Of a DNA stretch of 64,000 nt, positions 1 to 64,000 are shown in pieces. The notes under the pieces are model-generated. The model saw nothing but the letters and a program-made list of their open reading frames with translations. It had not been told where the DNA came from and ran no database searches. The first letter of the stretch is position 1. The number at the start of each line of letters is the position of its first letter. The stretch is taken from IMG/VR virus record IMGVR_UViG_3300035208_001913, positions 30,994 through 94,993 of that record; one strand, 5' to 3'. Both the position numbers and the translations under genes were made by a program. This DNA is from a virus (Duplodnaviria; Caudoviricetes).

Positions 1-3000
1 TAAACAGGTGTTATCCAGAAACTTGCTGTCTCTGTTCCAAAATTATGTAATGATGATTGATATTTAGTTTCATATTCTATTTTTTCAAAATCTGTTTTCT
101 GACTATCAATAGATATTGCATCATATTGTTTTATTAAAGATACATAGTTTTCTTGTTCACTTACCATTCCATTAACTACAATACTTATTATAGCCTCGAC
201 ATCTGTACCATATAATTCTAAATCACTTCCTTCTATATTATGCAAATATAAATCAATTTGTGAAGTATTTTGAAAACAAGAATAAAAATCATCATTGAGA
301 GTAAAATAAAATGTAGGTTTAAAATAATACTCACAAGTGAACATATTTAATTTTTCATTAAATACTAATGTCCTGTATAGTTTTATTCTTTTATCATTAG
401 GGTCAAATTTAATAAATGTTATAAGTATCTCTGCATTCTTTCTATCAAATCCTGAAACAATACCTTCTCTGAAAGCGGGGTTATCATTAAATGATATTAA
501 GGCATCTGAATAAGAACTTATATCTTTTCTAATATCTGCTAACCATTTCTTGTTCAACATTTCATCTAAGATATTAGTAGATTGTAAACTTGTTTTACCT
601 ATACCCGATACAGCTCCTGTTATTCGCCATATAATAGTTCTTTTTAAATCAACACCATAAACTGCATTATCCGATTGAACTATACTCCATTGATGTTGTG
701 AACCATATTCAGCAATAGGTTTTACATTTTCTGATAATAACTGATTGTCTCCTAATACTATTTCCTGTGAAGCAGTGTCAGCATCTTGTAAAATCTTTCT
801 TTCTCCGATATAATGTTGATTAATACAATCACGTTGAATAGAATATAAGTATCCATGGAGTACACCTATTTTATTAATTTCTCCATATCTTATATCATAA
901 TCTTTAAAAGAGTTAACATTTATAATTCTATATTTATCTTCAAAAGAATATGGATGATGTTGCTCACTATAATATATTGCTGTTGGTTTCTTTGTAATAT
1001 AAGCAGGTAAATAAGGATCATAAAGATAATGAGGAATTACCGACAATATTTTGTCATAACCTCTATTAAAATAAAATTCTTCATCACCATTCATTAGGTT
1101 TCTACTTGTTATAACATGTGCTAATGAATTAGGTTGCTTAGGATAGTATATATCATTTGGAGTATTAAAACGCATAGCAGCATTAATAGCATTCTCTGTA
1201 ACAAGTCCTAATAGAACTCCATGTCCATAAGGAATAGGCTCTATACCAGTATTACTAAAAAATTGTGTAGTCGTATCAGAGGCAAGGGCATATGACTGAG
1301 CATACCATGACATATTATATCCCATTTGTTTTATAAATACCATTTGCAGAAAACAATCTCCATTAAAAACATTAATATTTGTTGCTAATGTATCTATATC
1401 AAAAATATCTGAAATTTGATAATATTCTCTATTAATATTATAATGAGAAACAATATTATATCCGGCTTCTTTAGGATTTCTTTTATATAAATTTACTATA
1501 GAATTATTATAATCCCATACTCTATCTCCTTTTAATGGATCCATAGTATGTTCATTATTTGTTGTCTCTATAGCTAAATATCTTGACGTAGCACAATCTC
1601 TTATTGTATGTCTATCACTTGAATCATTATTCCATATAATACTATTCCCATCATTACTATCTAAAGAATAAGCGTCTCTTGTATAAGAAATATATTTTCC
1701 ATTAATTTTATTTATAGGTCCCGTATTCTTTGGGACATCGTAAACATCAGAAGTAAATAATTCAGATTTTTTTGTATATGCTGTTCCATGATAATCATCT
1801 TCTGATAAGTTCTTCATTTTATATACCCAATAAGAAGGTCTAACAAAGTGACTATTATGTTCTGTATCTAATTCTTCCATACCTACTTTACCCAATTCCT
1901 GTATAAATGAAACATCTATTCTTTTATCAGGATTAGCAATATAGTCAATACCAAAAAATCCATAACTATTTTTAATAGCGAACATTCTATTCTCATCCAT
2001 ATAACGTTGATCGGGATGCGTTTTATCAGTATCCATTATAGGATAGTTCCTATACATTAATGGAATCTGAGCAACAGTATCTTTCTTATTATCTGCTATA
2101 TCTCCTGCATTTTGACCATTAAAAATTAGTTCTGTACTTGAACCTGTAACCTTATTAAATATTAATGCCGGTATATTATCGGCAATGTCATATCTTTGAG
2201 AAAAAGGTAAATCAACAGTATTAATAACAGTTCCACATTGACTTATCATTAGTCCTTGATATAATAGATTTTCATGTCTTTCTGTTCTGGTAAAATAGAC
2301 TCCTGCTACATTATTCTTTATCCATGTTCCTTCTACAGTTGTATTTAAAAATGTTAAGGAATCACCCATATCAAATTTAGCTCCCATTAAATTTATCCAC
2401 TTATCTACAGTATAAAGATGTACTTTTTCTCTACTTGGAAATCTAAATATTCCTTTGTTATTAGTTAATGTACTTAAAGGATTTAGGTATTCATTATTGA
2501 TTTGTGAAATTAATAAATCATAAGCATCTAATCCTCTCACAGGATAAGATAATGATTTATAACCATCTTTAAAAACAAATACAATAGCAAATGAATATGC
2601 TTCTCCTCTAAAATAACCTACATTATCATAAATTAATTTATAATTTTTATATTGTTTATTATGAAAACTATTATTAATAACATCTGTATCTGCATCTATG
2701 TTTAAGTTAAAAGCAGAAATTTTTATTTTCTGAGCAAAATCTACTAATGCTACATTATGTCTTTGTATTCCACTCCAATTAGCACCATAGAATACATTTC
2801 CAAAATGAGTTATATCCTTACATGTTCTTAGATAACCAGTCTGTTTAAGGATATCCGATATATCAGCACCTTCTTCTCCTAAGTGATCAGTATGTGTTAT
2901 TATTTGCCAACTATTTCCAGTTATTGGAACTTGTTGACTTAATTTATTCTCTTCTATTAATATATTATTTGTATAATCAGAATAATATCTTGTATAATAA

Positions 3001-3884
3001 ATCTCTATATAAGCATAGTTAGTATCAATATTATCTAATCGTATAGTTACTTGTTTGGTAGATACTGAACCTCCATAACCACCTTGTACTGTAGGACTAT
3101 CCCCTGAATTCCCATCATATACTTGACAAGCTCTACTCTGTGCTATTATATTTGTAGGTGTTAAGTTTATATCTAAATAACGGAAAAAATAGATATACAT
3201 TCCATATTTTAGTCCTCCTCCATTTTCTATTAAATCTATTTCTGGATTTAAAAGTCCATTGTTACCCGGTATAAGACTTACACTATTAGGGAAACTATCA
3301 TTCCATACATACCGATTATTAAGTCCTCCATTCTGCAATATGCCAGTATTTATTGCTTTTATTGGTTCATTAAAGTCTGTAAAAAATAAAGTATAACTAT
3401 CATCATAATCTAATCTCGCAAACATACTTATCTGCTTAAAAGGATAGATATTAAGTAATGCAGTATTAAATACTAATCTCTGTGTAATAGGGTCAAAGTT
3501 AATATCAGTAGGTTTATGTGTTCCGGTAAAATTTACTAATGGTTTATATATTCTTTCCCATCCACCTCCCGAATTAGGAACTACTGGATTTATAGTATAA
3601 CTTTTAGGTGAAGGATAACATCCTATTTCACCAGTACCACTTCCTGTTGAATCAGCACTTATTATAAAAGCAACTCCATTTATCTCACATACTCCTATAA
3701 TGATATATCCTGTTGTTATTTGACTTTCTTTCTGATTAGATGATAATGATGTACAAATAAATCCTTGTCCATCCTGATTAAAGAAACGTACATTTGCAGT
3801 AGGAAAAACCCAATTTGCAGGACTAACTTTAGAATTATCTAAATCAGATATTACTCCCTTATGAAATTGATTTATTTGCTTCAT
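1..3884 (-). CDS. Large tail protein, crAss-type stabilisation/muzzle-like (P22 gp10-like); 3' end lies outside the window
   Basis: Not in the ORF track because its stop is beyond position 1. ATG at 3884 (MKQINQFHKGVISDLDNSKVSPANWVFPTANVRF...); frame appears open for more than 1290 codons; follows ring-protein genes as in crAss-like tail modules. Confidence 0.65.
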   Translation of the reverse strand, partial: MKQINQFHKGVISDLDNSKVSPANWVFPTANVRFFNQDGQGFICTSLSSNQKESQITTGYIIIGVCEINGVAFIISADSTGSGTGEIGCYPSPKSYTINPVVPNSGGGWERIYKPLVNFTGTHKPTDINFDPITQRLVFNTALLNIYPFKQISMFARLDYDDSYTLFFTDFNEPIKAINTGILQNGGLNNRYVWNDSFPNSVSLIPGNNGLLNPEIDLIENGGGLKYGMYIYFFRYLDINLTPTNIIAQSRACQVYDGNSGDSPTVQGGYGGSVSTKQVTIRLDNIDTNYAYIEIYYTRYYSDYTNNILIEENKLSQQVPITGNSWQIITHTDHLGEEGADISDILKQTGYLRTCKDITHFGNVFYGANWSGIQRHNVALVDFAQKIKISAFNLNIDADTDVINNSFHNKQYKNYKLIYDNVGYFRGEAYSFAIVFVFKDGYKSLSYPVRGLDAYDLLISQINNEYLNPLSTLTNNKGIFRFPSREKVHLYTVDKWINLMGAKFDMGDSLTFLNTTVEGTWIKNNVAGVYFTRTERHENLLYQGLMISQCGTVINTVDLPFSQRYDIADNIPALIFNKVTGSSTELIFNGQNAGDIADNKKDTVAQIPLMYRNYPIMDTDKTHPDQRYMDENRMFAIKNSYGFFGIDYIANPDKRIDVSFIQELGKVGMEELDTEHNSHFVRPSYWVYKMKNLSEDDYHGTAYTKKSELFTSDVYDVPKNTGPINKINGKYISYTRDAYSLDSNDGNSIIWNNDSSDRHTIRDCATSRYLAIETTNNEHTMDPLKGDRVWDYNNSIVNLYKRNPKEAGYNIVSHYNINREYYQISDIFDIDTLATNINVFNGDCFLQMVFIKQMGYNMSWYAQSYALASDTTTQFFSNTGIEPIPYGHGVLLGLVTENAINAAMRFNTPNDIYYPKQPNSLAHVITSRNLMNGDEEFYFNRGYDKILSVIPHYLYDPYLPAYITKKPTAIYYSEQHHPYSFEDKYRIINVNSFKDYDIRYGEINKIGVLHGYLYSIQRDCINQHYIGERKILQDADTASQEIVLGDNQLLSENVKPIAEYGSQHQWSIVQSDNAVYGVDLKRTIIWRITGAVSGIGKTSLQSTNILDEMLNKKWLADIRKDISSYSDALISFNDNPAFREGIVSGFDRKNAEILITFIKFDPNDKRIKLYRTLVFNEKLNMFTCEYYFKPTFYFTLNDDFYSCFQNTSQIDLYLHNIEGSDLELYGTDVEAIISIVVNGMVSEQENYVSLIKQYDAISIDSQKTDFEKIEYETKYQSSLHNFGTETASFWITPV

Positions 3885-3886
3885 TT

Positions 3887-4510
3887 TTATTCTCCTAATC
3901 CTTGATGATATAAATTACCTCCTAATAATGAAGGTTGTATATTGTTGATTATAGTTTTAATATTCAATAGTCTTTTTCTGTCTATATTTCTAAATCCATT
4001 TTTACAGGCGTCTATTTGTAAACTTTTCTGTTGATCTATATATCCCCATTTAGTATTATCTATCTCTCCCTTCAACCATCCTTCATAATTTAATTTCCAG
4101 ATACAAAAAGCCTCACAAGCCTGCTCATGTCCTTGCTTTATTAATGGATATCCTGTTTCTTCATCTATTGTAATACCAAAATAATTAATATATACTGTTG
4201 TTTCAGTCATATCACTATTAAAGTTAAGATATGCTCCATTATTATAATATGATATTCTTGAAGTAGGATCTGTTTCAGATGTATAAACATCTAATATCCT
4301 ATAAAGGTTACATGGTACCGGAGTTTGTAAATTAGTTACTGTTAAAGGTACTTTAAGATAAGTTGTCATTGATTCTATATCACCACACCATTCTGTTTCA
4401 CATTCAGCACACCACGCTATAATATCACTCTCCTGTATAATCTTACTTGGAAATAGTTTTGTTAACCTATCAAAAATATCTCCGTATGTTGTGTATTTGC
4501 TATTATCCAT
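3887..4510 (-). CDS. Putative tail ring/tubular protein
   Basis: 207 aa; GYPLI motif; immediately upstream of the large tail gene. Confidence 0.55.
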   Translation of the reverse strand: MDNSKYTTYGDIFDRLTKLFPSKIIQESDIIAWCAECETEWCGDIESMTTYLKVPLTVTNLQTPVPCNLYRILDVYTSETDPTSRISYYNNGAYLNFNSDMTETTVYINYFGITIDEETGYPLIKQGHEQACEAFCIWKLNYEGWLKGEIDNTKWGYIDQQKSLQIDACKNGFRNIDRKRLLNIKTIINNIQPSLLGGNLYHQGLGE

Positions 4511-5162
4511 TTTGTAAAGCTATGAAATTATTACTATAACTTGTATTAGTTTCTTTAATATATTTTTTAAGTATCTTATGATATTTACTTGATAATATGC
4601 ATTTATACCATAAACTCTTTTTAAATCTTTTGGACTTATTTTCTCCAAAATTAAATTCTGTTACTACTTTATGATAAAATACTTTTTCCTTACGTTTCTC
4701 CGGACACCCTATTCTTACCACATGTCGTATAGGATTCTTATCTCCAAATTTTAAATGTTCTTTAAAGAAAAACTTTCCTAAGAATTTCTCTATGAACCCT
4801 ATTTTTAAAAGAACATCTTTTGCTGCACCATTTGTAATTTCATATTCTATATGAAGTTCTATTAAATCTTTTATTAATAGTCTATAAAATATCTCCCAAA
4901 CATCGGTCTTAAATCTTTTAGTTCTATTTTCTGTATCTATGTTATATTTAGTATTTGAAAAGAATTCTAACATATCTTTTTGCGTAACTCTCTTTGGTCT
5001 TATATATTGCCAATATACTAATATCTTACCTCTTGTTTTTCTTCTTTTCTCTAAATATGCATTTTGCCTTTGTTTCTTTAATGATAATGGTTTATCCATA
5101 TTATGCTGATGTTTTTTCTTGTTCTTCTGTATTTCTATATCCTGCAGCGTTAGTGCTTGCAA
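4503..5162 (-). CDS. Basic hypothetical protein (possibly DNA-binding/IHF-like)
   Basis: 219 aa, very Lys-rich, co-oriented in the tail operon; start uncertain. Confidence 0.35.
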   Translation of the reverse strand: MQALTLQDIEIQKNKKKHQHNMDKPLSLKKQRQNAYLEKRRKTRGKILVYWQYIRPKRVTQKDMLEFFSNTKYNIDTENRTKRFKTDVWEIFYRLLIKDLIELHIEYEITNGAAKDVLLKIGFIEKFLGKFFFKEHLKFGDKNPIRHVVRIGCPEKRKEKVFYHKVVTEFNFGENKSKRFKKSLWYKCILSSKYHKILKKYIKETNTSYSNNFIALQNG

Positions 5163-5544
5163 AAAATCTTTTTTCTGATTCCATATAGTCTAAGTAAGCC
5201 TGAGAATAATCTACTTTAAGAGTAGTATCTATACCTAATAACCTTTTAGTTTCTTTAACATAATCTACTATGTTATCGGAATACTTCTCATAAAGATAGT
5301 TTAACTTATCTACATATTCTAAAGGATATGTTTCGTTATATTCTACTACTGCATCTTCGGGAATATCATAAGTAACACCATCTATTTCTATTTGATAATG
5401 TTTTTTTACTTTATATTTATTCTTTACACCACAGTCAGTACATACTACTGCTTTCATTATAGTACCAGTATACTCATATTGTTCAAATCTTTTGAACCAT
5501 ACATCATCTACTTCTATTGTATATGTGAAAAGTACTCTACTCAT
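5101..5544 (-). CDS. Hypothetical protein
   Basis: 147 aa, overlapping and co-oriented within the operon. Confidence 0.5.
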   Translation of the reverse strand: MSRVLFTYTIEVDDVWFKRFEQYEYTGTIMKAVVCTDCGVKNKYKVKKHYQIEIDGVTYDIPEDAVVEYNETYPLEYVDKLNYLYEKYSDNIVDYVKETKRLLGIDTTLKVDYSQAYLDYMESEKRFFASTNAAGYRNTEEQEKTSA

Positions 5545-5875
5545 AATATTTCCATGTTAAGATTAATACCCATGGTATAACAATAAATGGAGTAAAGATA
5601 GTATCATACTTTATCAGTAATACTATACTTACTACACATGATATATAGGGCGACATACAAATACTGCATAATCCTAATGGATGCAATATCCATCTTTTCC
5701 ATCTGTCCTTTTTTCTCCAGTTCTTTATCCAATGATAAGTTAACCATAGGTAGTAACGTCGGAATATCATTCCTGGTTCCATTGTTATCTGTATCATCTT
5801 CACGATCCCAAAGGAAATAAATATTCCCATTAACGATACGACAACCTCTTTTACGACATCTAAGATTTGTAACAT
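5537..5875 (-). CDS. Small membrane protein with CxxC (holin-like candidate)
   Basis: 112 aa, 2-3 hydrophobic segments, GLCSICMSP. Confidence 0.45.
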   Translation of the reverse strand: MLQILDVVKEVVVSLMGIFISFGIVKMIQITMEPGMIFRRYYLWLTYHWIKNWRKKDRWKRWILHPLGLCSICMSPYISCVVSIVLLIKYDTIFTPFIVIPWVLILTWKYYE

Positions 5876-5878
5876 TCA

Positions 5879-6550
5879 TTACCTTTTTCTTTGTTGTTGT
5901 TGACCATCACTAGTTCCATCTCTTGCATCATTCTTTTCATCTCTTGGTATTCCATAAGTACTAAGAATATCCTGTTTTACTATCATCTCTAATTTATAAG
6001 GGTCGGGTACCGGATACATATCAGTACCTTCATCATAATCACATACATCTGCTGGGTTAGCAAATAATCCTATCATAGATACAAAACCTATAGGACATGA
6101 AAGATTACGTAATATAGCGGTATCAATACTTATAACACTATATATCGTATCATTCTTAGTCCATTTAGAGAATTTACTTGCTAATAAACCTGCTAAACTC
6201 TTTCGAGTAAAATTCTTATTTAAATCTAAGGTTCCTAAATATTTAATGTTTATCCATCCTACTCTTGTTAACAAAGCAGGAAGGGTAACATATATTTCAT
6301 TAATCCCTGTATCTTCACATTCTACTTCACATGACTTATTACTATCTAATTTTACCTCTATACATTCTGTACGTTGGTAGTATAAATCATCTACTGATTT
6401 CTTTTTTTCAAATTCATCATTAATTAGTATTGCACGTACATCATTAATTTTATCGGCTATAAACTCATTATCAAGTTTACTATCATCTATGATATTATAA
6501 TTAGATAATGCTAATTTAATCGAATCTATAATTGCGGGTAGTGTTTTCAA
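5879..6550 (-). CDS. Putative neck/tail ring protein
   Basis: 223 aa; C-terminal DEKNDARD; typical size and position in crAss-like structural modules. Confidence 0.55.
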   Translation of the reverse strand: MKTLPAIIDSIKLALSNYNIIDDSKLDNEFIADKINDVRAILINDEFEKKKSVDDLYYQRTECIEVKLDSNKSCEVECEDTGINEIYVTLPALLTRVGWINIKYLGTLDLNKNFTRKSLAGLLASKFSKWTKNDTIYSVISIDTAILRNLSCPIGFVSMIGLFANPADVCDYDEGTDMYPVPDPYKLEMIVKQDILSTYGIPRDEKNDARDGTSDGQQQQRKR

Positions 6551-6607
6551 TAGTTTAAATTTTAATCAAAAATACAACAATAATTAATAATATAAAAAAA
6601 TATTATT

Positions 6608-6640
6608 AAAAAAGGGAGTTGCACAATTACAACCCCCTCT
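6608..6640 (-). terminator. Intrinsic terminator
   Basis: Hairpin gggagttg/caaccccc adjacent to an A-run on + (U-run on the minus transcript), downstream of the 6670-7887 gene. Confidence 0.6.
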
Positions 6641-6669
6641 TTCAACATCAACTGAATTAAAAATAAATA

Positions 6670-7887
6670 TTAGTATGGAAGTGCTGCTACATCATCAGCC
6701 CAACCGGTTGCTGTACCATTCCAATATTCAGTAAGTTCATTAAAATCTTTATCATAACCACCTGCTGTTGACATGTAGTCTGTTGAGAGGAATTTATTAG
6801 TAGTAACATCAACTAATTCACTTTCTCTGAAATAGAGTTCTACTTCTGATAAGAATGAATTTGCATGACTGGCTCCTACCAAATCATAATGGTCTAACTT
6901 ATTGATAATGGTAACTTTTACAAAGTTAGCATCTACAGGTTCATTACTCCTTGTCATTGCTGCTAACCATCCATTATTAGGTATATGACTGAATGTTTGG
7001 AATACTTCATCAGAAGTTAATTGAGAATAACGGTTTTTCTGTACTTCCAAGAAGTTAGTACCCCAGAATGGATCCATCTCTACTGAAAATGTTACATCAG
7101 TATATTTTGCAATAAGACCAATATAAATTTCAGTATTTGTATTTGCTATAGTACCTGCAGTATTTGTAAATGTTAATGTATTTCCAAAATTAACATCTTC
7201 ATGTGCAATAATTACTATAGACGTTGCAACTGTAGGATGTTGATACGCATATGCTGTAGTTCCTGCATTAATATTAGCAATAAAACCTGCAATAGTACCT
7301 GATGCGGCAACTATATGTTGACTTGTTAAACCTGCATTAAGTGTCATAGCTGAAGCAGCATTCCATGAATCTAAGATTAACGATTTACCTGCTTTTACTA
7401 TTGTTCCGGGTTGTTCATAAGGAAACGCAGGTTTGTAACCCAAATCTTTATTAATCTGCTCAATGATAGTTTCTTTCATTGTCAATATCTGAGCAAGAGA
7501 AATAAGATGATCATTTGGTGCTGCCTGTGATACTGGTTTTGTAATAAGTCCTGAATAAGGAGTCATTTTATGATAATAATCACTGTTATCTACTCCTGGT
7601 TTCTTAACTGATTTTCTTATTGACAAACCATAGTCATAGTTACATTCTACGCATGGCATATTTCCAGTAAGCGAAACTAACTGTACTTTAGGCAACCATG
7701 AAGTAGTATGACTAACATATACTTTTGTTACACCTGATATAAAAGGAATACTATATCCATGGTCTTTTAATACTAATACTTTTTTTGCTAACATAGTATC
7801 ATAATATGCACCAATTGCTGAAGAATCAATAACATTAAATAATACTTTTTTTGAGGGTTGGGATAAATTCCCGCCTTGTGCTGACAT
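6670..7887 (-). CDS. Putative auxiliary capsid/structural protein
   Basis: 405 aa, Ala/Thr-rich middle; in the same transcript as the major capsid gene, followed by a terminator. Confidence 0.5.
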   Translation of the reverse strand: MSAQGGNLSQPSKKVLFNVIDSSAIGAYYDTMLAKKVLVLKDHGYSIPFISGVTKVYVSHTTSWLPKVQLVSLTGNMPCVECNYDYGLSIRKSVKKPGVDNSDYYHKMTPYSGLITKPVSQAAPNDHLISLAQILTMKETIIEQINKDLGYKPAFPYEQPGTIVKAGKSLILDSWNAASAMTLNAGLTSQHIVAASGTIAGFIANINAGTTAYAYQHPTVATSIVIIAHEDVNFGNTLTFTNTAGTIANTNTEIYIGLIAKYTDVTFSVEMDPFWGTNFLEVQKNRYSQLTSDEVFQTFSHIPNNGWLAAMTRSNEPVDANFVKVTIINKLDHYDLVGASHANSFLSEVELYFRESELVDVTTNKFLSTDYMSTAGGYDKDFNELTEYWNGTATGWADDVAALPY

Positions 7888-7914
7888 AATTTTTTGTTTT
7901 TAAATTGTTTAAAC

Positions 7915-8559
7915 TTATTTCTTACCTACACGGAACATATCTTCCTGTAGATTGCTTTGATATCTTTCTTCTTTTACTCTTTCTAAATATGTCCGAACTG
8001 CTAAGTCCACTATTTCTTGACGTTGTAGTGCTCTTATCTCGCCCGGTACATCAGGAGGGCCTAAAGCTATTGCTGTAGGATATTTGATATACTCTATTCT
8101 CATACTACTTGCAGTTGAAGATGTTCCTGTTATTAATTCTACAACATTACCAGTAATTTTATAGTATAACCTATTATCTTTAGGGTTACTATAATATGAT
8201 AATGCTCCATAATTATCGGCTCTCATCGGTTTTGATTTAAGCCATCCAGAAACACCTGTCAATCCACAAATATTATTAACATAGGTTATCTTAAATTGTA
8301 TGCCAAGAGTTTTCATCACAGCACTAGGATATGTAAACAAATTACCTGACGTTGGTGAAGATATTGCAATTACATGAATAGGTTGCAAATCTTCTATTAT
8401 CTTCTGATTAAATTCTGCCATATCAGCTTTATCTCTAACCCAGTTAAGATAACATTCATTGATAAGTAATACCCATTCTGTTGGGTTCAATACTGCCGTT
8501 GATTCTTTCTTAATCCCCGACAATGTCGCTGCATACATTTGTGTTGCGGTAGTTAACAT
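7915..8559 (-). CDS. Putative head-tail ring/adaptor protein
   Basis: 214 aa; motif IEYIKYP...EIVDLAV typical of crAss-like ring proteins. Confidence 0.55.
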   Translation of the reverse strand: MLTTATQMYAATLSGIKKESTAVLNPTEWVLLINECYLNWVRDKADMAEFNQKIIEDLQPIHVIAISSPTSGNLFTYPSAVMKTLGIQFKITYVNNICGLTGVSGWLKSKPMRADNYGALSYYSNPKDNRLYYKITGNVVELITGTSSTASSMRIEYIKYPTAIALGPPDVPGEIRALQRQEIVDLAVRTYLERVKEERYQSNLQEDMFRVGKK

Positions 8560-8561
8560 AA

Positions 8562-9569
8562 TTATCTAACTTTACTTAACATATAATCAATAACTTCTAC
8601 TTCGGTAGCTAAATACTCCCATTCTGTTTTCTTATATTTCTTTGAACCACACATTTTCTTTAATTCCTCTAATGATAATTCCTTATATTGATTGCGTAAT
8701 TCTTCCTGTGTTTTCAAACGTATCTTTTCTGTTAAATCAGTTTTACCTTCTTTTTCATTTGAAAGTGTTTTCCACTTTCCAACATACATTTGATTTTCAG
8801 GATTAGCCATGAATATCTTTACTCCTTTTACACCCTTACCAATAAACTTAGGACCATCATAGAAGTCGTCTCCTACTTTTTTTATAATTCCATATATTGA
8901 GGCTTTAAGAATAAATAATTCATCATTGCTTTCATCACCTTTACAAGTAAGTACTTCTTCGGGATGTTCTTTACATGCTTGATAAAGTTTAGCTCTTATC
9001 ATTACTTCTGTCATTCCCTCTACGTTAATGTTAAAGGATTTAATTTTATAATTAAGTAATAAGGCTAATTCTTTATATCGCTCTATGGTACATTCTTCTC
9101 TTATAAATTTGGTTGCATCATATATCATATCTTCTTTAGAAACAGTTTCTTTTGCTATTGATTCTACATCGTTGATATAAAAATAATCTGTACCATGACG
9201 TACTGTATTTCTTGAACTTGCTACCATCCATGAATAATTTTTAAACATATTAAACTCAAAGAAGTCTTTGGGATTAACTGGTTTACCATCATTATCTTTG
9301 GTAACATCAAATTTACGTCTATTCCATAAGGGATAGAGTCCATGAGGATTGATAACATAAGGGAACTTATCTCTTTTGATATCCGAAAGAGGAATCTTAC
9401 CCAGCATTTCATCGAGGGTAAGATTTCCTTTCGTTTTTTCATCAGAAGAATCTATGTGTTGACCTGTAAGCCATGTTCCTATTTTCGAGTCCTCCATAGG
9501 TCTGAATGGATATGGAGTTTCCATATACCTTTTATCTATTGCTATTATCTCTATAACTTGTTTCTTCAT
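8562..9569 (-). CDS. Conserved crAss-like structural protein downstream of the major capsid gene
   Basis: 335 aa; syntenic position directly after MCP. Confidence 0.5.
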   Translation of the reverse strand: MKKQVIEIIAIDKRYMETPYPFRPMEDSKIGTWLTGQHIDSSDEKTKGNLTLDEMLGKIPLSDIKRDKFPYVINPHGLYPLWNRRKFDVTKDNDGKPVNPKDFFEFNMFKNYSWMVASSRNTVRHGTDYFYINDVESIAKETVSKEDMIYDATKFIREECTIERYKELALLLNYKIKSFNINVEGMTEVMIRAKLYQACKEHPEEVLTCKGDESNDELFILKASIYGIIKKVGDDFYDGPKFIGKGVKGVKIFMANPENQMYVGKWKTLSNEKEGKTDLTEKIRLKTQEELRNQYKELSLEELKKMCGSKKYKKTEWEYLATEVEVIDYMLSKVR

Positions 9570-9593
9570 CTTTATTTTTTATTAAATTAATAA

Positions 9594-11066
9594 TTAGGAC
9601 TGTGCCGGTACATAATATACAGGGTTAGCATTTGTAGGAACAGGTTTGAAAATTCTTGAAACCTTATTTCTACAGATAACACCTGATTGGAAAAGTAAAT
9701 GTTTGTGACTACCATCAATTGAAGAAGCAATATCTCCACCTGCATCAATACCTTTAACGGTACCAGACTTAACACCTCTGAGTGTCATCATTTCAATACC
9801 ATTATTGCCATTATCATCAACACCCAAAGGTACGATGATTGCATCATGAGAAGAACGTCTTGTTCCATCAGGTAAGTCAATACTTGGACGTTGCATTGTA
9901 TCGAAGTAACGGTAACGGATAAATTTAAGCCTAACACCATCAATTTCATAGTATTCATAAGAGTTGTTTACGCCCTTACTTGCACCACTACCTTCAACGT
10001 TGTTATTCATAGTTGTGAAACCAGCTTCTCTTAATACTCTACTAAAGTTAGATATTGCTTGTTTTCCACCCATTACTACAGCTTCAATAAGTCCATCTTT
10101 ACCACGTCTTAAATCAATGTCTGACATGATACCTTCAATGAAGTTCATATTCCATACACTTACAGGATATTCAAAAGCACCTTCACCTTGGTACATGATA
10201 CCATCACCGGCCATTACTTCACGACCTTTAGTATCTTTCATTAAGATGTTACCATCTTCATCAACAGTACCTTGTCCAAATACCATAGCATATTCATGAT
10301 ATTCAGCTGCTCTTTTCATCATAAGATAATCAGCATGTGATAAGAATGATTTTTCACCATTATGAATAGTCCATTTCATTCCTTCTTTCATTGCTGCTGC
10401 TGTACCTGACCATGAGTGTTTGAAACGTTGTAATGTCATGTATGAACGACCCCATCCATCAAAAGTGTATTTCTCACCTGCTGTTTCAGAGAAATCGTGT
10501 TCGTACATTGTCATTACTGGAGTGCATTCCATTCCTTCTTGTAAAAGAATAGGATCACAATAGGTAGCTTTAATTTTGGTAACAACTTTTACTCTGTATT
10601 TAAACGAACCATTATATTCTTCTGGAACTTGGTCGTCTATAATATAAAGTAATGTTCTGTTATCAGCTAATTCTAAAGTTTCTTTTGGTATAGCCCAATT
10701 TGAATCTAAGTAAACATAGAATTCGGTCTGGTCTTTACCGGGAGTTGTTGGATAAGCATCGGAAGCATAACAAGCACCATTTGAAAAGACACCTACGAAA
10801 CGCATCTTTCTTTTATTGGTATTTGCTATAGGATACATTACCACATTTGATTTTGTAACTTTGTATTGTCCGTTTGCTAATCCTTCATAAAGTCCTTTAG
10901 CTTTCAAACCTTTTATTTCTAAAAAGTCTGTAAGTGGTGCTTCTTCGGGAAACAAACGATAAACGGTTGTAATCATATCGGGGTCAACTACTGCTGCCCT
11001 CATTAAGTTATAGCTACTAATACTTTCATTGGCTATATCTTTAGGTTGTCCTGGGAGTAATCTCAT
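9594..11066 (-). CDS. Major capsid protein
   Basis: 490 aa; follows an acidic scaffold-like gene; motifs GDGI and G-rich C-terminus with SSIDGS; size and synteny match crAss-like MCP. Confidence 0.8.
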   Translation of the reverse strand: MRLLPGQPKDIANESISSYNLMRAAVVDPDMITTVYRLFPEEAPLTDFLEIKGLKAKGLYEGLANGQYKVTKSNVVMYPIANTNKRKMRFVGVFSNGACYASDAYPTTPGKDQTEFYVYLDSNWAIPKETLELADNRTLLYIIDDQVPEEYNGSFKYRVKVVTKIKATYCDPILLQEGMECTPVMTMYEHDFSETAGEKYTFDGWGRSYMTLQRFKHSWSGTAAAMKEGMKWTIHNGEKSFLSHADYLMMKRAAEYHEYAMVFGQGTVDEDGNILMKDTKGREVMAGDGIMYQGEGAFEYPVSVWNMNFIEGIMSDIDLRRGKDGLIEAVVMGGKQAISNFSRVLREAGFTTMNNNVEGSGASKGVNNSYEYYEIDGVRLKFIRYRYFDTMQRPSIDLPDGTRRSSHDAIIVPLGVDDNGNNGIEMMTLRGVKSGTVKGIDAGGDIASSIDGSHKHLLFQSGVICRNKVSRIFKPVPTNANPVYYVPAQS

Positions 11067-11086
11067 TTTAATTATTTTTTAAAGAT

Positions 11087-12202
11087 TTAATCTGTTTTAT
11101 CTTCGCCCTTCCATTTTTTCCAGTCTACTAAATCTACACCGGTTTTAGAAGAACTATTGGCAGTTATGTCAGCTTTAACGCCTAACTTTTTCTCTATTGT
11201 ATCTTTAACTTGGTTCTTTGCCTCTGCTATCTTAGCCTTTATTGCTTTACCACCACCTTTCCATAATATTGCACCTAATTCATATAACGTTTCATCACTT
11301 TGTAATAAGAGGTCATATAAACTACTTGTGCCTGTCTTAGGATTAATCTTTACTGCTTCCTTAAAGAATTTCTGATATTCCACTATTTCAGCTTTGCTGA
11401 ATGAAATACCTAATAACTCTTCTTTGTTTTTGTAAGCATTGATTAATTTATCGGCAATAGTATCTTTTTCTTTATTTAAGTTTATTAAATTATTTTCTAC
11501 AGTTTGTTTAGCTAATTCAATTTCCTTTGCTTGTCTCTCTTTTGTTATCTGTTGATATTGACTTTTAATTTTCTTAGCTTCTATACTCTGTTCGAGTTTA
11601 GTCATTTTATTAATATGCTCTGATATTTCTTCATCAGTACTTCCTTCTGTATTTTGGTCTGTCTTACCATATTCATTTTTATAAACACTAAAGAGAATAT
11701 CTGTATCGGGCATTTCCAAGAATGCTTTCTGTTGTAATCTACCTTCTATCCATTTCTTTTCATCATACTGTCCTTTACTATGTAAATCTATAATTTCTTT
11801 TGCTGTATCGGGAATACCTTCTAAGTTAGTACCTGTATTAATATTTTCTGTCAACCAATCTAAAAGGATTTTACTTTCAGTTTCAGGAGTAATACCTTCG
11901 GGCATCTTAAATGTTCCTACACCTAATTCAGCTTCATATTCTTCCTTTATAGTGTCCCATATAGGATTATGTTTTACTTCTGGCAGTTCTTCCGTTTTTT
12001 CTTCCTTTTTTGTTTCATCTGTTTTAGTTGTTTGAAGTTCTACTTCTGGATCTGTTACTTCACCATCTTTAAAACTTGCTATAATAGCAGCTTCTATTTC
12101 TTCAGATGTTTTATTCTTTACTTCTTCAGTAACACCATTTTCACCTTTATCATCAATAACGACATCGTCAATTATTTCTTTTTCATTATCATCTATATCC
12201 AT
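11087..12202 (-). CDS. Putative scaffolding protein
   Basis: 371 aa, very acidic N-terminus and coiled-coil C-terminus, directly upstream of MCP. Confidence 0.6.
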   Translation of the reverse strand: MDIDDNEKEIIDDVVIDDKGENGVTEEVKNKTSEEIEAAIIASFKDGEVTDPEVELQTTKTDETKKEEKTEELPEVKHNPIWDTIKEEYEAELGVGTFKMPEGITPETESKILLDWLTENINTGTNLEGIPDTAKEIIDLHSKGQYDEKKWIEGRLQQKAFLEMPDTDILFSVYKNEYGKTDQNTEGSTDEEISEHINKMTKLEQSIEAKKIKSQYQQITKERQAKEIELAKQTVENNLINLNKEKDTIADKLINAYKNKEELLGISFSKAEIVEYQKFFKEAVKINPKTGTSSLYDLLLQSDETLYELGAILWKGGGKAIKAKIAEAKNQVKDTIEKKLGVKADITANSSSKTGVDLVDWKKWKGEDKTD

Positions 12203-12242
12203 TTTTTTAAATTTTTAGTTTATATTCTTATCCTTTAATTTG

Positions 12243-12250
12243 CAAATATA
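12243..12250 (-). promoter_or_regulatory. Bacteroidota-type -7 promoter element (TATATTTG)
   Basis: caaatata on + strand, about 40 nt upstream of the scaffold ATG. Confidence 0.55.
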
Positions 12251-12280
12251 TATTATTTTAAATTAATAAAAAAAATATTT

Positions 12281-13696
12281 TTAATGTGATTGGCCAGAAG
12301 GATTATATCCTCTTTTTAATTTAGTTCCTTTTTTTTCAGTAACAGTAAAATTTCCTCCACTATCTCTATTTACTATAAAACCTTCTTTTTCTAATCTTTT
12401 TTTATCTTGAAAATAATCTGTAGTTCTCGAATATGCTGAATTTATTTCATTATTTTTATTTAATATCCATGAGGCTTTTTGAGCTTTATCCATTCCATTA
12501 GTATTTTCATTTATATAATTAGTTAGTTCTACATCTTCTTTTATATCTGCAGCAACTCCAATTAGTCCAGTTAATGGAATTAAAGTGCCAAATGAACTAG
12601 TACTAAAAGGTTTACCACTACCTCCACTTTTAAAGAAACCACCTTTAAAGGTATTATTAGATTTTCCTATTACATTTGGAACTATTTCTTTTGTTGTAGT
12701 TTGTAAAGGTTCTTTAAAATTTTTAAAGATTTTAGAAGTTTGTTCATAATTCTTATTTGGTTTTAAATTAACTTCTTTTTCTAATATTGTATTTGGATTA
12801 TTTTTATCTTTTATATATATATATTTTGTTGTTTTTGGTTTAGCCTCAACAAGAGTTGGATTTTTTTCAACACATGGTTTACTATATGCTCTTTTAGTTA
12901 CTGTAGAAGTTTCATTAGTTATTGGTTGTTCAATTATTGGTGTTGTTTCTGTTACTACAGGTTTAAATGCATCCTTATAAGCAACCTGTACTTCTTTAGG
13001 AGTAGTTAAAGGTTTCTTGGTATCTATTAACTTTTTAGAAAATTGTTTTGGTGTTAATTTAGTTTCTCCTGTATTTAATAAAGTTCTTTCTTTACTACCT
13101 TCTGTTAATGGAACTCCTTGTTTATATGCTCTTTTAATTTCTCCTGTTGCTGTTTTACCTCCTGTAAAATATGATTTCTGTAATAGACTTCCTCCTTTAT
13201 AACCTTGTACTTTATTTATTAAATCACCTACAAACTTTCTTCCCGGAACCGCAACTGCATAAGTTGTTGTTAATCCTGCAAGTCCTGTACCTACACCTGA
13301 ATAATCTCTTGATTTATCCAATTTAGAAGTCTTTCCTTCTTCAATATCATTTACACTTTGTGTAGAATCTATTTTTAATATAGAATTTAATATACTATCT
13401 GTTCTTACAGAATCCTGTAATGCTTTCTCTCTTTCATATATTGCAGTACTATCAACAGGTATTTTAATTGTATCTGGAGGTTCTCCTACTACTAAACCTT
13501 TCTTAGCATTATTTGCCATAGTAGGTAAAGTAGATACTAATTCATCAATAGCAGTATGATTACCTTCTGTAATCCATTGTTCTACTTGTTGTCTATACTT
13601 AATAGGTATTATAGCTATATCACCATTAGAATTACGTAATGAAAGTTCTCCACCCTCAACTTCTACGTTCTTAGGTTGTTTAAATTTTAGTGCCAT
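12281..13696 (-). CDS. Putative internal virion/cargo protein
   Basis: 471 aa, low complexity, N-terminal VEVEGGE motif; lies between portal and scaffold. Confidence 0.4.
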   Translation of the reverse strand: MALKFKQPKNVEVEGGELSLRNSNGDIAIIPIKYRQQVEQWITEGNHTAIDELVSTLPTMANNAKKGLVVGEPPDTIKIPVDSTAIYEREKALQDSVRTDSILNSILKIDSTQSVNDIEEGKTSKLDKSRDYSGVGTGLAGLTTTYAVAVPGRKFVGDLINKVQGYKGGSLLQKSYFTGGKTATGEIKRAYKQGVPLTEGSKERTLLNTGETKLTPKQFSKKLIDTKKPLTTPKEVQVAYKDAFKPVVTETTPIIEQPITNETSTVTKRAYSKPCVEKNPTLVEAKPKTTKYIYIKDKNNPNTILEKEVNLKPNKNYEQTSKIFKNFKEPLQTTTKEIVPNVIGKSNNTFKGGFFKSGGSGKPFSTSSFGTLIPLTGLIGVAADIKEDVELTNYINENTNGMDKAQKASWILNKNNEINSAYSRTTDYFQDKKRLEKEGFIVNRDSGGNFTVTEKKGTKLKRGYNPSGQSH

Positions 13697-13698
13697 TG

Positions 13699-14589
13699 TT
13701 ATTGATTTATATGTTTCATTAACTCTTCGTTAGTAATAATATTATTATCTCTTATATCAATTAATCTTTGTCCATGTTTAGGATTCTTTTTAAAATCTAA
13801 TGGTCCTTTAGTTAAATCCCAGCCGAATATCTTTGTAGCTCCTTGTAAATCTTTATGTCCTAATGCTATTGAACCATTTCCTTGTAGTAACTGAAGTCTA
13901 TCAACTTCTTTAGTTAAACCTAACTTATCTGCTTTTGCCATTTTATCATAATAAATTAATGACGCTGCTTCTATATTTCCTAACTTTCTGCCTAATTTAT
14001 CTTCCTGTTCTTTAAGTGTGCTTGGTCCTAGATGAAATAAATCATCATATGCACCATAAGTTGATTCTTGTCCAGCCCATGCAATTGCAGTAGGTACATC
14101 TTCTTTTTTCCAATATTTTTTTATACTATCTAATGCAGATAATTGTAATCCATTTTCTTGTTTATTAGTATCTGTTATAGGTATATTCATTGCAACATCA
14201 AATGTTCTTTTATCTGGGATTCCTATATAAACATTTTGTTTTCTTTTATCAACAAATTCTAAAGGTTGTCTTTCAATTGCTTTTATTGCAGTCCTATTAT
14301 ATCTATCTTTTAATTCATTACTTTGTATATTCCAAATAGTCTTACCTCCAGTTATAGAAGATATTTCTTTTGGTGGTTTTTCTACTAGCACACCATCTTT
14401 TGCTTTAAAACTTCCACTACCATTAGTCTGCTGTATCTGTCCATCTCCTACCTTTATATCTATACCACCTCCTTCATGTGAAGGTCCTTTAAAGTCTTTT
14501 ATTATTTCCCAACTACCTCCGGGGGTAAAACCAAAGTTACCTCCATTCTCTAATTTAGGATATACAAATTTTTTATATGTTCGTTTCAT
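13699..14589 (-). CDS. Putative internal virion/cargo protein
   Basis: 296 aa, GPSHEGGGI motif; the C-terminal AGQESTYG segment may belong to a lytic-transglycosylase-like domain. Confidence 0.4.
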   Translation of the reverse strand: MKRTYKKFVYPKLENGGNFGFTPGGSWEIIKDFKGPSHEGGGIDIKVGDGQIQQTNGSGSFKAKDGVLVEKPPKEISSITGGKTIWNIQSNELKDRYNRTAIKAIERQPLEFVDKRKQNVYIGIPDKRTFDVAMNIPITDTNKQENGLQLSALDSIKKYWKKEDVPTAIAWAGQESTYGAYDDLFHLGPSTLKEQEDKLGRKLGNIEAASLIYYDKMAKADKLGLTKEVDRLQLLQGNGSIALGHKDLQGATKIFGWDLTKGPLDFKKNPKHGQRLIDIRDNNIITNEELMKHINQ

Positions 14590-14881
14590 TTATTTTCTTT
14601 TTAGCATAACGATATTTGACTTTCTGTTTCCAAAGGATATTTTGTTCTTTATACATCTTCTTTAATACCTCCTGAGCATACTTATTAGTGTAAGGCTTAA
14701 ACATAATCGGAGAGTTTACTTGCCATCCTTTTCTTATACATCTTCCCCAACTTCTTTCTAAATCTATTAATGCTTTCTTAACATCATTTCTTTTACAAGT
14801 TGTTCTCTCTGGTTTATTCTTTGTATTTTCCTTTATTTCTTTATATATCCTATCAATATAATCATGTAAATTTAATAACAT
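14573..14881 (-). CDS. Small basic hypothetical protein
   Basis: 102 aa, co-oriented directly downstream of the portal gene. Confidence 0.45.
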   Translation of the reverse strand: MLLNLHDYIDRIYKEIKENTKNKPERTTCKRNDVKKALIDLERSWGRCIRKGWQVNSPIMFKPYTNKYAQEVLKKMYKEQNILWKQKVKYRYAKKKINETNI

Positions 14882-14884
14882 ATT

Positions 14885-17419
14885 TTAATCTTTTACCATT
14901 TCTTTTTTTCTTGCTACTTTTTCTTTTACTTTAATATCAGCCATCTTAACTTCTAATCCATTCTTTTCCATAAGGGCATTTATATTCATCTGCATTGCTT
15001 GTAGTTGTAAACCTATACCCTGTAGTTCTTCATTTTTAATAGCACTACGTTGTTGTTCTCCAAGATAAGTAAGTTCTACGTCTCTCTCAGATGTTATTGA
15101 TGCTGCTTTAATATTTGCTTCTGTATCAATTTTTTTATTATCTATTTGTAATTTCTTTTCCGCTAACTGAGCATCAAGTTCCATCTTAGATTTTTTCAAC
15201 TGTAAGTCAAGTTCTTTGAGTTTAACGTCTTGTTGTTTTAACATACCCTCAAAGTCCTGGTCAAATTTCTTCAACTCCATCTCTGCCTGTTTCTGTGCTT
15301 CTATCTGATTAGTTTGCGATTTCTGTGCTAATTCCTGTGATTTCTTAGTCCAAAATCTAAATGATTTCTTTAACTGTGTCAAAGATTCCATATCGTAAAT
15401 ATCAAGAACTTTTTCAAAAGGCATTTGTCCTTTTTCTGATTGTCTGAAAGCCATCTGCTTTAATTCATTTTTAGACTGTTCTTCTTCTGAACTATTTTCA
15501 TACATAACTGCATAGTCAGAACCGGATAATAATTCTTTAGGTATATTAATATACTCTATACCATCAGGATTTTTAATATCTAATATAGCACCATCTTTCC
15601 ATGCATACTTACAGTAGTAATTTATTAACTGTGTCATAGCACGTATTTCTACTTCATCATGTTTATAGAAAAGTATTTCGGTGATTAACATAGACTGTTC
15701 TCTTGCCATCTCTGCTGTTCCTACTTGGTCTGTTGCTACTATTTGTCCTAACCTCTGTCTTGGTACTCCTATAATCTCTAAGGCAGTATTTCTAATACTT
15801 TCTAACATATTATCAATATATTGTACCGAAGGAGGAAGTGTATCATCATAGTCTTTCCATTGATTATAAGGACTTGTTACCTTTCCTGTTTTTTTTACTG
15901 TTTCAATATAAAGATTACCTGTTTTTTTATGATATTTATGTTCCTCTAAAGTCATTCCCTCTGGAGTCTGTGCAATATCTATTATCTGTCCTTTAACTCC
16001 CGATACTGCTATGATAAGTTCTCTATGATAATGAAGTAATACAAAGAGGTCTTGTAAATCTTTCGTTGCCCATATAAGACTATAAGGTTGATTAGCAATA
16101 TTTGAAAATGAAGGTCCAATGATTGGTAATCTACGTTTCATATAATTATCTCTATCAATAAGAGCTTCATCTTTTCTTCGTGCATTGACAACATACTTAC
16201 CATTTATTATTACTGCTTGGTATATGTCTGTCATATATCTTTTAGTTATTTTCTTATATTGTTTAGCTATATTTTCATCTATAATGTTATCATAGAAATG
16301 TTTAAAATCTATATCAGGATTATTTTTATTAGATTTCTCTCCTATATGAATAGTCTTTGGAACTCTCCAATATATTCGTACTCTTTCTATTCCTGTACTT
16401 GTATCTTCGGTACCACCATATAAACCTGTATTAGATTCATCAGATAAATCAGAACCTAAAGATAAACCACTTTCTATTTCTTCAATGATACTATCATTAA
16501 GGTCTGGACTATCTCCATATATATCAATGAAATCATTAAAAGAAATAACATCTTTTACCCCTGCCCATGGTCCATCTTCAACCCAATCAACACCTGCAAT
16601 TTTAGGATAGAATATGTTATTAGAGTTAAGATAATAATAATCACATTTATTAGCTTCCGGGACATAATCTACAAACCTATATTCTTTTCCTGTTACAAAT
16701 CTATCTGTAATACCCATAACTCTTTGAGTACGGATATTATGTTCTGTGATAAGTTTCTTTAAACCTTTTTGTGCTAATATCTCTTTAAGGTCTCGATAGT
16801 CATAAGTATAATATTCTTCAATCTCATTTTTCTTATCTTCATTGATTTGGATTTTATTACTTATTTCTTCTTGTATTAAAGTTAGTTGATTTTCTAACTG
16901 GGGTAGTATCTTTTTTAATTCTTCTTGCTGTTGTGCCTGTTGTTCATTCTGTGGTTGTTGTTGTAATTGTTGTTGTATCTGTTGTAACTGTTGTTGCATA
17001 GAACTAAGTGCCATACGCATCTCACTCTGTTGTATAAGTAATTCCTTTTTAATCTTATCCAGCATATCAATAAACATAGTCTCCTGTTTCTTTTCTTTAG
17101 ATTCATTATCATTGATAAATGTAGATAATATAAAAGGTCTGCGTGAGGCTTGTGATATTAAGAGGTCTATAGGACTTCTCTGAATAGATATATTCCTTAT
17201 CTTTGAAGGTAATGAAAATGTTTCTTCACCATTAGGACTTTTTATTTTAGTAAGATAATCCCAATCTTCGGGATTCATATATCCATGATAATAACGCCAG
17301 CATTTTAAATCTCTGTATTTTTCTAATCTATTACCTATTGTTTGGTGATATAATGCAAGTGCATATTCTTCCATCCATGGTTTATCCTTTTTTTTATTAA
17401 GGGTTGAAAGTAATTTCAT
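14885..17419 (-). CDS. Portal protein
   Basis: 844 aa; downstream of terminase; IGVPRQRLGQI motif; long C-terminal coiled coil; poly-Q insert. Confidence 0.8.
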   Translation of the reverse strand: MKLLSTLNKKKDKPWMEEYALALYHQTIGNRLEKYRDLKCWRYYHGYMNPEDWDYLTKIKSPNGEETFSLPSKIRNISIQRSPIDLLISQASRRPFILSTFINDNESKEKKQETMFIDMLDKIKKELLIQQSEMRMALSSMQQQLQQIQQQLQQQPQNEQQAQQQEELKKILPQLENQLTLIQEEISNKIQINEDKKNEIEEYYTYDYRDLKEILAQKGLKKLITEHNIRTQRVMGITDRFVTGKEYRFVDYVPEANKCDYYYLNSNNIFYPKIAGVDWVEDGPWAGVKDVISFNDFIDIYGDSPDLNDSIIEEIESGLSLGSDLSDESNTGLYGGTEDTSTGIERVRIYWRVPKTIHIGEKSNKNNPDIDFKHFYDNIIDENIAKQYKKITKRYMTDIYQAVIINGKYVVNARRKDEALIDRDNYMKRRLPIIGPSFSNIANQPYSLIWATKDLQDLFVLLHYHRELIIAVSGVKGQIIDIAQTPEGMTLEEHKYHKKTGNLYIETVKKTGKVTSPYNQWKDYDDTLPPSVQYIDNMLESIRNTALEIIGVPRQRLGQIVATDQVGTAEMAREQSMLITEILFYKHDEVEIRAMTQLINYYCKYAWKDGAILDIKNPDGIEYINIPKELLSGSDYAVMYENSSEEEQSKNELKQMAFRQSEKGQMPFEKVLDIYDMESLTQLKKSFRFWTKKSQELAQKSQTNQIEAQKQAEMELKKFDQDFEGMLKQQDVKLKELDLQLKKSKMELDAQLAEKKLQIDNKKIDTEANIKAASITSERDVELTYLGEQQRSAIKNEELQGIGLQLQAMQMNINALMEKNGLEVKMADIKVKEKVARKKEMVKD

Positions 17420-18006
17420 TATTTTTTTGTTTTAGGTAAGTAGTCAAACATTCTCCTTCTCATCTCTATTTTCTTATTTTTAGAACCTATCTTTATTAGT
17501 TGTTCTAATTCTTTAGACAAAGATATTAAAGATTTACTTAATGCTAACGCATCAGCTTTTTCCTTACTATTATCTATTTCTACTTGTACCTTTTTATTTT
17601 CTATTAATCCATTAATTTCTACAGGTACCTCAACCGTTACAATCTTTGTGAATTTGATATTTCCGATTCTTGTTATAAGATCATCCATATCATTCTGAAC
17701 ATTTTTTCTTAATCTTTCTTCTCTGGAACATTGAATTTCTTCGTACAAATTTATGAAATTTTTTACATCTTTATTATTTTCATATAAATTTATATCTTCT
17801 CCACCTAAATGTCTTTTACAAATATACAACTTTCTTTGAGAAGTTAGCATTTCTCTGTAAATACTTTCGTTGCAATACATCCAAAAAATATATGTAAGAG
17901 CTTTATCATAGAACTCTTTACCATGTTTTTTTAATTTAAGGACTTCTTCAATATATTGAGCTTCCTTAATAACTTCTACTTTACCATCTATTTCTTCTAA
18001 TATCAT
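17419..18006 (-). CDS. Conserved protein between terminase and portal
   Basis: 195 aa, translationally coupled on both sides. Confidence 0.5.
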   Translation of the reverse strand: MILEEIDGKVEVIKEAQYIEEVLKLKKHGKEFYDKALTYIFWMYCNESIYREMLTSQRKLYICKRHLGGEDINLYENNKDVKNFINLYEEIQCSREERLRKNVQNDMDDLITRIGNIKFTKIVTVEVPVEINGLIENKKVQVEIDNSKEKADALALSKSLISLSKELEQLIKIGSKNKKIEMRRRMFDYLPKTKK

Positions 18007-20030
18007 TTGTATGCTACTTTAAAATTACCATTTCTATCTTGGACATAATAAGAAAATCTTACTTTCTTATCTTTTTTAGCTATTAATTCTTCTTCTACCT
18101 CCAATACTAATACTTCACATATTGCTGTTGCTATCGTTATATCACAATTATATTTTGCTTCTTTAGGATTATACTTAAACTTAGCATAAGCTTTCATCTG
18201 TTCCACATCATCCATTTTAGAAATAAAATCATCTGTAAGTCTATCTCTAAGAATAGAAAGCCAATAAGGTTTTGTTGCAGGGTCTATACCCCACCAGTTA
18301 CTTGACTTACTATTATCAACCATATTAGCCATTGCAAATTCAGGTCGTGGCATAACAAATGCTGAAAGATTATTCCTTTTATACCAATCGAATATTCTTA
18401 ACTTGCTATGCTCTATAAGGTTTCTACAACCAAAATAAACACTTAATAAAGCACTATATTCAAAGAATGTTTCTGCTCCTCCTTCTTCTACCGTCGGTCT
18501 TGAAACTACTCTTGCTACATACTTACTACTTGACTGTAAAGCATTATAGAAAGTCTTACGGATATAAGATGCACCCATAGAATTAGTATAATAGGCTTCA
18601 TCCTGGTCATAACTATCAGTACCTTGTAAATATAATCCTTCTGGTATTATTCCATCAACTTTATAAGGATGCTCATAGATATAAAATGGTCCTGCTATAT
18701 CAGCTTCCCAAACAACACCATTATATTTATTCTTAATATCTTTCCATCTTAACCACCCTCTTGATTCTACTTGACTTGCCTTGTTAAGATTTACATAGGC
18801 TATTCTTTCATTTAACTTCTGTGTTATACTTTCTCCAAAATAACCACCACCTGTTATAAGGAATATATCTGTAGCAAATAAAGGATGCTGAGTACGATAA
18901 CGATATTTCTCTTCATGAGTTTTCTTTTTCTCATATTCTTTCTGCCACTCTATCATACTTGCTCCTATAAGACTATTACCTTCACTATCAATAATCTTAT
19001 ATTCTAAATCACGTATTACATGCCCTACCCTCCTACTTGATTCCTCTTTATCCCATTTGTTCTTAAAAGATAGAATATTATATTGTTCAGGATTATAATG
19101 ACGTTGTTCCATATCATAAACACCATCAGACATTTCACCCCCGGTTCCTAAGAAGAACTGAAATCCTGTTTTAACTCCTTCATTCCATATAGAAGGTTCA
19201 ACAAAACCGGCAGTACTTATACTCCAGTTTTTCTTTCCCTTACCTATTTCTTCATATATAATCCAGTATGGAGAATATCTACTCATACATTGAGGATTGT
19301 CTTTAGCAGTAATACATCTTACTTCACTTTTAGTATTTTGACTTTGGATAAGTTCTTTATTATCTCCACCTTTAGAACGGTCTTTATAGAATTGGGTATT
19401 TTTAAGATAGTCTAAACCATCTTTAGTCATATTAAATGTATTCTCAGCATCAGTGAGTGTATAACCTACTATGATAGTTTGTGCTGCAGGAACAAAGGTA
19501 TAGTTCCAACCGGCTATCATACCTGCTACTTTATTACTTTCTCCCTTTTGACGTGCTTTAGAATCCTGGTTATCTTTACTTTGTTCTTCCATCATCTGTA
19601 ACCGACGTGCAAAAAGGAAATCTATATCAAGGAATTTAGGATATGTTAATTGTTTAGCATTTCCAAACATCTTATTCTTAACTAAAGCTTTCATACGCCA
19701 GAAGTTAAGATAGAAATATAAACGAGGTGGAATGATTATAGTACGATTATAAATCCATAGATCATAATTAGGTAAGTAACAATCATTACCTTCCCAGATA
19801 CAATCAATGCCATCAATAAACATGTCTCCACCTTTTTCAATAGCATCTTCTACAATATATCCTTCAGTACAATACTTCTGTTGTCTTTCCCACCATGACT
19901 CATCAGTGATACATTTACTTAACGTATCTTTATCTACATCTTCGGGATTAAGATGAAACATATCATCTTTATCCGGAAGGTCTAATCCTGCTGCTACAGG
20001 TGAAAATTTTATCGTATTTACAAAACGCAT
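18003..20030 (-). CDS. terL: Terminase large subunit
   Basis: 675 aa; KARQKG Walker A, IIYEEIG Walker B, GTGG coupling motif, GTDSYD RNase H-like nuclease motif. Confidence 0.88.
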   Translation of the reverse strand: MRFVNTIKFSPVAAGLDLPDKDDMFHLNPEDVDKDTLSKCITDESWWERQQKYCTEGYIVEDAIEKGGDMFIDGIDCIWEGNDCYLPNYDLWIYNRTIIIPPRLYFYLNFWRMKALVKNKMFGNAKQLTYPKFLDIDFLFARRLQMMEEQSKDNQDSKARQKGESNKVAGMIAGWNYTFVPAAQTIIVGYTLTDAENTFNMTKDGLDYLKNTQFYKDRSKGGDNKELIQSQNTKSEVRCITAKDNPQCMSRYSPYWIIYEEIGKGKKNWSISTAGFVEPSIWNEGVKTGFQFFLGTGGEMSDGVYDMEQRHYNPEQYNILSFKNKWDKEESSRRVGHVIRDLEYKIIDSEGNSLIGASMIEWQKEYEKKKTHEEKYRYRTQHPLFATDIFLITGGGYFGESITQKLNERIAYVNLNKASQVESRGWLRWKDIKNKYNGVVWEADIAGPFYIYEHPYKVDGIIPEGLYLQGTDSYDQDEAYYTNSMGASYIRKTFYNALQSSSKYVARVVSRPTVEEGGAETFFEYSALLSVYFGCRNLIEHSKLRIFDWYKRNNLSAFVMPRPEFAMANMVDNSKSSNWWGIDPATKPYWLSILRDRLTDDFISKMDDVEQMKAYAKFKYNPKEAKYNCDITIATAICEVLVLEVEEELIAKKDKKVRFSYYVQDRNGNFKVAYK

Positions 20031-20356
20031 TATTTTCCTTTAGGAAATTTAGACTTCTCATTTAATTTGAATGTTGCTCTTTCTTCCATATACTTCATTA
20101 CAGTAACATAATCTGTTTCTGCAATATGCCACGGTACTAATGAGTTACTATGAAATACATTTTTATAATATATCTTATCCGGGCCCCACCATCCACATTC
20201 AATACCTTTTATTACACATCTTGTCTCTTGAAGTGTTGAGTTACCTCTTGTAGTATTAAACTTTTTAAACTCTTTAATAACTCTTATCACTTCTAACTTA
20301 ATTCCTAAGTTATCTTTATGGGCGACATCATCACCCTCTTTAAAATAATAGTCCAT
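20030..20356 (-). CDS. Small hypothetical protein (YodC/DUF2158-like)
   Basis: FKEGDDV...ECGWW...F pattern. Confidence 0.4.
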   Translation of the reverse strand: MDYYFKEGDDVAHKDNLGIKLEVIRVIKEFKKFNTTRGNSTLQETRCVIKGIECGWWGPDKIYYKNVFHSNSLVPWHIAETDYVTVMKYMEERATFKLNEKSKFPKGK

Positions 20357-20367
20357 TGTTTATATTT

Positions 20368-21969
20368 TTATGTTACTAATATTGCTATACCCTTTTGTAT
20401 GAATACAAGAGCCCATTTATTTTTAATTTTATATGTTTTTCCTATCTCATATATACTGAAAGTTTTTGTAAATAACAATAATACACTTTCTTTATTAACA
20501 GGATTTTTATCTATTATTACACCTGAATGTTCTCCTGTTTGTATAGAAGTATAGGTTTTATCTAAATATACTTTATTAGGTATTACTTCATTTAATTTTT
20601 TAGCTACTCTATAATCTCCACGTTTCCAATATCCCCATTCAATATCTTTTGAATATTTACTATGAAACATATATCCTATTGTACTTATATCTCTACAGAT
20701 AGGATTTCCTCCTTCTTTCATAGACTTCCAATTACCATCACTGGGAACTAATCTATTTAGAAAGTCAACACGCCAAAATAATAAATCATCTTCTGTATTT
20801 ATTCCAGTTACTAATTCTTCTATTACAGTAGGATTTGTAAGTTTATCATCATCATCTAAATATAATATCCAACCATTATTAACTTTTTTTGTCATTATAT
20901 CAAGATAATGATTATAAGGGAACCATATACCATAATCTACAATATCCTCTGGCTTTTCTATTTCATTAATAACTTTATCATAATGAACCACTCTACATTT
21001 ATAAGGATATACATATTTTTTAGTTTCCTCATCTTTCTTTTCTATACCTACAATAACATTAATATTTTCATAAGTTTGTTCTAAAATACTTTTCATGCAA
21101 TCATGAAAATAATTTTCTCTCCTACATGAACGAATAAGAATATTAACTGTTGGCTTTTTATCTATATATAACATTTTAGTTTTTTTATATAATTGTTCAT
21201 AACTGGGAACATATACTATTTGACTATCTGCAAATTGAGGATACCATCTTTGAAAAGAACCTATTTTTATTTCCTGCGTTTCCGGAAATCCTGGTTTACT
21301 ATAAATAATATTCTGACCACCAAAGAAAGAAGCAAGAATAGAATAGCCACCATTCATAGTAATATAATGTTGACAATTACTAAATACTTGTAACATTACT
21401 TTATTCCAATCTGATTTCTGTTTATTAAGAAGGTCTTGAAAAATAATAATTTCTTTATGGTTATTTTTAATATGTTCATAATCACCTAATTTTAAATTAT
21501 GAGCATGATCCTGAAAACATTCCGGTAAATCTACACCAAAATAAACTATCTGATATTTATCTTTTAGTTTCTTAAATAATCTATCAAGACATTCTAAAGA
21601 AAAATAATTAATTGGTTTTATCTTCCATTCTATATTATATCTATTACAAATACATAATGTAGGTTTATCCCATTTATATTTATCATTAGAATAATATTCT
21701 TTGTAAGGTGGTATTTCAAATTTAGTAAAATCAAGATAATGAGTATGAATTTTAGCATTAGGTATTTTCTCTTTATATAATTTATCCATATTATCCCAAT
21801 CTCTATTATCTGCTGAAATAGTATGTTTAGGACTAAAATAATATAGTGACTTACTTCCTTTTCCGGAAATAGTTTCTTTAAGTTTCTTTTGTTTATGTAA
21901 CCAATAAGCATAAGGAACACAACTTATTAATTCATATCCAAACTCTACATTATAACTATTTATAATCAT
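20368..21969 (-). CDS. Two-domain glycosyltransferase (C-terminal GT2/GT-A fold)
   Basis: 533 aa; VNILI...SILEQTYENINVIV, WILYLDDDD (DxD), GD; N-terminal domain is possibly a second transferase. Confidence 0.75.
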   Translation of the reverse strand: MIINSYNVEFGYELISCVPYAYWLHKQKKLKETISGKGSKSLYYFSPKHTISADNRDWDNMDKLYKEKIPNAKIHTHYLDFTKFEIPPYKEYYSNDKYKWDKPTLCICNRYNIEWKIKPINYFSLECLDRLFKKLKDKYQIVYFGVDLPECFQDHAHNLKLGDYEHIKNNHKEIIIFQDLLNKQKSDWNKVMLQVFSNCQHYITMNGGYSILASFFGGQNIIYSKPGFPETQEIKIGSFQRWYPQFADSQIVYVPSYEQLYKKTKMLYIDKKPTVNILIRSCRRENYFHDCMKSILEQTYENINVIVGIEKKDEETKKYVYPYKCRVVHYDKVINEIEKPEDIVDYGIWFPYNHYLDIMTKKVNNGWILYLDDDDKLTNPTVIEELVTGINTEDDLLFWRVDFLNRLVPSDGNWKSMKEGGNPICRDISTIGYMFHSKYSKDIEWGYWKRGDYRVAKKLNEVIPNKVYLDKTYTSIQTGEHSGVIIDKNPVNKESVLLLFTKTFSIYEIGKTYKIKNKWALVFIQKGIAILVT

Positions 21970-22847
21970 GAAATTATATTTTTATCTTTTAATATTTTTA
22001 TAATATTATTTGCTTTATGTTCCCATGTATGATTATTTAAAATAAAGTTATATGCACGTTCAACTATTTCTAATCTTTCATTTTCATGAGAAAGATAATA
22101 ATTAATTTTTTCTGTTAATTCGTCGAATGTTTTAAAATAAATTACATTATTACCAAATACTTCACGAAGTTCTTTTGTTTCATATGCAATACATAATGCC
22201 TTATATCCTATAATTTGATACATCCTATTTGAATATGTACGTGATGTATCGTAATGATTTATAGCTATACCTATTTTGGATTCATTATAAACACTATTAT
22301 GAATTTTCTTTATATTAAAAGACCAATCAGTACCAAAACAATAAAAATTTTTATACATATTCATAAGTCTAAAAATATATGAACATCGTATTGAACTTAA
22401 AGGAAAAATATTTAAACTATTTTGTCCAGTGAAAACTATATCATATTTTCTTTCAATATCTTTAACTTCATAAGGTTTAAATCCCATCATCAAATATTCT
22501 GCATTTTTTCCTAACTTTTTTACTTCTTCTTTAGAATTATCACTTGAAGTTAAAAATAAATTAATAGAAGTCATAAATTTATACCAAGATTCCAAAGGTA
22601 TTCTTTCATCATTTCTCCAATATATATTATAAGAGTTTTTAAAATGTTCATAAGTCTGAATATTGAAACAAAATTTATTATAATGTATTAAAACAACATC
22701 TGGTTTAAAATTATCATAATATTTAATAATATCATTCTGTATTTCAAACTGAAATATTTGTATCTCGGAAAAATAATTATTAAACTCTTTAATAAAATTA
22801 TTTAATTGATTATACCTATCTTTCTTAATTATATAAAGTAATTTCAT
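21966..22847 (-). CDS. Glycosyltransferase (CgeB/Glyco_trans_1_2-like)
   Basis: YNESKIGI, SNRMYQ, EKINYYLSHENERLEI, NHTWEH motifs. Confidence 0.75.
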   Translation of the reverse strand: MKLLYIIKKDRYNQLNNFIKEFNNYFSEIQIFQFEIQNDIIKYYDNFKPDVVLIHYNKFCFNIQTYEHFKNSYNIYWRNDERIPLESWYKFMTSINLFLTSSDNSKEEVKKLGKNAEYLMMGFKPYEVKDIERKYDIVFTGQNSLNIFPLSSIRCSYIFRLMNMYKNFYCFGTDWSFNIKKIHNSVYNESKIGIAINHYDTSRTYSNRMYQIIGYKALCIAYETKELREVFGNNVIYFKTFDELTEKINYYLSHENERLEIVERAYNFILNNHTWEHKANNIIKILKDKNIIS

Positions 22848-23767
22848 AATAGTTTTAATAATTCAATTTCTACTTTTTTACTTATAATTTTATAATCAAA
22901 TTGTTTTACTACTTCTAATGCATTAGTTCTTATTCTATTCCTTTCTTCTTCATTTGAAATTAAATATTCTATATATTCTTTCATTAATATATCATTTCCA
23001 CATTGTACTTTGTATGTTGTTTCTTTATTAAATGCAAATTCGCTATTACACATTATATCAGTACAAACTACAATACAACCACATGCCATAGCTTCTAATA
23101 CAGGATTACACCAACCACCTCTTATATGACCATCTACATATATAAGTCCTGTGTTTAGAAAATCAGACATATCAGTTTGTTTAATACCTTTAGCAAAATA
23201 TGTTTTAATAGGTAACTTATTAAATCCTTCAAGTGCATTTATTACAGTTTCACTACCTTTACGTGGTCTCATATCTCCAGCCCATATTAAACAATCTCTT
23301 TTAATATCAGGTTTATACTTAAACATATTAAGATTTATACCTCCTACTGATATATCTAATACTTTAAAATTTTCTTTTCTAAGAAGTTCTAATTGTTTAT
23401 TTGAATCAGCAATAAGATAATGATGTGTAACAATTTCTTTTAAAAATCTACTTTTATTGAAATCTTTATTATTATCATCTACTCCCATAAAACAATAGAT
23501 TTTTATTTTAGCTTTAGCTGCCTTAAAAAATTCAGTGTACATTAGTTCATCAGGAACCGCAACCATTATAAGAAAATCTAAATCATCATCTATACATTTA
23601 TGACAATGTTTTGTTTTACCAAGATATTCTATCCATGTAACTGAATTAGCAGCCGGAGCATATAGAGTTACTTCATGACCATATTTTACTAACCAATTAC
23701 TATTTTCAATAACTTCTCGAACACTACCAAATATTCCATTAGTAGATATTAACCATCCTATTTTCAT
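22844..23767 (-). CDS. Glycosyltransferase GT4 (GT-B fold)
   Basis: GHEVTLY, RKG, NPVLEAMACGCIVV motifs. Confidence 0.8.
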   Translation of the reverse strand: MKIGWLISTNGIFGSVREVIENSNWLVKYGHEVTLYAPAANSVTWIEYLGKTKHCHKCIDDDLDFLIMVAVPDELMYTEFFKAAKAKIKIYCFMGVDDNNKDFNKSRFLKEIVTHHYLIADSNKQLELLRKENFKVLDISVGGINLNMFKYKPDIKRDCLIWAGDMRPRKGSETVINALEGFNKLPIKTYFAKGIKQTDMSDFLNTGLIYVDGHIRGGWCNPVLEAMACGCIVVCTDIMCNSEFAFNKETTYKVQCGNDILMKEYIEYLISNEEERNRIRTNALEVVKQFDYKIISKKVEIELLKLL

Positions 23768-24294
23768 AATAAAATATTTTTAAAATTACATAGATAATAT
23801 TCCCAACTATAAATTCCTTTAGGTATTTTATATTTTTTCTTTTTATTATAAAGAAGAACAATACCTGTTTCTATATCTTTTAGTTCCATATACCAACCTT
23901 CTTTAGCAAGTTGAACTATTGCTACCCAAACATCACCTTGCCAATTTTTAGATATTCTTTCTCTAAATTGATGATGTTCTGCTTTAGGTAAACAATCATG
24001 TATTACAATAACTCCTTTATTATTTAAAACAGATAAAGAATTATTTACATCTTTTATAACTTGTTCACTTAAATGTAATCCATCAACAAAAATAATATCA
24101 AATGTATTTTTATTTTCTATAAAAAAATCATCAGATGTTTTCATTATTGTTGCTTCATTTATAGGATCAACACTAATTTTTACTTTACAGATAATTTCAT
24201 TAAAATTGATTCCACTACCTGCACCTATTTCAAGATAACTTTTATAGTTATTATCTTTTATTAATTTATTTAATAATATAGTTCTTTCTAACAT
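23764..24294 (-). CDS. Class I SAM-dependent methyltransferase (Methyltransf_24-like)
   Basis: YLEIGAGSG, FDIIFVDGLH, GVIVIHD motifs. Confidence 0.8.
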   Translation of the reverse strand: MLERTILLNKLIKDNNYKSYLEIGAGSGINFNEIICKVKISVDPINEATIMKTSDDFFIENKNTFDIIFVDGLHLSEQVIKDVNNSLSVLNNKGVIVIHDCLPKAEHHQFRERISKNWQGDVWVAIVQLAKEGWYMELKDIETGIVLLYNKKKKYKIPKGIYSWEYYLCNFKNILL

Positions 24295-24415
24295 AATTTA
24301 TTTTTTTTACAAACTTATTAATCTTTTTTAACTTCTTCAAATTTATTTTCTTCTGGTATTACAGGAAATAAAATCTTTCTCTGTCGAGTATTTCTTAAAT
24401 TAGTTTTTGTAGGTA

Positions 24416-25174
24416 TTAATTATTTTGATATTTAAAAATAAATCCCCTTATTGTTTTACGTTCATTTCTACAAACTCGTCTTATACTATTATAACAAATA
24501 CCCGTATCTTTACATGCTATATTAATATTATCAAAAGTATTTATTAATTCATTTAGTTTAGAATATTGAAATACTTTAATCCAATTTTCTTCTTTTTTAA
24601 AATGACTTTTACTTAGATTTTCTATATGTTTAGAACTAAATATAATACCTTTTCTTGAATTACTTATTTTATTTTTTGTTTCTTCAGTTCTTTTTTTTCC
24701 TAACATATATTTATTACCTTTTTTTAATTCCGATATTTTCTTTTTAAATAATTCTGATTTTTTAGAACCTAAATTATATTTATTACCTTTCCTATATTTC
24801 ATTAACATTAAATTTACTTCATCTGACATTTTTCTACCTGGTTTTCCAGTTAATGCTTTACTTATTTTCAGTTTAGTTTCATTAGACATTATTCTTACAT
24901 TACCACCATCTATAAGATTTAATCCATATTTTGAATTAAAAGTTTGAAATAAATCAACATAATATTTTTCTAATTCATTTAATTGTTCAGAATTACATTC
25001 TTGTAATATTTCAAATTTATGTTTATCAACACCATATTTTTTTAAAGAATTATAAATTCTTGGTTGTGATTTACACTTTAAATACTTATATTCTTTCCAT
25101 CTTTTTTCAATATCTTTACTTTGTCCAATATAAATATTCATAGTTGGACTTGTTATCTTATATATTCCTATCAT
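24416..25174 (-). CDS. GIY-YIG homing endonuclease with NUMOD repeats
   Basis: GIYKIT...IYIGQS; repeated SxETKxKIS; C-terminal NUMOD1-like HTH. Confidence 0.85.
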   Translation of the reverse strand: MIGIYKITSPTMNIYIGQSKDIEKRWKEYKYLKCKSQPRIYNSLKKYGVDKHKFEILQECNSEQLNELEKYYVDLFQTFNSKYGLNLIDGGNVRIMSNETKLKISKALTGKPGRKMSDEVNLMLMKYRKGNKYNLGSKKSELFKKKISELKKGNKYMLGKKRTEETKNKISNSRKGIIFSSKHIENLSKSHFKKEENWIKVFQYSKLNELINTFDNINIACKDTGICYNSIRRVCRNERKTIRGFIFKYQNN

Positions 25175-25312
25175 AATTATTTGTTAATATTATTGGAAAA
25201 ATAAATTTTAATTGACCTTTAACTCTATAATTATTAATAGGTTTAAGACCACTTTGAAATCTTATTCTTGCAATAAGCCATTGTTCTTTCATATACTTAC
25301 TTCTATCAAATT

Positions 25313-25627
25313 TCATTTTAAGTTCTCATAACGTAAACCTTTGTGATACGAATTATAATTTATCCATGTATTAAATGTTTTCTCCATGCAATAGTCCACC
25401 GATTGATAATACCAGTCAATTATAAGTCCTTTCTTACAGTTGTTATTAATATCATACAGTATATCGGAGAAGTTAAATGTGAAGTCGTTAAACGTTCCTA
25501 CACCACCTACTTCATTACCTATCCAGCCATACCAATCCATTTCCTGCTTACGGCAGAACTCATACAGATAGTCATTGACTACATCTACATATCTTATAAG
25601 CAATTCTTCTCTTTCTTTTTTATTCAT
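25313..25627 (-). CDS. Hypothetical protein
   Basis: 104 aa, co-oriented in the minus-strand operon. Confidence 0.5.
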   Translation of the reverse strand: MNKKEREELLIRYVDVVNDYLYEFCRKQEMDWYGWIGNEVGGVGTFNDFTFNFSDILYDINNNCKKGLIIDWYYQSVDYCMEKTFNTWINYNSYHKGLRYENLK

Positions 25628-26126
25628 TTAATTTAGGATAAAATATTTGTTTATAAACTATACCGAAGAATCTTTTTCTTTTCATTATCAATCTAAAAGG
25701 ATATTTAAATTTACCATTTTCTTCAATAGGTTCACCTGTAATTAAAATTATTGTTTTAGTATTACAACCAAAAAATATTTTTATTTTATTTATAATTTTA
25801 TTCATTATCAAAAGGCATTTTTAAAAATCCTATTCTTTGTTTAATATATTTTCCATTAATAGAAAATTCACTGGGAGTTAACCAACAAGTTTTATAGGTT
25901 CCTTCACTAAAATATGACACTTCATATTGTTCATAATTTTGTCTTATAGTAACTCCGGTAATAATACCATCTATGTTACCTATATTTGTTAGTATTCTTG
26001 TACCATGTTTTATTATTAGCATTTTTATTCTTTTATGTTATTTGAGCAACACCTTCTTCTACCTCATTTATTATCAATAGAAAAATCTGTAATCTTTTTA
26101 TTGTCATTTCTTTTAATATTATCAAA

Positions 26127-26465
26127 TTAATGAAATGGAACATACATCACAGTTACACCTTCTGGTTCTAACCTAACTGATTGTATATTAAGTTTGTCAA
26201 ACTCCTGATGGCATTTTCTACATAACACCTGCATATTAGTTACCGACCAAGCAACTTCACTCCTACCTTGTTTTTGACAATCTGATACGGAAATTATATG
26301 AGCACAATCTAAAGGCAAACAATCATTTCTTTTACATTTCTCACAAAAATTATAACCGTACTTATCTTTTTGTAATTGTAGTAAGAGAGCTTTTGACTCC
26401 CTTACTTTTCTATTAATTACTTTCTTATCCACCCGGGTACCATCGGAACAATTATAACTTGGCAT
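26127..26465 (-). CDS. HNH/NinG-like endonuclease
   Basis: CEKC...DCAHII...N...LCRKCH motif. Confidence 0.7.
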   Translation of the reverse strand: MPSYNCSDGTRVDKKVINRKVRESKALLLQLQKDKYGYNFCEKCKRNDCLPLDCAHIISVSDCQKQGRSEVAWSVTNMQVLCRKCHQEFDKLNIQSVRLEPEGVTVMYVPFH

Positions 26466-27624
26466 CTTGTAGTTTTTTAATTAATTCTTTGAATTTTTTT
26501 AAAAATACAGCTTCTTTATTATTTACTTCATGTTGTTCTAATCTAAAAAAGCAATTATATAGAATAACTAAATCATCTTCAGTAATAATTACTTTATTTT
26601 TATCTTTCTTATATTTATCAATCTCATATAATAAATCTGATACGTGTCCTTCTAAAGACTTATAACTTTTTTTTAACTTCTCATGTTCTCTATGTAAGTC
26701 CATAACAGTACTACCTTCAGGTATAGAAGTACAATTAAAATGCTTATTTTCTATTGTTCCCTCAAAAGGTGTCATTCCTTTTCCGGGACAAGAAGTTTCA
26801 AGTGTACATACCTTTTGGTTTAATTCAGCATTTACCTTAATAACTTCATCTAATTTCTTATTTAACTTTTCATTCTTTTCTTCTATATTTTTGAGATTGT
26901 TTTTACTATTTACTTTTATAAGATGATTATTAGCAATTTCTAATTCCTTTTTTTTTCTTTCTAAGTCAGAAATTGTTTCAAGAAATTGATGATTAGCAGT
27001 TATAACTTCTTCATTTCTTCTCTCTAATTCTTGATGTTTCTTTATATGCTTTTCTAAATCAAAAGAATTAAGAAGAACATTTCTTTGTTTGAGGTCATTA
27101 TTTTCTTTTTCCAAATCGGTGGATAATTGTTTAAAGTAACTATTACATTTTATTAAATCTTCTATCTTCTTTTCAGAATATTTTAATTTAGCGTCTATAA
27201 ATCCAAAATGATTTTTTAATGTTAAATATTTCAAAGAAAGATTATCTTCAGTTCCTTTACAACTATCCATTATTTTTTCTTGACAATCACCTAATATAAT
27301 TTCAGAAGTACTATTTCTTTCTAAATCCTTTTCTAATATTGATTGTGCAAAACCTTTTATAGTTTCTCTTCTTAATTTTGATTTAGTGGCATTATAACTT
27401 TCTCTTTCTTTCAAAAGATAATCTTTTAGTTTATAAAATTTACCATCTTCTTCAACAATAAAACGGAAAATATTTAATTTATTATCAAATAAAGTTTCAC
27501 AAATAATACCCTTATCATCAAAACCTACATTTATGATATTATCATTTTTTCTTATATTGGTAACATTACGAATTACACGTAACAAATTATCGTTATTATA
27601 TATAAATAATTTTACTCTTTTCAT
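26452..27624 (-). CDS. Coiled-coil hypothetical protein
   Basis: 390 aa, heptad-rich. Confidence 0.55.
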   Translation of the reverse strand: MKRVKLFIYNNDNLLRVIRNVTNIRKNDNIINVGFDDKGIICETLFDNKLNIFRFIVEEDGKFYKLKDYLLKERESYNATKSKLRRETIKGFAQSILEKDLERNSTSEIILGDCQEKIMDSCKGTEDNLSLKYLTLKNHFGFIDAKLKYSEKKIEDLIKCNSYFKQLSTDLEKENNDLKQRNVLLNSFDLEKHIKKHQELERRNEEVITANHQFLETISDLERKKKELEIANNHLIKVNSKNNLKNIEEKNEKLNKKLDEVIKVNAELNQKVCTLETSCPGKGMTPFEGTIENKHFNCTSIPEGSTVMDLHREHEKLKKSYKSLEGHVSDLLYEIDKYKKDKNKVIITEDDLVILYNCFFRLEQHEVNNKEAVFLKKFKELIKKLQDAKL

Positions 27625-27626
27625 AA

Positions 27627-27986
27627 TTAATTTATTGTTAAAGGATTTTTCTTAGGAGTTCTAACAGCTAATACATTATGTATAGAAATCTTAATATACA
27701 ACTCACCATTAAGATTAATATAATCTTCATCCCTAAAGGGTCTATCAATATAAAGTAAATCACCTTTCTTAATCCCTTTCGGAAAGTACTCCTCAAAACC
27801 TATTCCACATAATACACATTCTAACTTATAAGGCTGATCTTTACAATCACTTAACATAGGCTCTTTCTTTGCCTTCTCATTTAACTGTATGATAACTGAA
27901 TTAGGTTTCTTTAACTTAGGCTCTATTAATTTACCTACTAACATCTGCTTCTTTAGTGAAAGCTCACTTAATTTATAATCTTCCAT
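27627..27986 (-). CDS. GroES/Cpn10-like co-chaperonin
   Basis: V..G.G...IKKGDLLY...INLNGELY.....NVLA pattern resembles the GroES fold. Confidence 0.55.
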   Translation of the reverse strand: MEDYKLSELSLKKQMLVGKLIEPKLKKPNSVIIQLNEKAKKEPMLSDCKDQPYKLECVLCGIGFEEYFPKGIKKGDLLYIDRPFRDEDYINLNGELYIKISIHNVLAVRTPKKNPLTIN

Positions 27987-27987
27987 A

Positions 27988-28140
27988 TTATTGTTTTTTT
28001 AATTTGTTTTCTAATTCTTCCATATATAATCTTAAATACTTATTTACTAAATAACTTATTGTCCTATCCTCCCTCTTAGAGTACTTCTCCAACAACGCCA
28101 ATACATATCCCTCCATCCTATAAGACCGCAATACCTTCAT
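27988..28140 (-). CDS. Ribbon-helix-helix (CopG/Arc-like) regulator, 50 aa; not in the ORF track
   Basis: MKVLRSYRMEGYVLALLEKYSKREDRTISYLVNKYLRLYMEELENKLKKQ; first gene after a TATATTTG promoter. Confidence 0.6.
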   Translation of the reverse strand: MKVLRSYRMEGYVLALLEKYSKREDRTISYLVNKYLRLYMEELENKLKKQ

Positions 28141-28159
28141 AACTAATCATATTTTATTG

Positions 28160-28167
28160 CAAATATA
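28160..28167 (-). promoter_or_regulatory. Bacteroidota-type -7 promoter for the leftward arm
   Basis: caaatata on + strand (TATATTTG on minus). Confidence 0.55.
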
Positions 28168-28366
28168 ATAATTATTGTAATACAACGTATCACATCCCCC
28201 ACTTTTATTTTGTTAATTAATAACACTCCCAACTAAACTACCCATACCCCACTACATTAAAATACCCCCATAACATTATATTAACATATACACCCTCTTA
28301 GAGGAACCCCCCTACACCCCCCCCTAATGAATTAAAAATAAATTAATAATCTAAAAATTTAAAAAA

Positions 28367-28726
28367 ATGAAAAAACAAGATTTAGAAAAACAAAAAGCTC
28401 TTGATGCAGTTTCCGGCAAGGCAGTAGTAACTGTAGGTGTACCGTATAGTGTTATTGAGGGTATGAAAAGAAGTTTGTACTTAGACAAGAATGTAAATTT
28501 GCCAGTAGGTACATTTAGTCTTTTAGTAGGCAAACGTTTCAAATCAGGTGCTAATGATGCAAGTTGTGTATTAAGACACACTTCAGCAGATGGCAGTACA
28601 TTTGAATTTAGAGTTAACGCAAGTGAACTCAAAGCTCTTAATGTATTGAAAGCAGATGCAAATGACAATGCTTACTGTGATGACTTCAAAGGAACAATTA
28701 AAGAGGGCGTTATTGAATTAGTTTAA
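28367..28726 (+). CDS. Hypothetical protein, first gene of the rightward arm
   Basis: 119 aa, followed by a terminator. Confidence 0.6.
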   Translation: MKKQDLEKQKALDAVSGKAVVTVGVPYSVIEGMKRSLYLDKNVNLPVGTFSLLVGKRFKSGANDASCVLRHTSADGSTFEFRVNASELKALNVLKADANDNAYCDDFKGTIKEGVIELV

Positions 28727-28775
28727 AACTTTAGGAGAGGGAGTTATTGAACTAGTTTAAAACTTTAGGAGAGGG
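28703..28775. repeat. 34-bp tandem duplication
   Basis: gaggg(c/a)gttattgaa(t/c)tagtttaaaactttagga present twice, spanning the gene end. Confidence 0.8.
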
Positions 28776-28800
28776 GATAAAACCCCTTTCCTTTTTTTTT
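28771..28800 (+). terminator. Intrinsic terminator
   Basis: gagggg-ataaa-accccttt followed by a long T run. Confidence 0.7.
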
Positions 28801-30085
28801 ATTATTTTAATTTAATTTCTGTTACTATATATAGTGGTTATATATATAATGTTGTCTTGGTTGCTTAACCAGTATCACATTTTAAATGAATTTCCTTTAT
28901 AATTACACTTACTTACCGGAACATTTAGCCAAATTATGAAGGATTTATACTCTAATTTACCATATATTGGTAATATTCTATATAAAGTCATAGTTGTTAC
29001 CTTCATAAATTTAGAAAGTGCTTTCTTATTTGTTGTCAACAGGACATCTTTACTATCTAAATTGACACAAACATATTGAATTTCTACTTTTATCATAGTA
29101 ATGTTGTATTGGTTAGAGTACAAAGATAACACTTTTATTCATATAAACATCTATTTATTACTTATTATAATACTATTATATATAAGCATTAGTTGTGATA
29201 TAGCCTATTATAGTCCTTTACATTGGATGTGCTGCGCACTAATATTGAATAGAGTTATATTACATTAGTTATGTACTACTATATATTGTTATAAAAGGCT
29301 ATAGATGTATATAATAGTATAATTATAATATTGTGTGTAGTAATATACTATATGATAATATGATTGGTTGTTTATCTTAAATGGGTTAATACGTAAGTTG
29401 TTTATTTATTATTATGGTAGTAGATATCAGAATGATATTTATGTTTGTTCGATTCCAATAATAGTGGCTAAAATTTAGAGCTGGTGGCAACAGTGTAATT
29501 CAGCGTATATAATATGAATATTTTATATGTAAAAAAAGTAGGTGATGGATTAAATTATAGGGATATATATTCTTTTGATTTATATTCATTTAATGATTTA
29601 TTTGATAAGATAACTGAAGGCTTAACAGTTAAGATACTAACTGAAAAGGAATTAAATGATATGAAAGGAGGTGCATAATGTTTGGTGATTTTGATGTATA
29701 TGATAATGAGTGTACTGCTTGTTCAGCTAGTGATGCTCAGTTTGAAGCATGGATTGATAGACGTATTACAAAATGGCGAAAACTTTATTATAGATTACGT
29801 AAAAGGTAATGATAGAGAACTTTATTCTTAATGAAGAGGACTTGGCTCCGCTCTTAAATGAGTGGGGCTTAGATGTATTAATATATGATTTTAGAGAGAA
29901 TTTCATGAGTTCTATTATGTATATAGGACATGATATAAGCATATTGCTGGCTTTATGGAAGAGTCAGTTACTTGAAGCATATTATAATAACTGCAATCAA
30001 TTACGATTGGCAGTGTAATGTATAAGAGAATGATGAGCACACGATTAAACAGCTTAAACTACTGCTGTGCTTGTTGTTCTCTTTA

Positions 30086-30157
30086 AGATATATATTGTAA
30101 TGGAAGCATGACACTCTTTGAAGTGTTAGTATCTGGTTCGAGTCCAGATTATATCAC
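30086..30157 (+). tRNA. tRNA-like element, Gln(TTG)-type, irregular
   Basis: Acceptor gatata/tatatc; D loop aatgg; gacac-tctttgaa-gtgtt anticodon arm with 8-nt loop; T arm tctgg-ttcgagt-ccaga. Confidence 0.5.
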
Positions 30158-31501
30158 AAATTTAATACTAATTATTAATTTAAAATATAAAATAAAATGA
30201 AAACAAAATTTGCAATAACAAATAAAGCAACAGGTTTTATTGTTGCTTTACTTGAAAACTTTGTGCATGTTGATTTGCATGAAGATTTTGAATTATGCCA
30301 AATTAATGAAAACTGCCATATTGAGGGTGAATTTTTGATTTGGGATAATTAAAAAATAAATAACAATATAATCTCTTATCCTTCTACTAAACGTTCTTTT
30401 AGTTATTATTCACATAAGAATCAATTATTTAATAACTTTATATAAATATTGATTATGTCTGTTAACAGAACTATTATCAATTAAAAACTTGTGGGTAATG
30501 TAGAAGTGATAAGAGATTTTTTTTTATTGCCTTAGATGGTACATCTGTTCGTTCAGAGATAAGGCACAAATAGCAATAATGCTATCTAATTAAAAACAAA
30601 TTACAATGAAGGTATTAAGATTTAAAAATGCTTTAGAAAGACTTAAAGCACAACTTACATCTGGAGTAAAAACAGATAAAAAAGAACAAGTAGGACAAAA
30701 GAAGTACAATACTGTTCCTCTTACTGATTCTGATAAAAAAAGAATTGAAAAAGAAATTGTTATTCTTGAAGAAAAGATTAAAAAATTTAATTAAAATAAA
30801 CTATAATTATGTATATAATTAACTTTTTAAACGAGCAACAAAAAGTTGCTATACAGGAACAAATCGACAAATTCGGTTTAGTACTTGTATCTAATGCTGT
30901 TACTAAAGAACAGTATATAATAAATAAAGCTAATAATAAGAAAGCTTTATTAGTTGTAAAACCTGATGGTAGTCTATGGCTTTGTCGTGGTATGCGACAG
31001 AATCATAAGGATTGGGATAACTTTACTGAATGGCTTACAAAATTAAATGATTATTTGGTTATTGTACCTAATAATTTATGGAGTGATGAATGTGCTAAAG
31101 GAACACATAATCATCCTTTTAATTTACTATTATTCCTTGAAAAGCATAAAATAGAAGAAACAAAAATTGTTAGAGCGATAAATGTGTTTAATCAGAAATA
31201 CAAATTATTATCTGATATGCCACTAAAAGCAATGAAATCTTCTTACCTTAGTATCCTAAAAGAAAAAGAATTAGTATGACAGAAATAATTAAACAAAACA
31301 GTTTAATACATCCACTTAGTATAAACTATTGTGGTGTATATGCGAAACGTCTTAGCCTATCACAGGCTGATGTTTTGCGAATCCTTAATCGTAAAGCTAT
31401 AAAATATCAAAAGGATTTTATTGATGCTGCTATGCGTTTTAAACGCAAACAATGTCTTAAAATAATTAATCAGTTCACAAAACAACTAAACTTAAATTAA
31501 A

Positions 31502-31819
31502 ATGAGTATTTTCAATTTTCTAAAAAGAAAACCGAAGATTGTTGAGCCTATCATTAAAGTAGACCCTAACCAAAAAGTAGTAAAACAATTCTTTATTGAT
31601 TACTTTAAAAGAAAGGAAATTGATGAGCAATGGTGGGGTATAAGTAAAATCACTGTTATAACGTTTGATAAAGGCGTTAAGGTTATTGTAGAACTTGCAA
31701 GGCCCGGATTGTTAATCGGAAAAGCAGGACATAATGTTCGTGCTTTATCTGCGGAATTAGAAGCAATTATTGGATTGCCTGTAACCTTTACTACTCATAT
31801 GGTAAGTGTATGGAATTAA
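31502..31819 (+). CDS. Stand-alone KH type II domain protein resembling ribosomal protein uS3
   Basis: GISKITV...VIVELARPGLLIGKAGHNVRAL resembles the uS3 ARPGxxIGKxG KH motif. Confidence 0.7.
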   Translation: MSIFNFLKRKPKIVEPIIKVDPNQKVVKQFFIDYFKRKEIDEQWWGISKITVITFDKGVKVIVELARPGLLIGKAGHNVRALSAELEAIIGLPVTFTTHMVSVWN

Positions 31820-32866
31820 GTTCAATTGACCTATTAATATTAAAATCTGAAACGATAGAGAAGATAAAAGATATTCAATATCGTTTCGGATTACTTTCTT
31901 CTGAGTTTATTCTATCAACAGATTCAGAAGTTATAGAAAATAATGTAGGACACAATGTTTATATAGCAAAACAAATTACTGTTCTTACCCAATCATTGGA
32001 TAATGAATATAAAAATTTAAAATATTATCAAAAACAAATTAAGGAGATAAAACAATGTTAGTAAAACCTTTTATTCAAGTATTATTTAAAAATTGGTTAC
32101 TCATAATAATAATAATGCTTTTTCTTATTATTCCATTTATCATTATGGATATATACGGATTATCCTTATGGTTTCCTGTGCTTACTGTACTGTTATATAT
32201 TATTCTTATAGTATGTTATACTATAATTAAATGTAGTGGTATTGCAAGCAGACATGAAGAAGAAATAGAAAGAAACTATTATGGCAAATGTATTTGTAAA
32301 GTATCTAAATATAAATGCAATTTTGGTATACTATCTATTGATACACATGAATGTCTTTTTCGCAAAGGATATATCTATGAACAAGCTAATAGAGAAAAAG
32401 AATTTAGCCTTATTGATGATTTAGATTATATTGTTATTATTCCGGTTGAATTAAGAAAACATTTTAATTTAGTTTAATTATGAAAGGAACTAAAATACTT
32501 AAGGATATCATTAAAGATATTCTTATAGCTTCAGACAATGCTAAAGATTGTGATTATACTCTTTATAATATTTACCTTAATATAATTGGAGTAGAATCTT
32601 GGTTATATACTTTAAGTTGGTGGTTACAAGTACAAAAAAATGGAGGTTATACTGTTGATAATAAATACATAGCCTGTATAAGTGTCGTATCCAGACGTCG
32701 TAGGGAGCTTCAAAAAGAGTTTCCTGAGTTACAAGGTACTAAGTACTATAAGAGACAAGAACAACTTCAACAACAAGCTCTGTTAGATACAGGGTATGAA
32801 AATAAAATGACTATACTTGGTATAGATAAAGGTACAACACCTTAAATTATTAATAAAATATTTATC

Positions 32867-33724
32867 ATGAGAAAAGTAATAAATTTTGAAAAAGACAATT
32901 GTGAAGTAATCACATTAGAAGAACTCAAAGAAACATGTAGTTTAAGCGACTACAAGGGACATAAGCCAAAGGCAAAACCGCTTGAACATTATGAGCTTAT
33001 AGAAACAATCATAACTATGTTAACCATAAATAATCTTAAATTTGATATGGGTGACATATACACTTCTAAAAGTGATACAGTAAGAATAATGAAACTTGAC
33101 CCTGATAAGATAGGATTACTTGAAAGCTGGATGTTTCAACGCCTTGTTACTAAAATAGATATTCATTCTAATGATGCTAACTATACTCCAAGTATTGGAA
33201 TAGGCTATAATATCAATGGAATGACAATAGCTGTAGGAACTAATGTAAGGGTATGTAGCAACATGAGTATCTTTGGCAATAAACTTATTCAATCATATGG
33301 TAACAATGCTATACACGAACTTGATAAGTTTAAAGAATTGGTTAATACATGGATTACCAATATACCTGAGATACATAAAACCAATTTAGCAATCTTTGAA
33401 GGCTTAAAAGAAGTATCTATTGACCCAGTAATTGAAATGCGTAACCTTATAGGTGATTTGGAAATGGATGCTGTTAGAGCTGCTTATATTGATACTAAAC
33501 ACCCTGCTGCATTAAATATAGGACAAGTAAGCCAGTTAAGTAAAGATATTATGCTTGCTGACTTGGAAGGTAATAAAATGTTTACTGCTTACGAATTATA
33601 TAACTGCTGTACCTCTTTGCTCGTCCCCAATAGAACTGATATTGCTAACATATGGCAAGATAATGCTACCATTGGAAAATATTTTTGTCGTAGATACTTA
33701 CCTGAATTACAAACTATTGAATAA
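32867..33724 (+). CDS. DUF932-like protein
   Basis: 285 aa; VRVCSN and TAYELYNxxT motifs. Confidence 0.5.
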   Translation: MRKVINFEKDNCEVITLEELKETCSLSDYKGHKPKAKPLEHYELIETIITMLTINNLKFDMGDIYTSKSDTVRIMKLDPDKIGLLESWMFQRLVTKIDIHSNDANYTPSIGIGYNINGMTIAVGTNVRVCSNMSIFGNKLIQSYGNNAIHELDKFKELVNTWITNIPEIHKTNLAIFEGLKEVSIDPVIEMRNLIGDLEMDAVRAAYIDTKHPAALNIGQVSQLSKDIMLADLEGNKMFTAYELYNCCTSLLVPNRTDIANIWQDNATIGKYFCRRYLPELQTIE

Positions 33725-36463
33725 TGAATTATAATATTAAAGAGTTCAAAGAACTCAGAGATAGATATAATAGTATTACATTAGAAGAAATAGAAAATAT
33801 CTTTAAAGAGTGTGATGAAAACCGTGCCTATTATTTAACAGGTTTTGGAAATGATAGAAGTTGTACTTTATGTAAAAGTGCTCGTGAAGGATATAACTGT
33901 GAAAAATGTATATGGTGGTGGTATAATCCTATTAAAAACAATTCATTTGATGCAACATGTCAATATATGAAATTAGCCAAAACATATTATGCCATAGATG
34001 AAGCTAATACTCCTAAAGAACTCCTTAAAGCATTTCGCAATAGAGCTAAACTAATGACCGAAGTAATTAATAAATACGAATTCATAAATAATGAATACTT
34101 ATACTTTTCTGTTAAATGATAATACATCATATACTGTTATTACTAATGAACTAAGAACAGCAAGGTTTATAATAATGGGTAAGTTAGGTTATGATGTTAT
34201 GGATAAAGTAGTTTTTATTAATGTCCTTGAATTACCTAAAAAAAGAGGTTATGAATGGGACGCTAAAATTAAAAAATAATGGACTATATTAATATTGGTT
34301 CTCCCGGGTATGCTCAGGTAGGACAAGATGATTATTATGATAAACTTAAAGTAGAAAAAGCTATTGTTAAGTTACATATCGAAAAAGAATATCCTATTCC
34401 AGAAGAATTAAAGGGTATATGTGAACTCAAATGGAAATCATTTCCTCATGATTTTGGTACTTACCATGAACTATGCCTTGTTTATTCTAATAGAGTAGTT
34501 GATGAATGGGAAGAAAATGAAGATCCTCGGGCACAACAATTTTGGGACTTTGCTAATAAATGTGAAGATATGGATTTTGAATTATTGGAACAAGAGTGTA
34601 TAGAATTAGTAAAATTTAGAGAAGATATTGAAGCTGATGTAGCCTTACCACAAGATAATTATAATTATAATCCTTTTAAATAATGATAATAGGTGAAATA
34701 TATCATGACGAAATAAGCAATGAATGGGCTATTTCTTTTGGACAAGCACTTCATTTTCTTTTTGATGGAATAACTGATATTGATGAAATAGTAGAAATAG
34801 GTGGAGAGATGAATGTTACTCATAAACCCGATTTACATTTATTATTACATACAATAGATAATGAATGGCGAATTAAAAAAGATGGTTCATCAAAAAACAC
34901 AATAGTTGCTAAAGGCAATTATACAGATAGTTTTTATAAAAGTATGAAACCGTATTTTAAAATATTTATGAAATGAGTAATAAAAGACAATTTAGATGTC
35001 GGTCGTGTGGAGATTACTTTACACTATCTGATGAAGATAATGAAACTTACGAAGAAGGCTATTATGAATTTGAACCTGATATATGTGATGATTGCCTTCT
35101 TAATAGTACCTTTTCACATGAAGAAGATATATTCGATTGTACTGATAATTTATAATAAAATCTTTATTATGATAAATAAATATTTAACTAAAGAGATAAG
35201 ACACAAGATTTATGAAGTAGCATATAAAATGTATATTGAAAAAGATGGTGCTGGTTCTGAATTTATGTGTATGTGTATATCTTATGGAATGCACGTAGTA
35301 TTATCAGATAAAGCTAAAATACCTTTTGCTAATATGTCTTGTAATGAAAAAATCAATTACTTCCCTGAAATAATGGAATATAAACCTGTAGGAGATCCTT
35401 ATATTTGGTTTCCTACTGATAGCAAAGGAAGAGCTAAAAGAATATCTATTTTTAAAAAAGCTTTAAAAAACACAGAATAATTATGTGTCAAACAATAGTA
35501 ACAGCACAGCCAGTAGTAAATAAAAAAGGGTTTAATGTATCTGCTTCTATAAAAGTACAATCTAATGTGATGGAGCCAGGTGTTAAATATGAAATAACTA
35601 TTACTCCTATAAAGCCTAAATAATGGATAATCTAATACACTCCTTACATTTATTTAAAGAAGGAGATATAGTTCATAGAGTATATGACAACAAAAACTAT
35701 AAAATCATTGATGCAAGCAGTTCTATTTGGAAATTATTATGTGATAATGTAATAACCGAATGGAATGCTTGTAACAATGGTGGATTTAAATTAGTAAAAG
35801 ATTCTAATGAAGTAATACAATTATCAATTTTCTAAACAAAAACAATTAATTGAAGTTTAATATGAATAAATTTAATATTGGAGATGAAATATTCTTCATG
35901 GAAAATAATGAAATTAAAAATGCCAAAATAGTTGGTATAAGTTCTTATGTAGGAAGTATCTATTCTTTAAATATGAAAAAAGATATTCCACAAGGAGAAG
36001 TATTAAATATTTATCATTGTGGACCTTATGTAGAAGTAGAAGAAGATAAAGCGTATAAATCCTTAGCAGAATTAAAAAAAGTATTGTTTGCTAAATTTAA
36101 AGAATAATGTTTGAACGCATTATAAAGCGATTTAAGAGAGCCTCTTCTAAAGACAGCACTTTATATGAATTACTTATTGCGTTTAAAGAGAAGTGGGTAA
36201 CAAGTGATATGCTGGTAGATTTTGAGATTATATTAACTAAAGTTAAGAAACATGGAAAATAATAATAAATTAGGACAAACTTCTGCTTTTCCGACAACTG
36301 ACAATCCTTTATGGAAAGGCACAGGAATGAATAAAAGATTTTATGCTGCTTGTACTGCTATGCAAGGATTAATAATAAATGAAAGATTTCATAAATCAGA
36401 TTTACAAGATATAATTACGAAATCTTTTATACTTGCTGATGAACTTTTAAAACAAGAAAACTT

Positions 36464-36955
36464 ATGAAAAAGTATAAAATTGAGATACTTGAAACATTAT
36501 CTAAAATAATAGAAGTAAAAGCTGATTCTTACCATGAAGCATTTTTAAAAGTACAAAGTGATTACCAAAATTCAGTACATGTTTTAGACTCTAATGACTT
36601 TGTTAGTATGACATATAATGATGTTACTGAATATTCAGAACAAGATAAGCTAATTAAATTCTTTGATGATAATGGTTTTTCAGTACATTTATTCAAACAG
36701 GATAAAAAGCAATGTGCTGAATTAGAAATATGGACAACCGGTGGTGTAGATATGATTATTACTCTTATGCCTTTTAGTAAAAAAGAGTTTATAGGATGGG
36801 TAGATAGTTTTGATATTGATGAAGAAATTACAATCCATAGACAAGCAAAAGATTATTGTTCAGCTTTTACTTTAAGACAATCATTAGAGGACTTTGAAGA
36901 ATTTATAATTAAGTTAGGTACTATTGTTGAAAAATTAGAAAATGAACTTATATGA
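36464..36955 (+). CDS. Protein with N-terminal DpnD/PcfM-like domain
   Basis: KYKIEILETLSKIIEVKADS...AxxKVxxxY...VLDSNDF. Confidence 0.55.
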   Translation: MKKYKIEILETLSKIIEVKADSYHEAFLKVQSDYQNSVHVLDSNDFVSMTYNDVTEYSEQDKLIKFFDDNGFSVHLFKQDKKQCAELEIWTTGGVDMIITLMPFSKKEFIGWVDSFDIDEEITIHRQAKDYCSAFTLRQSLEDFEEFIIKLGTIVEKLENELI

Positions 36956-38186
36956 GTGATTATTTAGAACATTACAGATTACGTCTTGAACGTAATAATA
37001 AAGAATTAAAAGAATTAGCAGATAATGTCATTAAAGCTGATCCCGAAGTAGAAGTATATTTTAATAGAAATAATGAATTACAAAATAGCTTATGCTTCTT
37101 TAAGGGTGAGAGTATTAATGGTATAGCTTTTTATAAAGTACCCTATCGTTGGTCGGGTTGTGGATATTCAGAATTTGGTAAATGTCATAATGGTGGTGAA
37201 AACGTTTCTATGCCTTTTGACGTTAATGATGTACTTACTACTTTTATACCAATAACAAATATAAAGAAAAGCCAGCCTAATAATTTCTTTAAATCTAAAG
37301 AACAGTATTTAAAATGGTATTCATTCTATGAAAAATATGAGAGCAAATAAATTTTATAATTCAATTAATTCTCTTTACTGTGAATATGATTGTTGTAGTA
37401 TTACTCTAACTAAATGGGATAAATTAATGGAAGGTGCTATAAGAGCAAATAAGTATATCATTAATAGACTTCTTAAAGAATTTTGCCCTGAGCATTTTGT
37501 TAGTTTTGGGTTTGATATAAAGCCACTCAAAGACTTAGGTTGGTTTAATCCATATAACTATTACAGAACTAAAACTCATATTATTGTTGTCCATTCAGGA
37601 ATAGAATATTTCTATAAAATAAATTGCTTATGACACACGATAGACTTAACTTCCTACTATTAGAGTACAACTCATTAGAACAAATGTTTGAACAATATCC
37701 TAATATACCAAAGGATATAATAAGTCAATATTATAATGATAATAAACTTGCTGATTTAATGAAAAAGTATGATAATAATACTTATCTTAAAGCAATAAAT
37801 GATACTAAAAAACCTAAAAAGAAAAAGAAATGCAGTACTTAGACCAAAAACAGACATTATGCTTTGCTCATGATGAATCTTTTACCTTTATAATATGGGT
37901 TCATAATGGCAAATATTATTCAATACAAACTCATTTTATGGACTATCCTACTTGTTCTATGTGTATATGGGAAAATAAACAAGAGATGATAAATGATGTA
38001 GTATGGGATAATATGCTTATTGAAGCTATTACTGATGAAACACTAAAACAAGAAGTAGAATTCAAAGAACTTGCTTCTGATGCTGAATATACCAAAAGAA
38101 AAGAACAGTATTATTATGAACTTGAACAACGTAAAAAGAATTAACAAATATTTTTATCTATCTGTGCTTAATTAAATAAATTTTTA

Positions 38187-38194
38187 TATCTTTG
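38187..38194 (+). promoter_or_regulatory. Bacteroidota-type -7 promoter (TATCTTTG) of the replication operon
   Basis: Upstream of a hairpin-rich leader and the 38366 ORF. Confidence 0.55.
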
Positions 38195-38365
38195 TCTTAA
38201 TATTAGTTGGACGCTAATATTCCAAAATTAAGACAAAAATGAAAAGAAATTATTTAATAAAAGAGGTCGTACAGATAGGTAAAAATACTGTTGTTTTAGT
38301 CTTAGGGCATACAGTTACTCTAATCCATAGAGCCTATCATACGGCTTTTTATATTACACTATAAT

Positions 38366-38974
38366 ATGGCATTAAGAAATCAACCATACATTCCTTTGTA
38401 TGTACAAGACTTCATCACTGATGAAAAGCTAATAGAATGTTCTGCTTTAGCAACTGGTGTTTATATAAGAATAATGTGTGCTATGCATAAATCAGAACAA
38501 TATGGAATTATTTTGCTAAAGCAAAAGTACAAGCAAACTACAAGCACACATAAAAATTTTGCTTTACAACTTGCTAAACAACTTCCTTATGATGTTGCTA
38601 CTATTGAAACTGGATTAATAGAATTATTATCTGAAAAGGTAATATATATTGATGGTGATTCTCTTATTCAAAAACGAATGGTAAAAGATAATCAAGTAAG
38701 CGAACAGAGAGCATTAGCAGGTGGTTTAGGTGGTAAAAAAACTCAATCAAAACTAAAGAAAATAAAGAATGATTTTGCTTTAGCAAAAAATGAAGCAAAC
38801 ACTGAATATGAAAATACAAATGCAAATGCAAATGAAAATACAAATGCAGTTTGTATGGAGGGAGAAAAAGTTTCTTCCGACATACCAGTAATTTCTTCTG
38901 AGTTAGATAAAGAATTTACTCAACATCTTATAGAAACAGAATTAAAAGAACAACAAAACTTTTATAAACAATGA
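38366..38974 (+). CDS. Phage replication initiator-like protein (YdaU/DUF1376-type N-terminus)
   Basis: PYIPLYVQDF...GVYIRIMC...QKRM...RALAGGLGG; internal short repeats. Confidence 0.6.
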   Translation: MALRNQPYIPLYVQDFITDEKLIECSALATGVYIRIMCAMHKSEQYGIILLKQKYKQTTSTHKNFALQLAKQLPYDVATIETGLIELLSEKVIYIDGDSLIQKRMVKDNQVSEQRALAGGLGGKKTQSKLKKIKNDFALAKNEANTEYENTNANANENTNAVCMEGEKVSSDIPVISSELDKEFTQHLIETELKEQQNFYKQ

Positions 38975-39175
38975 ATTTAAATTTTGAATGTAAAGATTGC
39001 CAAATATCGGTAGGTTACTCAGGTAAAATAGCACTTGATATTGATGGTGCTGATGTAGATAATGTTTTAGATAACATAAAAGTGATTGAAGTGGTAAGTC
39101 ATTTCGATCATGGTAAACTACTTGATTTAATAGGAATGAAAGAATGTATGAATTACTTTGACTTAAAAGAAAACA

Positions 39176-39613
39176 ATGAATAAAATAATAAAATTCCGAG
39201 CTTGGAATAAAATCAAAAAAGAAATGAATTATAAGGTGTTGGTTGGTAATACAGACTTAAATGATACTAACTATACTTGTAATGCAATTTATCAGGAAGG
39301 TAAGGGATGGGTTAATGCTGACGATGTCTGTATTGACTTAATGCAGTACATTGGTATTAAAGACAAAAACGATGTAGAGATATATTCAGATGATTTACTT
39401 AAAGATAATGAAGGAGTAATATTTAGAATATATGCTGTTGCTGGTGGCTTTGCAATAAAAGCTAACTACTGGAAAGATAACTGTAACGACCTTGTTCATA
39501 CTGATGCTCTTATTATGGAAGCTTTATCATATCCTCAAAATGCAAGTTCGTTATCTCAATGTGAAGTAATAGGTAATTATCATTTAAATAAAGAACTAAT
39601 AAAACAATTATGA
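39176..39613 (+). CDS. YopX family protein
   Basis: IKFRAW...LMQYIGIKDKNDVEIY.DD...EVIGN. Confidence 0.85.
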   Translation: MNKIIKFRAWNKIKKEMNYKVLVGNTDLNDTNYTCNAIYQEGKGWVNADDVCIDLMQYIGIKDKNDVEIYSDDLLKDNEGVIFRIYAVAGGFAIKANYWKDNCNDLVHTDALIMEALSYPQNASSLSQCEVIGNYHLNKELIKQL

Positions 39614-39904
39614 ACTATAATAAACAATTTAAAGTAGATGATAATACTATATGGGAAGATACAGGTGAAATAAAAGTACACAACTATCCTCCTGATAGTA
39701 GAATGACTATGTCATACGTTACACGAATATATAAACAGTATATAAAAGGAGAAATGGGCTTTACTTATGTAGAAGGAAAAGCAATATATTGTCATACTGT
39801 CGGAAGAAGTTCATGGGCTTTAGTAAAAATAATGGGTGAAGCACAAAATGAACTATCTAAAACTTTACCAAGAGAAGAATTTTTAACTGAAATAAATAAA
39901 TAAA

Positions 39905-41281
39905 ATGAATAAAACTATTGATGTAGAATTACACTACAGAAACTACAAACAATTTGCTGAAAAATCATTTAAAGTAGAAGGTGCTAAAGCTCTTTTCTTT
40001 ATTGGTAGTAATGGGACTGGTAAAACCGGTGCTGCAATAGGACTTGCCGAAATGGTAGGTGCTATGAAAATAACTCCTCAACCTGTAATGCAAGGTGAAG
40101 TTGAAGGTTATAAAGAAGCTGACCTCGTTGATAAAGATGGATTTCCTGTGCATATTACCCACTGGTTTGATAATACAGGTAAATTCACTTTTAAGTTAAT
40201 TGATAAAGAAGGTAACAAAGTATCTCAAGTAGGTAAAATAAGAGAAATAATGGGTGCTGTTACTGTAATATCGGTTGATGATTTCTTTAAGAAAGCTGTA
40301 ACTGCAGAAGGAAGAAAAGACTTACTTAAAAATCTATTCTATAAACTATTAGATGATACTGATAGAGAAGCTATAATTGCAATAGATAAAGAAATGGTTA
40401 CTGAGTCTCCACTGTATAAAGAGATACATAGAATAAAAGGATTACTCACTTCTAAACAGGAAGTATTAAAGTCCTGGGCACTCACAGAAGATGAACAAAC
40501 TATACTTAATGAAATTGATGAAGTACAAGTACTTTATGATGAAAAGAAAGCAATAGTAGAAAATTATAACAACTGGGTTAAATCTAACGCTTCTGTTGAT
40601 ACTTTACTTGAAAATCATAAAGATAATAAGGTTAAACAAGAACGTGCAAAGGATAAGCTTAGAAATGATTATGAAGCTGAACTTATTCGATTAAAGAATG
40701 AGTATGAAAAGAATATTAAAACTGCTGATGATGAAATAGCTGAGCTCAATGCTAAAATAGAGAATTGTAAAGCCTCTGATGCTCCTTGTACAGAAGAAGA
40801 ATACTTTGCAGCTAAAGAACTGTTTGATAACATTACACCTCATATTAATAATTATGATAATGCAGTTAAAAGAAAAGCAACCTATGACTCTCATTTTAAA
40901 GAAATATCTCCTTTACAAATTCAACTGGTGGCAAAAGAAAAAGAGAAAGAAGATAAAAAGAAAAAGAGAGACGAACTCATAGCTAAAATTAATCTTGGTT
41001 CCTCTGTTACTTTTAGTGAAGATAGTTTCCTTATTGACGGTTTGAAAATAGATGAAAGTCAAATAAGTGAAAGTAAACTTGGTTTAATACTTATTGAATA
41101 TCTTTGCCAAACAAAATTAAATGGTAATCCTCTTATCTATGTGGGAGACCTTAGAATGTTTGATGATGAAAACTATGAAAAAGCTATGCAGATTTTCGAG
41201 CGCTATGGGAAAATCCCGATTATTGAAGAAATAGTAGGAGGAGCAGAAATAGAATTAGTAACTAAAATTGATGTAAAGTAA
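39905..41281 (+). CDS. SbcC/SMC-like AAA ATPase
   Basis: N-terminal Walker A GSNGTGKT, central coiled coil. Confidence 0.7.
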   Translation: MNKTIDVELHYRNYKQFAEKSFKVEGAKALFFIGSNGTGKTGAAIGLAEMVGAMKITPQPVMQGEVEGYKEADLVDKDGFPVHITHWFDNTGKFTFKLIDKEGNKVSQVGKIREIMGAVTVISVDDFFKKAVTAEGRKDLLKNLFYKLLDDTDREAIIAIDKEMVTESPLYKEIHRIKGLLTSKQEVLKSWALTEDEQTILNEIDEVQVLYDEKKAIVENYNNWVKSNASVDTLLENHKDNKVKQERAKDKLRNDYEAELIRLKNEYEKNIKTADDEIAELNAKIENCKASDAPCTEEEYFAAKELFDNITPHINNYDNAVKRKATYDSHFKEISPLQIQLVAKEKEKEDKKKKRDELIAKINLGSSVTFSEDSFLIDGLKIDESQISESKLGLILIEYLCQTKLNGNPLIYVGDLRMFDDENYEKAMQIFERYGKIPIIEEIVGGAEIELVTKIDVK

Positions 41282-41917
41282 TCATTTAATAAGGAGTACT
41301 GTACTCCTTTTAATATTAAAATTATGAAATGGGATGAACATACCTTAGTAGAAAGACCTATTGGTAAAATAAGGTGTAAGTTACCAATGACTAAAAAAGT
41401 ATTCACAGAAGATTATGAAATATTTGAATACGAAATAATAAACAAAAAACCTGTTTATAGATACTTATATTCATTAATAAAAGAAACAGACTTATATGGG
41501 AAAATTTAAAGAACAAGACATCGAGAAAAGAAATTACATACAACAAAACTTTAGTAAGTTAATAGCCGACTTATCCTTCAATTCTGCCAGAGATGAAATG
41601 CAAAATAATTCAGATTCATTTATTGATGATGATGATATTTATGACTATTCAGGAATATATGAAGAAAACACTGATAATAAACCAATAGAAATTCATTATA
41701 ATAAAGAGTTTCAAATTCTTTATAATCGCTGGGTAGAATACTATGAAAGTAAATTCTATGAGTTTATAGAAGTACCAGTAATAAATGATAATGAGTATAT
41801 ATTAGTTAGATGGCCAGAAAGTCAGAAATACATGACTAATAAAAAAGCTTCTTTAGCTGATAGTGATATGTTTGGCAGTTCTGCTTATTTTATACCTAAA
41901 AAATATTTAAAATAATG

Positions 41918-41948
41918 TTTGGTAATTAAAAAAGTTTATTTATCTTTG
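41918..41948 (+). promoter_or_regulatory. Bacteroidota promoter TTTG-N19-TATCTTTG
   Basis: Both -33 and -7 elements present. Confidence 0.65.
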
Positions 41949-42636
41949 GAGTGTATTTATAATTCATCAGAGCCAAATGTTAGATAGATTTTTCTTATTA
42001 AGCATAACTATTAAGAGGCAAACTTTGCTCTTTTCTTCTTATTCGGGTGGTTCTGATGATAAAAAGGAGCGGTTTGCTTTCTTAATATATATGGTTTTCG
42101 GTTCGGGTATTTTAAACCAATGCTTACACACTTATAAAAGCAGAAAAAATACGGAGAAACTACACAAACTATACTGTAATAATTCCTGCACTGTCTTACG
42201 ATTGACAACAGGTACTTGCATGGCTGGAGAGCTAAAACAGTATGATGTACAAGGGCATCTTTGGTTGAGGAGTAGTATTGATAGTCTTAGTGTTGTAATA
42301 AAGACTATGCTAATTGAATGTAAAAGAATAAGAAGAATATAAGAATGGGTATTTAAGAGTAGAAGTTTTAAAGACTTGCTCATTAAACAATCATTTGTTC
42401 ATTCGCCAACATTCTTAATACATGCAAGGGAAAAATCGTTATGCAAATATTTGAAAAAAAAATAATTTAAAAATAAATTAAAATGGCAAAGAAAAGTAAA
42501 GTAACTAATTATTAAAAATAATTTTATATCTTTGTATAATCAAATGTACGAGATTTGAAAGATATTGGTTGTAAAACCTCGAAGCCTCTTTCGGTTAGCT
42601 CGTACCTAATTGTTTGAGGCTTTTAAATTTTTAATT

Positions 42637-43299
42637 ATGATAGGCATATATAAAATAACATCACCAAGTAAGAAAATTTATATTGGACAATCAATTCATA
42701 TAGAAGAAAGATTTAAGGATTATAAATATAAAATTTGCAAACAACAATCTAAATTATATTCTTCTCTTAAAAAACATGGATATGATAAACATAAATTTGA
42801 AATATTGCAAGAATGTAATTTGGAACAACTTAATGAATTAGAAAAATATTATATAGAACTTTTTCAATGTTTCAATTCCAAATATGGATTGAATTTAAGA
42901 GAAGGTGGTGGTGCAAAAGGTAAAATGTCTGATGAAACTAAATTAAAAATAAAAAATATTAAAACAGGAAAAACTCAAAGTAAGGAAAGTAATGAAAAAA
43001 GAAGTTTAGCATTAAAAGGAATTAAACGAAAACCAAGAACACAAGAACATACGGATAAAATAACATGTAAAATAAAAGGAAAAAAACGTTCAGAAAATAC
43101 TAAACAAAAAATGAGTATTTCTAAATTAAATATGTCTCAGGAAACAAAAAATAAAATGAGTATATTTCATAAAAATCTTCCCGATAATCTAAGAAAAAAA
43201 CATAGTAATATTATGAAAAAAAATTGGAATAATCCAGAATATAGAGAAATGATGATTAATGCTCAAAATAAAAATAAATATAAAATAAATAAAATTTAA
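42637..43299 (+). CDS. GIY-YIG homing endonuclease with NUMOD3 repeats
   Basis: MIGIYKITSPS...IYIGQS; start placed at ATG 42637; own TATCTTTG promoter at 42527. Confidence 0.85.
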   Translation: MIGIYKITSPSKKIYIGQSIHIEERFKDYKYKICKQQSKLYSSLKKHGYDKHKFEILQECNLEQLNELEKYYIELFQCFNSKYGLNLREGGGAKGKMSDETKLKIKNIKTGKTQSKESNEKRSLALKGIKRKPRTQEHTDKITCKIKGKKRSENTKQKMSISKLNMSQETKNKMSIFHKNLPDNLRKKHSNIMKKNWNNPEYREMMINAQNKNKYKINKI

Positions 43300-43303
43300 T
43301 AAA

Positions 43304-43708
43304 ATGAAAAAATCAAAGGTAACTAAGGTAACATTTAAATCAGAATGGAAAAACCCTACTTCTGGAATGATAGTATTTTATTCTGAAATAGAAATGGAAA
43401 ATGGTGATAAAGGACAAATAGGCACTAAAGCAAAAGATGGTGTTAAAGAAGGTGATGAATTTGAATATTCTATGACCGAAGATGGTAGAGGTGGATATAA
43501 AATTAAAAAAGAACAATCTACTTTCTCTAAAGCATACGATAGAGCTTCTAATAATGTTGATAATCAAATAGGGCAGATGGTTGGTAACGCAATCACGAAC
43601 GCTTGTATGTTATTTGCTAATGGTAAAATAGAAAAAGATAAATTAGAAGCTACTGCCCAATGGATATGTGAAGTTAGCATGAAATTAAAAGAACATTTTA
43701 AATCTTAA
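43304..43708 (+). CDS. Putative single-stranded DNA-binding/OB-fold protein
   Basis: 134 aa, beta-rich; lies next to a nuclease and a helicase. Confidence 0.4.
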   Translation: MKKSKVTKVTFKSEWKNPTSGMIVFYSEIEMENGDKGQIGTKAKDGVKEGDEFEYSMTEDGRGGYKIKKEQSTFSKAYDRASNNVDNQIGQMVGNAITNACMLFANGKIEKDKLEATAQWICEVSMKLKEHFKS

Positions 43709-43710
43709 TT

Positions 43711-44736
43711 ATGGGAAGTCTTTCTGATTTAATAAAAAATAATAAAGTAGAACCAGTAAAGAAAGAGGAAAATAAAATAATACATATATCCCAAAGTATT
43801 ATAAAACGTCTTTATGATAAAAATCAGGAACCAATATTACATTGTCCTCTCGAACTCTATGAATGTGATATAAAACATAATTTCGATTTTCCTACCTCTT
43901 ATATGATTAAAGGAATGTTTGGTGAAACACTCTTATTAGGAAGTTGTGCTAAAGGTAAAAAAGTAGAAGATTTAGAAAAACATAAGAAAACTCATCTACC
44001 TTTAAAAGATGAAGTCAATATAAGGCAGCAAATAACAGAAGCTAATAAATTTATTATTGCCAATCAAATTAATATTATTCCTCATTATAATACTCAAGTA
44101 CCGGTAATATGCAAAGTAGAAGAAAATGTTTATCTTGTTACTGAACTTGACTGTTTCCCTACTATCATATGGTTTAAAGATGGACTTAAATTATGTGCTC
44201 TTGACCTTAAAATGAGTTCTGATATAAATTCAACCTGGGGAGAATATGCATGGCGTAAAAACTTTGAGTATATGGACCATTGTCAACCAGATAGCATTTA
44301 TTGGCTTATGGATCATATAGATATTGATTTATGCAAGAAAACATATCCGGAATTTGAAACAAAAGTAGGTTATGATAATATCTTTACTCAGCAAGTAATT
44401 AATAACCTTCATAAATTAGTTTTCATTTACTTTGTAATAGGTTATGATAAAGTCGATATTAAAGATATGGAACTCTTTAGAAGATGTAAGCATGATGTTA
44501 ATGAAAAGGGTGAAGAAATGCTCACTAATCATAATAGACAAAGAGATTTCTATGAACGTATGAGAAAGTCAATAGAACTTCTTAAAGTATATTATGATAG
44601 AGGGTTTTTACCTATACCTTATAATGATGTTGATAGAAAAAGAGGATGCCATAAATGCCACTGTAATGTTATGAATAAATCTGAATTAAACCCAAAAGCT
44701 TTTTGCGAAGAAGGAAATAAAATAAGGAGTTGTTAA
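43711..44736 (+). CDS. PD-(D/E)xK (Cas4-like) exonuclease
   Basis: ELD...ALDLK...Q motif and Cys cluster (CP...CHKC...C). Confidence 0.6.
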   Translation: MGSLSDLIKNNKVEPVKKEENKIIHISQSIIKRLYDKNQEPILHCPLELYECDIKHNFDFPTSYMIKGMFGETLLLGSCAKGKKVEDLEKHKKTHLPLKDEVNIRQQITEANKFIIANQINIIPHYNTQVPVICKVEENVYLVTELDCFPTIIWFKDGLKLCALDLKMSSDINSTWGEYAWRKNFEYMDHCQPDSIYWLMDHIDIDLCKKTYPEFETKVGYDNIFTQQVINNLHKLVFIYFVIGYDKVDIKDMELFRRCKHDVNEKGEEMLTNHNRQRDFYERMRKSIELLKVYYDRGFLPIPYNDVDRKRGCHKCHCNVMNKSELNPKAFCEEGNKIRSC

Positions 44737-45137
44737 TATGACTGACGAAATTTTTAAAAAAGAATTATGGGATTTAAATCCCTATTTCTCTAATCCATTA
44801 CATAACTTCACCAATACTAAGCACTATACAGAAGTAAGACTTGAAAATGATCCAGTACTTCCTACAGGTGAAAAACTTACTTTTAAACTTCTTTGTGAAA
44901 GGTATAAAGAATATGCACAAGATTGGCAAGAATCAGTGGGAAAAAGAGGAAAAGAATTTGTTGGTAAAAAAGATAAATTATTATCAATTTATCAATATAT
45001 AGATGATAAATTGTATGAAAGTACAATAAGAAAAAATATTCCTGAAAGTGATCCACGTTTTAAACTTATCTTTGGTGATGTTACAATTGAACAAATAGAA
45101 GAAGCTCATACACAATTTAGAAATACAATAAAAACTA

Positions 45138-46472
45138 ATGATTGAAAATAACACTACTATACGAAGTCTTTTTTGTTACTATTTTTATTCATTACTCATG
45201 AACCCCCTAAGACATAAATTTCTTATCAAAGAAAAGAATGTTTTTACTAAAAGAGAATATGTAATTTATACAGTAATAGAAAAAATGATTGAAGATGATG
45301 ATAATCCTATTGAATATCCTATTGTTCTCTATGAAATGAAAGTAAAAGATTGTGATGTAGATTTCAATTACGTTATCAAACAAGCAAAAGAGGGAACAAT
45401 AACAACTGATAGAATAGATTCTTATTTTAATACTCTTTATAGAGAATATAGAAATGATTTATTTCGTAATACTAAAAGTACTAAAGACATTGAATTTGCT
45501 ATCAGTGAGGCTGAAAAGATACAAGAACTTACTGATAGTATATTCATAACTGCTGCTGATGGTTTTAATATGCTATTAAGTGAAGAATTAGCAATAGAAA
45601 ATTTAAATACCGGATTAAACTTTTTTGATAAAAAATTATATCTATCTAATGGGATTTTAATGTTAGCTGCTGGTAAAGGTGCTGGAAAAACTTCTGTAGT
45701 TGTTGATTTAATGAAACGCATTCTTGTCAATCATAACAAAGATAAAAATGTTTGTATTCAATGGAATTCTATGGAAGATGAGATTAGAATGATAATTGCT
45801 AAGATGATAAGTTCAGAGGTAGGAATACCTGCTAAGTTACTTATAAGAAAAAATAGTAGATTCAAAGAACATCATAAAATAGAAATGCTTAGGTCTGTAA
45901 TAAGTGGATTTGATATAGAATTTCAAGATAGGCAATTATCAATGAATGAAATATTAACTAACTGGAAAGTATTTCTTAAACAAAGAAAAAAAACTGATAA
46001 TCCTCAAAAACCTACTTTTCCTATACTTATCATTGATAATATAATGCAACTTACAGACCATGGCAATAAACAAAATCAAACTGCTGATGATGATTATATT
46101 TGTAATAGAATAAATGTTTGTAGAAATGAAGCTAAAAAATTATTTGGTACTTCATATCTTATAATTGTCTTACATCATATAGGAAAAGAGAATTTCGCTA
46201 AAGATAATCTTAAAAATGCTTTTATACCTGACGATAATTCTATTAAAGGAAGCAGTCGATATAGTGATTTACCCACAGTAGGCTTATTATTACATTGGTT
46301 TGGAGTTAAAGATAATCTATTACAAGAAATGAAACCTTTTTCTAAATATCTTAAAAATCTTTTGTATGTTAGCTGTTTTAAAAATAGATCAGGCGGATGG
46401 ATTGGAAATGATAGACTTTTTTTAGATTTAGATTTTAATATTACTGGTAATTATTTAGAATTTAAGGAATGA
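45138..46472 (+). CDS. dnaB: DnaB-like replicative helicase
   Basis: AAGKGAGKT Walker A, SME, IIDNI Walker B, IKGSS, KNRSG motifs. Confidence 0.75.
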   Translation: MIENNTTIRSLFCYYFYSLLMNPLRHKFLIKEKNVFTKREYVIYTVIEKMIEDDDNPIEYPIVLYEMKVKDCDVDFNYVIKQAKEGTITTDRIDSYFNTLYREYRNDLFRNTKSTKDIEFAISEAEKIQELTDSIFITAADGFNMLLSEELAIENLNTGLNFFDKKLYLSNGILMLAAGKGAGKTSVVVDLMKRILVNHNKDKNVCIQWNSMEDEIRMIIAKMISSEVGIPAKLLIRKNSRFKEHHKIEMLRSVISGFDIEFQDRQLSMNEILTNWKVFLKQRKKTDNPQKPTFPILIIDNIMQLTDHGNKQNQTADDDYICNRINVCRNEAKKLFGTSYLIIVLHHIGKENFAKDNLKNAFIPDDNSIKGSSRYSDLPTVGLLLHWFGVKDNLLQEMKPFSKYLKNLLYVSCFKNRSGGWIGNDRLFLDLDFNITGNYLEFKE

Positions 46473-46897
46473 ACATAATAAGTATAAGTCAACCAATGCA
46501 ATATTTGAATATTCTTATAAAGGCTGTTGACAATCAACCATCTTTAGATATTGTTAATAAGATAGTAATACCTTTTGATATTACTGATACAGATAATAAA
46601 CTTTTTAATCTGCCGCCACATCTTATAACTGTTATTCTAAATAATGAAGTTATTACAGCAAAATTAATAGGAAAAGATATAAACGTAAATGTCTACACGC
46701 TACACACAAGTAATTTGATAAATTTAAACTAATAATTATGAAATTTAAGGAATTTTTAAAGAATGAATACCCTGATAGTTACGAAGCTTTTGATATGGTA
46801 CTAAGTGATTTTATGAAAAATTTAATATTTAAAGCTATTGAAGAATATACTACACTTATGCGTATAACAAACGGAACAGGAATACTACCTAAAAAAG

Positions 46898-47416
46898 ATG
46901 AATAGAACAGAAATAATGACATCTGAACAATTTCGGGAAGCTCTTAATAATGGTTCCATAAAAGTAGGTACAAAAGGTAAACTAAAAGACAAAGGATTAA
47001 AACAATTATTTAGAGACCCTATGAAGTTACCAACTACAGAGAATAAACGTGTAAGAAATGCCAAAAAGGTGCTCGATATAGAAGGGAATGTTATCGCTGA
47101 CTCTAAGTTAGAGTTTCAACTTAAAAGTGCTTTACAAACGCTTAAAATCAATTTTACATTTCAAGAAAAATTTATACTTATACCTAAATGTTATGACCGT
47201 TATACTAAAAAGAATATTCAGGAAACATCATGGACCATAGACTTTGTATTTAAAGAAAAAAAGGTAGCTGTTGACTGTAAAGGTTGGACAACTGAAATCG
47301 CAAAATTAAAAATGAAACTATTCCGTTCAATTTTTAGTGAATGGGATATAATATTTGTCAAAAATTTAAACGAACTAATGAAAGCAATCGAATTTATTAA
47401 TAATAAAAAAAATTAA
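46898..47416 (+). CDS. DUF1064-like PD-(D/E)xK endonuclease/resolvase
   Basis: DSKLE...Q.KF.L...IDF...VDCKG. Confidence 0.7.
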   Translation: MNRTEIMTSEQFREALNNGSIKVGTKGKLKDKGLKQLFRDPMKLPTTENKRVRNAKKVLDIEGNVIADSKLEFQLKSALQTLKINFTFQEKFILIPKCYDRYTKKNIQETSWTIDFVFKEKKVAVDCKGWTTEIAKLKMKLFRSIFSEWDIIFVKNLNELMKAIEFINNKKN

Positions 47417-47417
47417 A

Positions 47418-48335
47418 ATGGAAATAAAAACAGAAGATTTAAAGAATTATCGCCCGGCACATATTGAATTTGTAGTTAACACTTCAAGTTGTCTATTGCC
47501 AGAGCATATTGTCCTTCCTGAAGGTGAAATAACTGCTGATGTAGTTATTGAGCACATGGAAAGAATGTTTGTAACAGAAAATCATGCATTAACTGTTGAC
47601 AGAGTAATGGATCATGTAGAAAAGACTGAAATCCGTAAAAAGATAAATAATATTCTTGAAGACCTACTTCCGGTCCTTGAAGAAGATGTTTTAAAGAAAA
47701 GTGTAGCTGCTAAAGAAGCTAAGAAAGAACTTGATAATGCCTTAACTCATGTAGCAAATTATGACCTTGAAGCTAAAGTATTAGCTAAAACTGTTAAAGC
47801 CGGTGTAGTTGAAATGAAATTAGACCAAAAGTTTACTTGGAGAATACCATATAAAGGTACTTTCTATTATTATACATTCATTGATAAAGAAATGAGGTTA
47901 GTAAAAATCAGTGAAATGTCTCCAAAGGAAAGACAAGAATTATTTAATCAGGCTAAAATCAATGAAGATTATTTTGACCATGGCATATTAAAAAATAATA
48001 CTGTCAGTGTTTCTAATGATGATTTTGTACAAAATTCTATTGATGCTATGCAAGGAATAATTGATAATAGTGATAGTTTTAATAGAATTGAAATTACCGG
48101 TACCGGAATAGATAGTACTATAATTGTTGAAAAACATGAAGATTTTGACACAACAGAAGTAGGTAATGTAAATAACGAACATGGTGGTAATCATGAAGCA
48201 CCTATTATAGAAGAAAGTAGTACGACTATGAATATTAATACTGAAGAACCTACTTTTGAAAATGGTGGTAAATCATTAAAAGATACTCTTAAAAAGAATG
48301 GCAAGACTGCAACACAAATTAGGAAGAAAGAGTAA
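47418..48335 (+). CDS. Hypothetical protein
   Basis: 305-aa ORF co-oriented in the operon. Confidence 0.6.
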   Translation: MEIKTEDLKNYRPAHIEFVVNTSSCLLPEHIVLPEGEITADVVIEHMERMFVTENHALTVDRVMDHVEKTEIRKKINNILEDLLPVLEEDVLKKSVAAKEAKKELDNALTHVANYDLEAKVLAKTVKAGVVEMKLDQKFTWRIPYKGTFYYYTFIDKEMRLVKISEMSPKERQELFNQAKINEDYFDHGILKNNTVSVSNDDFVQNSIDAMQGIIDNSDSFNRIEITGTGIDSTIIVEKHEDFDTTEVGNVNNEHGGNHEAPIIEESSTTMNINTEEPTFENGGKSLKDTLKKNGKTATQIRKKE

Positions 48336-48561
48336 TTACGTTTATTTATTACAAAACTCCTATCACAAAGCGGTGAGAGCGAAAGCTCTCCTGCGTGATG
48401 GGTTTGCTTGTACTGTTTGTAAAAGAAGAGATTTACCATTAGAACTACATCATATTAAATATTGGGTTAATGGAGTTAATATAGTAGGAAAAGAATTAGA
48501 ATATATGGATTATATTACCATACTTTGTGAACAACATCATAAACAAATACATAAATTATGA
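48298..48561 (+). CDS. Small HNH endonuclease
   Basis: RDGFACTVC...LELHH...LCEQHH. Confidence 0.75.
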   Translation: MARLQHKLGRKSNYVYLLQNSYHKAVRAKALLRDGFACTVCKRRDLPLELHHIKYWVNGVNIVGKELEYMDYITILCEQHHKQIHKL

Positions 48562-49283
48562 ACGAAGACACCTACCTATTAGGACTACTAATTGATAATG
48601 ACAGAGAAGTTGAGGAAGCAGAAAATAATAATGAATAAAAATTAAAAATTTAATAACATGAACAACATACAAATAGCAGCCAAACTTTACGATTGTAGAG
48701 ATACTGCAAAATCATTATTCAAAGAGGAATACAAAACAAAATTACAGCCTTATACTCATATTGTCAAAGAAGTAATGAAGGCTAATAAATTGGAAGTAAT
48801 ACCAGCGTTGTTGAAAATTAGTAAAACAGCAACTTATCAAGATAGCGGAATAGCACAAATGATGTTTATGGCTGCCGTTGAAGAACTAATTGAGCAACAT
48901 TAATATTTGCAATAACATGAAACTAAACCAATTCAAATACAAAACCGTTATAGATTTAGGCTTTATTGATGAAGTGAAAAGTGATACTAATTACTTCAAT
49001 GAGCATGGATACGAATATTCTATTATTACTAAAAAACTAACTAAACTCATTTATCTTGACTGGTGTAAAGAAACTAAAGAATGTGAGTTAATACGACTTG
49101 ACAACCTCAAAGAAATGAATATAGTAGCACGTTTACAAATCAGAGATATAAATCATCTGCACGAAGTAATTAATTTTTTTACTAATCAATTTCCGAATTA
49201 CGATTACTCAAAATTAGCATAATAAAAACAAATAACAATGTTTTGTGCCACATAACTTTTTTAAAACTAAAACCAAAGTAAAT

Positions 49284-49709
49284 ATGAAACCCACCCTCTA
49301 CATCATATCAATATTCCTCATCTTTGAATTTGGCAGAATATCAACTACCCTTGAAACATTGCCGATACAAAACACAGACACCCTGTTTTTCTCTACGGAG
49401 CTGAACGATGTCAACTTACTTAATGCTTTGGAGTGCTTCGAGGCGAAAGCAAGCCACATAGTCCTAAAACAAGCTAAATTTGAAAGTGGAAATTATACCT
49501 CACGTCTTGCAGTTGAGGATAAAAATATTTTCGGGCTTTTTAATTCTGCTTCGGGAAAATACTATATATTTGAACATTGGATTGAAAGCGTTTTGGCTTA
49601 CAAGAATTTAGTTCAGAGAAAATATAAGGGCGGTGATTATTATAAATTTCTTGAGGAGTTGCCCTATGCGAGTGATGGAAATTATTGCGGGAAGGTTAGG
49701 GGGATGTAA
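49284..49709 (+). CDS. Glucosaminidase/FlgJ-like (GH73-type) peptidoglycan hydrolase with N-terminal hydrophobic anchor
   Basis: QAKFESG...NIFGL...YASD.NY; ATG 49284 preferred as start; its TAA is the first TAAC core of array 1. Confidence 0.7.
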   Translation: MKPTLYIISIFLIFEFGRISTTLETLPIQNTDTLFFSTELNDVNLLNALECFEAKASHIVLKQAKFESGNYTSRLAVEDKNIFGLFNSASGKYYIFEHWIESVLAYKNLVQRKYKGGDYYKFLEELPYASDGNYCGKVRGM

Positions 49710-49843
49710 CGGTTGGTGGCTTGGCGAAGTACCGCCTTGCAGAATGTTCAAATATAGTACAAAGGCTTGTGGCGGTATTTTGCCAAACCACTGTTATAAG
49801 CCGTTTTTATTCGTGTTTGGCTTAACAATTTAATTTAAAAACA

Positions 49844-50149
49844 ATGTCAGTATCATTAAACGCAACAGCTTATTCAAGCAAAGAAAGCAAGGAATTTCAG
49901 AAACATTACAACGCTGTAAAATTCTGTATCGAAAACGAATTGTCGTTCCCAAAAGAAACCTCTGAATTTTTCAAAGGCAAACTTGGTGGCGATGATTTGG
50001 AAGACATTAAATCCGAAGCGATACTCGGTTATTTAGATAATGGGGTTTCAATTGAAATGCCTTTCAGATATTTCAGAGGTTCAGAAGTTCAAATCAATGT
50101 TTCTGAAATTCCGTCAGGTGTCGATTTAATTGTTGTGAAGCTGTCGTAA
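49844..50149 (+). CDS. Cassette M1 gene, hypothetical
   Basis: 101 aa, between gttataagccgtttt and aaaatggcttataac. Confidence 0.7.
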   Translation: MSVSLNATAYSSKESKEFQKHYNAVKFCIENELSFPKETSEFFKGKLGGDDLEDIKSEAILGYLDNGVSIEMPFRYFRGSEVQINVSEIPSGVDLIVVKLS

Positions 50150-50223
50150 AATGGCTTATAACGGATGTGTGTATGGCACGTTGCTTACACTTAACTTGAC
50201 TTGAAACACAAAACTTTAATAAT

Positions 50224-50400
50224 ATGGAAACAGATAATTTGAAACACGAAAAGCAATGTGCTATACACGATGTTATATACAGTCGTTATTTGGAAAAGAT
50301 TGAAAAAGAAAGGCGTGAAAAGCAGGTAATGTTAGACTTGTGGTATATGGCAACAAAAGGTAAGCAAGTTGTGTTGTGCGTTGGAAACGATTGTATATAA
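50224..50400 (+). CDS. Cassette M2 gene, 58 aa; not in the ORF track (copy at 56459-56635)
   Basis: METDNLKHEKQCAIHDVIYSRYLEKIEKERREKQVMLDLWYMATKGKQVVLCVGNDCI; starts in the hairpin loop and stops in TAAC. Confidence 0.6.
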   Translation: METDNLKHEKQCAIHDVIYSRYLEKIEKERREKQVMLDLWYMATKGKQVVLCVGNDCI

Positions 50401-51988
50401 CTACCCGCTAAATATAATAACATATTTTATATCTTTATTAAAAATAAAATCACTACTTTTTAAACCTATTATAAATAAATTACCCTTTTAAAATGAAAAT
50501 AATCTTTCAAATAGTCGTATCTAATGAAAAGGACACAATAATCGATAGTGTTAAAGTAATGATACCTATTAATGATATAGATAATAGCTTTACAAGGCTT
50601 AAATACCTATTAATTAAAAAATTCAATATCCCATCAAATTACACAATAGATTTTGGAGTTACAAATAATTATAAATTTGCAAAAATGAACTACATAGGAG
50701 CACGGCTAAGAAACGAAATAATATCAATAATCAAAGAAGTAAAAGAAAGCGGGCAAGATTACAGTCTTGACCTTATAGCAAGTAAGTTGCATAGTGAAGG
50801 TAGGATAAGCAAATGTCATTATAATAGGCTTAAAGAAGATGAGATGTTAAGAAAAAGAATTTTGAATAATGTAAATAAATAAATAAAATTATGAGATATT
50901 TAGTAAGTTTTTTAGAAAATAATATAAGAAAATCTTTTTATACGAACTGGTATGAAAGTTCTAACAACTTCGATATTGATTTAGATATGATTGTATTTGA
51001 TTTCTCAACTCATAAATTTAGTGTTGATGGTATTAACTGGATAGATATAGAAGAAGATCACTTGTAAATAAATAAAAATTATGAAAAAAGATAATCTATA
51101 TTTGCCGAGCAATGGGACTGAAGGTGATGGATTTATGTCTATATGGTGCGAAAACTGTAAAAAAGATACAATGCTTAGAGGCGGTGAAACACAATGTTCA
51201 ATACTTACTAATGCACTTGTTAAAGGATACGTAAAGCAATGGGTGTATATTGATAATGTACCTATTTGTACGTCATTTGTAAAAGTTGGTACTATACAAA
51301 AGCATAAGAAACGTATTGCTAAAAATCAAATAATAATAGGAGACTTATAAATTATGAAAACAACCTACTGTGGAGACACCACTATAAAATGCAGACATAG
51401 AGATAAAGACGTTTGCAAACAGACAAAAGATTGTAGTCTTAAAAAAGATTGTAGTCTTAAAATAAGTGAAAAAGAATTTGATGCAGAATGCGACCATTAC
51501 TTTCCTGCAACAAATAAAGGATACTTACCTTGTGAGTTTTGTGGTAAAATTAAACCTGAATAATTATGAAACTCCAAACAGGTAAAACGCTTACAGAGCT
51601 TGCAAGGCTCTATGAGATAGAGGCAAAATATAATGAATTATTAAAACAGTTAAAAAATGATTAGAATAGTAGGAAAAGTAATCGTTAAGACCATGCCAGC
51701 TTCATGTTCTGAATGTTCATTCATTCAAGAGGACTGGAAGTGTATATTAACCGGATACTTCTACACTTCTTATGTTGACAGAAATCCACTTTGTCCTCTT
51801 AAATCAAAAGATAATAAAAACAGGTGTTATTCGCCTAACTGCCAAAGAAATGCACCTGTAAATGATATATTTTGTAAAAAACATAGATAAATAATTAACC
51901 CTCTTAAAACCTTCTCACTTGTATAGGATAAGTGCACAGCGAAGCCGAAAACTGTATAGAGTAGGCAAAATTTTAAATAATTAAAAGT

Positions 51989-52960
51989 ATGGAAATAGAA
52001 AATGTATATTATCTGCAAAGTGGTAGAATATTTGTCGCTAAAACAGATGATAATAGATATATTGAATTTACCGAAATGAGAGACGTAAAGACTGATTCAA
52101 AAGAAAATGAAGAAGTTAGAAATACGCAGGACACACGAATAATTTGGAAGCATTTAGATAAGTTTACAAATAAATGGTTAATGACTGTTTCCACTCAAAT
52201 TGGGTGCACTCATAAATGTAAATTTTGCGATGTCTCATTATTAAAATTTGGCAGAAATTTAACAGAACATGAAATATGGTGGCAAATAGACCAAATTATA
52301 AAATGCACTCCTTACGTTACACAAACAAACAAAGCAAAGATAGGATTTGCCAGAATGGGTGAGCCTGCTCATAATTTTTTAAATGTTTCTGATATTATCT
52401 GCAATTTGAAAGGATATAAAGGGTTTAATTGGTTGCCTTGTTTTAATAGTATTTTACCGAATAAAACAATACAGGGGATAACTTCTACTGATATATTAAT
52501 GAGAATGATTAATATAAAGGAAAGTATTTATGATGGTTTTTTACATTTACAACTAAGTATAAATTCAACAGATGAACAGAAAAGAAAAGAGTTATTTGGG
52601 GGTGCTTCCGTTATGGAATTGGAAAATATTATAAACCTTGTTAATAAATCAAATATTTCAAATAGAAAAGTGACATTGAATTTTATCGTTATGAAAGGCG
52701 TTCCTGTTGATGTTTCTGTACTTAAAAAAATGAATATAAATTCAGATAAAATTATTGTCAAATTAATTCCTTTAAACCAAACTGATATTGCTCAAACATC
52801 AAATTTAGAAACATTTGCAAATTACTCAAATTACGAGGTATTACAGCAACTTAGAGACGATTTTAAAAAGGAAGGTATAGAAACTGTTGTAGATACTATT
52901 GCACGCTGTGAAGATGCCGGTTTATGTTGTGGACAAATAATACATACTCATTATGAATAA
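51989..52960 (+). CDS. RlmN/Cfr-like radical SAM protein (copy at 58224-59195)
   Basis: VSTQIGCTHKCKFC, RNL...EI..QI, MGEP, LIPLN, CGQ motifs. Confidence 0.8.
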   Translation: MEIENVYYLQSGRIFVAKTDDNRYIEFTEMRDVKTDSKENEEVRNTQDTRIIWKHLDKFTNKWLMTVSTQIGCTHKCKFCDVSLLKFGRNLTEHEIWWQIDQIIKCTPYVTQTNKAKIGFARMGEPAHNFLNVSDIICNLKGYKGFNWLPCFNSILPNKTIQGITSTDILMRMINIKESIYDGFLHLQLSINSTDEQKRKELFGGASVMELENIINLVNKSNISNRKVTLNFIVMKGVPVDVSVLKKMNINSDKIIVKLIPLNQTDIAQTSNLETFANYSNYEVLQQLRDDFKKEGIETVVDTIARCEDAGLCCGQIIHTHYE

Positions 52961-53609
52961 AAATATAAGTATAATTACAAATTTTGGATGTCGGGCAAAT
53001 TGTTGGTACTGTATATGGAAAGGACACCCCTACGAAAAAGTAAACCTTAAAACAGATTGGAATAAATTAGAAAACTTTTTATCAGAATATAAATGTAAGG
53101 GAAAAGTATCTGTTTCTGGCGGTGGTGATTGCCTTTATAGATATGATGAATTTGTAGGATGGTGGGTAAAATTATTACAAATTACTAATTCATTAAATAT
53201 AAAATTAGATATTCATACAAGAGAAAAATTTACAAAACAATCTTTTTGGAAAAATAATGTTAACCGTTGTGTATTTTCGAGTGATTTTTTTGATACTGAT
53301 AAAGAATGGTTTGAATATATAATAAATTTTACAAAACTTAGAATTACTCACGTTGTTACTGAATTTTCTACTATTGAAAATACACAAAAATATATTGATT
53401 TTTGCAAAGAAAATAATTGTCAATTTACATTAAAAGAATTAGTATCATTTAATGATAATGGCAATTATAAATTATTTAAAGAATTATTTAGTAATGAGTT
53501 TTTTCTCGATGGTGGTGATTATAATATTTACTATTTTCCTGACAATTCTATTCAAGAAAAATTTATTTCCTCAGCAACAACATCAAACAATAGCGGATAT
53601 AGATTATAA
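52953..53609 (+). CDS. Radical SAM protein (copy at 59188-59844)
   Basis: CxxxCxxC (GCRANCWYC), VSVSGGGD. Confidence 0.8.
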   Translation: MNKNISIITNFGCRANCWYCIWKGHPYEKVNLKTDWNKLENFLSEYKCKGKVSVSGGGDCLYRYDEFVGWWVKLLQITNSLNIKLDIHTREKFTKQSFWKNNVNRCVFSSDFFDTDKEWFEYIINFTKLRITHVVTEFSTIENTQKYIDFCKENNCQFTLKELVSFNDNGNYKLFKELFSNEFFLDGGDYNIYYFPDNSIQEKFISSATTSNNSGYRL

Positions 53610-54215
53610 CTTTCCAACAGCAAAACCAAAAATGAAGCTAACAATATTACCACCCCACCAGATTTTCTTTCTCTTAAGTTCACCAGCATACGCATTTTGA
53701 GCATTCTCATATCCCACCTGCCACCTGTCAGATTGCATCTGAATAACATTATTCTTTACCTGTAATGTATCTATTCTATTTCCCTGTATGTCTATAATAG
53801 AATCAGCTTTTGATAATTCTATACGAGTTAATTTCAATATGGTATCAGTTGCTATTGCCTGTTTTACTTGTTTTTCAGTAAAGCCAATAATAGTATCGTT
53901 TTCACGTGGCACTAATACAACAGAATCAAAAACAGCAATACAACTTTCTATGGTTTCCGCAAAAGTCAAACTATCTACATAAACAGTAACAGTCTTTATA
54001 GTTTCATGTACTTTGTTTTTAGATGTTTTAAGGCTGTCTATTGAATCTGATTGTAATTGTAGTACATTGTTTAATCTTGCAATAGTTATGCTGTCCTGTG
54101 AATTGTCAATAGTTGTGGTGGGCTTTTCAGTAAACTCATGCCAAGCGAATAAAGCAATTATAATTACTAAGGCTGTAATGATTATGTTTTTGAGGGTGTT
54201 ATTATTTATTGTCAT
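53604..54215 (-). CDS. Membrane-anchored coiled-coil protein, spanin-like candidate (copy at 59839-60450)
   Basis: N-terminal TM segment, coiled coil, C-terminal hydrophobic tail. Confidence 0.45.
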   Translation of the reverse strand: MTINNNTLKNIIITALVIIIALFAWHEFTEKPTTTIDNSQDSITIARLNNVLQLQSDSIDSLKTSKNKVHETIKTVTVYVDSLTFAETIESCIAVFDSVVLVPRENDTIIGFTEKQVKQAIATDTILKLTRIELSKADSIIDIQGNRIDTLQVKNNVIQMQSDRWQVGYENAQNAYAGELKRKKIWWGGNIVSFIFGFAVGKL

Positions 54216-54534
54216 TTTCTTCTTTTTTAGTATAAGTACCTGATGTTGTTATTATTGTATAGTCAATAGGTTTATAATCTGATGTTTGGCAACCGTACAT
54301 TACTACTGTTGGTTGGACGTTAGGAAATGGGTACGGTGGGTATGTTTTTTTAGGTAGTTTTTTTATCCAGTCCTCAATATTCTTTTCAGCTTCTTTGTCA
54401 GCTTTTGGCAAGTCATTTTCTGATACTTTTTCAAGTTCAGTAATAACATCATTGATTACTTCTTCTAAAGGTTTGTCCTTTGATACGGCTTTTAAATATC
54501 CTTTAATCCAAAAAATAAATTCTTTATATTTCAT
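54202..54534 (-). CDS. Hypothetical protein (copy at 60437-60769)
   Basis: 110 aa; TACATTTG promoter element at 54560-54567 on the minus strand. Confidence 0.6.
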   Translation of the reverse strand: MKYKEFIFWIKGYLKAVSKDKPLEEVINDVITELEKVSENDLPKADKEAEKNIEDWIKKLPKKTYPPYPFPNVQPTVVMYGCQTSDYKPIDYTIITTSGTYTKKEENDNK

Positions 54535-54599
54535 AATAAAATAATTTTAATATTTATTGCAAATGTAAGGAAAGTTTTTGTATTTTTGTAAAATAATAT

Positions 54600-54671
54600 A
54601 GCGAGGCGGTTGTTGGTTACCCGCAAGGCTCATAACCTTTGCTCTCGTGAGTTCGATTCTCACCCTCGCAA
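54600..54671 (+). tRNA. tRNA with CAT anticodon (Met/fMet or Ile2)
   Basis: gcgagg/cctcgc acceptor with 1:72 mismatch, aagg-ctcataa-cctt anticodon arm, gtgag-ttcgatt-ctcac T arm; no encoded CCA. Confidence 0.75.
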
Positions 54672-54673
54672 CT

Positions 54674-54703
54674 AAGCTCTTTATTGACGTAAGGAGCTTT
54701 TTT
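54674..54703 (+). terminator. Intrinsic terminator after the tRNA
   Basis: aagctc...gagctt hairpin followed by a T run. Confidence 0.6.
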
Positions 54704-54808
54704 ATTTGATTACAAACTCACTTTACCGTTGTTTTTTGCTTACTTTCCGCACCTATACTGCAATAGCTTATTTGATTGGAAAAATTAACAATTTTTTATT
54801 AAATTTAT

Positions 54809-54839
54809 TTTGATATATATAATATATATATTATCTTTG
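54809..54839 (+). promoter_or_regulatory. Bacteroidota promoter TTTG-N19-TATCTTTG heading cassette array 2 (copy at 61044-61074)
   Basis: Consensus elements ending 11 nt before the first TAAC (54850). Confidence 0.7.
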
Positions 54840-54907
54840 CTGAAATTATTAACTATTAGCGGTATATTGTTGGGATTTTTACGGATTAAAAACATAAATA
54901 TAATTAT

Positions 54908-55183
54908 ATGGACAAAAATGTATTAAAAGGCATAGCAGAAAGAAAACTTGAACACATGAGACACGGATGTTTTCGTGGCGGACTAAATCACTTCTTGGAC
55001 ACGGGTTCGATTAATGGCAGTTTTCTTGATGCCTTAAATGAATTAGCTGAAGAAATAGTAAAAACCTGCAATATACCGCCTGTTATAAAATCGGTTTGCG
55101 AGTTTTGTGGACACGAACATTTAATGCGTGGCAAAAATGGTGTGTGGTGTGAGGAATGCCTTAAAAAGCAAACTGTTTTATAA
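54908..55183 (+). CDS. Cassette M3 gene with C-terminal zinc ribbon (copy at 61143-61418)
   Basis: CEFC...CEEC; stop codon inside TAAC. Confidence 0.65.
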   Translation: MDKNVLKGIAERKLEHMRHGCFRGGLNHFLDTGSINGSFLDALNELAEEIVKTCNIPPVIKSVCEFCGHEHLMRGKNGVWCEECLKKQTVL

Positions 55184-55431
55184 CGGTGCGTGTATGAAAC
55201 GTGGTGGGATAGAAACCACCTAACTATCAAAATACAAATAACTTAATAGAATGGAACAAACTTTAAATAACGCAGAAACCCCACCATGTTTTATACACGG
55301 TGTGTGTGCCCCGTTTTTATTTAGAATTATTATAAATATACGATTAAATGTAAAATAATTGCTTTTTTATTTGGAAATTACAATTATTCGTTGTATATTT
55401 GTAGGGTAATAATAAATTAAAACTTTGAATT

Positions 55432-55794
55432 ATGAAAACGATAAAATGTTACAGATGCAACGGAACAGGAACAACACCACACAAACACATAGCCAATGGA
55501 GTATGCTTTGCTTGTGGAGGTTCTGGTATTCTTGAGTATAAAGATGATAGTTTTGAAAATAGTTTAATGTGGTTTTGCAAAGATGTTAGACCAACTATTA
55601 CAGATGGGTGCAGTTGCAAAATGATTAAAAATACAAGTTTTGAAGGACGTGGAGTTGATAAGGGTGGTGAGTTTATAGCAAAAAGAGTTGGTGAAAGCGT
55701 AATTTTTTGGAATAAAAAAGCAGGTGCAAACTGGCACTTTGATGTACCTATGACAGCAGTAGATTTAATGAAAAAACACTTTGTGAAAATATGA
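55432..55794 (+). CDS. Cassette M4 gene 1 with DnaJ-type CxxCxGxG zinc finger (copy at 61667-62029)
   Basis: CYRCNGTG...CFACGGSG; internal promoter at 55370-55401. Confidence 0.7.
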   Translation: MKTIKCYRCNGTGTTPHKHIANGVCFACGGSGILEYKDDSFENSLMWFCKDVRPTITDGCSCKMIKNTSFEGRGVDKGGEFIAKRVGESVIFWNKKAGANWHFDVPMTAVDLMKKHFVKI

Positions 55795-55988
55795 GAATAA
55801 TACTCGCAATATTTACAGATAGGTTTGAGGTTTACGGAAGCCTTAAACCTTTCTTTGAGCAATATCCGCAATATGCTGAACTCAAAGATAAAATTGATTA
55901 TACTATGTCTCGTAAAAAATTACCATTCGAGCATTCAGAATTTAAGTTACAACGGATGAACGTTCGGAGGTCTTTAAATGGGGTATAA
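55791..55988 (+). CDS. Cassette M4 gene 2, small putative DNA-binding protein (copy at 62026-62223)
   Basis: 65 aa, ATGA-coupled to gene 1; stop codon inside TAAC. Confidence 0.6.
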   Translation: MRIILAIFTDRFEVYGSLKPFFEQYPQYAELKDKIDYTMSRKKLPFEHSEFKLQRMNVRRSLNGV

Positions 55989-56017
55989 CGGTTCGCAAGT
56001 ATATTTAGTTGCGGATT

Positions 56018-56106
56018 TAGAAGCACAAAACTTTAAATTAAGATAAAATGAAAATAGAAGCACAAAACTTTAAATTAAGATAAAATGAAAATAGAAGCAC
56101 AAAACT
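56018..56106. repeat. 37-bp tandem repeat (about 2.4 copies) in the M5 hairpin loop
   Basis: tagaagcacaaaactttaaattaagataaaatgaaaa starting at 56018, 56055 and 56092 (partial). Confidence 0.85.
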
Positions 56107-56396
56107 CGGATAAACCACAGAACCCCCAATTGAGTAAGGGTGCTGTTATGTGCCGTACTTTTTCCAATATGTTCTTTTGGTTTGGAATACAACTATTTGA
56201 TAGCCGACTTAAAGAATATGGTGGGTTTAATCACTTTATCGCTGGTAAAATTTTCAGATGGAAATATTGCTATTTGTCAATTGCACTCCGTAAACAATGG
56301 CGATTTGAATGGATACACGAAAGCGATGATTATTACTATGACGGCTATCATAATAGCATTACAATTGGGTGTCTGCAAATCTCGTATGGCACATAA
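56085..56396 (+). CDS. Cassette M5 gene, hypothetical (copy at 62320-62631)
   Basis: 103 aa; starts in the loop and stops in TAAC. Confidence 0.65.
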   Translation: MKIEAQNSDKPQNPQLSKGAVMCRTFSNMFFWFGIQLFDSRLKEYGGFNHFIAGKIFRWKYCYLSIALRKQWRFEWIHESDDYYYDGYHNSITIGCLQISYGT

Positions 56397-59300
56397 CGGA
56401 TGTGTGTATGGCACGTTGCTTACACTTAACTTGACTTGAAACACAAAACTTTAATAATATGGAAACAGATAATTTGAAACACGAAAAGCAATGTGCTATA
56501 CACGATGTTATATACAGTCGTTATTTGGAAAAGATTGAAAAAGAAAGGCGTGAAAAGCAGGTAATGTTAGACTTGTGGTATATGGCAACAAAAGGTAAGC
56601 AAGTTGTGTTGTGCGTTGGAAACGATTGTATATAACTACCCGCTAAATATAATAACATATTTTATATCTTTATTAAAAATAAAATCACTACTTTTTAAAC
56701 CTATTATAAATAAATTACCCTTTTAAAATGAAAATAATCTTTCAAATAGTCGTATCTAATGAAAAGGACACAATAATCGATAGTGTTAAAGTAATGATAC
56801 CTATTAATGATATAGATAATAGCTTTACAAGGCTTAAATACCTATTAATTAAAAAATTCAATATCCCATCAAATTACACAATAGATTTTGGAGTTACAAA
56901 TAATTATAAATTTGCAAAAATGAACTACATAGGAGCACGGCTAAGAAACGAAATAATATCAATAATCAAAGAAGTAAAAGAAAGCGGGCAAGATTACAGT
57001 CTTGACCTTATAGCAAGTAAGTTGCATAGTGAAGGTAGGATAAGCAAATGTCATTATAATAGGCTTAAAGAAGATGAGATGTTAAGAAAAAGAATTTTGA
57101 ATAATGTAAATAAATAAATAAAATTATGAGATATTTAGTAAGTTTTTTAGAAAATAATATAAGAAAATCTTTTTATACGAACTGGTATGAAAGTTCTAAC
57201 AACTTCGATATTGATTTAGATATGATTGTATTTGATTTCTCAACTCATAAATTTAGTGTTGATGGTATTAACTGGATAGATATAGAAGAAGATCACTTGT
57301 AAATAAATAAAAATTATGAAAAAAGATAATCTATATTTGCCGAGCAATGGGACTGAAGGTGATGGATTTATGTCTATATGGTGCGAAAACTGTAAAAAAG
57401 ATACAATGCTTAGAGGCGGTGAAACACAATGTTCAATACTTACTAATGCACTTGTTAAAGGATACGTAAAGCAATGGGTGTATATTGATAATGTACCTAT
57501 TTGTACGTCATTTGTAAAAGTTGGTACTATACAAAAGCATAAGAAACGTATTGCTAAAAATCAAATAATAATAGGAGACTTATAAATTATGAAAACAACC
57601 TACTGTGGAGACACCACTATAAAATGCAGACATAGAGATAAAGACGTTTGCAAACAGACAAAAGATTGTAGTCTTAAAAAAGATTGTAGTCTTAAAATAA
57701 GTGAAAAAGAATTTGATGCAGAATGCGACCATTACTTTCCTGCAACAAATAAAGGATACTTACCTTGTGAGTTTTGTGGTAAAATTAAACCTGAATAATT
57801 ATGAAACTCCAAACAGGTAAAACGCTTACAGAGCTTGCAAGGCTCTATGAGATAGAGGCAAAATATAATGAATTATTAAAACAGTTAAAAAATGATTAGA
57901 ATAGTAGGAAAAGTAATCGTTAAGACCATGCCAGCTTCATGTTCTGAATGTTCATTCATTCAAGAGGACTGGAAGTGTATATTAACCGGATACTTCTACA
58001 CTTCTTATGTTGACAGAAATCCACTTTGTCCTCTTAAATCAAAAGATAATAAAAACAGGTGTTATTCGCCTAACTGCCAAAGAAATGCACCTGTAAATGA
58101 TATATTTTGTAAAAAACATAGATAAATAATTAACCCTCTTAAAACCTTCTCACTTGTATAGGATAAGTGCACAGCGAAGCCGAAAACTGTATAGAGTAGG
58201 CAAAATTTTAAATAATTAAAAGTATGGAAATAGAAAATGTATATTATCTGCAAAGTGGTAGAATATTTGTCGCTAAAACAGATGATAATAGATATATTGA
58301 ATTTACCGAAATGAGAGACGTAAAGACTGATTCAAAAGAAAATGAAGAAGTTAGAAATACGCAGGACACACGAATAATTTGGAAGCATTTAGATAAGTTT
58401 ACAAATAAATGGTTAATGACTGTTTCCACTCAAATTGGGTGCACTCATAAATGTAAATTTTGCGATGTCTCATTATTAAAATTTGGCAGAAATTTAACAG
58501 AACATGAAATATGGTGGCAAATAGACCAAATTATAAAATGCACTCCTTACGTTACACAAACAAACAAAGCAAAGATAGGATTTGCCAGAATGGGTGAGCC
58601 TGCTCATAATTTTTTAAATGTTTCTGATATTATCTGCAATTTGAAAGGATATAAAGGGTTTAATTGGTTGCCTTGTTTTAATAGTATTTTACCGAATAAA
58701 ACAATACAGGGGATAACTTCTACTGATATATTAATGAGAATGATTAATATAAAGGAAAGTATTTATGATGGTTTTTTACATTTACAACTAAGTATAAATT
58801 CAACAGATGAACAGAAAAGAAAAGAGTTATTTGGGGGTGCTTCCGTTATGGAATTGGAAAATATTATAAACCTTGTTAATAAATCAAATATTTCAAATAG
58901 AAAAGTGACATTGAATTTTATCGTTATGAAAGGCGTTCCTGTTGATGTTTCTGTACTTAAAAAAATGAATATAAATTCAGATAAAATTATTGTCAAATTA
59001 ATTCCTTTAAACCAAACTGATATTGCTCAAACATCAAATTTAGAAACATTTGCAAATTACTCAAATTACGAGGTATTACAGCAACTTAGAGACGATTTTA
59101 AAAAGGAAGGTATAGAAACTGTTGTAGATACTATTGCACGCTGTGAAGATGCCGGTTTATGTTGTGGACAAATAATACATACTCATTATGAATAAAAATA
59201 TAAGTATAATTACAAATTTTGGATGTCGGGCAAATTGTTGGTACTGTATATGGAAAGGACACCCCTACGAAAAAGTAAACCTTAAAACAGATTGGAATAA

Positions 59301-60834
59301 ATTAGAAAACTTTTTATCAGAATATAAATGTAAGGGAAAAGTATCTGTTTCTGGCGGTGGTGATTGCCTTTATAGATATGATGAATTTGTAGGATGGTGG
59401 GTAAAATTATTACAAATTACTAATTCATTAAATATAAAATTAGATATTCATACAAGAGAAAAATTTACAAAACAATCTTTTTGGAAAAATAATGTTAACC
59501 GTTGTGTATTTTCGAGTGATTTTTTTGATACTGATAAAGAATGGTTTGAATATATAATAAATTTTACAAAACTTAGAATTACTCACGTTGTTACTGAATT
59601 TTCTACTATTGAAAATACACAAAAATATATTGATTTTTGCAAAGAAAATAATTGTCAATTTACATTAAAAGAATTAGTATCATTTAATGATAATGGCAAT
59701 TATAAATTATTTAAAGAATTATTTAGTAATGAGTTTTTTCTCGATGGTGGTGATTATAATATTTACTATTTTCCTGACAATTCTATTCAAGAAAAATTTA
59801 TTTCCTCAGCAACAACATCAAACAATAGCGGATATAGATTATAACTTTCCAACAGCAAAACCAAAAATGAAGCTAACAATATTACCACCCCACCAGATTT
59901 TCTTTCTCTTAAGTTCACCAGCATACGCATTTTGAGCATTCTCATATCCCACCTGCCACCTGTCAGATTGCATCTGAATAACATTATTCTTTACCTGTAA
60001 TGTATCTATTCTATTTCCCTGTATGTCTATAATAGAATCAGCTTTTGATAATTCTATACGAGTTAATTTCAATATGGTATCAGTTGCTATTGCCTGTTTT
60101 ACTTGTTTTTCAGTAAAGCCAATAATAGTATCGTTTTCACGTGGCACTAATACAACAGAATCAAAAACAGCAATACAACTTTCTATGGTTTCCGCAAAAG
60201 TCAAACTATCTACATAAACAGTAACAGTCTTTATAGTTTCATGTACTTTGTTTTTAGATGTTTTAAGGCTGTCTATTGAATCTGATTGTAATTGTAGTAC
60301 ATTGTTTAATCTTGCAATAGTTATGCTGTCCTGTGAATTGTCAATAGTTGTGGTGGGCTTTTCAGTAAACTCATGCCAAGCGAATAAAGCAATTATAATT
60401 ACTAAGGCTGTAATGATTATGTTTTTGAGGGTGTTATTATTTATTGTCATTTTCTTCTTTTTTAGTATAAGTACCTGATGTTGTTATTATTGTATAGTCA
60501 ATAGGTTTATAATCTGATGTTTGGCAACCGTACATTACTACTGTTGGTTGGACGTTAGGAAATGGGTACGGTGGGTATGTTTTTTTAGGTAGTTTTTTTA
60601 TCCAGTCCTCAATATTCTTTTCAGCTTCTTTGTCAGCTTTTGGCAAGTCATTTTCTGATACTTTTTCAAGTTCAGTAATAACATCATTGATTACTTCTTC
60701 TAAAGGTTTGTCCTTTGATACGGCTTTTAAATATCCTTTAATCCAAAAAATAAATTCTTTATATTTCATAATAAAATAATTTTAATATTTATTGCAAATG
60801 TAAGGAAAGTTTTTGTATTTTTGTAAAATAATAT

Positions 60835-60906
60835 AGCGAGGCGGTTGTTGGTTACCCGCAAGGCTCATAACCTTTGCTCTCGTGAGTTCGATTCTCACCC
60901 TCGCAA
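60835..60906 (+). tRNA. tRNA(CAT), duplicate copy
   Basis: Identical to 54600-54671. Confidence 0.75.
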
Positions 60907-62698
60907 CTAAGCTCTTTATTGACGTAAGGAGCTTTTTTATTTGATTACAAACTCACTTTACCGTTGTTTTTTGCTTACTTTCCGCACCTATACTGCAATA
61001 GCTTATTTGATTGGAAAAATTAACAATTTTTTATTAAATTTATTTTGATATATATAATATATATATTATCTTTGCTGAAATTATTAACTATTAGCGGTAT
61101 ATTGTTGGGATTTTTACGGATTAAAAACATAAATATAATTATATGGACAAAAATGTATTAAAAGGCATAGCAGAAAGAAAACTTGAACACATGAGACACG
61201 GATGTTTTCGTGGCGGACTAAATCACTTCTTGGACACGGGTTCGATTAATGGCAGTTTTCTTGATGCCTTAAATGAATTAGCTGAAGAAATAGTAAAAAC
61301 CTGCAATATACCGCCTGTTATAAAATCGGTTTGCGAGTTTTGTGGACACGAACATTTAATGCGTGGCAAAAATGGTGTGTGGTGTGAGGAATGCCTTAAA
61401 AAGCAAACTGTTTTATAACGGTGCGTGTATGAAACGTGGTGGGATAGAAACCACCTAACTATCAAAATACAAATAACTTAATAGAATGGAACAAACTTTA
61501 AATAACGCAGAAACCCCACCATGTTTTATACACGGTGTGTGTGCCCCGTTTTTATTTAGAATTATTATAAATATACGATTAAATGTAAAATAATTGCTTT
61601 TTTATTTGGAAATTACAATTATTCGTTGTATATTTGTAGGGTAATAATAAATTAAAACTTTGAATTATGAAAACGATAAAATGTTACAGATGCAACGGAA
61701 CAGGAACAACACCACACAAACACATAGCCAATGGAGTATGCTTTGCTTGTGGAGGTTCTGGTATTCTTGAGTATAAAGATGATAGTTTTGAAAATAGTTT
61801 AATGTGGTTTTGCAAAGATGTTAGACCAACTATTACAGATGGGTGCAGTTGCAAAATGATTAAAAATACAAGTTTTGAAGGACGTGGAGTTGATAAGGGT
61901 GGTGAGTTTATAGCAAAAAGAGTTGGTGAAAGCGTAATTTTTTGGAATAAAAAAGCAGGTGCAAACTGGCACTTTGATGTACCTATGACAGCAGTAGATT
62001 TAATGAAAAAACACTTTGTGAAAATATGAGAATAATACTCGCAATATTTACAGATAGGTTTGAGGTTTACGGAAGCCTTAAACCTTTCTTTGAGCAATAT
62101 CCGCAATATGCTGAACTCAAAGATAAAATTGATTATACTATGTCTCGTAAAAAATTACCATTCGAGCATTCAGAATTTAAGTTACAACGGATGAACGTTC
62201 GGAGGTCTTTAAATGGGGTATAACGGTTCGCAAGTATATTTAGTTGCGGATTTAGAAGCACAAAACTTTAAATTAAGATAAAATGAAAATAGAAGCACAA
62301 AACTTTAAATTAAGATAAAATGAAAATAGAAGCACAAAACTCGGATAAACCACAGAACCCCCAATTGAGTAAGGGTGCTGTTATGTGCCGTACTTTTTCC
62401 AATATGTTCTTTTGGTTTGGAATACAACTATTTGATAGCCGACTTAAAGAATATGGTGGGTTTAATCACTTTATCGCTGGTAAAATTTTCAGATGGAAAT
62501 ATTGCTATTTGTCAATTGCACTCCGTAAACAATGGCGATTTGAATGGATACACGAAAGCGATGATTATTACTATGACGGCTATCATAATAGCATTACAAT
62601 TGGGTGTCTGCAAATCTCGTATGGCACATAACGTTTTGGCGGTTGGCGTTCGTTGCCGACTTTGAAACACGAAACTTTCACTTTAAAAAAAAATTGAT

Positions 62699-62986
62699 AT
62701 GGAAAACAAAACTTCAACAATCCACGAAAACGGCAATGACGCTAACCGCTTGTTACCTGCCGTTTTACTTGATATGAACGAAAGGTATTATTTTAAAACA
62801 CGAGGACAAGAACCTAATGTAGAATGCACTCAAAGATGTATGTTTAGAGATAACGGAATTTGTATAGGTTCAGCAGCTTGTCAAGAATGCGAACACCATT
62901 TTGAAAATAACATTGATGAATGGGGGTGCATTAGTTGGATTAAGTGTCGTAAGATTAACGAGGCTGTGTCCAAAAATGGCAGGTAA
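62699..62986 (+). CDS. Cassette M6 gene, Cys-rich
   Basis: 95 aa; starts in the loop, reads through GTTA (RLLPAV) and stops in TAAC. Confidence 0.7.
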   Translation: MENKTSTIHENGNDANRLLPAVLLDMNERYYFKTRGQEPNVECTQRCMFRDNGICIGSAACQECEHHFENNIDEWGCISWIKCRKINEAVSKNGR

Positions 62987-63104
62987 CGGATGGCGGTATG
63001 GTTTAGGCAACCAACCACTACTGCTAACTATGAAATACAAAATTATAATTGGTTGCTTAACTATACCGCTTGTTACCAACTGGGCGGTATTAAAACCAAA
63101 ATAA

Positions 63105-63533
63105 ATGATAACAGGAAATTATGAATTTGATTTGCAAATTGCTCAAACCCAAACAAGAGGAGCAAATAGTGAATATAGAAGATTGGCAAAAAAATTATCA
63201 ATTGACAAACCTTATAAAGATTTGTATCCATCAAGTGTACTACCAGATTTGGGTGCTTCATTTATTATTTATGCAAATGGAGCAACTTGGGTATTAGAAT
63301 GCTGGGTAAATTGGCGTTTATATTGGATTTCAAGCACTACAGATATACAAAATTTAAGAAGTGAAAACGCTGAATATAATTGTACTTGGTTACCCGACTA
63401 TTGGCATATAAGAAATATACGCAGAATAATATGGAAGCATCCAAATATGACTAATTGGACAAGTATTTTTTTGCCAACCAGAATAATTGAATTGTTATGG
63501 AAACTTGGTTTTAGATTTACATCGTGTCGTTAG
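63105..63533 (+). CDS. Cassette M7 gene, hypothetical
   Basis: 142 aa, between gttaccaac and gttggtaac. Confidence 0.65.
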   Translation: MITGNYEFDLQIAQTQTRGANSEYRRLAKKLSIDKPYKDLYPSSVLPDLGASFIIYANGATWVLECWVNWRLYWISSTTDIQNLRSENAEYNCTWLPDYWHIRNIRRIIWKHPNMTNWTSIFLPTRIIELLWKLGFRFTSCR

Positions 63534-63652
63534 CCTTGTTGGTAACGGTCGGCAATATGAAACGGTTGCCTTGTAGTTCGTTTCACAATATAGATGCAGT
63601 TTTCTGGCAACTGTTTTATATTGCTTGTTATAGCCAGTTAATTTTAAAAACT

Positions 63653-63868
63653 ATGTTAGTTAAAGACTTGAAAAAATTTTTGAATAAATTACCAGATGAC
63701 TTTGAAATAAAAATCATTACTGATAAACGAATACCAGACGATGTATTAAAAACAATGAGCTACCCTTACCCAATAGAGTCAAATAACTATGATTTTGATT
63801 TCGGTGATATAGGTTGGAGTTCAAAAATTACATCATTGAGAATAAAGTTGGACGAGCCACTTGATTAA
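63653..63868 (+). CDS. Cassette M8 gene, hypothetical (MLVKDLKKFLNKLPDD...)
   Basis: Likely ATG at 63653 after an A-rich initiation region; lies between gttatagccagttaat and attaattggctataac. Confidence 0.65.
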   Translation: MLVKDLKKFLNKLPDDFEIKIITDKRIPDDVLKTMSYPYPIESNNYDFDFGDIGWSSKITSLRIKLDEPLD

Positions 63869-64000
63869 TTGGCTATAACTATTTGCTAAATACAACAATT
63901 ATATATATAAAATAGTATAACTATATGATACCAAAAGAATTACAATACACTGAAAAAAAACTTTTAATGTTAACAAAACGACAAAAATCATCATTAGAAA

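Follow-up and report, generated by a model that had tools for sequence, protein, structure and literature searches.

What is a row of small genes, each headed by a hairpin and each enclosed by an inverted repeat of its own, doing in the genome of a phage? The DNA that we analysed (the window, 64,000 nt) comes from the 95-kb genome of an environmental phage that is, as the earlier note had proposed, crAss-like, if distantly so (TerL ~27% identical). We consider it likely that the region consists of two integrase-less arrays of mobile gene cassettes, which belong to a variant integron family of Bacteroidota and Ignavibacteria chromosomes and their phages. Array A comprises the cassettes M1-M2 and array B the cassettes M3-M8, with Mx as an alternative last cassette. 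As we picture it, a cassette would begin with the C of a TAAC and close with the TAA of the following one, with the hairpin site at its head and the gene behind it. The features are given below; bit scores refer to R1, a covariance model that was built mostly from other phages and the E-values of which are rough.

49707..49796, + strand: site J0, the attC-like hairpin heading M1, from the structural scan (fold -37.8 kcal/mol; R1 43 bits, E 8.7e-6, outside the training set); its TAAC overlaps the stop codon of a glucosaminidase gene, 49245-49709 (Pfam Glucosaminidase)
49710..50161, + strand: cassette M1 (C...TAA), with hairpin, armB 49797-49807, armB' 50148-50158 and an ORF of 101 aa, 49844-50149, of no family
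50159..50275, + strand: site J1, hairpin of M2, 117 nt (R1 71.9 bits, in the training set), its loop containing two boxes of the type GAAACAC..AAA as well as the start codon (ATG) of ORF 50224-50400; one partner of the duplication junction
50162..50400, + strand: cassette M2, a 58-aa ORF that starts at the loop ATG, reads GTT in frame as Val and takes its stop codon, TAA, from the closing TAAC
50398..50425, + strand: terminal junction of array A, TAAC followed by TACCCGCTAAATA, no hairpin after it; the position equivalent to attI
50402..54849, no strand: phage backbone between the arrays, ~10 genes on both strands, no sites (PHROGs)
54850..55085, + strand: long hairpin (236 nt) heading M3, first site of array B (duplex -22.8); its loop contains the first 58 codons of ORF 54908-55183
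54853..55183, + strand: cassette M3, ORF of 91 aa, zinc-ribbon-like, its stop being the TAA of TAAC
55181..55306, + strand: site J3, hairpin of M4, 3' core mutated to GTGT (fold -33.1; R1 74 bits, E 1.7e-11, outside the training set)
55184..55988, + strand: cassette M4, two ORFs (55432-55794, 120 aa, CXXCXGXG zinc-finger-like; 55791-55988, 65 aa)
55986..56148, + strand: site J4, decayed hairpin of M5, no long stem (R1 31.3 bits, E 0.0012)
55989..56396, + strand: cassette M5, ORF 56085-56396, 103 aa, its stop being the TAA of TAAC
56393..62627, + strand: the unit 50158-56392 repeated without any change (M2, terminal junction A, backbone, M3, M4, M5)
62629..62755, + strand: site J5, hairpin of M6, 127 nt (fold -36.6; R1 103 bits, in the training set), with two boxes and the ATG at 62699 in its loop; the other partner of the duplication junction
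62632..62986, + strand: cassette M6, ORF 62699-62986, 95 aa, Cys-rich
62984..63075, + strand: site J6, hairpin of M7, 92 nt (fold -30.5; R1 44.1 bits, E 5e-6, outside the training set)
62987..63545, + strand: cassette M7, ORF 63105-63533, 142 aa
63543..63630, + strand: site J7, hairpin of M8, 88 nt (fold -31.0; R1 36.9 bits, E 1e-4, outside the training set)
63546..63878, + strand: cassette M8, ORF 63653-63868, 71 aa
63876..63900, + strand: terminal junction of array B, TAAC followed by TATTTGCTAAATA
63874..64000, + strand: contig end overlap, the last 127 nt being equal to contig positions 122-248

Seven TAAC...GTTA hairpins and five duplicate copies lie between 49.7 and 63.9 kb and only there, all on the + strand. 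A structural scan of the 95-kb genome (TAAC-stem-loop-stem-GTTA, duplex dG <= -20) returned those at 49707, 50159, 54850, 62629, 62984 and 63543 and the duplicate copies at 56394 and 61085; no further site was found in that genome, and shuffles gave 0-1, far short of what is seen in the real sequence. All arm pairs quoted in the earlier note are present in the sequence, and the arms do pair best with the partner in their own module (cognate duplex -27 to -37 kcal/mol, mean of non-cognate duplexes -13.6). On the other hand, its description of eight modules in 12 copies with one common layout applies to most modules only, two of the eight (M4 and M5) being degenerate. In M4 the 3' core is GTGT and not GTTA, and of the flanking repeat the inner part alone survives (CCCCGTTT / AAATGGGG). 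In M5 the hairpin has decayed, there is zero gain on circularisation, and a 37-nt tandem repeat (repeat family D2) has doubled the loop box and the ATG. The M3 hairpin is far longer than the others; R1 misses it, which lowers our confidence in this site. The number of 12 copies arises because M2-M5 fall inside one perfect tandem duplication of 6,235 bp.

With R1, the window sites score 31-103 bits, the five outside the training set 31-74 bits (74, 44, 43, 37, 31), and there are no matches on the - strand of the window. Across 36 sites 87.9% of the cells are paired, compared with 54.1% in shuffles (0 of 500 reach the observed value), and 14 of 16 pairs show compensatory changes. Because folding energy was the criterion by which sites were chosen for the family statistics, the percentages of pairing are inflated; the compensatory changes are not.

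The way in which the genes are enclosed is that of an integron. Each gene is bracketed by its own inverted repeat of 14-17 nt, which extends the GTTA and TAAC cores and of which 10-12 nt are specific to the cassette. Pairing of the bases beyond GTTA is with the stretch that precedes the following TAAC, not with the hairpin's own flank. In seven modules of the window 8-10 of the 10 positions beyond the core are paired, with one G.T wobble each. The same pattern is seen among 92 viral and 30 bacterial cassettes: in the family the pairing across the gene is 7.74 of 10 positions, against 4.79 for non-cognate flanks and 4.83 for the hairpin's own flanks, and in the bacterial arrays it is 8.13 of 10. 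The split outer box of classical integrons is thus seen in the window, in the family and in its bacterial arrays, and the integron-like logic that had been proposed for this locus, an AAC/GTT core with flanks pairing across the gene, holds family-wide. The suggestion that a circularised module re-forms one hairpin is also borne out by the folding: when computed with DNA parameters, the fold at the virtual circle junction is 6-10 kcal/mol more stable than that in the array context for six of the seven cassettes (for example -29.3 against -20.5 for M1 and -38.3 against -29.4 for M3). The hairpin lies upstream of the gene with which it moves, as had been claimed, since four ORFs begin inside the loop and blocks of homology begin at the 5' TAAC.

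Classical and sedentary chromosomal integrons share with these arrays the imperfect hairpins bounded by AAC and GTT (here 88-236 nt), the rows of single, promoterless-looking ORFs, and a crossover inside the core, as a result of which the complement of its outer box travels with every cassette. In both, only one strand folds well and, in relatives of the window array, a tyrosine recombinase of the Xer/IntI clade sits beside the terminal junction. Site lengths of ~88 and 125 nt are likewise shared; the attC array repeats of Vibrio cholerae measure ~123-126 nt. However, the outer box of the window sites has 14-17 nt where the classical one has 7, so the earlier note was right that the outer stem exceeds that of attC. 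The loops of the family carry one or two GCACAAAnnTTCAA boxes, and the wider 7-mers, read from the sequence, do not fit RYYYAAC/GTTRRRY. In classical attC, the bottom strand is selected by extrahelical bases and an unpaired central spacer; here an asymmetric spacer is present (3-6 nt against 1-3 nt), and the stems run on without clear extrahelical bases but contain G.T wobbles at three fixed positions. No adjacent IntI with the IntI-specific extra domain, as in a classical integron, is present in the window phage.

As for the enzyme, the 95-kb genome gives no match to PF00589 and none in tblastn with the recombinase of the family. In three related loci (L025, L042 and L068) a tyrosine recombinase of 263-278 aa stands directly after the terminal junction, which reads TAAC followed by TAYY and lies 45-60 nt upstream of the recombinase ATG. 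The same junction is found in the window twice, at 50398 and at 63876. The best family match of the enzyme is XerA/integron-integrase, below the cut-off; unlike IntI, it matches the integron integrase profile TIGR02249 in two stretches (~150 bits, cut-off 265), and it aligns with IntI4 (2a3v) over residues 10-180 only. It is a short tyrosine recombinase of the Xer/IntI clade. Its relatives in Bacteroidota adjoin arrays. Among viruses it occurs in 5 of 30 array-bearing records, with two of the copies decayed, and it is missing from five of the six near-complete array-bearing phage records; the arrays of the window phage are probably served in trans. No recombinase follows the terminal junction of array B; what follows is a small ribbon-helix-helix-like ORF, which starts at window position 63926 and is truncated by the end of the contig; the complete ORF lies at contig 174-368.

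When unrelated phage contigs are compared, ~11 of the 18 informative boundaries of homology blocks fall on TAACG; an example is the block shared by L016 and L074 (3,020 bp, 99.97% identity). In the window, the tandem duplication (50158-56392 equals 56393-62627) has junctions that share ATAACG only. Breakpoints on TAAC, as the earlier note expected, are therefore seen both in the window and between unrelated phages. The duplicated unit includes the backbone, which is not a cassette and carries a radical-SAM pair and a tRNA-like element; its GC content (50402-54849, 28.7%) is near that of the genome (29.2%), that of the arrays being 34-36%. Since the window phage has no recombinase, it is the assembly junctions that speak for recombination in this phage.

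Could conserved regulatory hairpins be shuffled by homologous or microhomology recombination, with no dedicated recombinase at all? A precedent would be the PeSLs, which are promoter-plus-terminator repeats that recombine by homology. Reportedly described by Arbiol and colleagues in 2010 as mobile regulatory cassettes of T4-type phages, they resemble the present arrays in that small orphan genes lie in a plastic region of a virulent phage and stem-loops mark the boundaries of shuffling. The lack of a recombinase in the window phage and most array-bearing phages would fit, as would the short stretches that related sites share (e.g. TAACGG..GTGTATGG). We nevertheless think this unlikely: the arms are specific to the cassette (a non-cognate duplex has -13 kcal/mol, a cognate one -31), the two sites behind the duplication have only the six nucleotides of the core in common, and breakpoints cluster on one pentamer instead of being spread across sites of 90-125 nt. 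Moreover, flank pairing specific to the cassette is the expected product of a fixed crossover point, and a recombinase accompanies the family.

The cassette reading is further supported by the asymmetry of the strands. G (5' arm).T is by far the most frequent stem mismatch (121, against 1-17 for any other type) and occupies two fixed positions, ~17 and 22 nt from TAAC; a third G.T, 7 nt after GTTA, is present in 48 of 54 viral cassettes and in 19 bacterial cassettes. In the window, J1, J3, J5, J6 and J7 carry the stem G.T pair, J0 has it shifted, and the outer wobble occurs in all seven modules. With such fixed wobbles only one of the two strands folds well. In phages the ORFs have the orientation of this favoured strand (86:3), and in bacteria they run opposite to it (18:1). 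Every window ORF lies on the folding strand, whereas in the bacterial arrays of the family, as in classical integrons, the ORFs lie opposite to it; the inverted gene polarity described earlier is confirmed by this comparison.

These data also bear on a different explanation, in which the hairpins and the long-range pairs act in mRNA (in processing, stabilising or translational coupling), G.T is simply G.U, and the breakpoints at TAAC are a side effect. It is attractive that all genes in the window have the favoured strand as their sense strand, that start codons lie in loops and stop codons in TAAC, and that wobbles of the G.U type dominate the stems. But the same asymmetry is antisense to the ORFs in bacteria, which argues against a role in mRNA, and bacterial sites have the same loop boxes although no gene starts inside them. 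A tyrosine recombinase accompanying the arrays, homology blocks that stop at the core and the absence of any Rfam family matching the sites speak against it as well, and we regard it as very unlikely.

If the arrays are indeed cassette arrays, the + strand would fold as single-stranded DNA, and a short Xer/IntI-clade tyrosine recombinase, which either the host or a co-infecting phage would provide in trans, would cut within TAAC(G), between TAA and C. The three conserved G.T wobbles, and not extrahelical bases, would make only one strand competent. Recombination between two sites would then lead to excision, duplication or deletion of cassettes, and recombination between a site and the terminal junction would insert new cassettes at the array end. 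The start codon of the gene often lies within the hairpin loop.

The structure of the contig itself may be read in two ways. In its first 121 nt we recognise another cassette (Mx), of which the 3' end is present, and the TATAAC to which it is joined is the one found at the end of array B; hence the assembly graph branches exactly at the core. That this branch and the duplication are meaningless artefacts of the assembly is highly improbable in our view. It is true that the copies show 100% identity, that an assembler can pass twice through a cycle in the graph, and that the overlap of contig end and start is exactly 127 nt, a typical largest k-mer; yet a de Bruijn graph with k=127 cannot join through a repeat of 6 nt, so 127-mers spanning M5 to M2 and Mx to the terminal junction must exist in the reads. 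Both junctions also fall on the core motif by which blocks of homology are delimited in unrelated contigs. The assembler may have gone round a cycle in the graph, in which case the duplication would not be a physical copy in tandem, but even as a cycle the junction represents a real recombinant or an excised circle.

Least probable of all is that the flanking repeats are double-stranded inversion sites (invertons) or Xer/dif-like boundaries, for although the genes do lie between inverted repeats of 14-17 bp and the accompanying enzyme is Xer-like, flipped cassette ORFs are nearly absent (86:3), there is always one position that distinguishes the two arms, and always in the same sense (G against A, a wobble on one strand only), and the repeats are contiguous with the hairpin site in integron-like nesting. 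In the pdif modules of Acinetobacter, XerC/XerD sites flank gene modules; these are 28 bp long and double-stranded, with no hairpin and no strand asymmetry. The present arrays share with them gene modules between inverted recombinase sites and, probably, Xer-type enzymes in trans, and differ in the long hairpins and the nested integron logic. An IS200/IS605-type single-strand transposon, which would have a Y1 (HUH) transposase and subterminal hairpins with a tetranucleotide cleavage site, was also considered and rejected: the window phage has no match to PF01797, the test for that transposase, and flank pairing across genes is foreign to such elements.

In the terms used for integrons, the window arrays are CALINs (at least two attC in a row and no integrase; here 2 + 6 sites), provided that the sites count as attC. 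Integrase-less clusters of attC in virulent phages, including that of Polaribacter phage P12002L, have been published by Qi et al. 2023 (PMC9892861), who used classical attC models and list two sites per phage; the window arrays, in contrast, were found by other means. The P12002L sites share sequence features with ours (TAACGGACGAGTGTATGG...ATACACATTGTTA), and P12002L_attC1, which was the sole site of six not recombined by IntI1 (Qi et al. 2023, PMC9892861), is the one site in that paper that is of the present family type (L010 ~30008-30056, - strand). Contrary to what had been suggested, the system is therefore not wholly undescribed; what is absent from that paper is the family as such, its architecture, the recombinase and the spread in Bacteroidota. 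We found no published description of the hairpin-cassette architecture and no published name for the TAACG...TGTTA family.

How far does the family extend? The covariance-model scan of Bacteroidota phages and hosts that the earlier note had called for finds arrays in both. In IMG/VR, one 5'-arm pattern gave 80 matches, of which 43 are hairpins of this kind; arrays are present at 30-35 loci. R1 finds 50 sites in Flavobacterium difficile, where ~44 form a single array with the recombinase next to it, and 29 in one genome of Ignavibacteria; of 151 genomes sampled from that phylum, 60 have at least one site. Among the phages searched there was no close relative of the window phage with which the order of cassettes could be compared, and its cassettes were found nowhere else. 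For the M7 ORF in particular relatives were searched and none found; all cassette genes of the window are orphans. Three related loci contain TnpB genes, which seem to be passengers. In summary, sites of this family occur widely among Bacteroidota and the phages that infect them, and the family has scarcely been described. DNA methyltransferases are a recurrent cargo of related arrays, which suggests that the cassette genes may have a role in counter-defence.

The earlier note described modules in which a hairpin bounded by TAAC and GTTA stands before a gene whose flanks pair with each other, and we confirm this observation: the modules exist in the sequence as they were set out. A scan for TAAC-stem-loop-stem-GTTA hairpins (duplex dG <= -20) gave the hairpin sites in the list below, where the limits of the two cassette arrays are also entered; in the rest of the 95 kb it found no sites, and shuffles gave 0-1.

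Hairpin sites and array limits in the window (for the hairpins, the strand with the more stable fold, which is + at every scanned site)
49707, + strand, hairpin site
50159, + strand, hairpin site
50158-56392, duplicated unit
50398, terminal TAAC/TAYY junction
50402-54849, backbone between array A (cassettes M1-M2) and array B (cassettes M3-M8)
54850, + strand, hairpin site
56394, + strand, duplicate copy of a hairpin site
61085, + strand, duplicate copy of a hairpin site
62629, + strand, hairpin site
62984, + strand, hairpin site
63543, + strand, hairpin site
63876, terminal TAAC/TAYY junction

The stems of the window sites measure 20-25 bp, with an asymmetric spacer 3' of the TAAC. When the 10 nt after GTTA are set against the 10 nt before the next TAAC, 8-10 of the 10 positions are paired in 7/7 modules, and each module has one G.T wobble, at the seventh position. 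The specificity claimed for the arms was borne out, with -27 to -37 kcal/mol for cognate arms against a mean of -13.6 for the arms of other modules. Folding of the virtual circles with DNA parameters gave the result that had been predicted, that is, a cassette's own end and its own hairpin form one continuous helix, and the gain over the array context is 6-10 kcal/mol for 6 of 7 cassettes. The flank-pair signal is clear only if a hairpin, or register with neighbouring sites, is required: a loose 12-nt flank-pair scan was no better than shuffles (45 found, 40 expected) and a 14-nt scan weakly above them (8 vs 5.2).

Several details of the layout had to be corrected. The 3' core of M4 is GTGT and not the GTTA of the common layout; the M3 hairpin is 236 nt long; and the M5 hairpin has decayed. 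The "12 copies" are present, but they are the product of one perfect 6,235-bp tandem duplication. Instead of a single array there are two, with 4.4 kb of ordinary backbone between them (GC 28.7%, compared with 34-36% in the arrays). The GC of this stretch, being that of the backbone, rules it out as a foreign island or a giant cassette.

The M5 site, the only one in the window with a decayed hairpin, is also the one with a repeat in its loop, where a 37-nt tandem unit (56018-56106, copy at 62253-62341) doubles the loop box and the ATG. The inter-array backbone contains two adjoining radical-SAM-like genes (51989-53609; phrog_24834 and phrog_17662, function unknown), and just upstream of the first, at 51989-52960, the DUF805b RNA motif is matched below threshold (51936-51967, copy at 58171-58202; 26.8 bits, gathering score 35.6). 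Two of the related viral arrays, L016 and L074, carry as cargo a radical-SAM gene unrelated to this pair. In the intergenic stretch before array B we see a tRNA-like 3' half with a T-arm and an acceptor-like end (54609-54674, copy at 60844-60909), which has a weak Rfam tmRNA match (15 bits, E 0.015) and no ARAGORN tRNA call.

The duplicated unit is repeated with zero mismatches, and the junctions M1/M2, M5/M2 and M5/M6 have only ATAACG in common. The last 127 nt of the contig are identical to its start positions 122-248, while its first 121 nt come from another gene, whose 3' end is joined to the same TATAAC. Since joins via a 6-nt repeat are impossible at k=127, recombinant molecules were present in the sample. 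For M5/M2, three origins are conceivable: the unit may be physically duplicated, the join may belong to a minority variant, or the 6.2-kb unit may have been excised as a circle.

Next, we consider the distribution of the sites. In the genome of the Polaribacter phage P12002L, sites lie on the gene strand and share both their sequence features and the loop motif with those of the window. An 18-nt pattern of the 5' arm matched 82 IMG/VR stretches; of the 80 that were retrieved, 43 have the pattern as the 5' arm of a family-type hairpin, and 30-35 viral loci have three or more sites. Site lengths in viruses group near 88 and 125 nt. In bacteria as well as in phages, the loops of the ~125-nt sites contain two direct copies of a box (GCACAAAnnTTCAA), for example at window 62660-62730, L175:13398-13523 and L177:5456-5580, and the ~88-nt sites contain one; these boxes could be binding sites of an accessory protein. 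In three of the viral loci (L043, L059, L090), TnpB (IS605 OrfB) genes lie inside or adjoin the arrays.

An alignment of 36 sites has 16 consensus pairs, with compensatory changes in 14 of them, and one G.U is retained in 34/36 sequences. The aligned sites were picked by folding energy, which inflates the fraction of paired alignment cells (87.9%, a value reached in 0/500 shuffles, compared with 54.1% after shuffling and 37-45% with the partner column slid) and does not inflate the compensatory changes. The covariance-model check proposed in the earlier note was positive: R1, a model built from this alignment, most of whose sites are from other phages, finds five window sites outside its training set (74, 44, 43, 37 and 31 bits), with the - strand of the window empty and nothing further below E = 0.1. 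R1 misses the 236-nt site of M3 and the P12002L sites that are short (56-58 nt) or long (205 nt). Applied to bacterial genomes, the same phage-derived model gives 50 sites for Flavobacterium difficile, of which ~44 are in one array that ends at the family's recombinase, 29 sites in an Ignavibacteria genome and, at E <= 1e-6, at least one match in 60/151 evenly sampled genomes of the Flavobacterium phylum.

Breakpoints were expected at TAAC, and homology blocks between viral contigs do start or stop at TAACG in ~11/18 informative ends, with no end at GTTA. One such block, 3,020 bp long at 99.97% identity, is bordered on both flanks by unrelated sequence. Furthermore, four window ORFs begin within a hairpin loop and continue in frame through GTT. 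A crossover at GTTA would split these ORFs, while a crossover at the 5' TAAC leaves every gene intact, so that the cassette reads C-hairpin-GTTA-gene-TAA. The claim that the hairpin is upstream of its own gene and travels with it thus fits both the block ends and the ORFs that start in loops. Because TAACG is invariant, the crossover is located to this motif and not to a single bond.

The stems have a strong bias in their mismatches: G on the 5' arm opposite T occurs 121 times, any other type 1-17 times. These G.T mismatches are at two fixed positions, five apart, and a third is found seven bases past GTTA in 48/54 viral and 19 bacterial cassettes. Read on the opposite strand, each G.T is an A.C mismatch, which leaves a single strand that folds well. 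A role of the hairpins in mRNA, where the G.T wobbles would be G.U pairs, was a serious rival before cargo polarities were compared. However, in viral arrays the ORFs lie on the strand that folds well (86:3), and in bacterial arrays of this family they lie on the other one (18:1). Cargo polarity is classical in bacteria and inverted in phages. The loop boxes, one or two per site, also occur in bacterial sites where no gene starts. We therefore assign the asymmetry to the site as DNA, in line with attC, rather than to a transcript. The loop motif as a phage promoter or leader was ruled out, as it is present in bacterial sites with genes on the opposite strand.

In the window phage we found neither a tyrosine recombinase nor a Y1 transposase. 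Three related viral loci encode, after the last cassette and on the same strand, a protein of 263-278 aa with Phage_integrase and SAM-like domains, whose ATG is 45-60 nt past a terminal TAAC/TAYY junction that matches the ends of both window arrays. Among family models it comes closest to XerA/integron-integrase, with a score below the cut-off; the IntI model matches in two pieces, also below its cut-off; and the best solved relative is XerA, with IntI4 aligning only up to residue 180. The protein is thus Xer-like and, by the IntI family's own criteria, not an IntI. Relatives in genome collections are mostly from Bacteroidota and Ignavibacteria (36-49% identity), and several of them stand next to arrays whose sites are 126 nt long and follow the same flank logic. 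The recombinase is present in 5/30 array-bearing viral records, two of the five copies being decayed, and in 1/6 of the near-complete ones, so integrase-less arrays are the rule in phages. From the gene counts, this scarcity points to supply in trans. Broken Xer-like recombinases are seen in the array-bearing phages G026 (C1:2268-3029) and G031 (C1:33151-33393); one is interrupted by an in-frame TAA, and of the other a piece of 82 aa remains, with two stops. Recombinase relatives in Uhrbacteria (L125; bacteria of the candidate phyla) and Pacearchaeota (L148; DPANN archaea) likewise have several TAAC...GTTA hairpins within 10 kb, and these loci may link the family to published archaeal integrons.

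The window makes up the final 64 kb of one 94,993-bp viral contig, complete by the CheckV estimate. Its large terminase is ~27% identical to terminases of crAss-like and Flavobacterium phages, the gene upstream of the arrays has its nearest relatives in human-gut contigs of roughly 100 kb (39% identity), and the public runs containing window DNA are groundwater and landfill metagenomes; the source run is from groundwater, and landfill and groundwater runs contain 82-96% of the window. On these grounds, "distant, environmental crAss-like phage" seems a fair label. The ~39%-identical gut crAss-like loci, found via that upstream gene, do not have the arrays. A megablast of the window against phage records gave no matches, no window cassette has 85% or more identity to the 80 viral loci, and no relative of the M7 protein was found in viral contigs. 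No Rfam family matched at the sites, and no Pfam or PHROG families were found for the cassette ORFs beyond weak zinc-finger hints. At 30087-30157, ARAGORN calls a tRNA whose identity it leaves undetermined, its anticodon being given as two bases (tt).

Integrons are the textbook bacterial device to stockpile and reshuffle genes; to our knowledge, they are considered rare in Bacteroidota and marginal in phages. The window array follows integron logic and, having no recombinase, qualifies as a CALIN, an attC cluster without integrase, provided that its sites count as attC. It differs from the classical integron in that the phage has no IntI and the related enzyme no IntI signature, the 7-mer boxes are off consensus, and the cargo is inverted; its stems also show no clear extrahelical bases. 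IntegronFinder 2.0 reports hardly any integrons for Bacteroidetes. Our literature search found no account of a Bacteroidota variant, only Qi et al. 2023 (PMC9892861), who described attC clusters in 17 phages, P12002L included, and saw IntI1 recombine 5/6 sites. The exception, P12002L_attC1, is the one among them that is a member of the window site family. The two published P12002L sites are covered by positions 29175-29244 and 30008-30056 of L010, our locus for this phage; attC1, 49 nt long and of the family type, is on the gene strand, and attC2 sits at the terminal junction past the array's last cassette, on the other strand.

In summary, support for the integron-like reading comes from the structure of the sites, their family, the associated enzyme and the breakpoints in DNA. 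Tentatively, and with rather more doubt than confidence, we propose that Bacteroidota phages carry the variant integron of their hosts in a cargo-inverted form, shuffled by a host Xer-like recombinase on the strand that the G.T code selects. A cassette would then be a self-contained expression unit, headed by its recombination hairpin and with its start codon inside the hairpin loop. During infection, such cassettes would be shuffled on single-stranded phage DNA by the short Xer-like recombinase of the host, and the code of three G.T wobbles would select the strand in place of extrahelical bases. The 6.2-kb duplication and the alternative last cassette may be snapshots of this shuffling in a natural crAss-like phage population.

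The site family appears to be widespread and little described: its sites occur in a crAss-like phage, in dozens of other viral contigs and in the sampled genomes of the Flavobacterium phylum (60/151), and the family brings its own short recombinase and its own marking of the active strand. If the proposal is true, a major phylum and its viruses possess a cassette pool that is large and for the most part uncharted. The cargo of related phage arrays is rich in DNA methyltransferases, so this is probably a pool for counter-defence. Phages could then remodel their accessory genes with a recombinase borrowed from the host, and the fixed G.T wobbles would offer a rule, simple and testable, by which a site of folded DNA chooses its strand.

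Follow-up and report, generated by a model that had tools for sequence, protein, structure and literature searches.

The 64,000-nucleotide stretch of phage DNA analyzed here (hereafter, the window) carries, between positions 49707 and 63879 at the end of the phage genome, what is quite likely an array of small mobile gene cassettes that belongs to an integron-like system of Bacteroidota and of the phages infecting them, with the strand bearing G.T wobble pairs serving as the folding substrate of recombination. The wobble pairs are proposed to mark the DNA strand that folds into the recombination site. The window harbors 10 hairpins, copies included, and lacks an integrase (Table 1). Apart from two degenerate modules (135 and 163 nt), its TAAC...GTTA modules are 88-127 nt long, and the fold z-scores of five modules range from -2.7 to -4.3. 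In the alignment of the hairpin family, TAACG and TTGTTA are invariant, and the loops contain a conserved promoter-like or leader-like motif and sometimes a start codon as well.

Six different cassettes of the array (49793-63879) are closed by end-to-end stems of the form GTTA-N6-G…T-N6'-TAAC, each comprising 4 core base pairs, 6 further pairs, the G.T wobble, and 3-4 more Watson-Crick pairs. Every one of these stems has a single G·T located seven bases off the core. The arms in which an earlier note on this DNA had placed a G facing T at the seventh base after GTTA are all present at their sites; the closing stems described there are real but longer than the first reading gave, reaching 14-15 bp in total. 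The wobble recurs in shifted or degenerate form in two additional pairs, also correctly described before: in M3 it is displaced by one bulged T, and in M4 it appears as CCCC-G facing T-GGGG next to a degenerate core. A strict search of the 95-kb genome (six Watson-Crick pairs plus G.T) retrieved seven pairs on the plus strand, all within the array, and one on the minus strand; block-shuffled controls yielded 0.155 on average and 2 at most. The bases around the wobble follow the consensus A-G-T-W facing W-A-T-T, so the earlier view of a conserved geometry despite unrelated sequence holds for positions 1-5 and 9-11 only, the neighbors of the wobble being conserved.

Table 1. Features of the cassette array in window coordinates; folding energies (kcal/mol) are given for the plus versus the minus strand, and wobbles as G / T positions.
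Feature	Position	Strand	Description
attC-type hairpin A	49707..49796	+	TAAC-G, 3-nt bulge, stem, loop, stem, T-GTTA; DNA fold -18.7 (+) vs -16.3 (-), z -3.1; TAA of its core is the stop codon of ORF 49245..49709
Cassette 1, 5' arm	49793..49807	+	GTTATAAGCCGTTTT; 15 bp paired with 50148-50162; arm TAAGCCG, wobble G 49803
Cassette 1, 3' arm	50148..50162	+	AAAATGGCTTATAAC; wobble T 50152; TAAC at 50159 is duplication junction J1
attC-type hairpin B	50159..50275; copy 56394-56510	+	fold -13.6 (+) vs -9.4 (-); ORF 50224..50400 starts inside its loop
Cassette 2	50272..50401; copy 56507-56636	+	arms GTTATATACAGTCGT / ACGATTGTATATAAC; arm TATACAG, G 50282 / T 50391; copy 56517/56626
M3	55082..55184	+	arms 55082-55100 / 55165-55184, about 17 bp; G.T displaced by one bulged T; TAAC at 55181, at its end, begins degenerate hairpin C
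M4, 5' arm	55302..55313	+	GTGTGTG-CCCC-G, degenerate core; pairs with 55979-55989 (T-GGGG-TATAAC)
M4 copy	61537-61548 / 62214-62224	+	
Cassette D	55986..56397; copy 62221-62632	+	TAAC, short hairpin, 37-bp tandem repeats, arms, ORF ending at 56396; 5' arm 56145-56159, 3' arm 56383-56397; arm TGTGCCG, G 56155 / T 56387; copy 62390/62622; TAAC at 56394 is junction J2
attC-type hairpin E	62629..62755	+	TAAC at 62629 is junction J3; fold -23.3 (+) vs -19.1 (-), z -2.9; arms 93-100% identical to a hairpin of phage contig L006
Cassette	62752..62987	+	arms GTTACCTGCCGTTTT / AAAATGGCAGGTAAC; arm CCTGCCG, G 62762 / T 62977; terminal stop of ORF 62699/62775..62986 is TAA of the core
attC-type hairpin F	62984..63075	+	fold -19.1 (+) vs -15.7 (-), z -4.3; row in the family alignment
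Cassette	63072..63546	+	arms GTTACCAACTGGGCG / AGCCTTGTTGGTAAC; arm CCAACTG, G 63082 / T 63536 (position 7), T.T at position 6; contains ORF 63105..63533
attC-type hairpin G	63543..63630	+	fold -17.3 (+) vs -12.3 (-), z -4.2; arm type found again in many phage contigs
Cassette	63627..63879	+	arms GTTATAGCCAGTTAA / TTAATTGGCTATAAC; arm TAGCCAG, G 63637 / T 63869; contains ORF 63653..63868; arm pair also in phage contigs L010 and L067

The position and type of the wobble are retained in a larger set of 91 unique cassettes from other phages and Bacteroidota chromosomes, selected on positions 1-5 only, where all pairs are Watson-Crick and the bases vary. Position 7 is a direct G.T in 68 of these cassettes and the same pair after a 1-nt bulge, as in M3, in 18 (86/91 together); the remainder have T.T (3) or a Watson-Crick pair (2). 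The partner base in the 3' arm is T in 91/91, and T.G never occurs at this position. At each of positions 8-11, 61-78 of the 91 arm pairs are Watson-Crick; past position 11, the arms no longer pair. The chromosomal arrays display the same position-7 wobble, and the wobble positions are constant across at least six unrelated arm types and the 91 unrelated cassettes. Inner-arm pairing of about 20 bp encloses loops of 35-90 nt and is compensated, changes of this type being present at 13/21 pairs of the inner stem. Overall, the imperfections of the stems are nearly all G.T and occupy fixed sites, i.e., 7 bp outward from the core and at either side of the 3-nt bulge next to it (46/46 and 45/46 rows, these two positions being pre-set by the search pattern for the seed rows); inner stem positions 9 and 14 are further frequent G.T sites. 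The first pattern applied to viral contigs gave many chance matches, which were discarded by folding. A dyad-symmetric two-arm reading of the wobble positions was dropped, as the core distances are unequal on the two sides.

The asymmetry of the strands is pronounced. A G.T on the plus strand is a C.A mismatch on the complement, hence the wobbles favor folding of one strand. As the earlier note had proposed for the window, most deviations in the hairpin arms are of this kind: in a strand-neutral count of transition mismatches in inter-cassette hairpins, G·T on the wobble strand versus the complement amounted to 108:8 in viral contigs, 128:11 in MAG contigs, and 37:3 in chromosomal arrays. The two strands also fold unequally. 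In the window, the plus strand is predicted to fold better as DNA in 7/7 modules (by 0.2-5.0 kcal/mol), and the wobble strand is the more stable in 58/60 viral, 66/72 MAG, and 15/15 chromosomal sites, with a mean predicted advantage of 2.7, 2.4, and 4.9 kcal/mol, respectively. Part of the hairpin detection relied on a fold-energy threshold applied to the TAACG-oriented strand, and sequence patterns supplied the seeds; the energy bias and the two wobbles flanking the bulge could be inflated as a result.

The junctions of rearrangements converge on the core. A 6235-bp duplication in the window has its junctions at 50159, 56394, and 62629 (J1-J3), where the shared sequence is only ATAACG, and the contig tail rejoins genome positions 122-248 at TATAAC, the final TAAC lying at 63876; the duplication and this rejoining were both read from a single metagenome assembly. 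In other phages, contigs L056 and L077 (99-100% identical nearby) differ by two single-cassette indels bounded by TAACGG and TAACGT, whereas L006 and L035 have one cassette in common, bounded TAAC...TAAC. Ten of the 13 homology blocks begin no more than 2 nt from TAAC. At a resolution of 6 nt, the junctions of cassette presence and absence fall on the TAAC that forms the 5' end of the wobble strand, the end at which the attC bottom strand is cut.

Arrays of the same hairpin family reside directly 3' of Xer-like tyrosine recombinase genes in Bacteroidota contigs (G006, G007, and G008:C8). Together with the junctions at TAAC, this location links the hairpin system to integrons beyond analogy. 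Against TIGR02249, the array-adjacent enzyme reaches 204.6 bits, where 265 is the cut-off; it has no match to model positions 181-237, a segment replaced by only about 20 residues, and so lacks the I2 region. Among its solved relatives, XerA and XerC-like proteins rank best. Phage contig G001 encodes a 268-aa homologue (43% identity, E 2e-67), which lies 8 kb ahead of the main array of this contig and about 1 kb away from a single hairpin of the family. Four other Xer/IntI-like genes (G008-G010) have no hairpin of the attC-type family within 10 kb; hence, the array does not accompany every such enzyme. In the phage under study, no PF00589 match was obtained at E<=1 and no remnant of the phage-type recombinase was found. 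Its replication-side genes, as searched with Pfam and PHROG, include a GIY-YIG endonuclease, a DUF1064 / Holliday-junction-resolvase-like protein, and a helicase but no recombinase, and tblastn of all 142 ORFs of this genome against the array-bearing loci recovered no enzyme in common. The DnaB-like helicase used as a query for related loci retrieved no relative, and no cultured-phage record was matched in blastn with either the array or one hairpin and cassette as the query. Since no tyrosine recombinase is encoded by this phage, activity of the array would need a factor supplied in trans.

The following scheme is suggested by these observations. Read along the plus strand, each cassette consists of (TAA)C, hairpin, GTTA, 5' arm, ORF, 3' arm, TAA. 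Its hairpin would fold whenever this strand becomes single-stranded, the presumed substrate, or forms a cruciform. In an excised circular cassette, the two arms would add about 11 bp to the outer side of the hairpin. A Xer/IntI-type tyrosine recombinase, presumably provided by the host or a co-infecting phage, would bind the folded strand and exchange it at the 5' end, as in the attC bottom strand, putatively between TAA and C. The G.T wobbles would keep the plus-strand helix continuous, and their fixed positions probably serve the enzyme as position marks. The suggestion made earlier, that a protein recognizes the folded plus strand by analogy with the attC bottom strand, is thereby strengthened as regards the constancy of wobble position and type and the unequal folding of the strands; recognition itself would be the part played by the recombinase.

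The hairpins and gene-flanking stems might instead work at the transcript level, affecting processing, stability, termination, or the control of translation, with mobility being secondary. This reading accommodates the G.U as a normal RNA pair, the promoter-like or leader-like loop motif with its occasional start codon, and the orientation of phage cassettes: in 43/46 of them, the window included, the wobble strand is the sense strand and the hairpin precedes the ORF. In bacterial arrays, however, the same wobbles and stability bias occur on a strand that is antisense to 18/20 cassette ORFs, with the ORF on the top strand followed by its attC, as in integron platforms. This flip of polarity between bacteria and phages disfavors an RNA-level structure, the alternative left by the earlier note, and an RNA role does not predict junctions confined to TAAC within 6 nt. 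An Rfam search at E<=1 returned only sub-threshold DUF805b, tmRNA-like, and AfaR matches, all away from the hairpins; no T-run follows the stems, and intrinsic terminators were rejected on this ground. A primary function in RNA appears highly improbable. The sequencing runs listed comprise DNA contigs from groundwater and landfill metagenomes only, with no RNA set among them.

It is likewise improbable that the sites operate as duplex DNA, with AGT in the 5' arm versus AAT in the complement of the 3' arm only distinguishing their left and right ends and the strand bias arising as a by-product. The conserved neighbors of the wobble do resemble a protein-binding motif, and the associated enzymes are Xer-like and devoid of the IntI I2 region, but such an asymmetry leaves unexplained the covariation of the variable arm positions 1-5 and 9-11 across a whole gene, the compensated inner pairing around long loops, and one-sided wobbles at 10:1 or more. 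A purely mutational origin, in which C-to-T deamination on the strand that is more often single-stranded converts G-C into functionless G.T, predicts the one-sided excess among transition mismatches that is seen; random decay would nevertheless scatter the wobbles rather than fix them across unrelated arm types with an invariant T, and the sign of the bias is equal in phage and bacterial arrays despite opposite transcription. This explanation is already largely contradicted by the fixed positions and seems hardly credible. Two known modes of mobility were also considered and rejected: transposition of the IS200/IS605 type, given the lack of a Y1 transposase (no PF01797 match at E<=1), the many arm types, and the cassette-specific ends, and PeSL-like homologous shuffling, given that the junctions share only 6 nt.

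Folded single-stranded DNA as a recombination substrate has its textbook example in integrons, whose strand choice is ascribed to extrahelical bases that a dedicated integrase domain reads. In the cassette system proposed here, one-strand polarity would be achieved via fixed wobble pairs and an enzyme without the I2 domain, which could reveal the minimal needs of hairpin recombination and the evolution of IntI from Xer. One may speculate, though we regard it as a tentative and rather doubtful extension, that a few G.T wobbles at fixed sites, one 7 bp outward from the core and two beside the bulge, take the place of the classical extrahelical bases in encoding which strand is chosen and how the site is registered, the code being read by a Xer-like recombinase without any past gain of the IntI I2 helix; this would be a second, independent solution to folded-single-strand recombination, by which phages, with reversed polarity and a promoter inside the loop of the hairpin, swap small accessory genes. 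Phage genomes and bacterial cassette arrays have identical hairpin types and at least one cassette family in common, so that Bacteroidota phages could exchange such genes by this route. In annotation, array orientation and cassette boundaries can be derived from the polarity of the wobbles by a simple rule.

The classical attC site is an imperfect palindrome of about 57-141 nt with the inverse core (..AAC) at one foot and the core (GTT..) at the other, and its extrahelical bases are read by the I2 region of IntI. The hairpins described here likewise are imperfect palindromes with AAC...GTT cores at their feet and crossover at the 5' AAC core triplet of one strand, the start of each cassette being complementary to the start of its own attC. 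They also resemble the classical sites in that the crossover strand is more stable and richer in G:T: classical bottom strands fold 2.12 kcal/mol better and have 1.24 vs 0.39 G:T mispairs (Nivina et al. 2016, PMC5027507), the corresponding values here being 2.4-4.9 kcal/mol and at least 10:1. In contrast to classical attC, the wobbles are at fixed positions and the R-type stem extends about 11 bp beyond the core and is cassette-specific. The L-box extrahelical bases and the unpaired central spacer are absent from the predicted structure, which has instead a 3-4-nt bulge right after TAAC-G with two flanking G.T pairs in an otherwise continuous stem. The associated recombinase differs as well: Xer-like without I2 in this family, IntI with I2 beside the array in the classical platform.

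A CALIN, as called by IntegronFinder or HattCI, is a run of at least two attC sites that has no integron integrase in its vicinity. Virulent phages carry such clusters, 17 small ones having been found in 10,705 genomes with classical attC models, including that of the Bacteroidota phage Polaribacter P12002L, and phage attC bottom strands recombined better than top strands with IntI1 (Qi et al. 2023, PMC9892861). The array of the window shares with them attC-type sites and the lack of an integrase; the published description mentions neither this hairpin family nor fixed wobbles, extended closing stems, or arrays with all genes on the folding strand. The bottom-strand G·T bias of classical attC (PMC5027507) and phage attC clusters (PMC9892861) are already published; in neither paper was a description found of constant wobble positions, the long outer stem, or the reversed polarity of the genes.

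With CTX phi, the proposed system has in common a Xer-type enzyme acting on a folded single phage strand. There, attP(+) is a folded single strand mimicking the duplex core, on which XerCD exchanges one strand and replication resolves the product; it mediates a single integration of a whole filamentous phage at dif, in contrast to an array of exchangeable cassettes, and no fixed wobble code is known in CTX phi. Transposons of the IS200/IS605 family (IS608) also act on one strand only, as proposed here, with imperfect subterminal hairpins, insertion 3' of a tetranucleotide, and a Y1 HUH transposase; they differ in having short hairpins that are constant within a family and ends devoid of a cassette-specific stem, whereas here the types are many and the ends are specific to each cassette. 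The PeSL of T4-type phages, promoter-plus-stem-loop repeats in plastic regions, similarly flank small accessory genes, and their shuffling is ascribed to homologous recombination between the repeats; unlike these, the junctions of the array share 6 nt only, and each cassette possesses its own covarying end stem.

The virus record, which originates from a groundwater sample, comprises 94,993 bp with a low GC content (about 28%), and its last 64 kb, i.e., the window, harbors on the + strand an array of small genes alternating with modules of a single design. Each module is built in the order TAAC-G, a bulge of 3–4 nt, a stem of ~20 bp, a loop of 35–90 nt, the return stem, and (T)T-GTTA. The arm following each GTTA is complementary to the bases just before the next TAAC, a whole gene lying between them. 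The six distinct arm pairs listed in the earlier note, with G facing T after six Watson–Crick pairs, are present exactly as listed; 3–4 bp more follow the wobble, and the cassette-closing stems are 14–15 bp long in total. The variants described there for modules M3 and M4 were confirmed as well (see the table). A strict arm-pair search of the whole genome returned seven hits on the + strand, all within the array, and one on the − strand, with a mean of 0.155 in the shuffle control. All of the window modules (7/7) are predicted to be more stable as + strand DNA.

The same module was detected by a pattern scan followed by a folding filter in many phage contigs, with up to ten copies per array. 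A tighter pattern yielded 47 MAG contig stretches containing it, most of them from Bacteroidota. For the position counts, cassettes were selected by perfect pairing at positions 1–5 only (counted outward from the GTTA/TAAC core along the arms), yielding 91 unique arm pairs. Position 7 was occupied by G.T in 68 of these and by G.T after a 1-nt bulge in another 18, along with three T.T and two Watson–Crick pairs; T.G never occurred, and the 3′ arm had T at position −7 in 91/91 pairs. Hence, neither the position nor the type of the mismatch is random in the larger set. Positions 1–5 make use of every base combination with the pairing always kept, positions 8–11 are Watson–Crick in 61–78 of the 91 pairs, and pairing is gone past position 11. 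The neighbors of the wobble are conserved as well (A-G-T-W facing W-A-T-T). In the hairpins, compensatory changes were found at 13 of the 21 inner-stem pairs, and the bulge is flanked by G.T pairs in 46/46 and 45/46 rows, their positions being fixed by the search pattern for the seed rows. Several arm types that are unrelated to one another additionally share G.T pairs at stem positions 9 and 14.

The claim that the arm mismatches are mostly G.T on one strand was borne out by a strand-neutral count based on comparing the left arm to the reverse-complemented right arm. Transition mismatches forming a wobble on the wobble strand outnumbered those forming it on the complement by 108:8 in the viral contigs, 128:11 in the MAG contigs, and 37:3 in the chromosomal arrays. 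Nor are the two strands predicted to fold equally well, the wobble strand being the more stable one in 58/60, 66/72, and 15/15 sites of the respective sets, although the sites carry a bias from the patterns and the threshold used to collect them.

Such a bias could also arise from a structure acting at the RNA level. The main argument against this reading comes from gene polarity: in the bacterial arrays, the ORF lies opposite the wobble strand in 18/20 cassettes, so the wobble strand is antisense there, whereas in phages, including the window, the hairpin precedes an ORF residing on the wobble strand in 43/46 cassettes. The wobble strand therefore tracks recombination polarity rather than the direction of transcription. 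A purely mutational origin, e.g., deamination of an exposed strand, is at odds with the fixed positions of the wobbles, and the notion that the sites operate as duplex only does not account for why the variable arm positions covary. A motif, roughly TTGYA...AACTTT(C)AAATTA, is common to the hairpin loops, the long ones of which additionally enclose a start codon. This motif may represent a promoter or leader within the hairpin, which would explain the expression of the reversed cassettes in phages.

The boundaries of the mobile unit can be read from natural variants. Two phage contigs (L056 and L077) are 99–100% identical around two single-cassette presence/absence differences with junctions at TAACGG and TAACGT, and a 366-bp cassette bounded by TAAC...TAAC is common to two others (L006 and L035) with unrelated flanks; overall, 10 of 13 homology blocks start within 2 nt of a TAAC. 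These variants define the cassette as (TAA)C, hairpin, GTTA, arm, ORF, arm, TAA and place the crossover at the 5′ end of the wobble strand. The TAA of the core doubles as the stop codon of the upstream ORF at 6/9 distinct junctions in the window, so recombination at TAA|C would always leave the gene its stop.

In this single assembly, a 6235-bp block occurs as two nearly identical tandem copies, each comprising several cassettes and 4.8 kb of sequence that includes two radical-SAM genes. Its three junctions (at 50159, 56394, and 62629) have only ATAACG in common and all fall on aTAAC|g. The repeat may result from unequal site-specific recombination or from a circular or variant form having been passed through twice during assembly. 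In the same assembly, genome positions 122–248 recur as the final 127 bases of the contig, the two copies diverging exactly at TATAAC; the start of the record (121 bases) resembles the end of another cassette. The tail repeat with the divergent upstream sequence suggests that the genome is circular or permuted, with a last cassette that varies within the population. The TAAC sites closing a cassette run are followed not by a hairpin but by a shared motif, TAAC-TA(CCC/TTT)GCTAAATA, and may each constitute a primary insertion site.

Coordinates of the array and other features in the window
Feature	Position	Strand	Remark
Gene–module array	49707–63879	+	
6235-bp block	50159–56393		Tandem repeat spans 50159–62628
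Terminal repeat	63874–64000		
M3	55082–55100 with 55165–55184	+	Wobble shifted by one bulged T
M4	55302–55313 with 55979–55989	+	Wobble (ccccG/Tgggg) behind degenerate core
TAA core as stop codon	49707, 50398, 55181, 55986, 56394, 62984		
Run-closing TAAC sites	50398–50420, 56633–56655, 63876–63898		
Loop motif examples	50190–50222, 62660–62700, 63575–63600		Columns 46–90 of the hairpin family alignment (A1)
37-bp unit (TAGAAGCACAAAACTTTAAATTAAGATAAAATGAAAA)	56018–56106 (copy 62253–62341)		2.4 tandem copies within hairpin/leader D; duplicates loop motif plus an ATG
tRNA-like 3′ half (GGTTCGATTCTCACC...)	54609–54674 (copy 60844–60909)		Weak Rfam tmRNA match (15 bits); no ARAGORN call
DUF805b RNA-like match	51936–51967 (copy 58171–58202)		Sub-threshold, 26.8 bits (gathering score 35.6); directly upstream of RlmN/Cfr-like radical-SAM gene 51989..52960
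ARAGORN tRNA call	30087–30157		Abnormal two-base anticodon loop reading 'tt'

A candidate enzyme emerges from bacterial genomes. Seven family hairpins stand in a row in a Paludibacteraceae chromosome, the row ending ~1 kb from the 3′ end of the gene for a 444-aa tyrosine recombinase (L178, 14174–15508, − strand), and the same layout recurs in a Bacteroidales chromosome and a Crocinitomicaceae contig; the chromosomal cassette arms (6 bp + G.T + 4 bp) are like those of the window array. The array-adjacent recombinase is Xer-like (NF040815, 221 bits vs. a cut-off of 220), with XerA and XerC-like proteins as its closest solved relatives. With the integron-integrase model it scores 204.6 bits, below the cut-off of 265, and leaves model region 181–237, presumably the location of the I2 insertion, unmatched. 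Among the array-bearing phage contigs, one has a gene for a 268-aa homologue (L122, 1159–1965, + strand; 43% identity, E 2e-67), which lies ~1 kb from one family hairpin and precedes the main array by 8 kb; no gene or remnant of this phage recombinase was found in the window phage genome. In the Crocinitomicaceae contig, the cassette nearest to the recombinase gene (9817..10977, − strand) is of the phage type (9032–9775): it matches a phage contig (L067) at 89% over the first 262 bp and at 91% over the last 86 bp, its middle having no long open frame. This hints at an exchange of cassettes between phages and the arrays of bacteria.

The proposal of the earlier note that a protein recognizes a folded single strand in an attC-like manner is thus supported and becomes more specific with the TAAC junctions and the adjacent Xer-like recombinases. 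The + strand, when single-stranded or extruded, would fold into the hairpin, to which the two arms of an excised circular cassette would add ~11 bp. An Xer/IntI-type enzyme, necessarily supplied in trans for the window phage, would cleave within TAA|C for the exchange of a single strand, and replication would then resolve the product, by analogy with integrons. On the folding strand, the G.T pairs leave the helix uninterrupted, whereas on the other strand the same positions are C.A mismatches; next to the core, these would widen the 3-nt bulge to an open internal loop. The outer wobble is 10–11 bp away from the crossover, and the recombinase-binding arm of dif is 11 bp long. Since this distance approximates the reach of one such arm, the outer wobble may delimit the enzyme-bound arm on its outer side.

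In classical attC sites, the bottom strands fold 2.12 kcal/mol better than the top ones and contain more G:T mispairs (1.24 vs. 0.39), discussed by the authors as a help to strand selectivity (Nivina et al. 2016, PMC5027507), so strand-biased folding based on G.T is already known for attC. Clusters of attC sites, 17 of them, have been reported from phage genomes, and some phage sites are recombined by IntI1 (Qi et al. 2023, PMC9892861). No description of fixed wobble positions, a long cassette-specific outer stem, a bulge-plus-wobble core replacing the extrahelical bases, an Xer-like enzyme for such sites, or reversed phage gene polarity was found in these papers or the further literature searched. 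The bacterial arrays share the classical integron layout, i.e., a gene followed by its attC, with the bottom strand folding, whereas the phage arrays reverse this polarity, their ORF residing on the folding strand after the hairpin.

Follow-up and report, generated by a model that had tools for sequence, protein, structure and literature searches.

Integrons are the textbook bacterial gene-capture system and are defined by IntI; they have been reported only rarely in phages. Clusters of attC sites without an integrase are described in phages in the CALIN paper (Front Microbiol 2023, PMC9892861), and the phage attC sites that are active with IntI1 read ATAACG...TTGTTAT (PMC9892861, Table S3). 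By definition, a CALIN has two or more neighbouring attC sites that are detected with the curated attC model, and no intI in the vicinity. A second type of cassette is found in T4-type phages, where PeSL cassettes represent promoter-early stem-loops (PMC2839356, PMC4122927). A literature search for the system described below, as present in crAss-like or Bacteroidota phages, yielded no publications other than the CALIN paper and those on PeSL. In the crAss-like phage analyzed here, a perfect 6.2-kb repeat looks like the fresh product of an integron-like recombination system that would not use an integron integrase. With this locus, a natural recombination product becomes available for a widespread integron look-alike of Bacteroidota and their phages, which has the same core letters and hairpin logic as integrons and a different recombinase.

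The 6.2-kb repeat and its borders

The window, the whole 64,000-nucleotide stretch that was analyzed, is part of a 95-kb crAss-like phage record that is listed as 100% complete and was built by short-read de Bruijn assembly at k=127. The last 127 bases of the record recur near its head (Table 1). The sequences of the contig head and tail part directly upstream of TATAAC, and in the head a different cassette end is joined to the same terminal TATAAC. The sampled population varies in cassettes.

The two copies of the repeated unit contain no mismatch in 6235 bases. Identity begins at position 50158 and stops at 56398/62633, yielding 6241 repeated bases in a direct repeat with a period of 6235, and the window does not contain any N. 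Chance cannot account for a perfect repeat of 6.2 kb, and the tandem duplication reported by a preceding sequence-only reading is present in the record. The three borders read ggctt-ATAACG-gatgtg (50158), ggcac-ATAACG-gatgtg (56393) and ggcac-ATAACG-ttttgg (62628), exactly as quoted in that reading, and have only the six bases ATAACG in common. Each of the three borders coincides with the 5' core of an imperfect hairpin of 100-130 nt (TAACG...TGTTA), which agrees with the proposal that the breakpoints fall on the TAAC core of hairpin sites. At the 56393 border, the TAA stop of the 103-aa gene lies inside the core. Identical 6-mer pairs in the single-copy window are estimated at ~4e5, and ~10-20 of them are found at module cores; because so few pairs occupy module cores, the position of both breakpoints on hairpin cores is non-random. 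The crossover had been assigned to the AAC triplet. Its location within TAAC(G) is retained, but the restriction to AAC is not, as the sequence cannot tell which phosphodiester bond was exchanged, and the exact cleavage position within the core can be inferred at most.

A k=127 graph cannot produce a 6-base overlap, and the 56393 joint must therefore be supported by reads, as had been argued for this junction (M5 to M2). A terminal-repeat or wrap-around artefact is ruled out by the period, which is 6.2 kb and not the genome length, and by the internal position of the repeat. It is highly improbable that the joint stems from chimeric molecules that were generated during amplification or library preparation and assembled as a real joint. 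In general, low-biomass groundwater samples, such as the source of this record, are sometimes amplified. However, a random microhomology joint would place both breaks exactly on site cores in an estimated ~1 in 2e4 cases or less, and the same joint type is observed in independent assemblies.

The virion genome would carry two copies of the unit. Alternatively, the joint is real, but the genome has a single copy, and the assembler walked the loop twice; the joint would then come from an excised 6.2-kb circle or from a sub-population with a second 408-bp 103-aa-gene cassette before the 58-aa gene. This alternative is a serious one, although the balance tips slightly against it. A k=127 short-read graph alone cannot span a 6.2-kb repeat, zero mismatches are what a collapsed single copy would give, and among the cassettes observed, that of the 103-aa gene is the most mobile. 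Moreover, a parallel case gave two outputs: contig L013 re-enters a 2206-bp unit at TAACG and ends 127 nt into the second pass, and L005 presents the same 2206-bp unit as a 'circular' 2.3-kb contig (2320 bp with a 114-nt terminal repeat). The contig under study, in contrast, passes through both copies into unique sequence without an N. Since the joint would have arisen by site-directed exchange with one copy as well, only the copy number is contested.

Gene content and hairpin sites of the unit

The unit comprises 14 genes, including the radical-SAM pair (Table 1). Two annotations of the sequence-only reading were not upheld: its tRNA was not called by ARAGORN, and its 'spanin-like' gene belongs to genes without any family match. 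Neither a megablast search with the unit nor a blastn search with the best hairpin gave a match in GenBank phages. An exact search for the end of the unit in IMG/VR, with the record of the window and near copies excluded from the collection, returned only L005.

Counted in single copy, the stretch from 49707 to 63638 carries seven predicted hairpin sites and lacks a recombinase gene. The TAACG...TGTTA hairpins of this phage head single-gene cassettes in one orientation and have the attC-type architecture, that is, an imperfect palindrome with AAC...GTT boxes and a structure that is more conserved than the sequence. None of the hairpins was found by Rfam at E<=1.

The two putative exchange partners are the hairpins that start at 50159 and 62629. 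In the 50159 hairpin, the 5' arm follows TAACGG. The loop is made up of the leader followed by the ATG and ~10 codons; the 3' arm, which ends GATGTTAT, is located in the ORF. Folding with RNA parameters gives -30.7 for this hairpin (other strand, -21.5) and -37.1 for the 62629 hairpin (other strand, -29.5). The corresponding single-stranded DNA values are -13.3 (z -2.42; other strand, z -0.65) and -19.3 (z -2.52; other strand, z -1.06). By both measures, each partner site forms a long hairpin that is more stable on the + strand. Their scores with the R1 family model are low, only 13.9 bits (E 0.9) for the 50159 hairpin and 9.4 bits for the 62629 hairpin, and their family membership therefore rests on fold and architecture. 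The best family member of the window contains a 29-codon uORF that starts in the loop. Compared with L006, L009 and L011, the decayed hairpin of the 103-aa cassette has a mutated 3' arm, and its loop carries a 37-bp tandem duplication (56018-56106).

Table 1. Repeat, borders, predicted hairpin sites and genes in the window
Feature	Position	Second copy	Strand	Remarks
Copy 1	50158..56392		+	One cassette, ~4.4 kb backbone, then three cassettes
Copy 2	56393..62627		+	Identical to copy 1
Left border core ATAACG	50158..50163		+	Parental joint: left flank / first hairpin of unit
Novel joint	56393..56398		+	103-aa gene end joined to hairpin heading 58-aa gene
Right border core ATAACG	62628..62633		+	Parental joint: 103-aa gene / next hairpin
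Cassettes in unit				58-aa ORF (first); 91 aa, 120+65 aa and 103 aa (last three)
Unit backbone				~4.4 kb, AT-rich; two radical-SAM genes, two minus-strand ORFs, tRNA-like stretch
103-aa ORF, last gene of unit	56085..56396	62320-62631	+	Widely shared cassette gene
Hairpin after glucosaminidase gene	49701..49804		+	Best family member of window; R1 92.3 bits, E 3.7e-18; z -3.75
Hairpin heading 58-aa ORF	50159..50283	56394-56518	+	Fold and architecture
Terminal site of array 1	50396..50420	56631-56655	+	ATAACTACCCGCTAAATA..., hairpin-less
Hairpin after 91-aa gene	55181..55316	61416-61551	+	Fold and architecture
Decayed hairpin of 103-aa cassette	55986..56135	62221-62370	+	z -0.22
Hairpin heading 95-aa ORF	62629..62756		+	Putative second exchange partner; TAACG...CTTGTTAC, ATG in loop
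Hairpin with uORF, before 142-aa gene	62978..63083		+	R1 30.1 bits, E 2.4e-4
Hairpin with uORF, before last cassette gene	63537..63638		+	R1 40.5 bits, E 1.2e-6
Terminal site of array 2	63874..64000		+	TATAACTATTTGCTAAATAC...; the 127 bases identical to contig head 122-248

Cassette boundaries and the array-linked recombinase

The hairpin pattern matches at least 119 viral contigs and at least 120 contigs that are mostly from Bacteroidota. In 33-34 of the 34 aligned family members, TAACG is paired with TGTTA; compensatory changes are observed at 7 of 21 predicted base pairs, and an asymmetric internal loop follows the core. Other contigs reveal the cores as the boundaries of cassettes. The stretch common to L006 and the window is limited to 55985-56397, i.e. 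from TAACG to TAAC, and L009 and L010, with flanks that are 99.6-99.9% identical, differ by two clean cassette insertions at TAAC. Both comparisons bear out the earlier definition of the mobile unit as a hairpin plus its downstream gene. At least ten unrelated sequences stand directly after TAACG behind homologues of the 103-aa gene. In L129, the homologue of the left-flank gene (70% at the amino acid level) ends ...aaatggcttaTAACG, and the hairpin after it is a different one; the gene end ...GGCTTATAACG is the same in L129 and the window. Among 56 internal right-hand homology ends, 31 are located <=4 nt from TAACG (random expectation, 1.8% within 8 nt), many of them representing the same gene end and thus not independent. 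In L259, a 595-bp cassette has a 100% identical copy 1.5 kb away, and TAACG bounds both copies. The L013/L005 and L259 cases are, by their sequences, independent recent events with the same TAACG borders.

Elsewhere, a Xer/IntI-like tyrosine recombinase is often encoded beside such arrays. In Flavihumibacter solisilvae, a 379-aa tyrosine recombinase (L285 4822-5961) is encoded 650 nt from an array. Among the loci retrieved solely with the hairpin pattern, 17 bacterial and 8 viral ones contain homologues. In the loci with positions compared, the hairpin direction points to the recombinase gene. L112, L120 and L037 each have a TAACTAY site that resembles the terminal site of array 1, at a distance of 60-100 nt upstream of the gene for the recombinase. 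The array-linked recombinase scores 182 bits, below the integron-integrase cut-off of 265; it aligns in two segments that leave out the central part of the model and has no match over the IntI-specific insert. None of five array-bearing isolate genomes contains a TIGR02249 match above the cut-off. The phage genome has no PF00589 match at E<=1 and encodes no tyrosine recombinase, and the array-end recombinase gene is absent from the 95-kb record. The IntI-type cleavage proposed in the sequence-only reading is not supported, given the lack of a PF00589 match in the phage and the sub-cut-off score of the array-linked recombinase elsewhere. Because the strand that folds in Flavihumibacter is the antisense strand of the cassette genes, an RNA-only role as a 5' leader structure is unlikely as the general function of the hairpins.

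The 56393 joint probably arose when two cassette recombination sites of one family recombined with each other, with catalysis in trans. The partners would be the hairpin site at 50158 and the hairpin site now at 62628. Such sites are 100-130-nt imperfect hairpins with a TAACG/TGTTA base that precede small genes, and it is exactly at their 5' TAAC that many Bacteroidota phages and chromosomes gain, lose and duplicate gene cassettes. The exchange could occur between the two cores on two genome copies; the 6.2-kb segment could also be excised as a circle, with or without subsequent re-insertion. The two sites belong to separate small arrays, as the sequence-only reading had recognized, and the ~4.4 kb of AT-rich backbone with ordinary phage genes would be carried along for this reason. 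Catalysis may be attributed to the Xer/IntI-like recombinase found with arrays of this kind in other phages and on Bacteroidota chromosomes. The phage encodes no tyrosine recombinase of its own, and catalysis in trans is therefore inferred; for this phage it is a conjecture.

In integrons, the exchange takes place in the conserved core, between the A and the C of AAC on the folded strand. The joints compared all fall within TAAC(G), but homology also breaks at the opposite, 3' GTTA end of some hairpins (L034, L031-33). These GTTA-end breaks count against the trans-catalyzed exchange because a one-sided exchange does not account for them. They fit cutting at the base of extruded cruciforms by a phage junction resolvase, and the phage has a DUF1064/Holliday-junction-resolvase-like protein (46898-47416) and no tyrosine recombinase. 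Without a dedicated recombinase, replication could also stall at the hairpin foot, and the nascent end (...TAACG) could re-anneal at another foot in a copy-choice or microhomology-mediated duplication, in line with the only 5-6 shared bases and with the presence of the same bases at the hairpin foot of all sites. Both variants are unlikely, however, since they leave unexplained the specific tyrosine recombinase family found at the array end in many genomes with a fixed geometry, the invariance of TAAC/GTTA beside covarying stems, and the hairpin-less terminal TAACTAY site adjoining the recombinase. Two further enzyme types were rejected. For I-TevI-like cutting by the two GIY-YIG/NUMOD3 endonucleases (42610-43299 and 24416-25174), the known motif CNNNG is absent at TAACG, and homing would not give precise cassette borders. 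The geometry of IS200/IS605 or REP/RAYT-type HUH enzymes would not fit.

With site-specific exchange as the preferred reading, the locus suggests that the sites are active in a crAss-like phage population and that they work between separate arrays, moving backbone genes as well as cassettes. A wider proposal is offered tentatively. Orphan cassette arrays may persist in lytic crAss-like phages and be recombined in trans, with a Xer/IntI-like recombinase supplied by the Bacteroidota host or a co-infecting phage, so that phage and host would share one cassette pool; exchanges between distant sites could amplify or excise blocks of ordinary genes (here 14 genes) as a fast, reversible dosage change. 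With one joint, two parental joints and known partner sites, the locus is a simple test object. For assembly practice, it explains why such phage contigs break or loop at TAAC cores.

Comparison with PeSL cassettes and integrons

PeSL cassettes resemble the present system in that repeated regulatory hairpin modules before small non-essential phage genes mediate modular shuffling and in that small circles contain one or more ORFs and a chimeric module. PeSL exchange proceeds by homologous recombination within ~50-70 bp of similar sequence (promoter and Shine-Dalgarno), whereas the partners in this phage share 6 bases and have ~100-nt hairpins with unrelated stems. The PeSL definition of a sigma-70 early promoter and terminator stem-loop with homology exchange in the module is not matched by 6 shared bases. 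Unlike PeSL modules, the hairpin sites occur in chromosomes, too, and are associated with a tyrosine recombinase.

The Polaribacter phage P12002L, which is lytic and infects a Bacteroidota host, likewise carries an orphan array. P12002L_attC1 (TAACGGCTACGG...GCCATTGTTA, between two methyltransferase genes) coincides with a weak family model match at L286 30000-30062 (17 bits, E 0.15). In the only published test of a site of this type, it was the one site without a verified IntI1 junction (PMC9892861), and this inactivity argues against IntI. The P12002L paper differs from the present analysis in treating such sites as integron attC sites, and neither a recombination product nor a duplication nor a crAss-like phage is described in it (PMC9892861).

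The integron analogy is partly supported. In a strict sense, an integron has an IntI-type integrase with the integron-specific additional domain adjoining the array, which is not found here, and the recombinase of the hairpin arrays scores below the integron-integrase cut-off. In further contrast to integrons, the genes of phage arrays are on the foldable strand, with the hairpin before the gene and the start codon often in the loop; some breaks in hairpin arrays are at the GTTA end; this phage has no recombinase; and the host range of the hairpin arrays is Bacteroidota. The likeness to integrons consists of single-gene cassettes between imperfect hairpins of ~60-140 nt and of a hairpin foot, ...TAAC/GTTA..., with the letters of the attC R boxes (RYYYAAC/GTTRRRY). 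In both systems, cassettes are gained, lost and duplicated at the core, one strand folds better, and a tyrosine recombinase is located at the array end to which the foldable strand points, together with a hairpin-less terminal site. Among integrons, the closest are sedentary chromosomal integrons with uniform attC sites.

Repeat, joint and record assembly

The window is the final 64 kb of a 94,993-bp IMG/VR virus record, which is listed as 100% complete and 'linear', and contains no N. Positions 50158–56392 and 56393–62627 are identical, with 0 mismatches in 6235 bases by repeat search and by direct comparison. The identity runs from 50158 up to 56398/62633, and ATAACG is all that the joint and both flanks share. 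The sequence-only reading had proposed a tandem duplication whose breakpoints share ATAACG alone; both points hold for the record, and the letters at the three borders match its quotation exactly.

The final 127 bases of the record (window 63874–64000) exactly repeat bases 122–248 of its head, an overlap offset by 121 bases. A 127-base identity of this kind is characteristic of de Bruijn assembly at k=127, and the record is therefore a short-read assembly. Because the joint partners share six bases and a k=127 graph cannot invent such a joint, the joint at 56393 must, on this reasoning from the assembled sequence, be present in the reads. Short reads cannot span a 6.2-kb repeat, and the copy number in the contig is therefore the assembler's choice. 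Head bases 1–121 are the 3' end of a different gene or cassette joined to the same terminal TATAACTATTTGC. The sampled population is thus heterogeneous there and includes two or more distinct last cassettes, which probably explains the lack of circularisation of the record. Across the record's wrap (genome bases 166–367), the first gene past the terminal site of array 2 is a small ribbon-helix-helix-like ORF (…LSQYGVNVSEFIRRAIRRQIKDEW…), which occupies the position of the recombinase gene in other phages. Near-identical DNA (0.81–0.98 of sampled words) occurs in two groundwater metagenome runs from 2022, one of them a candidate for the source run, and two landfill metagenome runs from 2018 (other studies).

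Hairpin sites and cassette boundaries

Between 49.7 and 63.9 kb, TAACG recurs within or directly after the stop codons of small plus-strand genes. Each such TAACG starts a long imperfect hairpin that is closed by (C)TGTTA, as determined by folding. The three hairpins located wholly upstream of a gene, at 49707, 62984 and 63543, carry uORFs of 29, 24 and 15 codons, respectively, which continue across the 3' arm; two terminate 11 nt ahead of the main ATG, and the remaining one overlaps it (TAAATG). At the two partner sites of the joint, 50159 and 62629, the loop holds the leader, the start codon and 10–20 codons, and the ORF contains the 3' arm. The plus strand of the partner sites, treated as single-stranded DNA, folds better than shuffled sequence (z −2.4 and −2.5), and the minus strand folds no better than shuffled sequence (z −0.65 and −1.06). 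The hairpin at 55986, which belongs to the cassette of the 103-aa gene at the end of the unit, is decayed in this phage, with a mutated 3' arm and a 37-bp tandem duplication in the loop (z −0.22), and is intact in relatives. The 37-bp duplication (56018–56106; copy 62253–62341) consists of the leader and start codon (TAGAAGCACAAAACTTTAAATTAAGATAAAATGAAAA) ahead of the 103-aa gene and yields three in-phase copies of the ATG context.

Cassette-site features of the window
Feature	Positions	Strand	Sequence or remark
TAACG positions	49707, 50159, 55181, 55986, 56394 (=62629), 62984, 63543	+	within or directly after stop codons
Hairpins wholly upstream of gene	49707–49843, 62984–63104, 63543–63653	+	loop ATG opens uORF
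Terminal TAAC of array 1, no hairpin	50396	+	ATAACTACCCGCTAAATA
Terminal TAAC of array 2, no hairpin	63874	+	TATAACTATTTGCTAAATAC

The stretch between the arrays (50.4–54.9 kb) is AT-richer and contains two radical-SAM genes alongside ORFs that match no family. The sequence-only reading had also placed a tRNA in the unit, which is not borne out: at 54609–54674, ARAGORN calls none, and the sole Rfam match is a weak one to tmRNA (15 bits, E 0.015). The stretch (copy 60844–60909) resembles a tRNA in its acceptor stem, T arm and a loop like a CAT anticodon loop. A DUF805b RNA motif match at 51936–51967 (copy 58171–58202), immediately ahead of the first radical-SAM gene, is below threshold (26.8 bits against a gathering score of 35.6, E 5.6e-4). 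Elsewhere in the window, two GIY-YIG/NUMOD3 homing-endonuclease-like paralogues, at 24416–25174 (−) and 42610–43299 (+), are inverted and share ∼320 nt at 78% identity.

IMG/VR and metagenomes supplied homologues of the 103-aa protein. In those that keep ...TCGTATGGCACATAACG, at least 10 unrelated sequences immediately follow the core, and one contig terminates exactly there. A 46-kb viral contig, L006, shares only 55985–56397 with the window, from ATAACG to ATAAC. Locus L129 independently confirms the left border: its homologue (70% aa) of the 101-aa left-flank gene has ...AAATGGCTTATAACG as its end, and the hairpin that comes next is a different one. The contigs L009 and L010, whose flanks are 99.6–99.9% identical, differ by two clean insertions of ∼0.85–0.88 kb bounded by TAAC(G). 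These indels outweigh a count over all pairs, in which TAACG lies at most 4 nt from 31 of 56 internal right-hand homology ends (1.8% of random positions lie within 8 nt), because many homology ends are the same gene end. Judged from these comparisons, the TAAC(G) cores are cassette boundaries. In L034 and L031–33, a hairpin with 21–23 N-terminal codons is joined to unrelated gene bodies straight after GCTGTTA, and the hairpin module itself is thus exchanged at its GTTA end. The 103-aa cassette hairpin is the one involved in L034 (647–900), where the hairpin, leader and N-terminal codons continue in frame into a Cys-rich ORF unrelated to the 103-aa gene, and in L031–33 (L031 552–700), where hairpin and N-terminal codons run into an immediate stop.

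Site family and other duplicated units

Several hairpins share TTGGCGAAG...TTTTGCCAA, and the family was searched with the pattern TAACG-N5-10-TTGGCGAAG-N25-55-TTTTGCCAA. At least 119 contigs from viruses and at least 120 from genomes carry the pattern, against a chance expectation estimated at less than a handful. Among the matches listed, the genome contigs are nearly all from Bacteroidota, including isolates of Flavihumibacter, Flavobacterium, Chryseobacterium, Sphingobacterium and Pedobacter. An alignment of 34 members contains 21 consensus pairs, and compensatory changes occur at seven of these. In 33 of the 34 members, TAACG is paired with TGTTA by way of a G.T pair; the G.T pairs within TTGGCGAAG/TTTTGCCAA are set by the search pattern and have no evidential value. 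The covariance model of the family, R1, has three hits with E≤2.4e-4 in the window, matches the two partner sites marginally (13.9 and 9.4 bits) and finds up to six co-oriented sites in single loci of 5–8 kb. The hairpins have no match in Rfam or, by blastn, in GenBank phages.

Further fresh loops or duplications with TAACG borders are observed elsewhere, and the head of the window's own record is one more case of this kind. In L013 (5092–7424), a 38-kb contig of another phage, a 2206-bp unit extends from ...GGTTACTGCTAACG|TTCAG to ...GGCACATAACG|TTCAG, where a second pass starts and breaks off with the contig after 127 bases. The same unit forms a separate 2320-bp contig (L005 1–2320), which starts at TAACG and carries a terminal repeat of 114 bases. 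As in the window, its last gene is the homologue of the 103-aa gene; it also contains an 83-aa ORF, a C5 DNA methyltransferase-like ORF, a 78-aa ORF and a gene-less hairpin module. In L259, a chromosomal array of a Chitinophagales MAG, a 595-bp cassette occurs twice (1122–1716 and 2649–3243), 1.5 kb apart and 100% identical, with TAACG on both sides of each copy and a recombinase homologue at 4493–5296. Its source contig is 428 kb, apparently from a hybrid assembly, judged from its name. Assemblies are broken up by the hairpin repeats, an effect also known from superintegron attC sites. The array of Flavihumibacter solisilvae strain 3-3 is split into small contigs of 460–5008 bp that start or end in hairpins (L168, L171, L199 and L248), and a 198-kb contig ends within the array.

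Recombinase, exchange and known systems

An exchange between the cores at 50158 and 62628 is the best explanation of the joint, and from the sequence the crossover can be placed only somewhere in TAAC(G). The exchange may have been unequal, between two genome copies, or a 6.2-kb circle may have been excised, with or without re-insertion. Catalysis would be provided in trans by an Xer/IntI-like recombinase of the host or a co-infecting phage. For a random microhomology joint, the use of two site cores has an estimated probability of roughly 1 in 2e4 or lower. A recombinase-free origin is possible, through stalling and template switching at the hairpin feet or cruciform cutting by the phage DUF1064/resolvase-like protein, but it explains less than exchange by a recombinase.

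A six-frame search of the phage with PF00589 at E≤1 finds no tyrosine recombinase, and none of five site-carrying isolate genomes has a match above the integron-integrase cut-off. Flavihumibacter solisilvae encodes a 379-aa tyrosine recombinase (PF00589, 2.7e-37) 650 nt from an array that reaches the contig end. Its best NCBIfam match is XerA/integron-integrase (196 bits, cut-off 220), followed by integron integrase (182 bits in two stretches, cut-off 265) and XerC/XerD (∼170 bits). Among loci that had been picked by hairpin pattern alone, tblastn detects homologues of this recombinase (30–47% identity) in 17 bacterial and eight viral loci, and detects none in this phage. The eight viral loci have the recombinase gene behind the last cassette and on its strand; in L112, L120 and L037, and so in at least three of the eight, a hairpin-less TAACTAY site precedes the gene. 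In nine bacterial loci, the recombinase lies ahead of the array, and the hairpins are on the opposite strand. The TAACG-to-TGTTA direction points at the recombinase in both layouts. The attC bottom strand of integrons has that same geometry relative to intI.

The integron-type interpretation stands in part. A natural exchange product at cassette-bounding cores is retained; the missing phage enzyme and the sub-cut-off score of the array-linked one weigh against IntI. A simple one-sided integron-type exchange is at odds with two facts: the fusions after GCTGTTA, and a hairpin strand whose orientation with respect to the genes is opposite in phage and chromosome arrays. Overall, the sequence comparisons point to a natural recombination product of an integron-like cassette system.

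In the literature covered, with subscription journals mostly outside, no description was found of Bacteroidota hairpin arrays with their recombinase or of such a recombination product in any crAss-like phage. The hairpin sites have the same core letters as attC R boxes. Phage attC sites that are active with IntI1 read ATAACG...TTGTTAT (PMC9892861). Among 10,705 phage genomes, 17 attC clusters without integrase include that of Polaribacter phage P12002L (PMC9892861). P12002L attC1 is a short member of the present hairpin type, with a weak R1 match (L286 30000–30062, E 0.15), and is the sole site without a verified IntI1 junction (PMC9892861). The closest phage analogue is the PeSL modules of T4-type phages, which undergo hairpin-guided shuffling with mini-circles but recombine by homology, unlike the 6-base joint observed here (PMC2839356).
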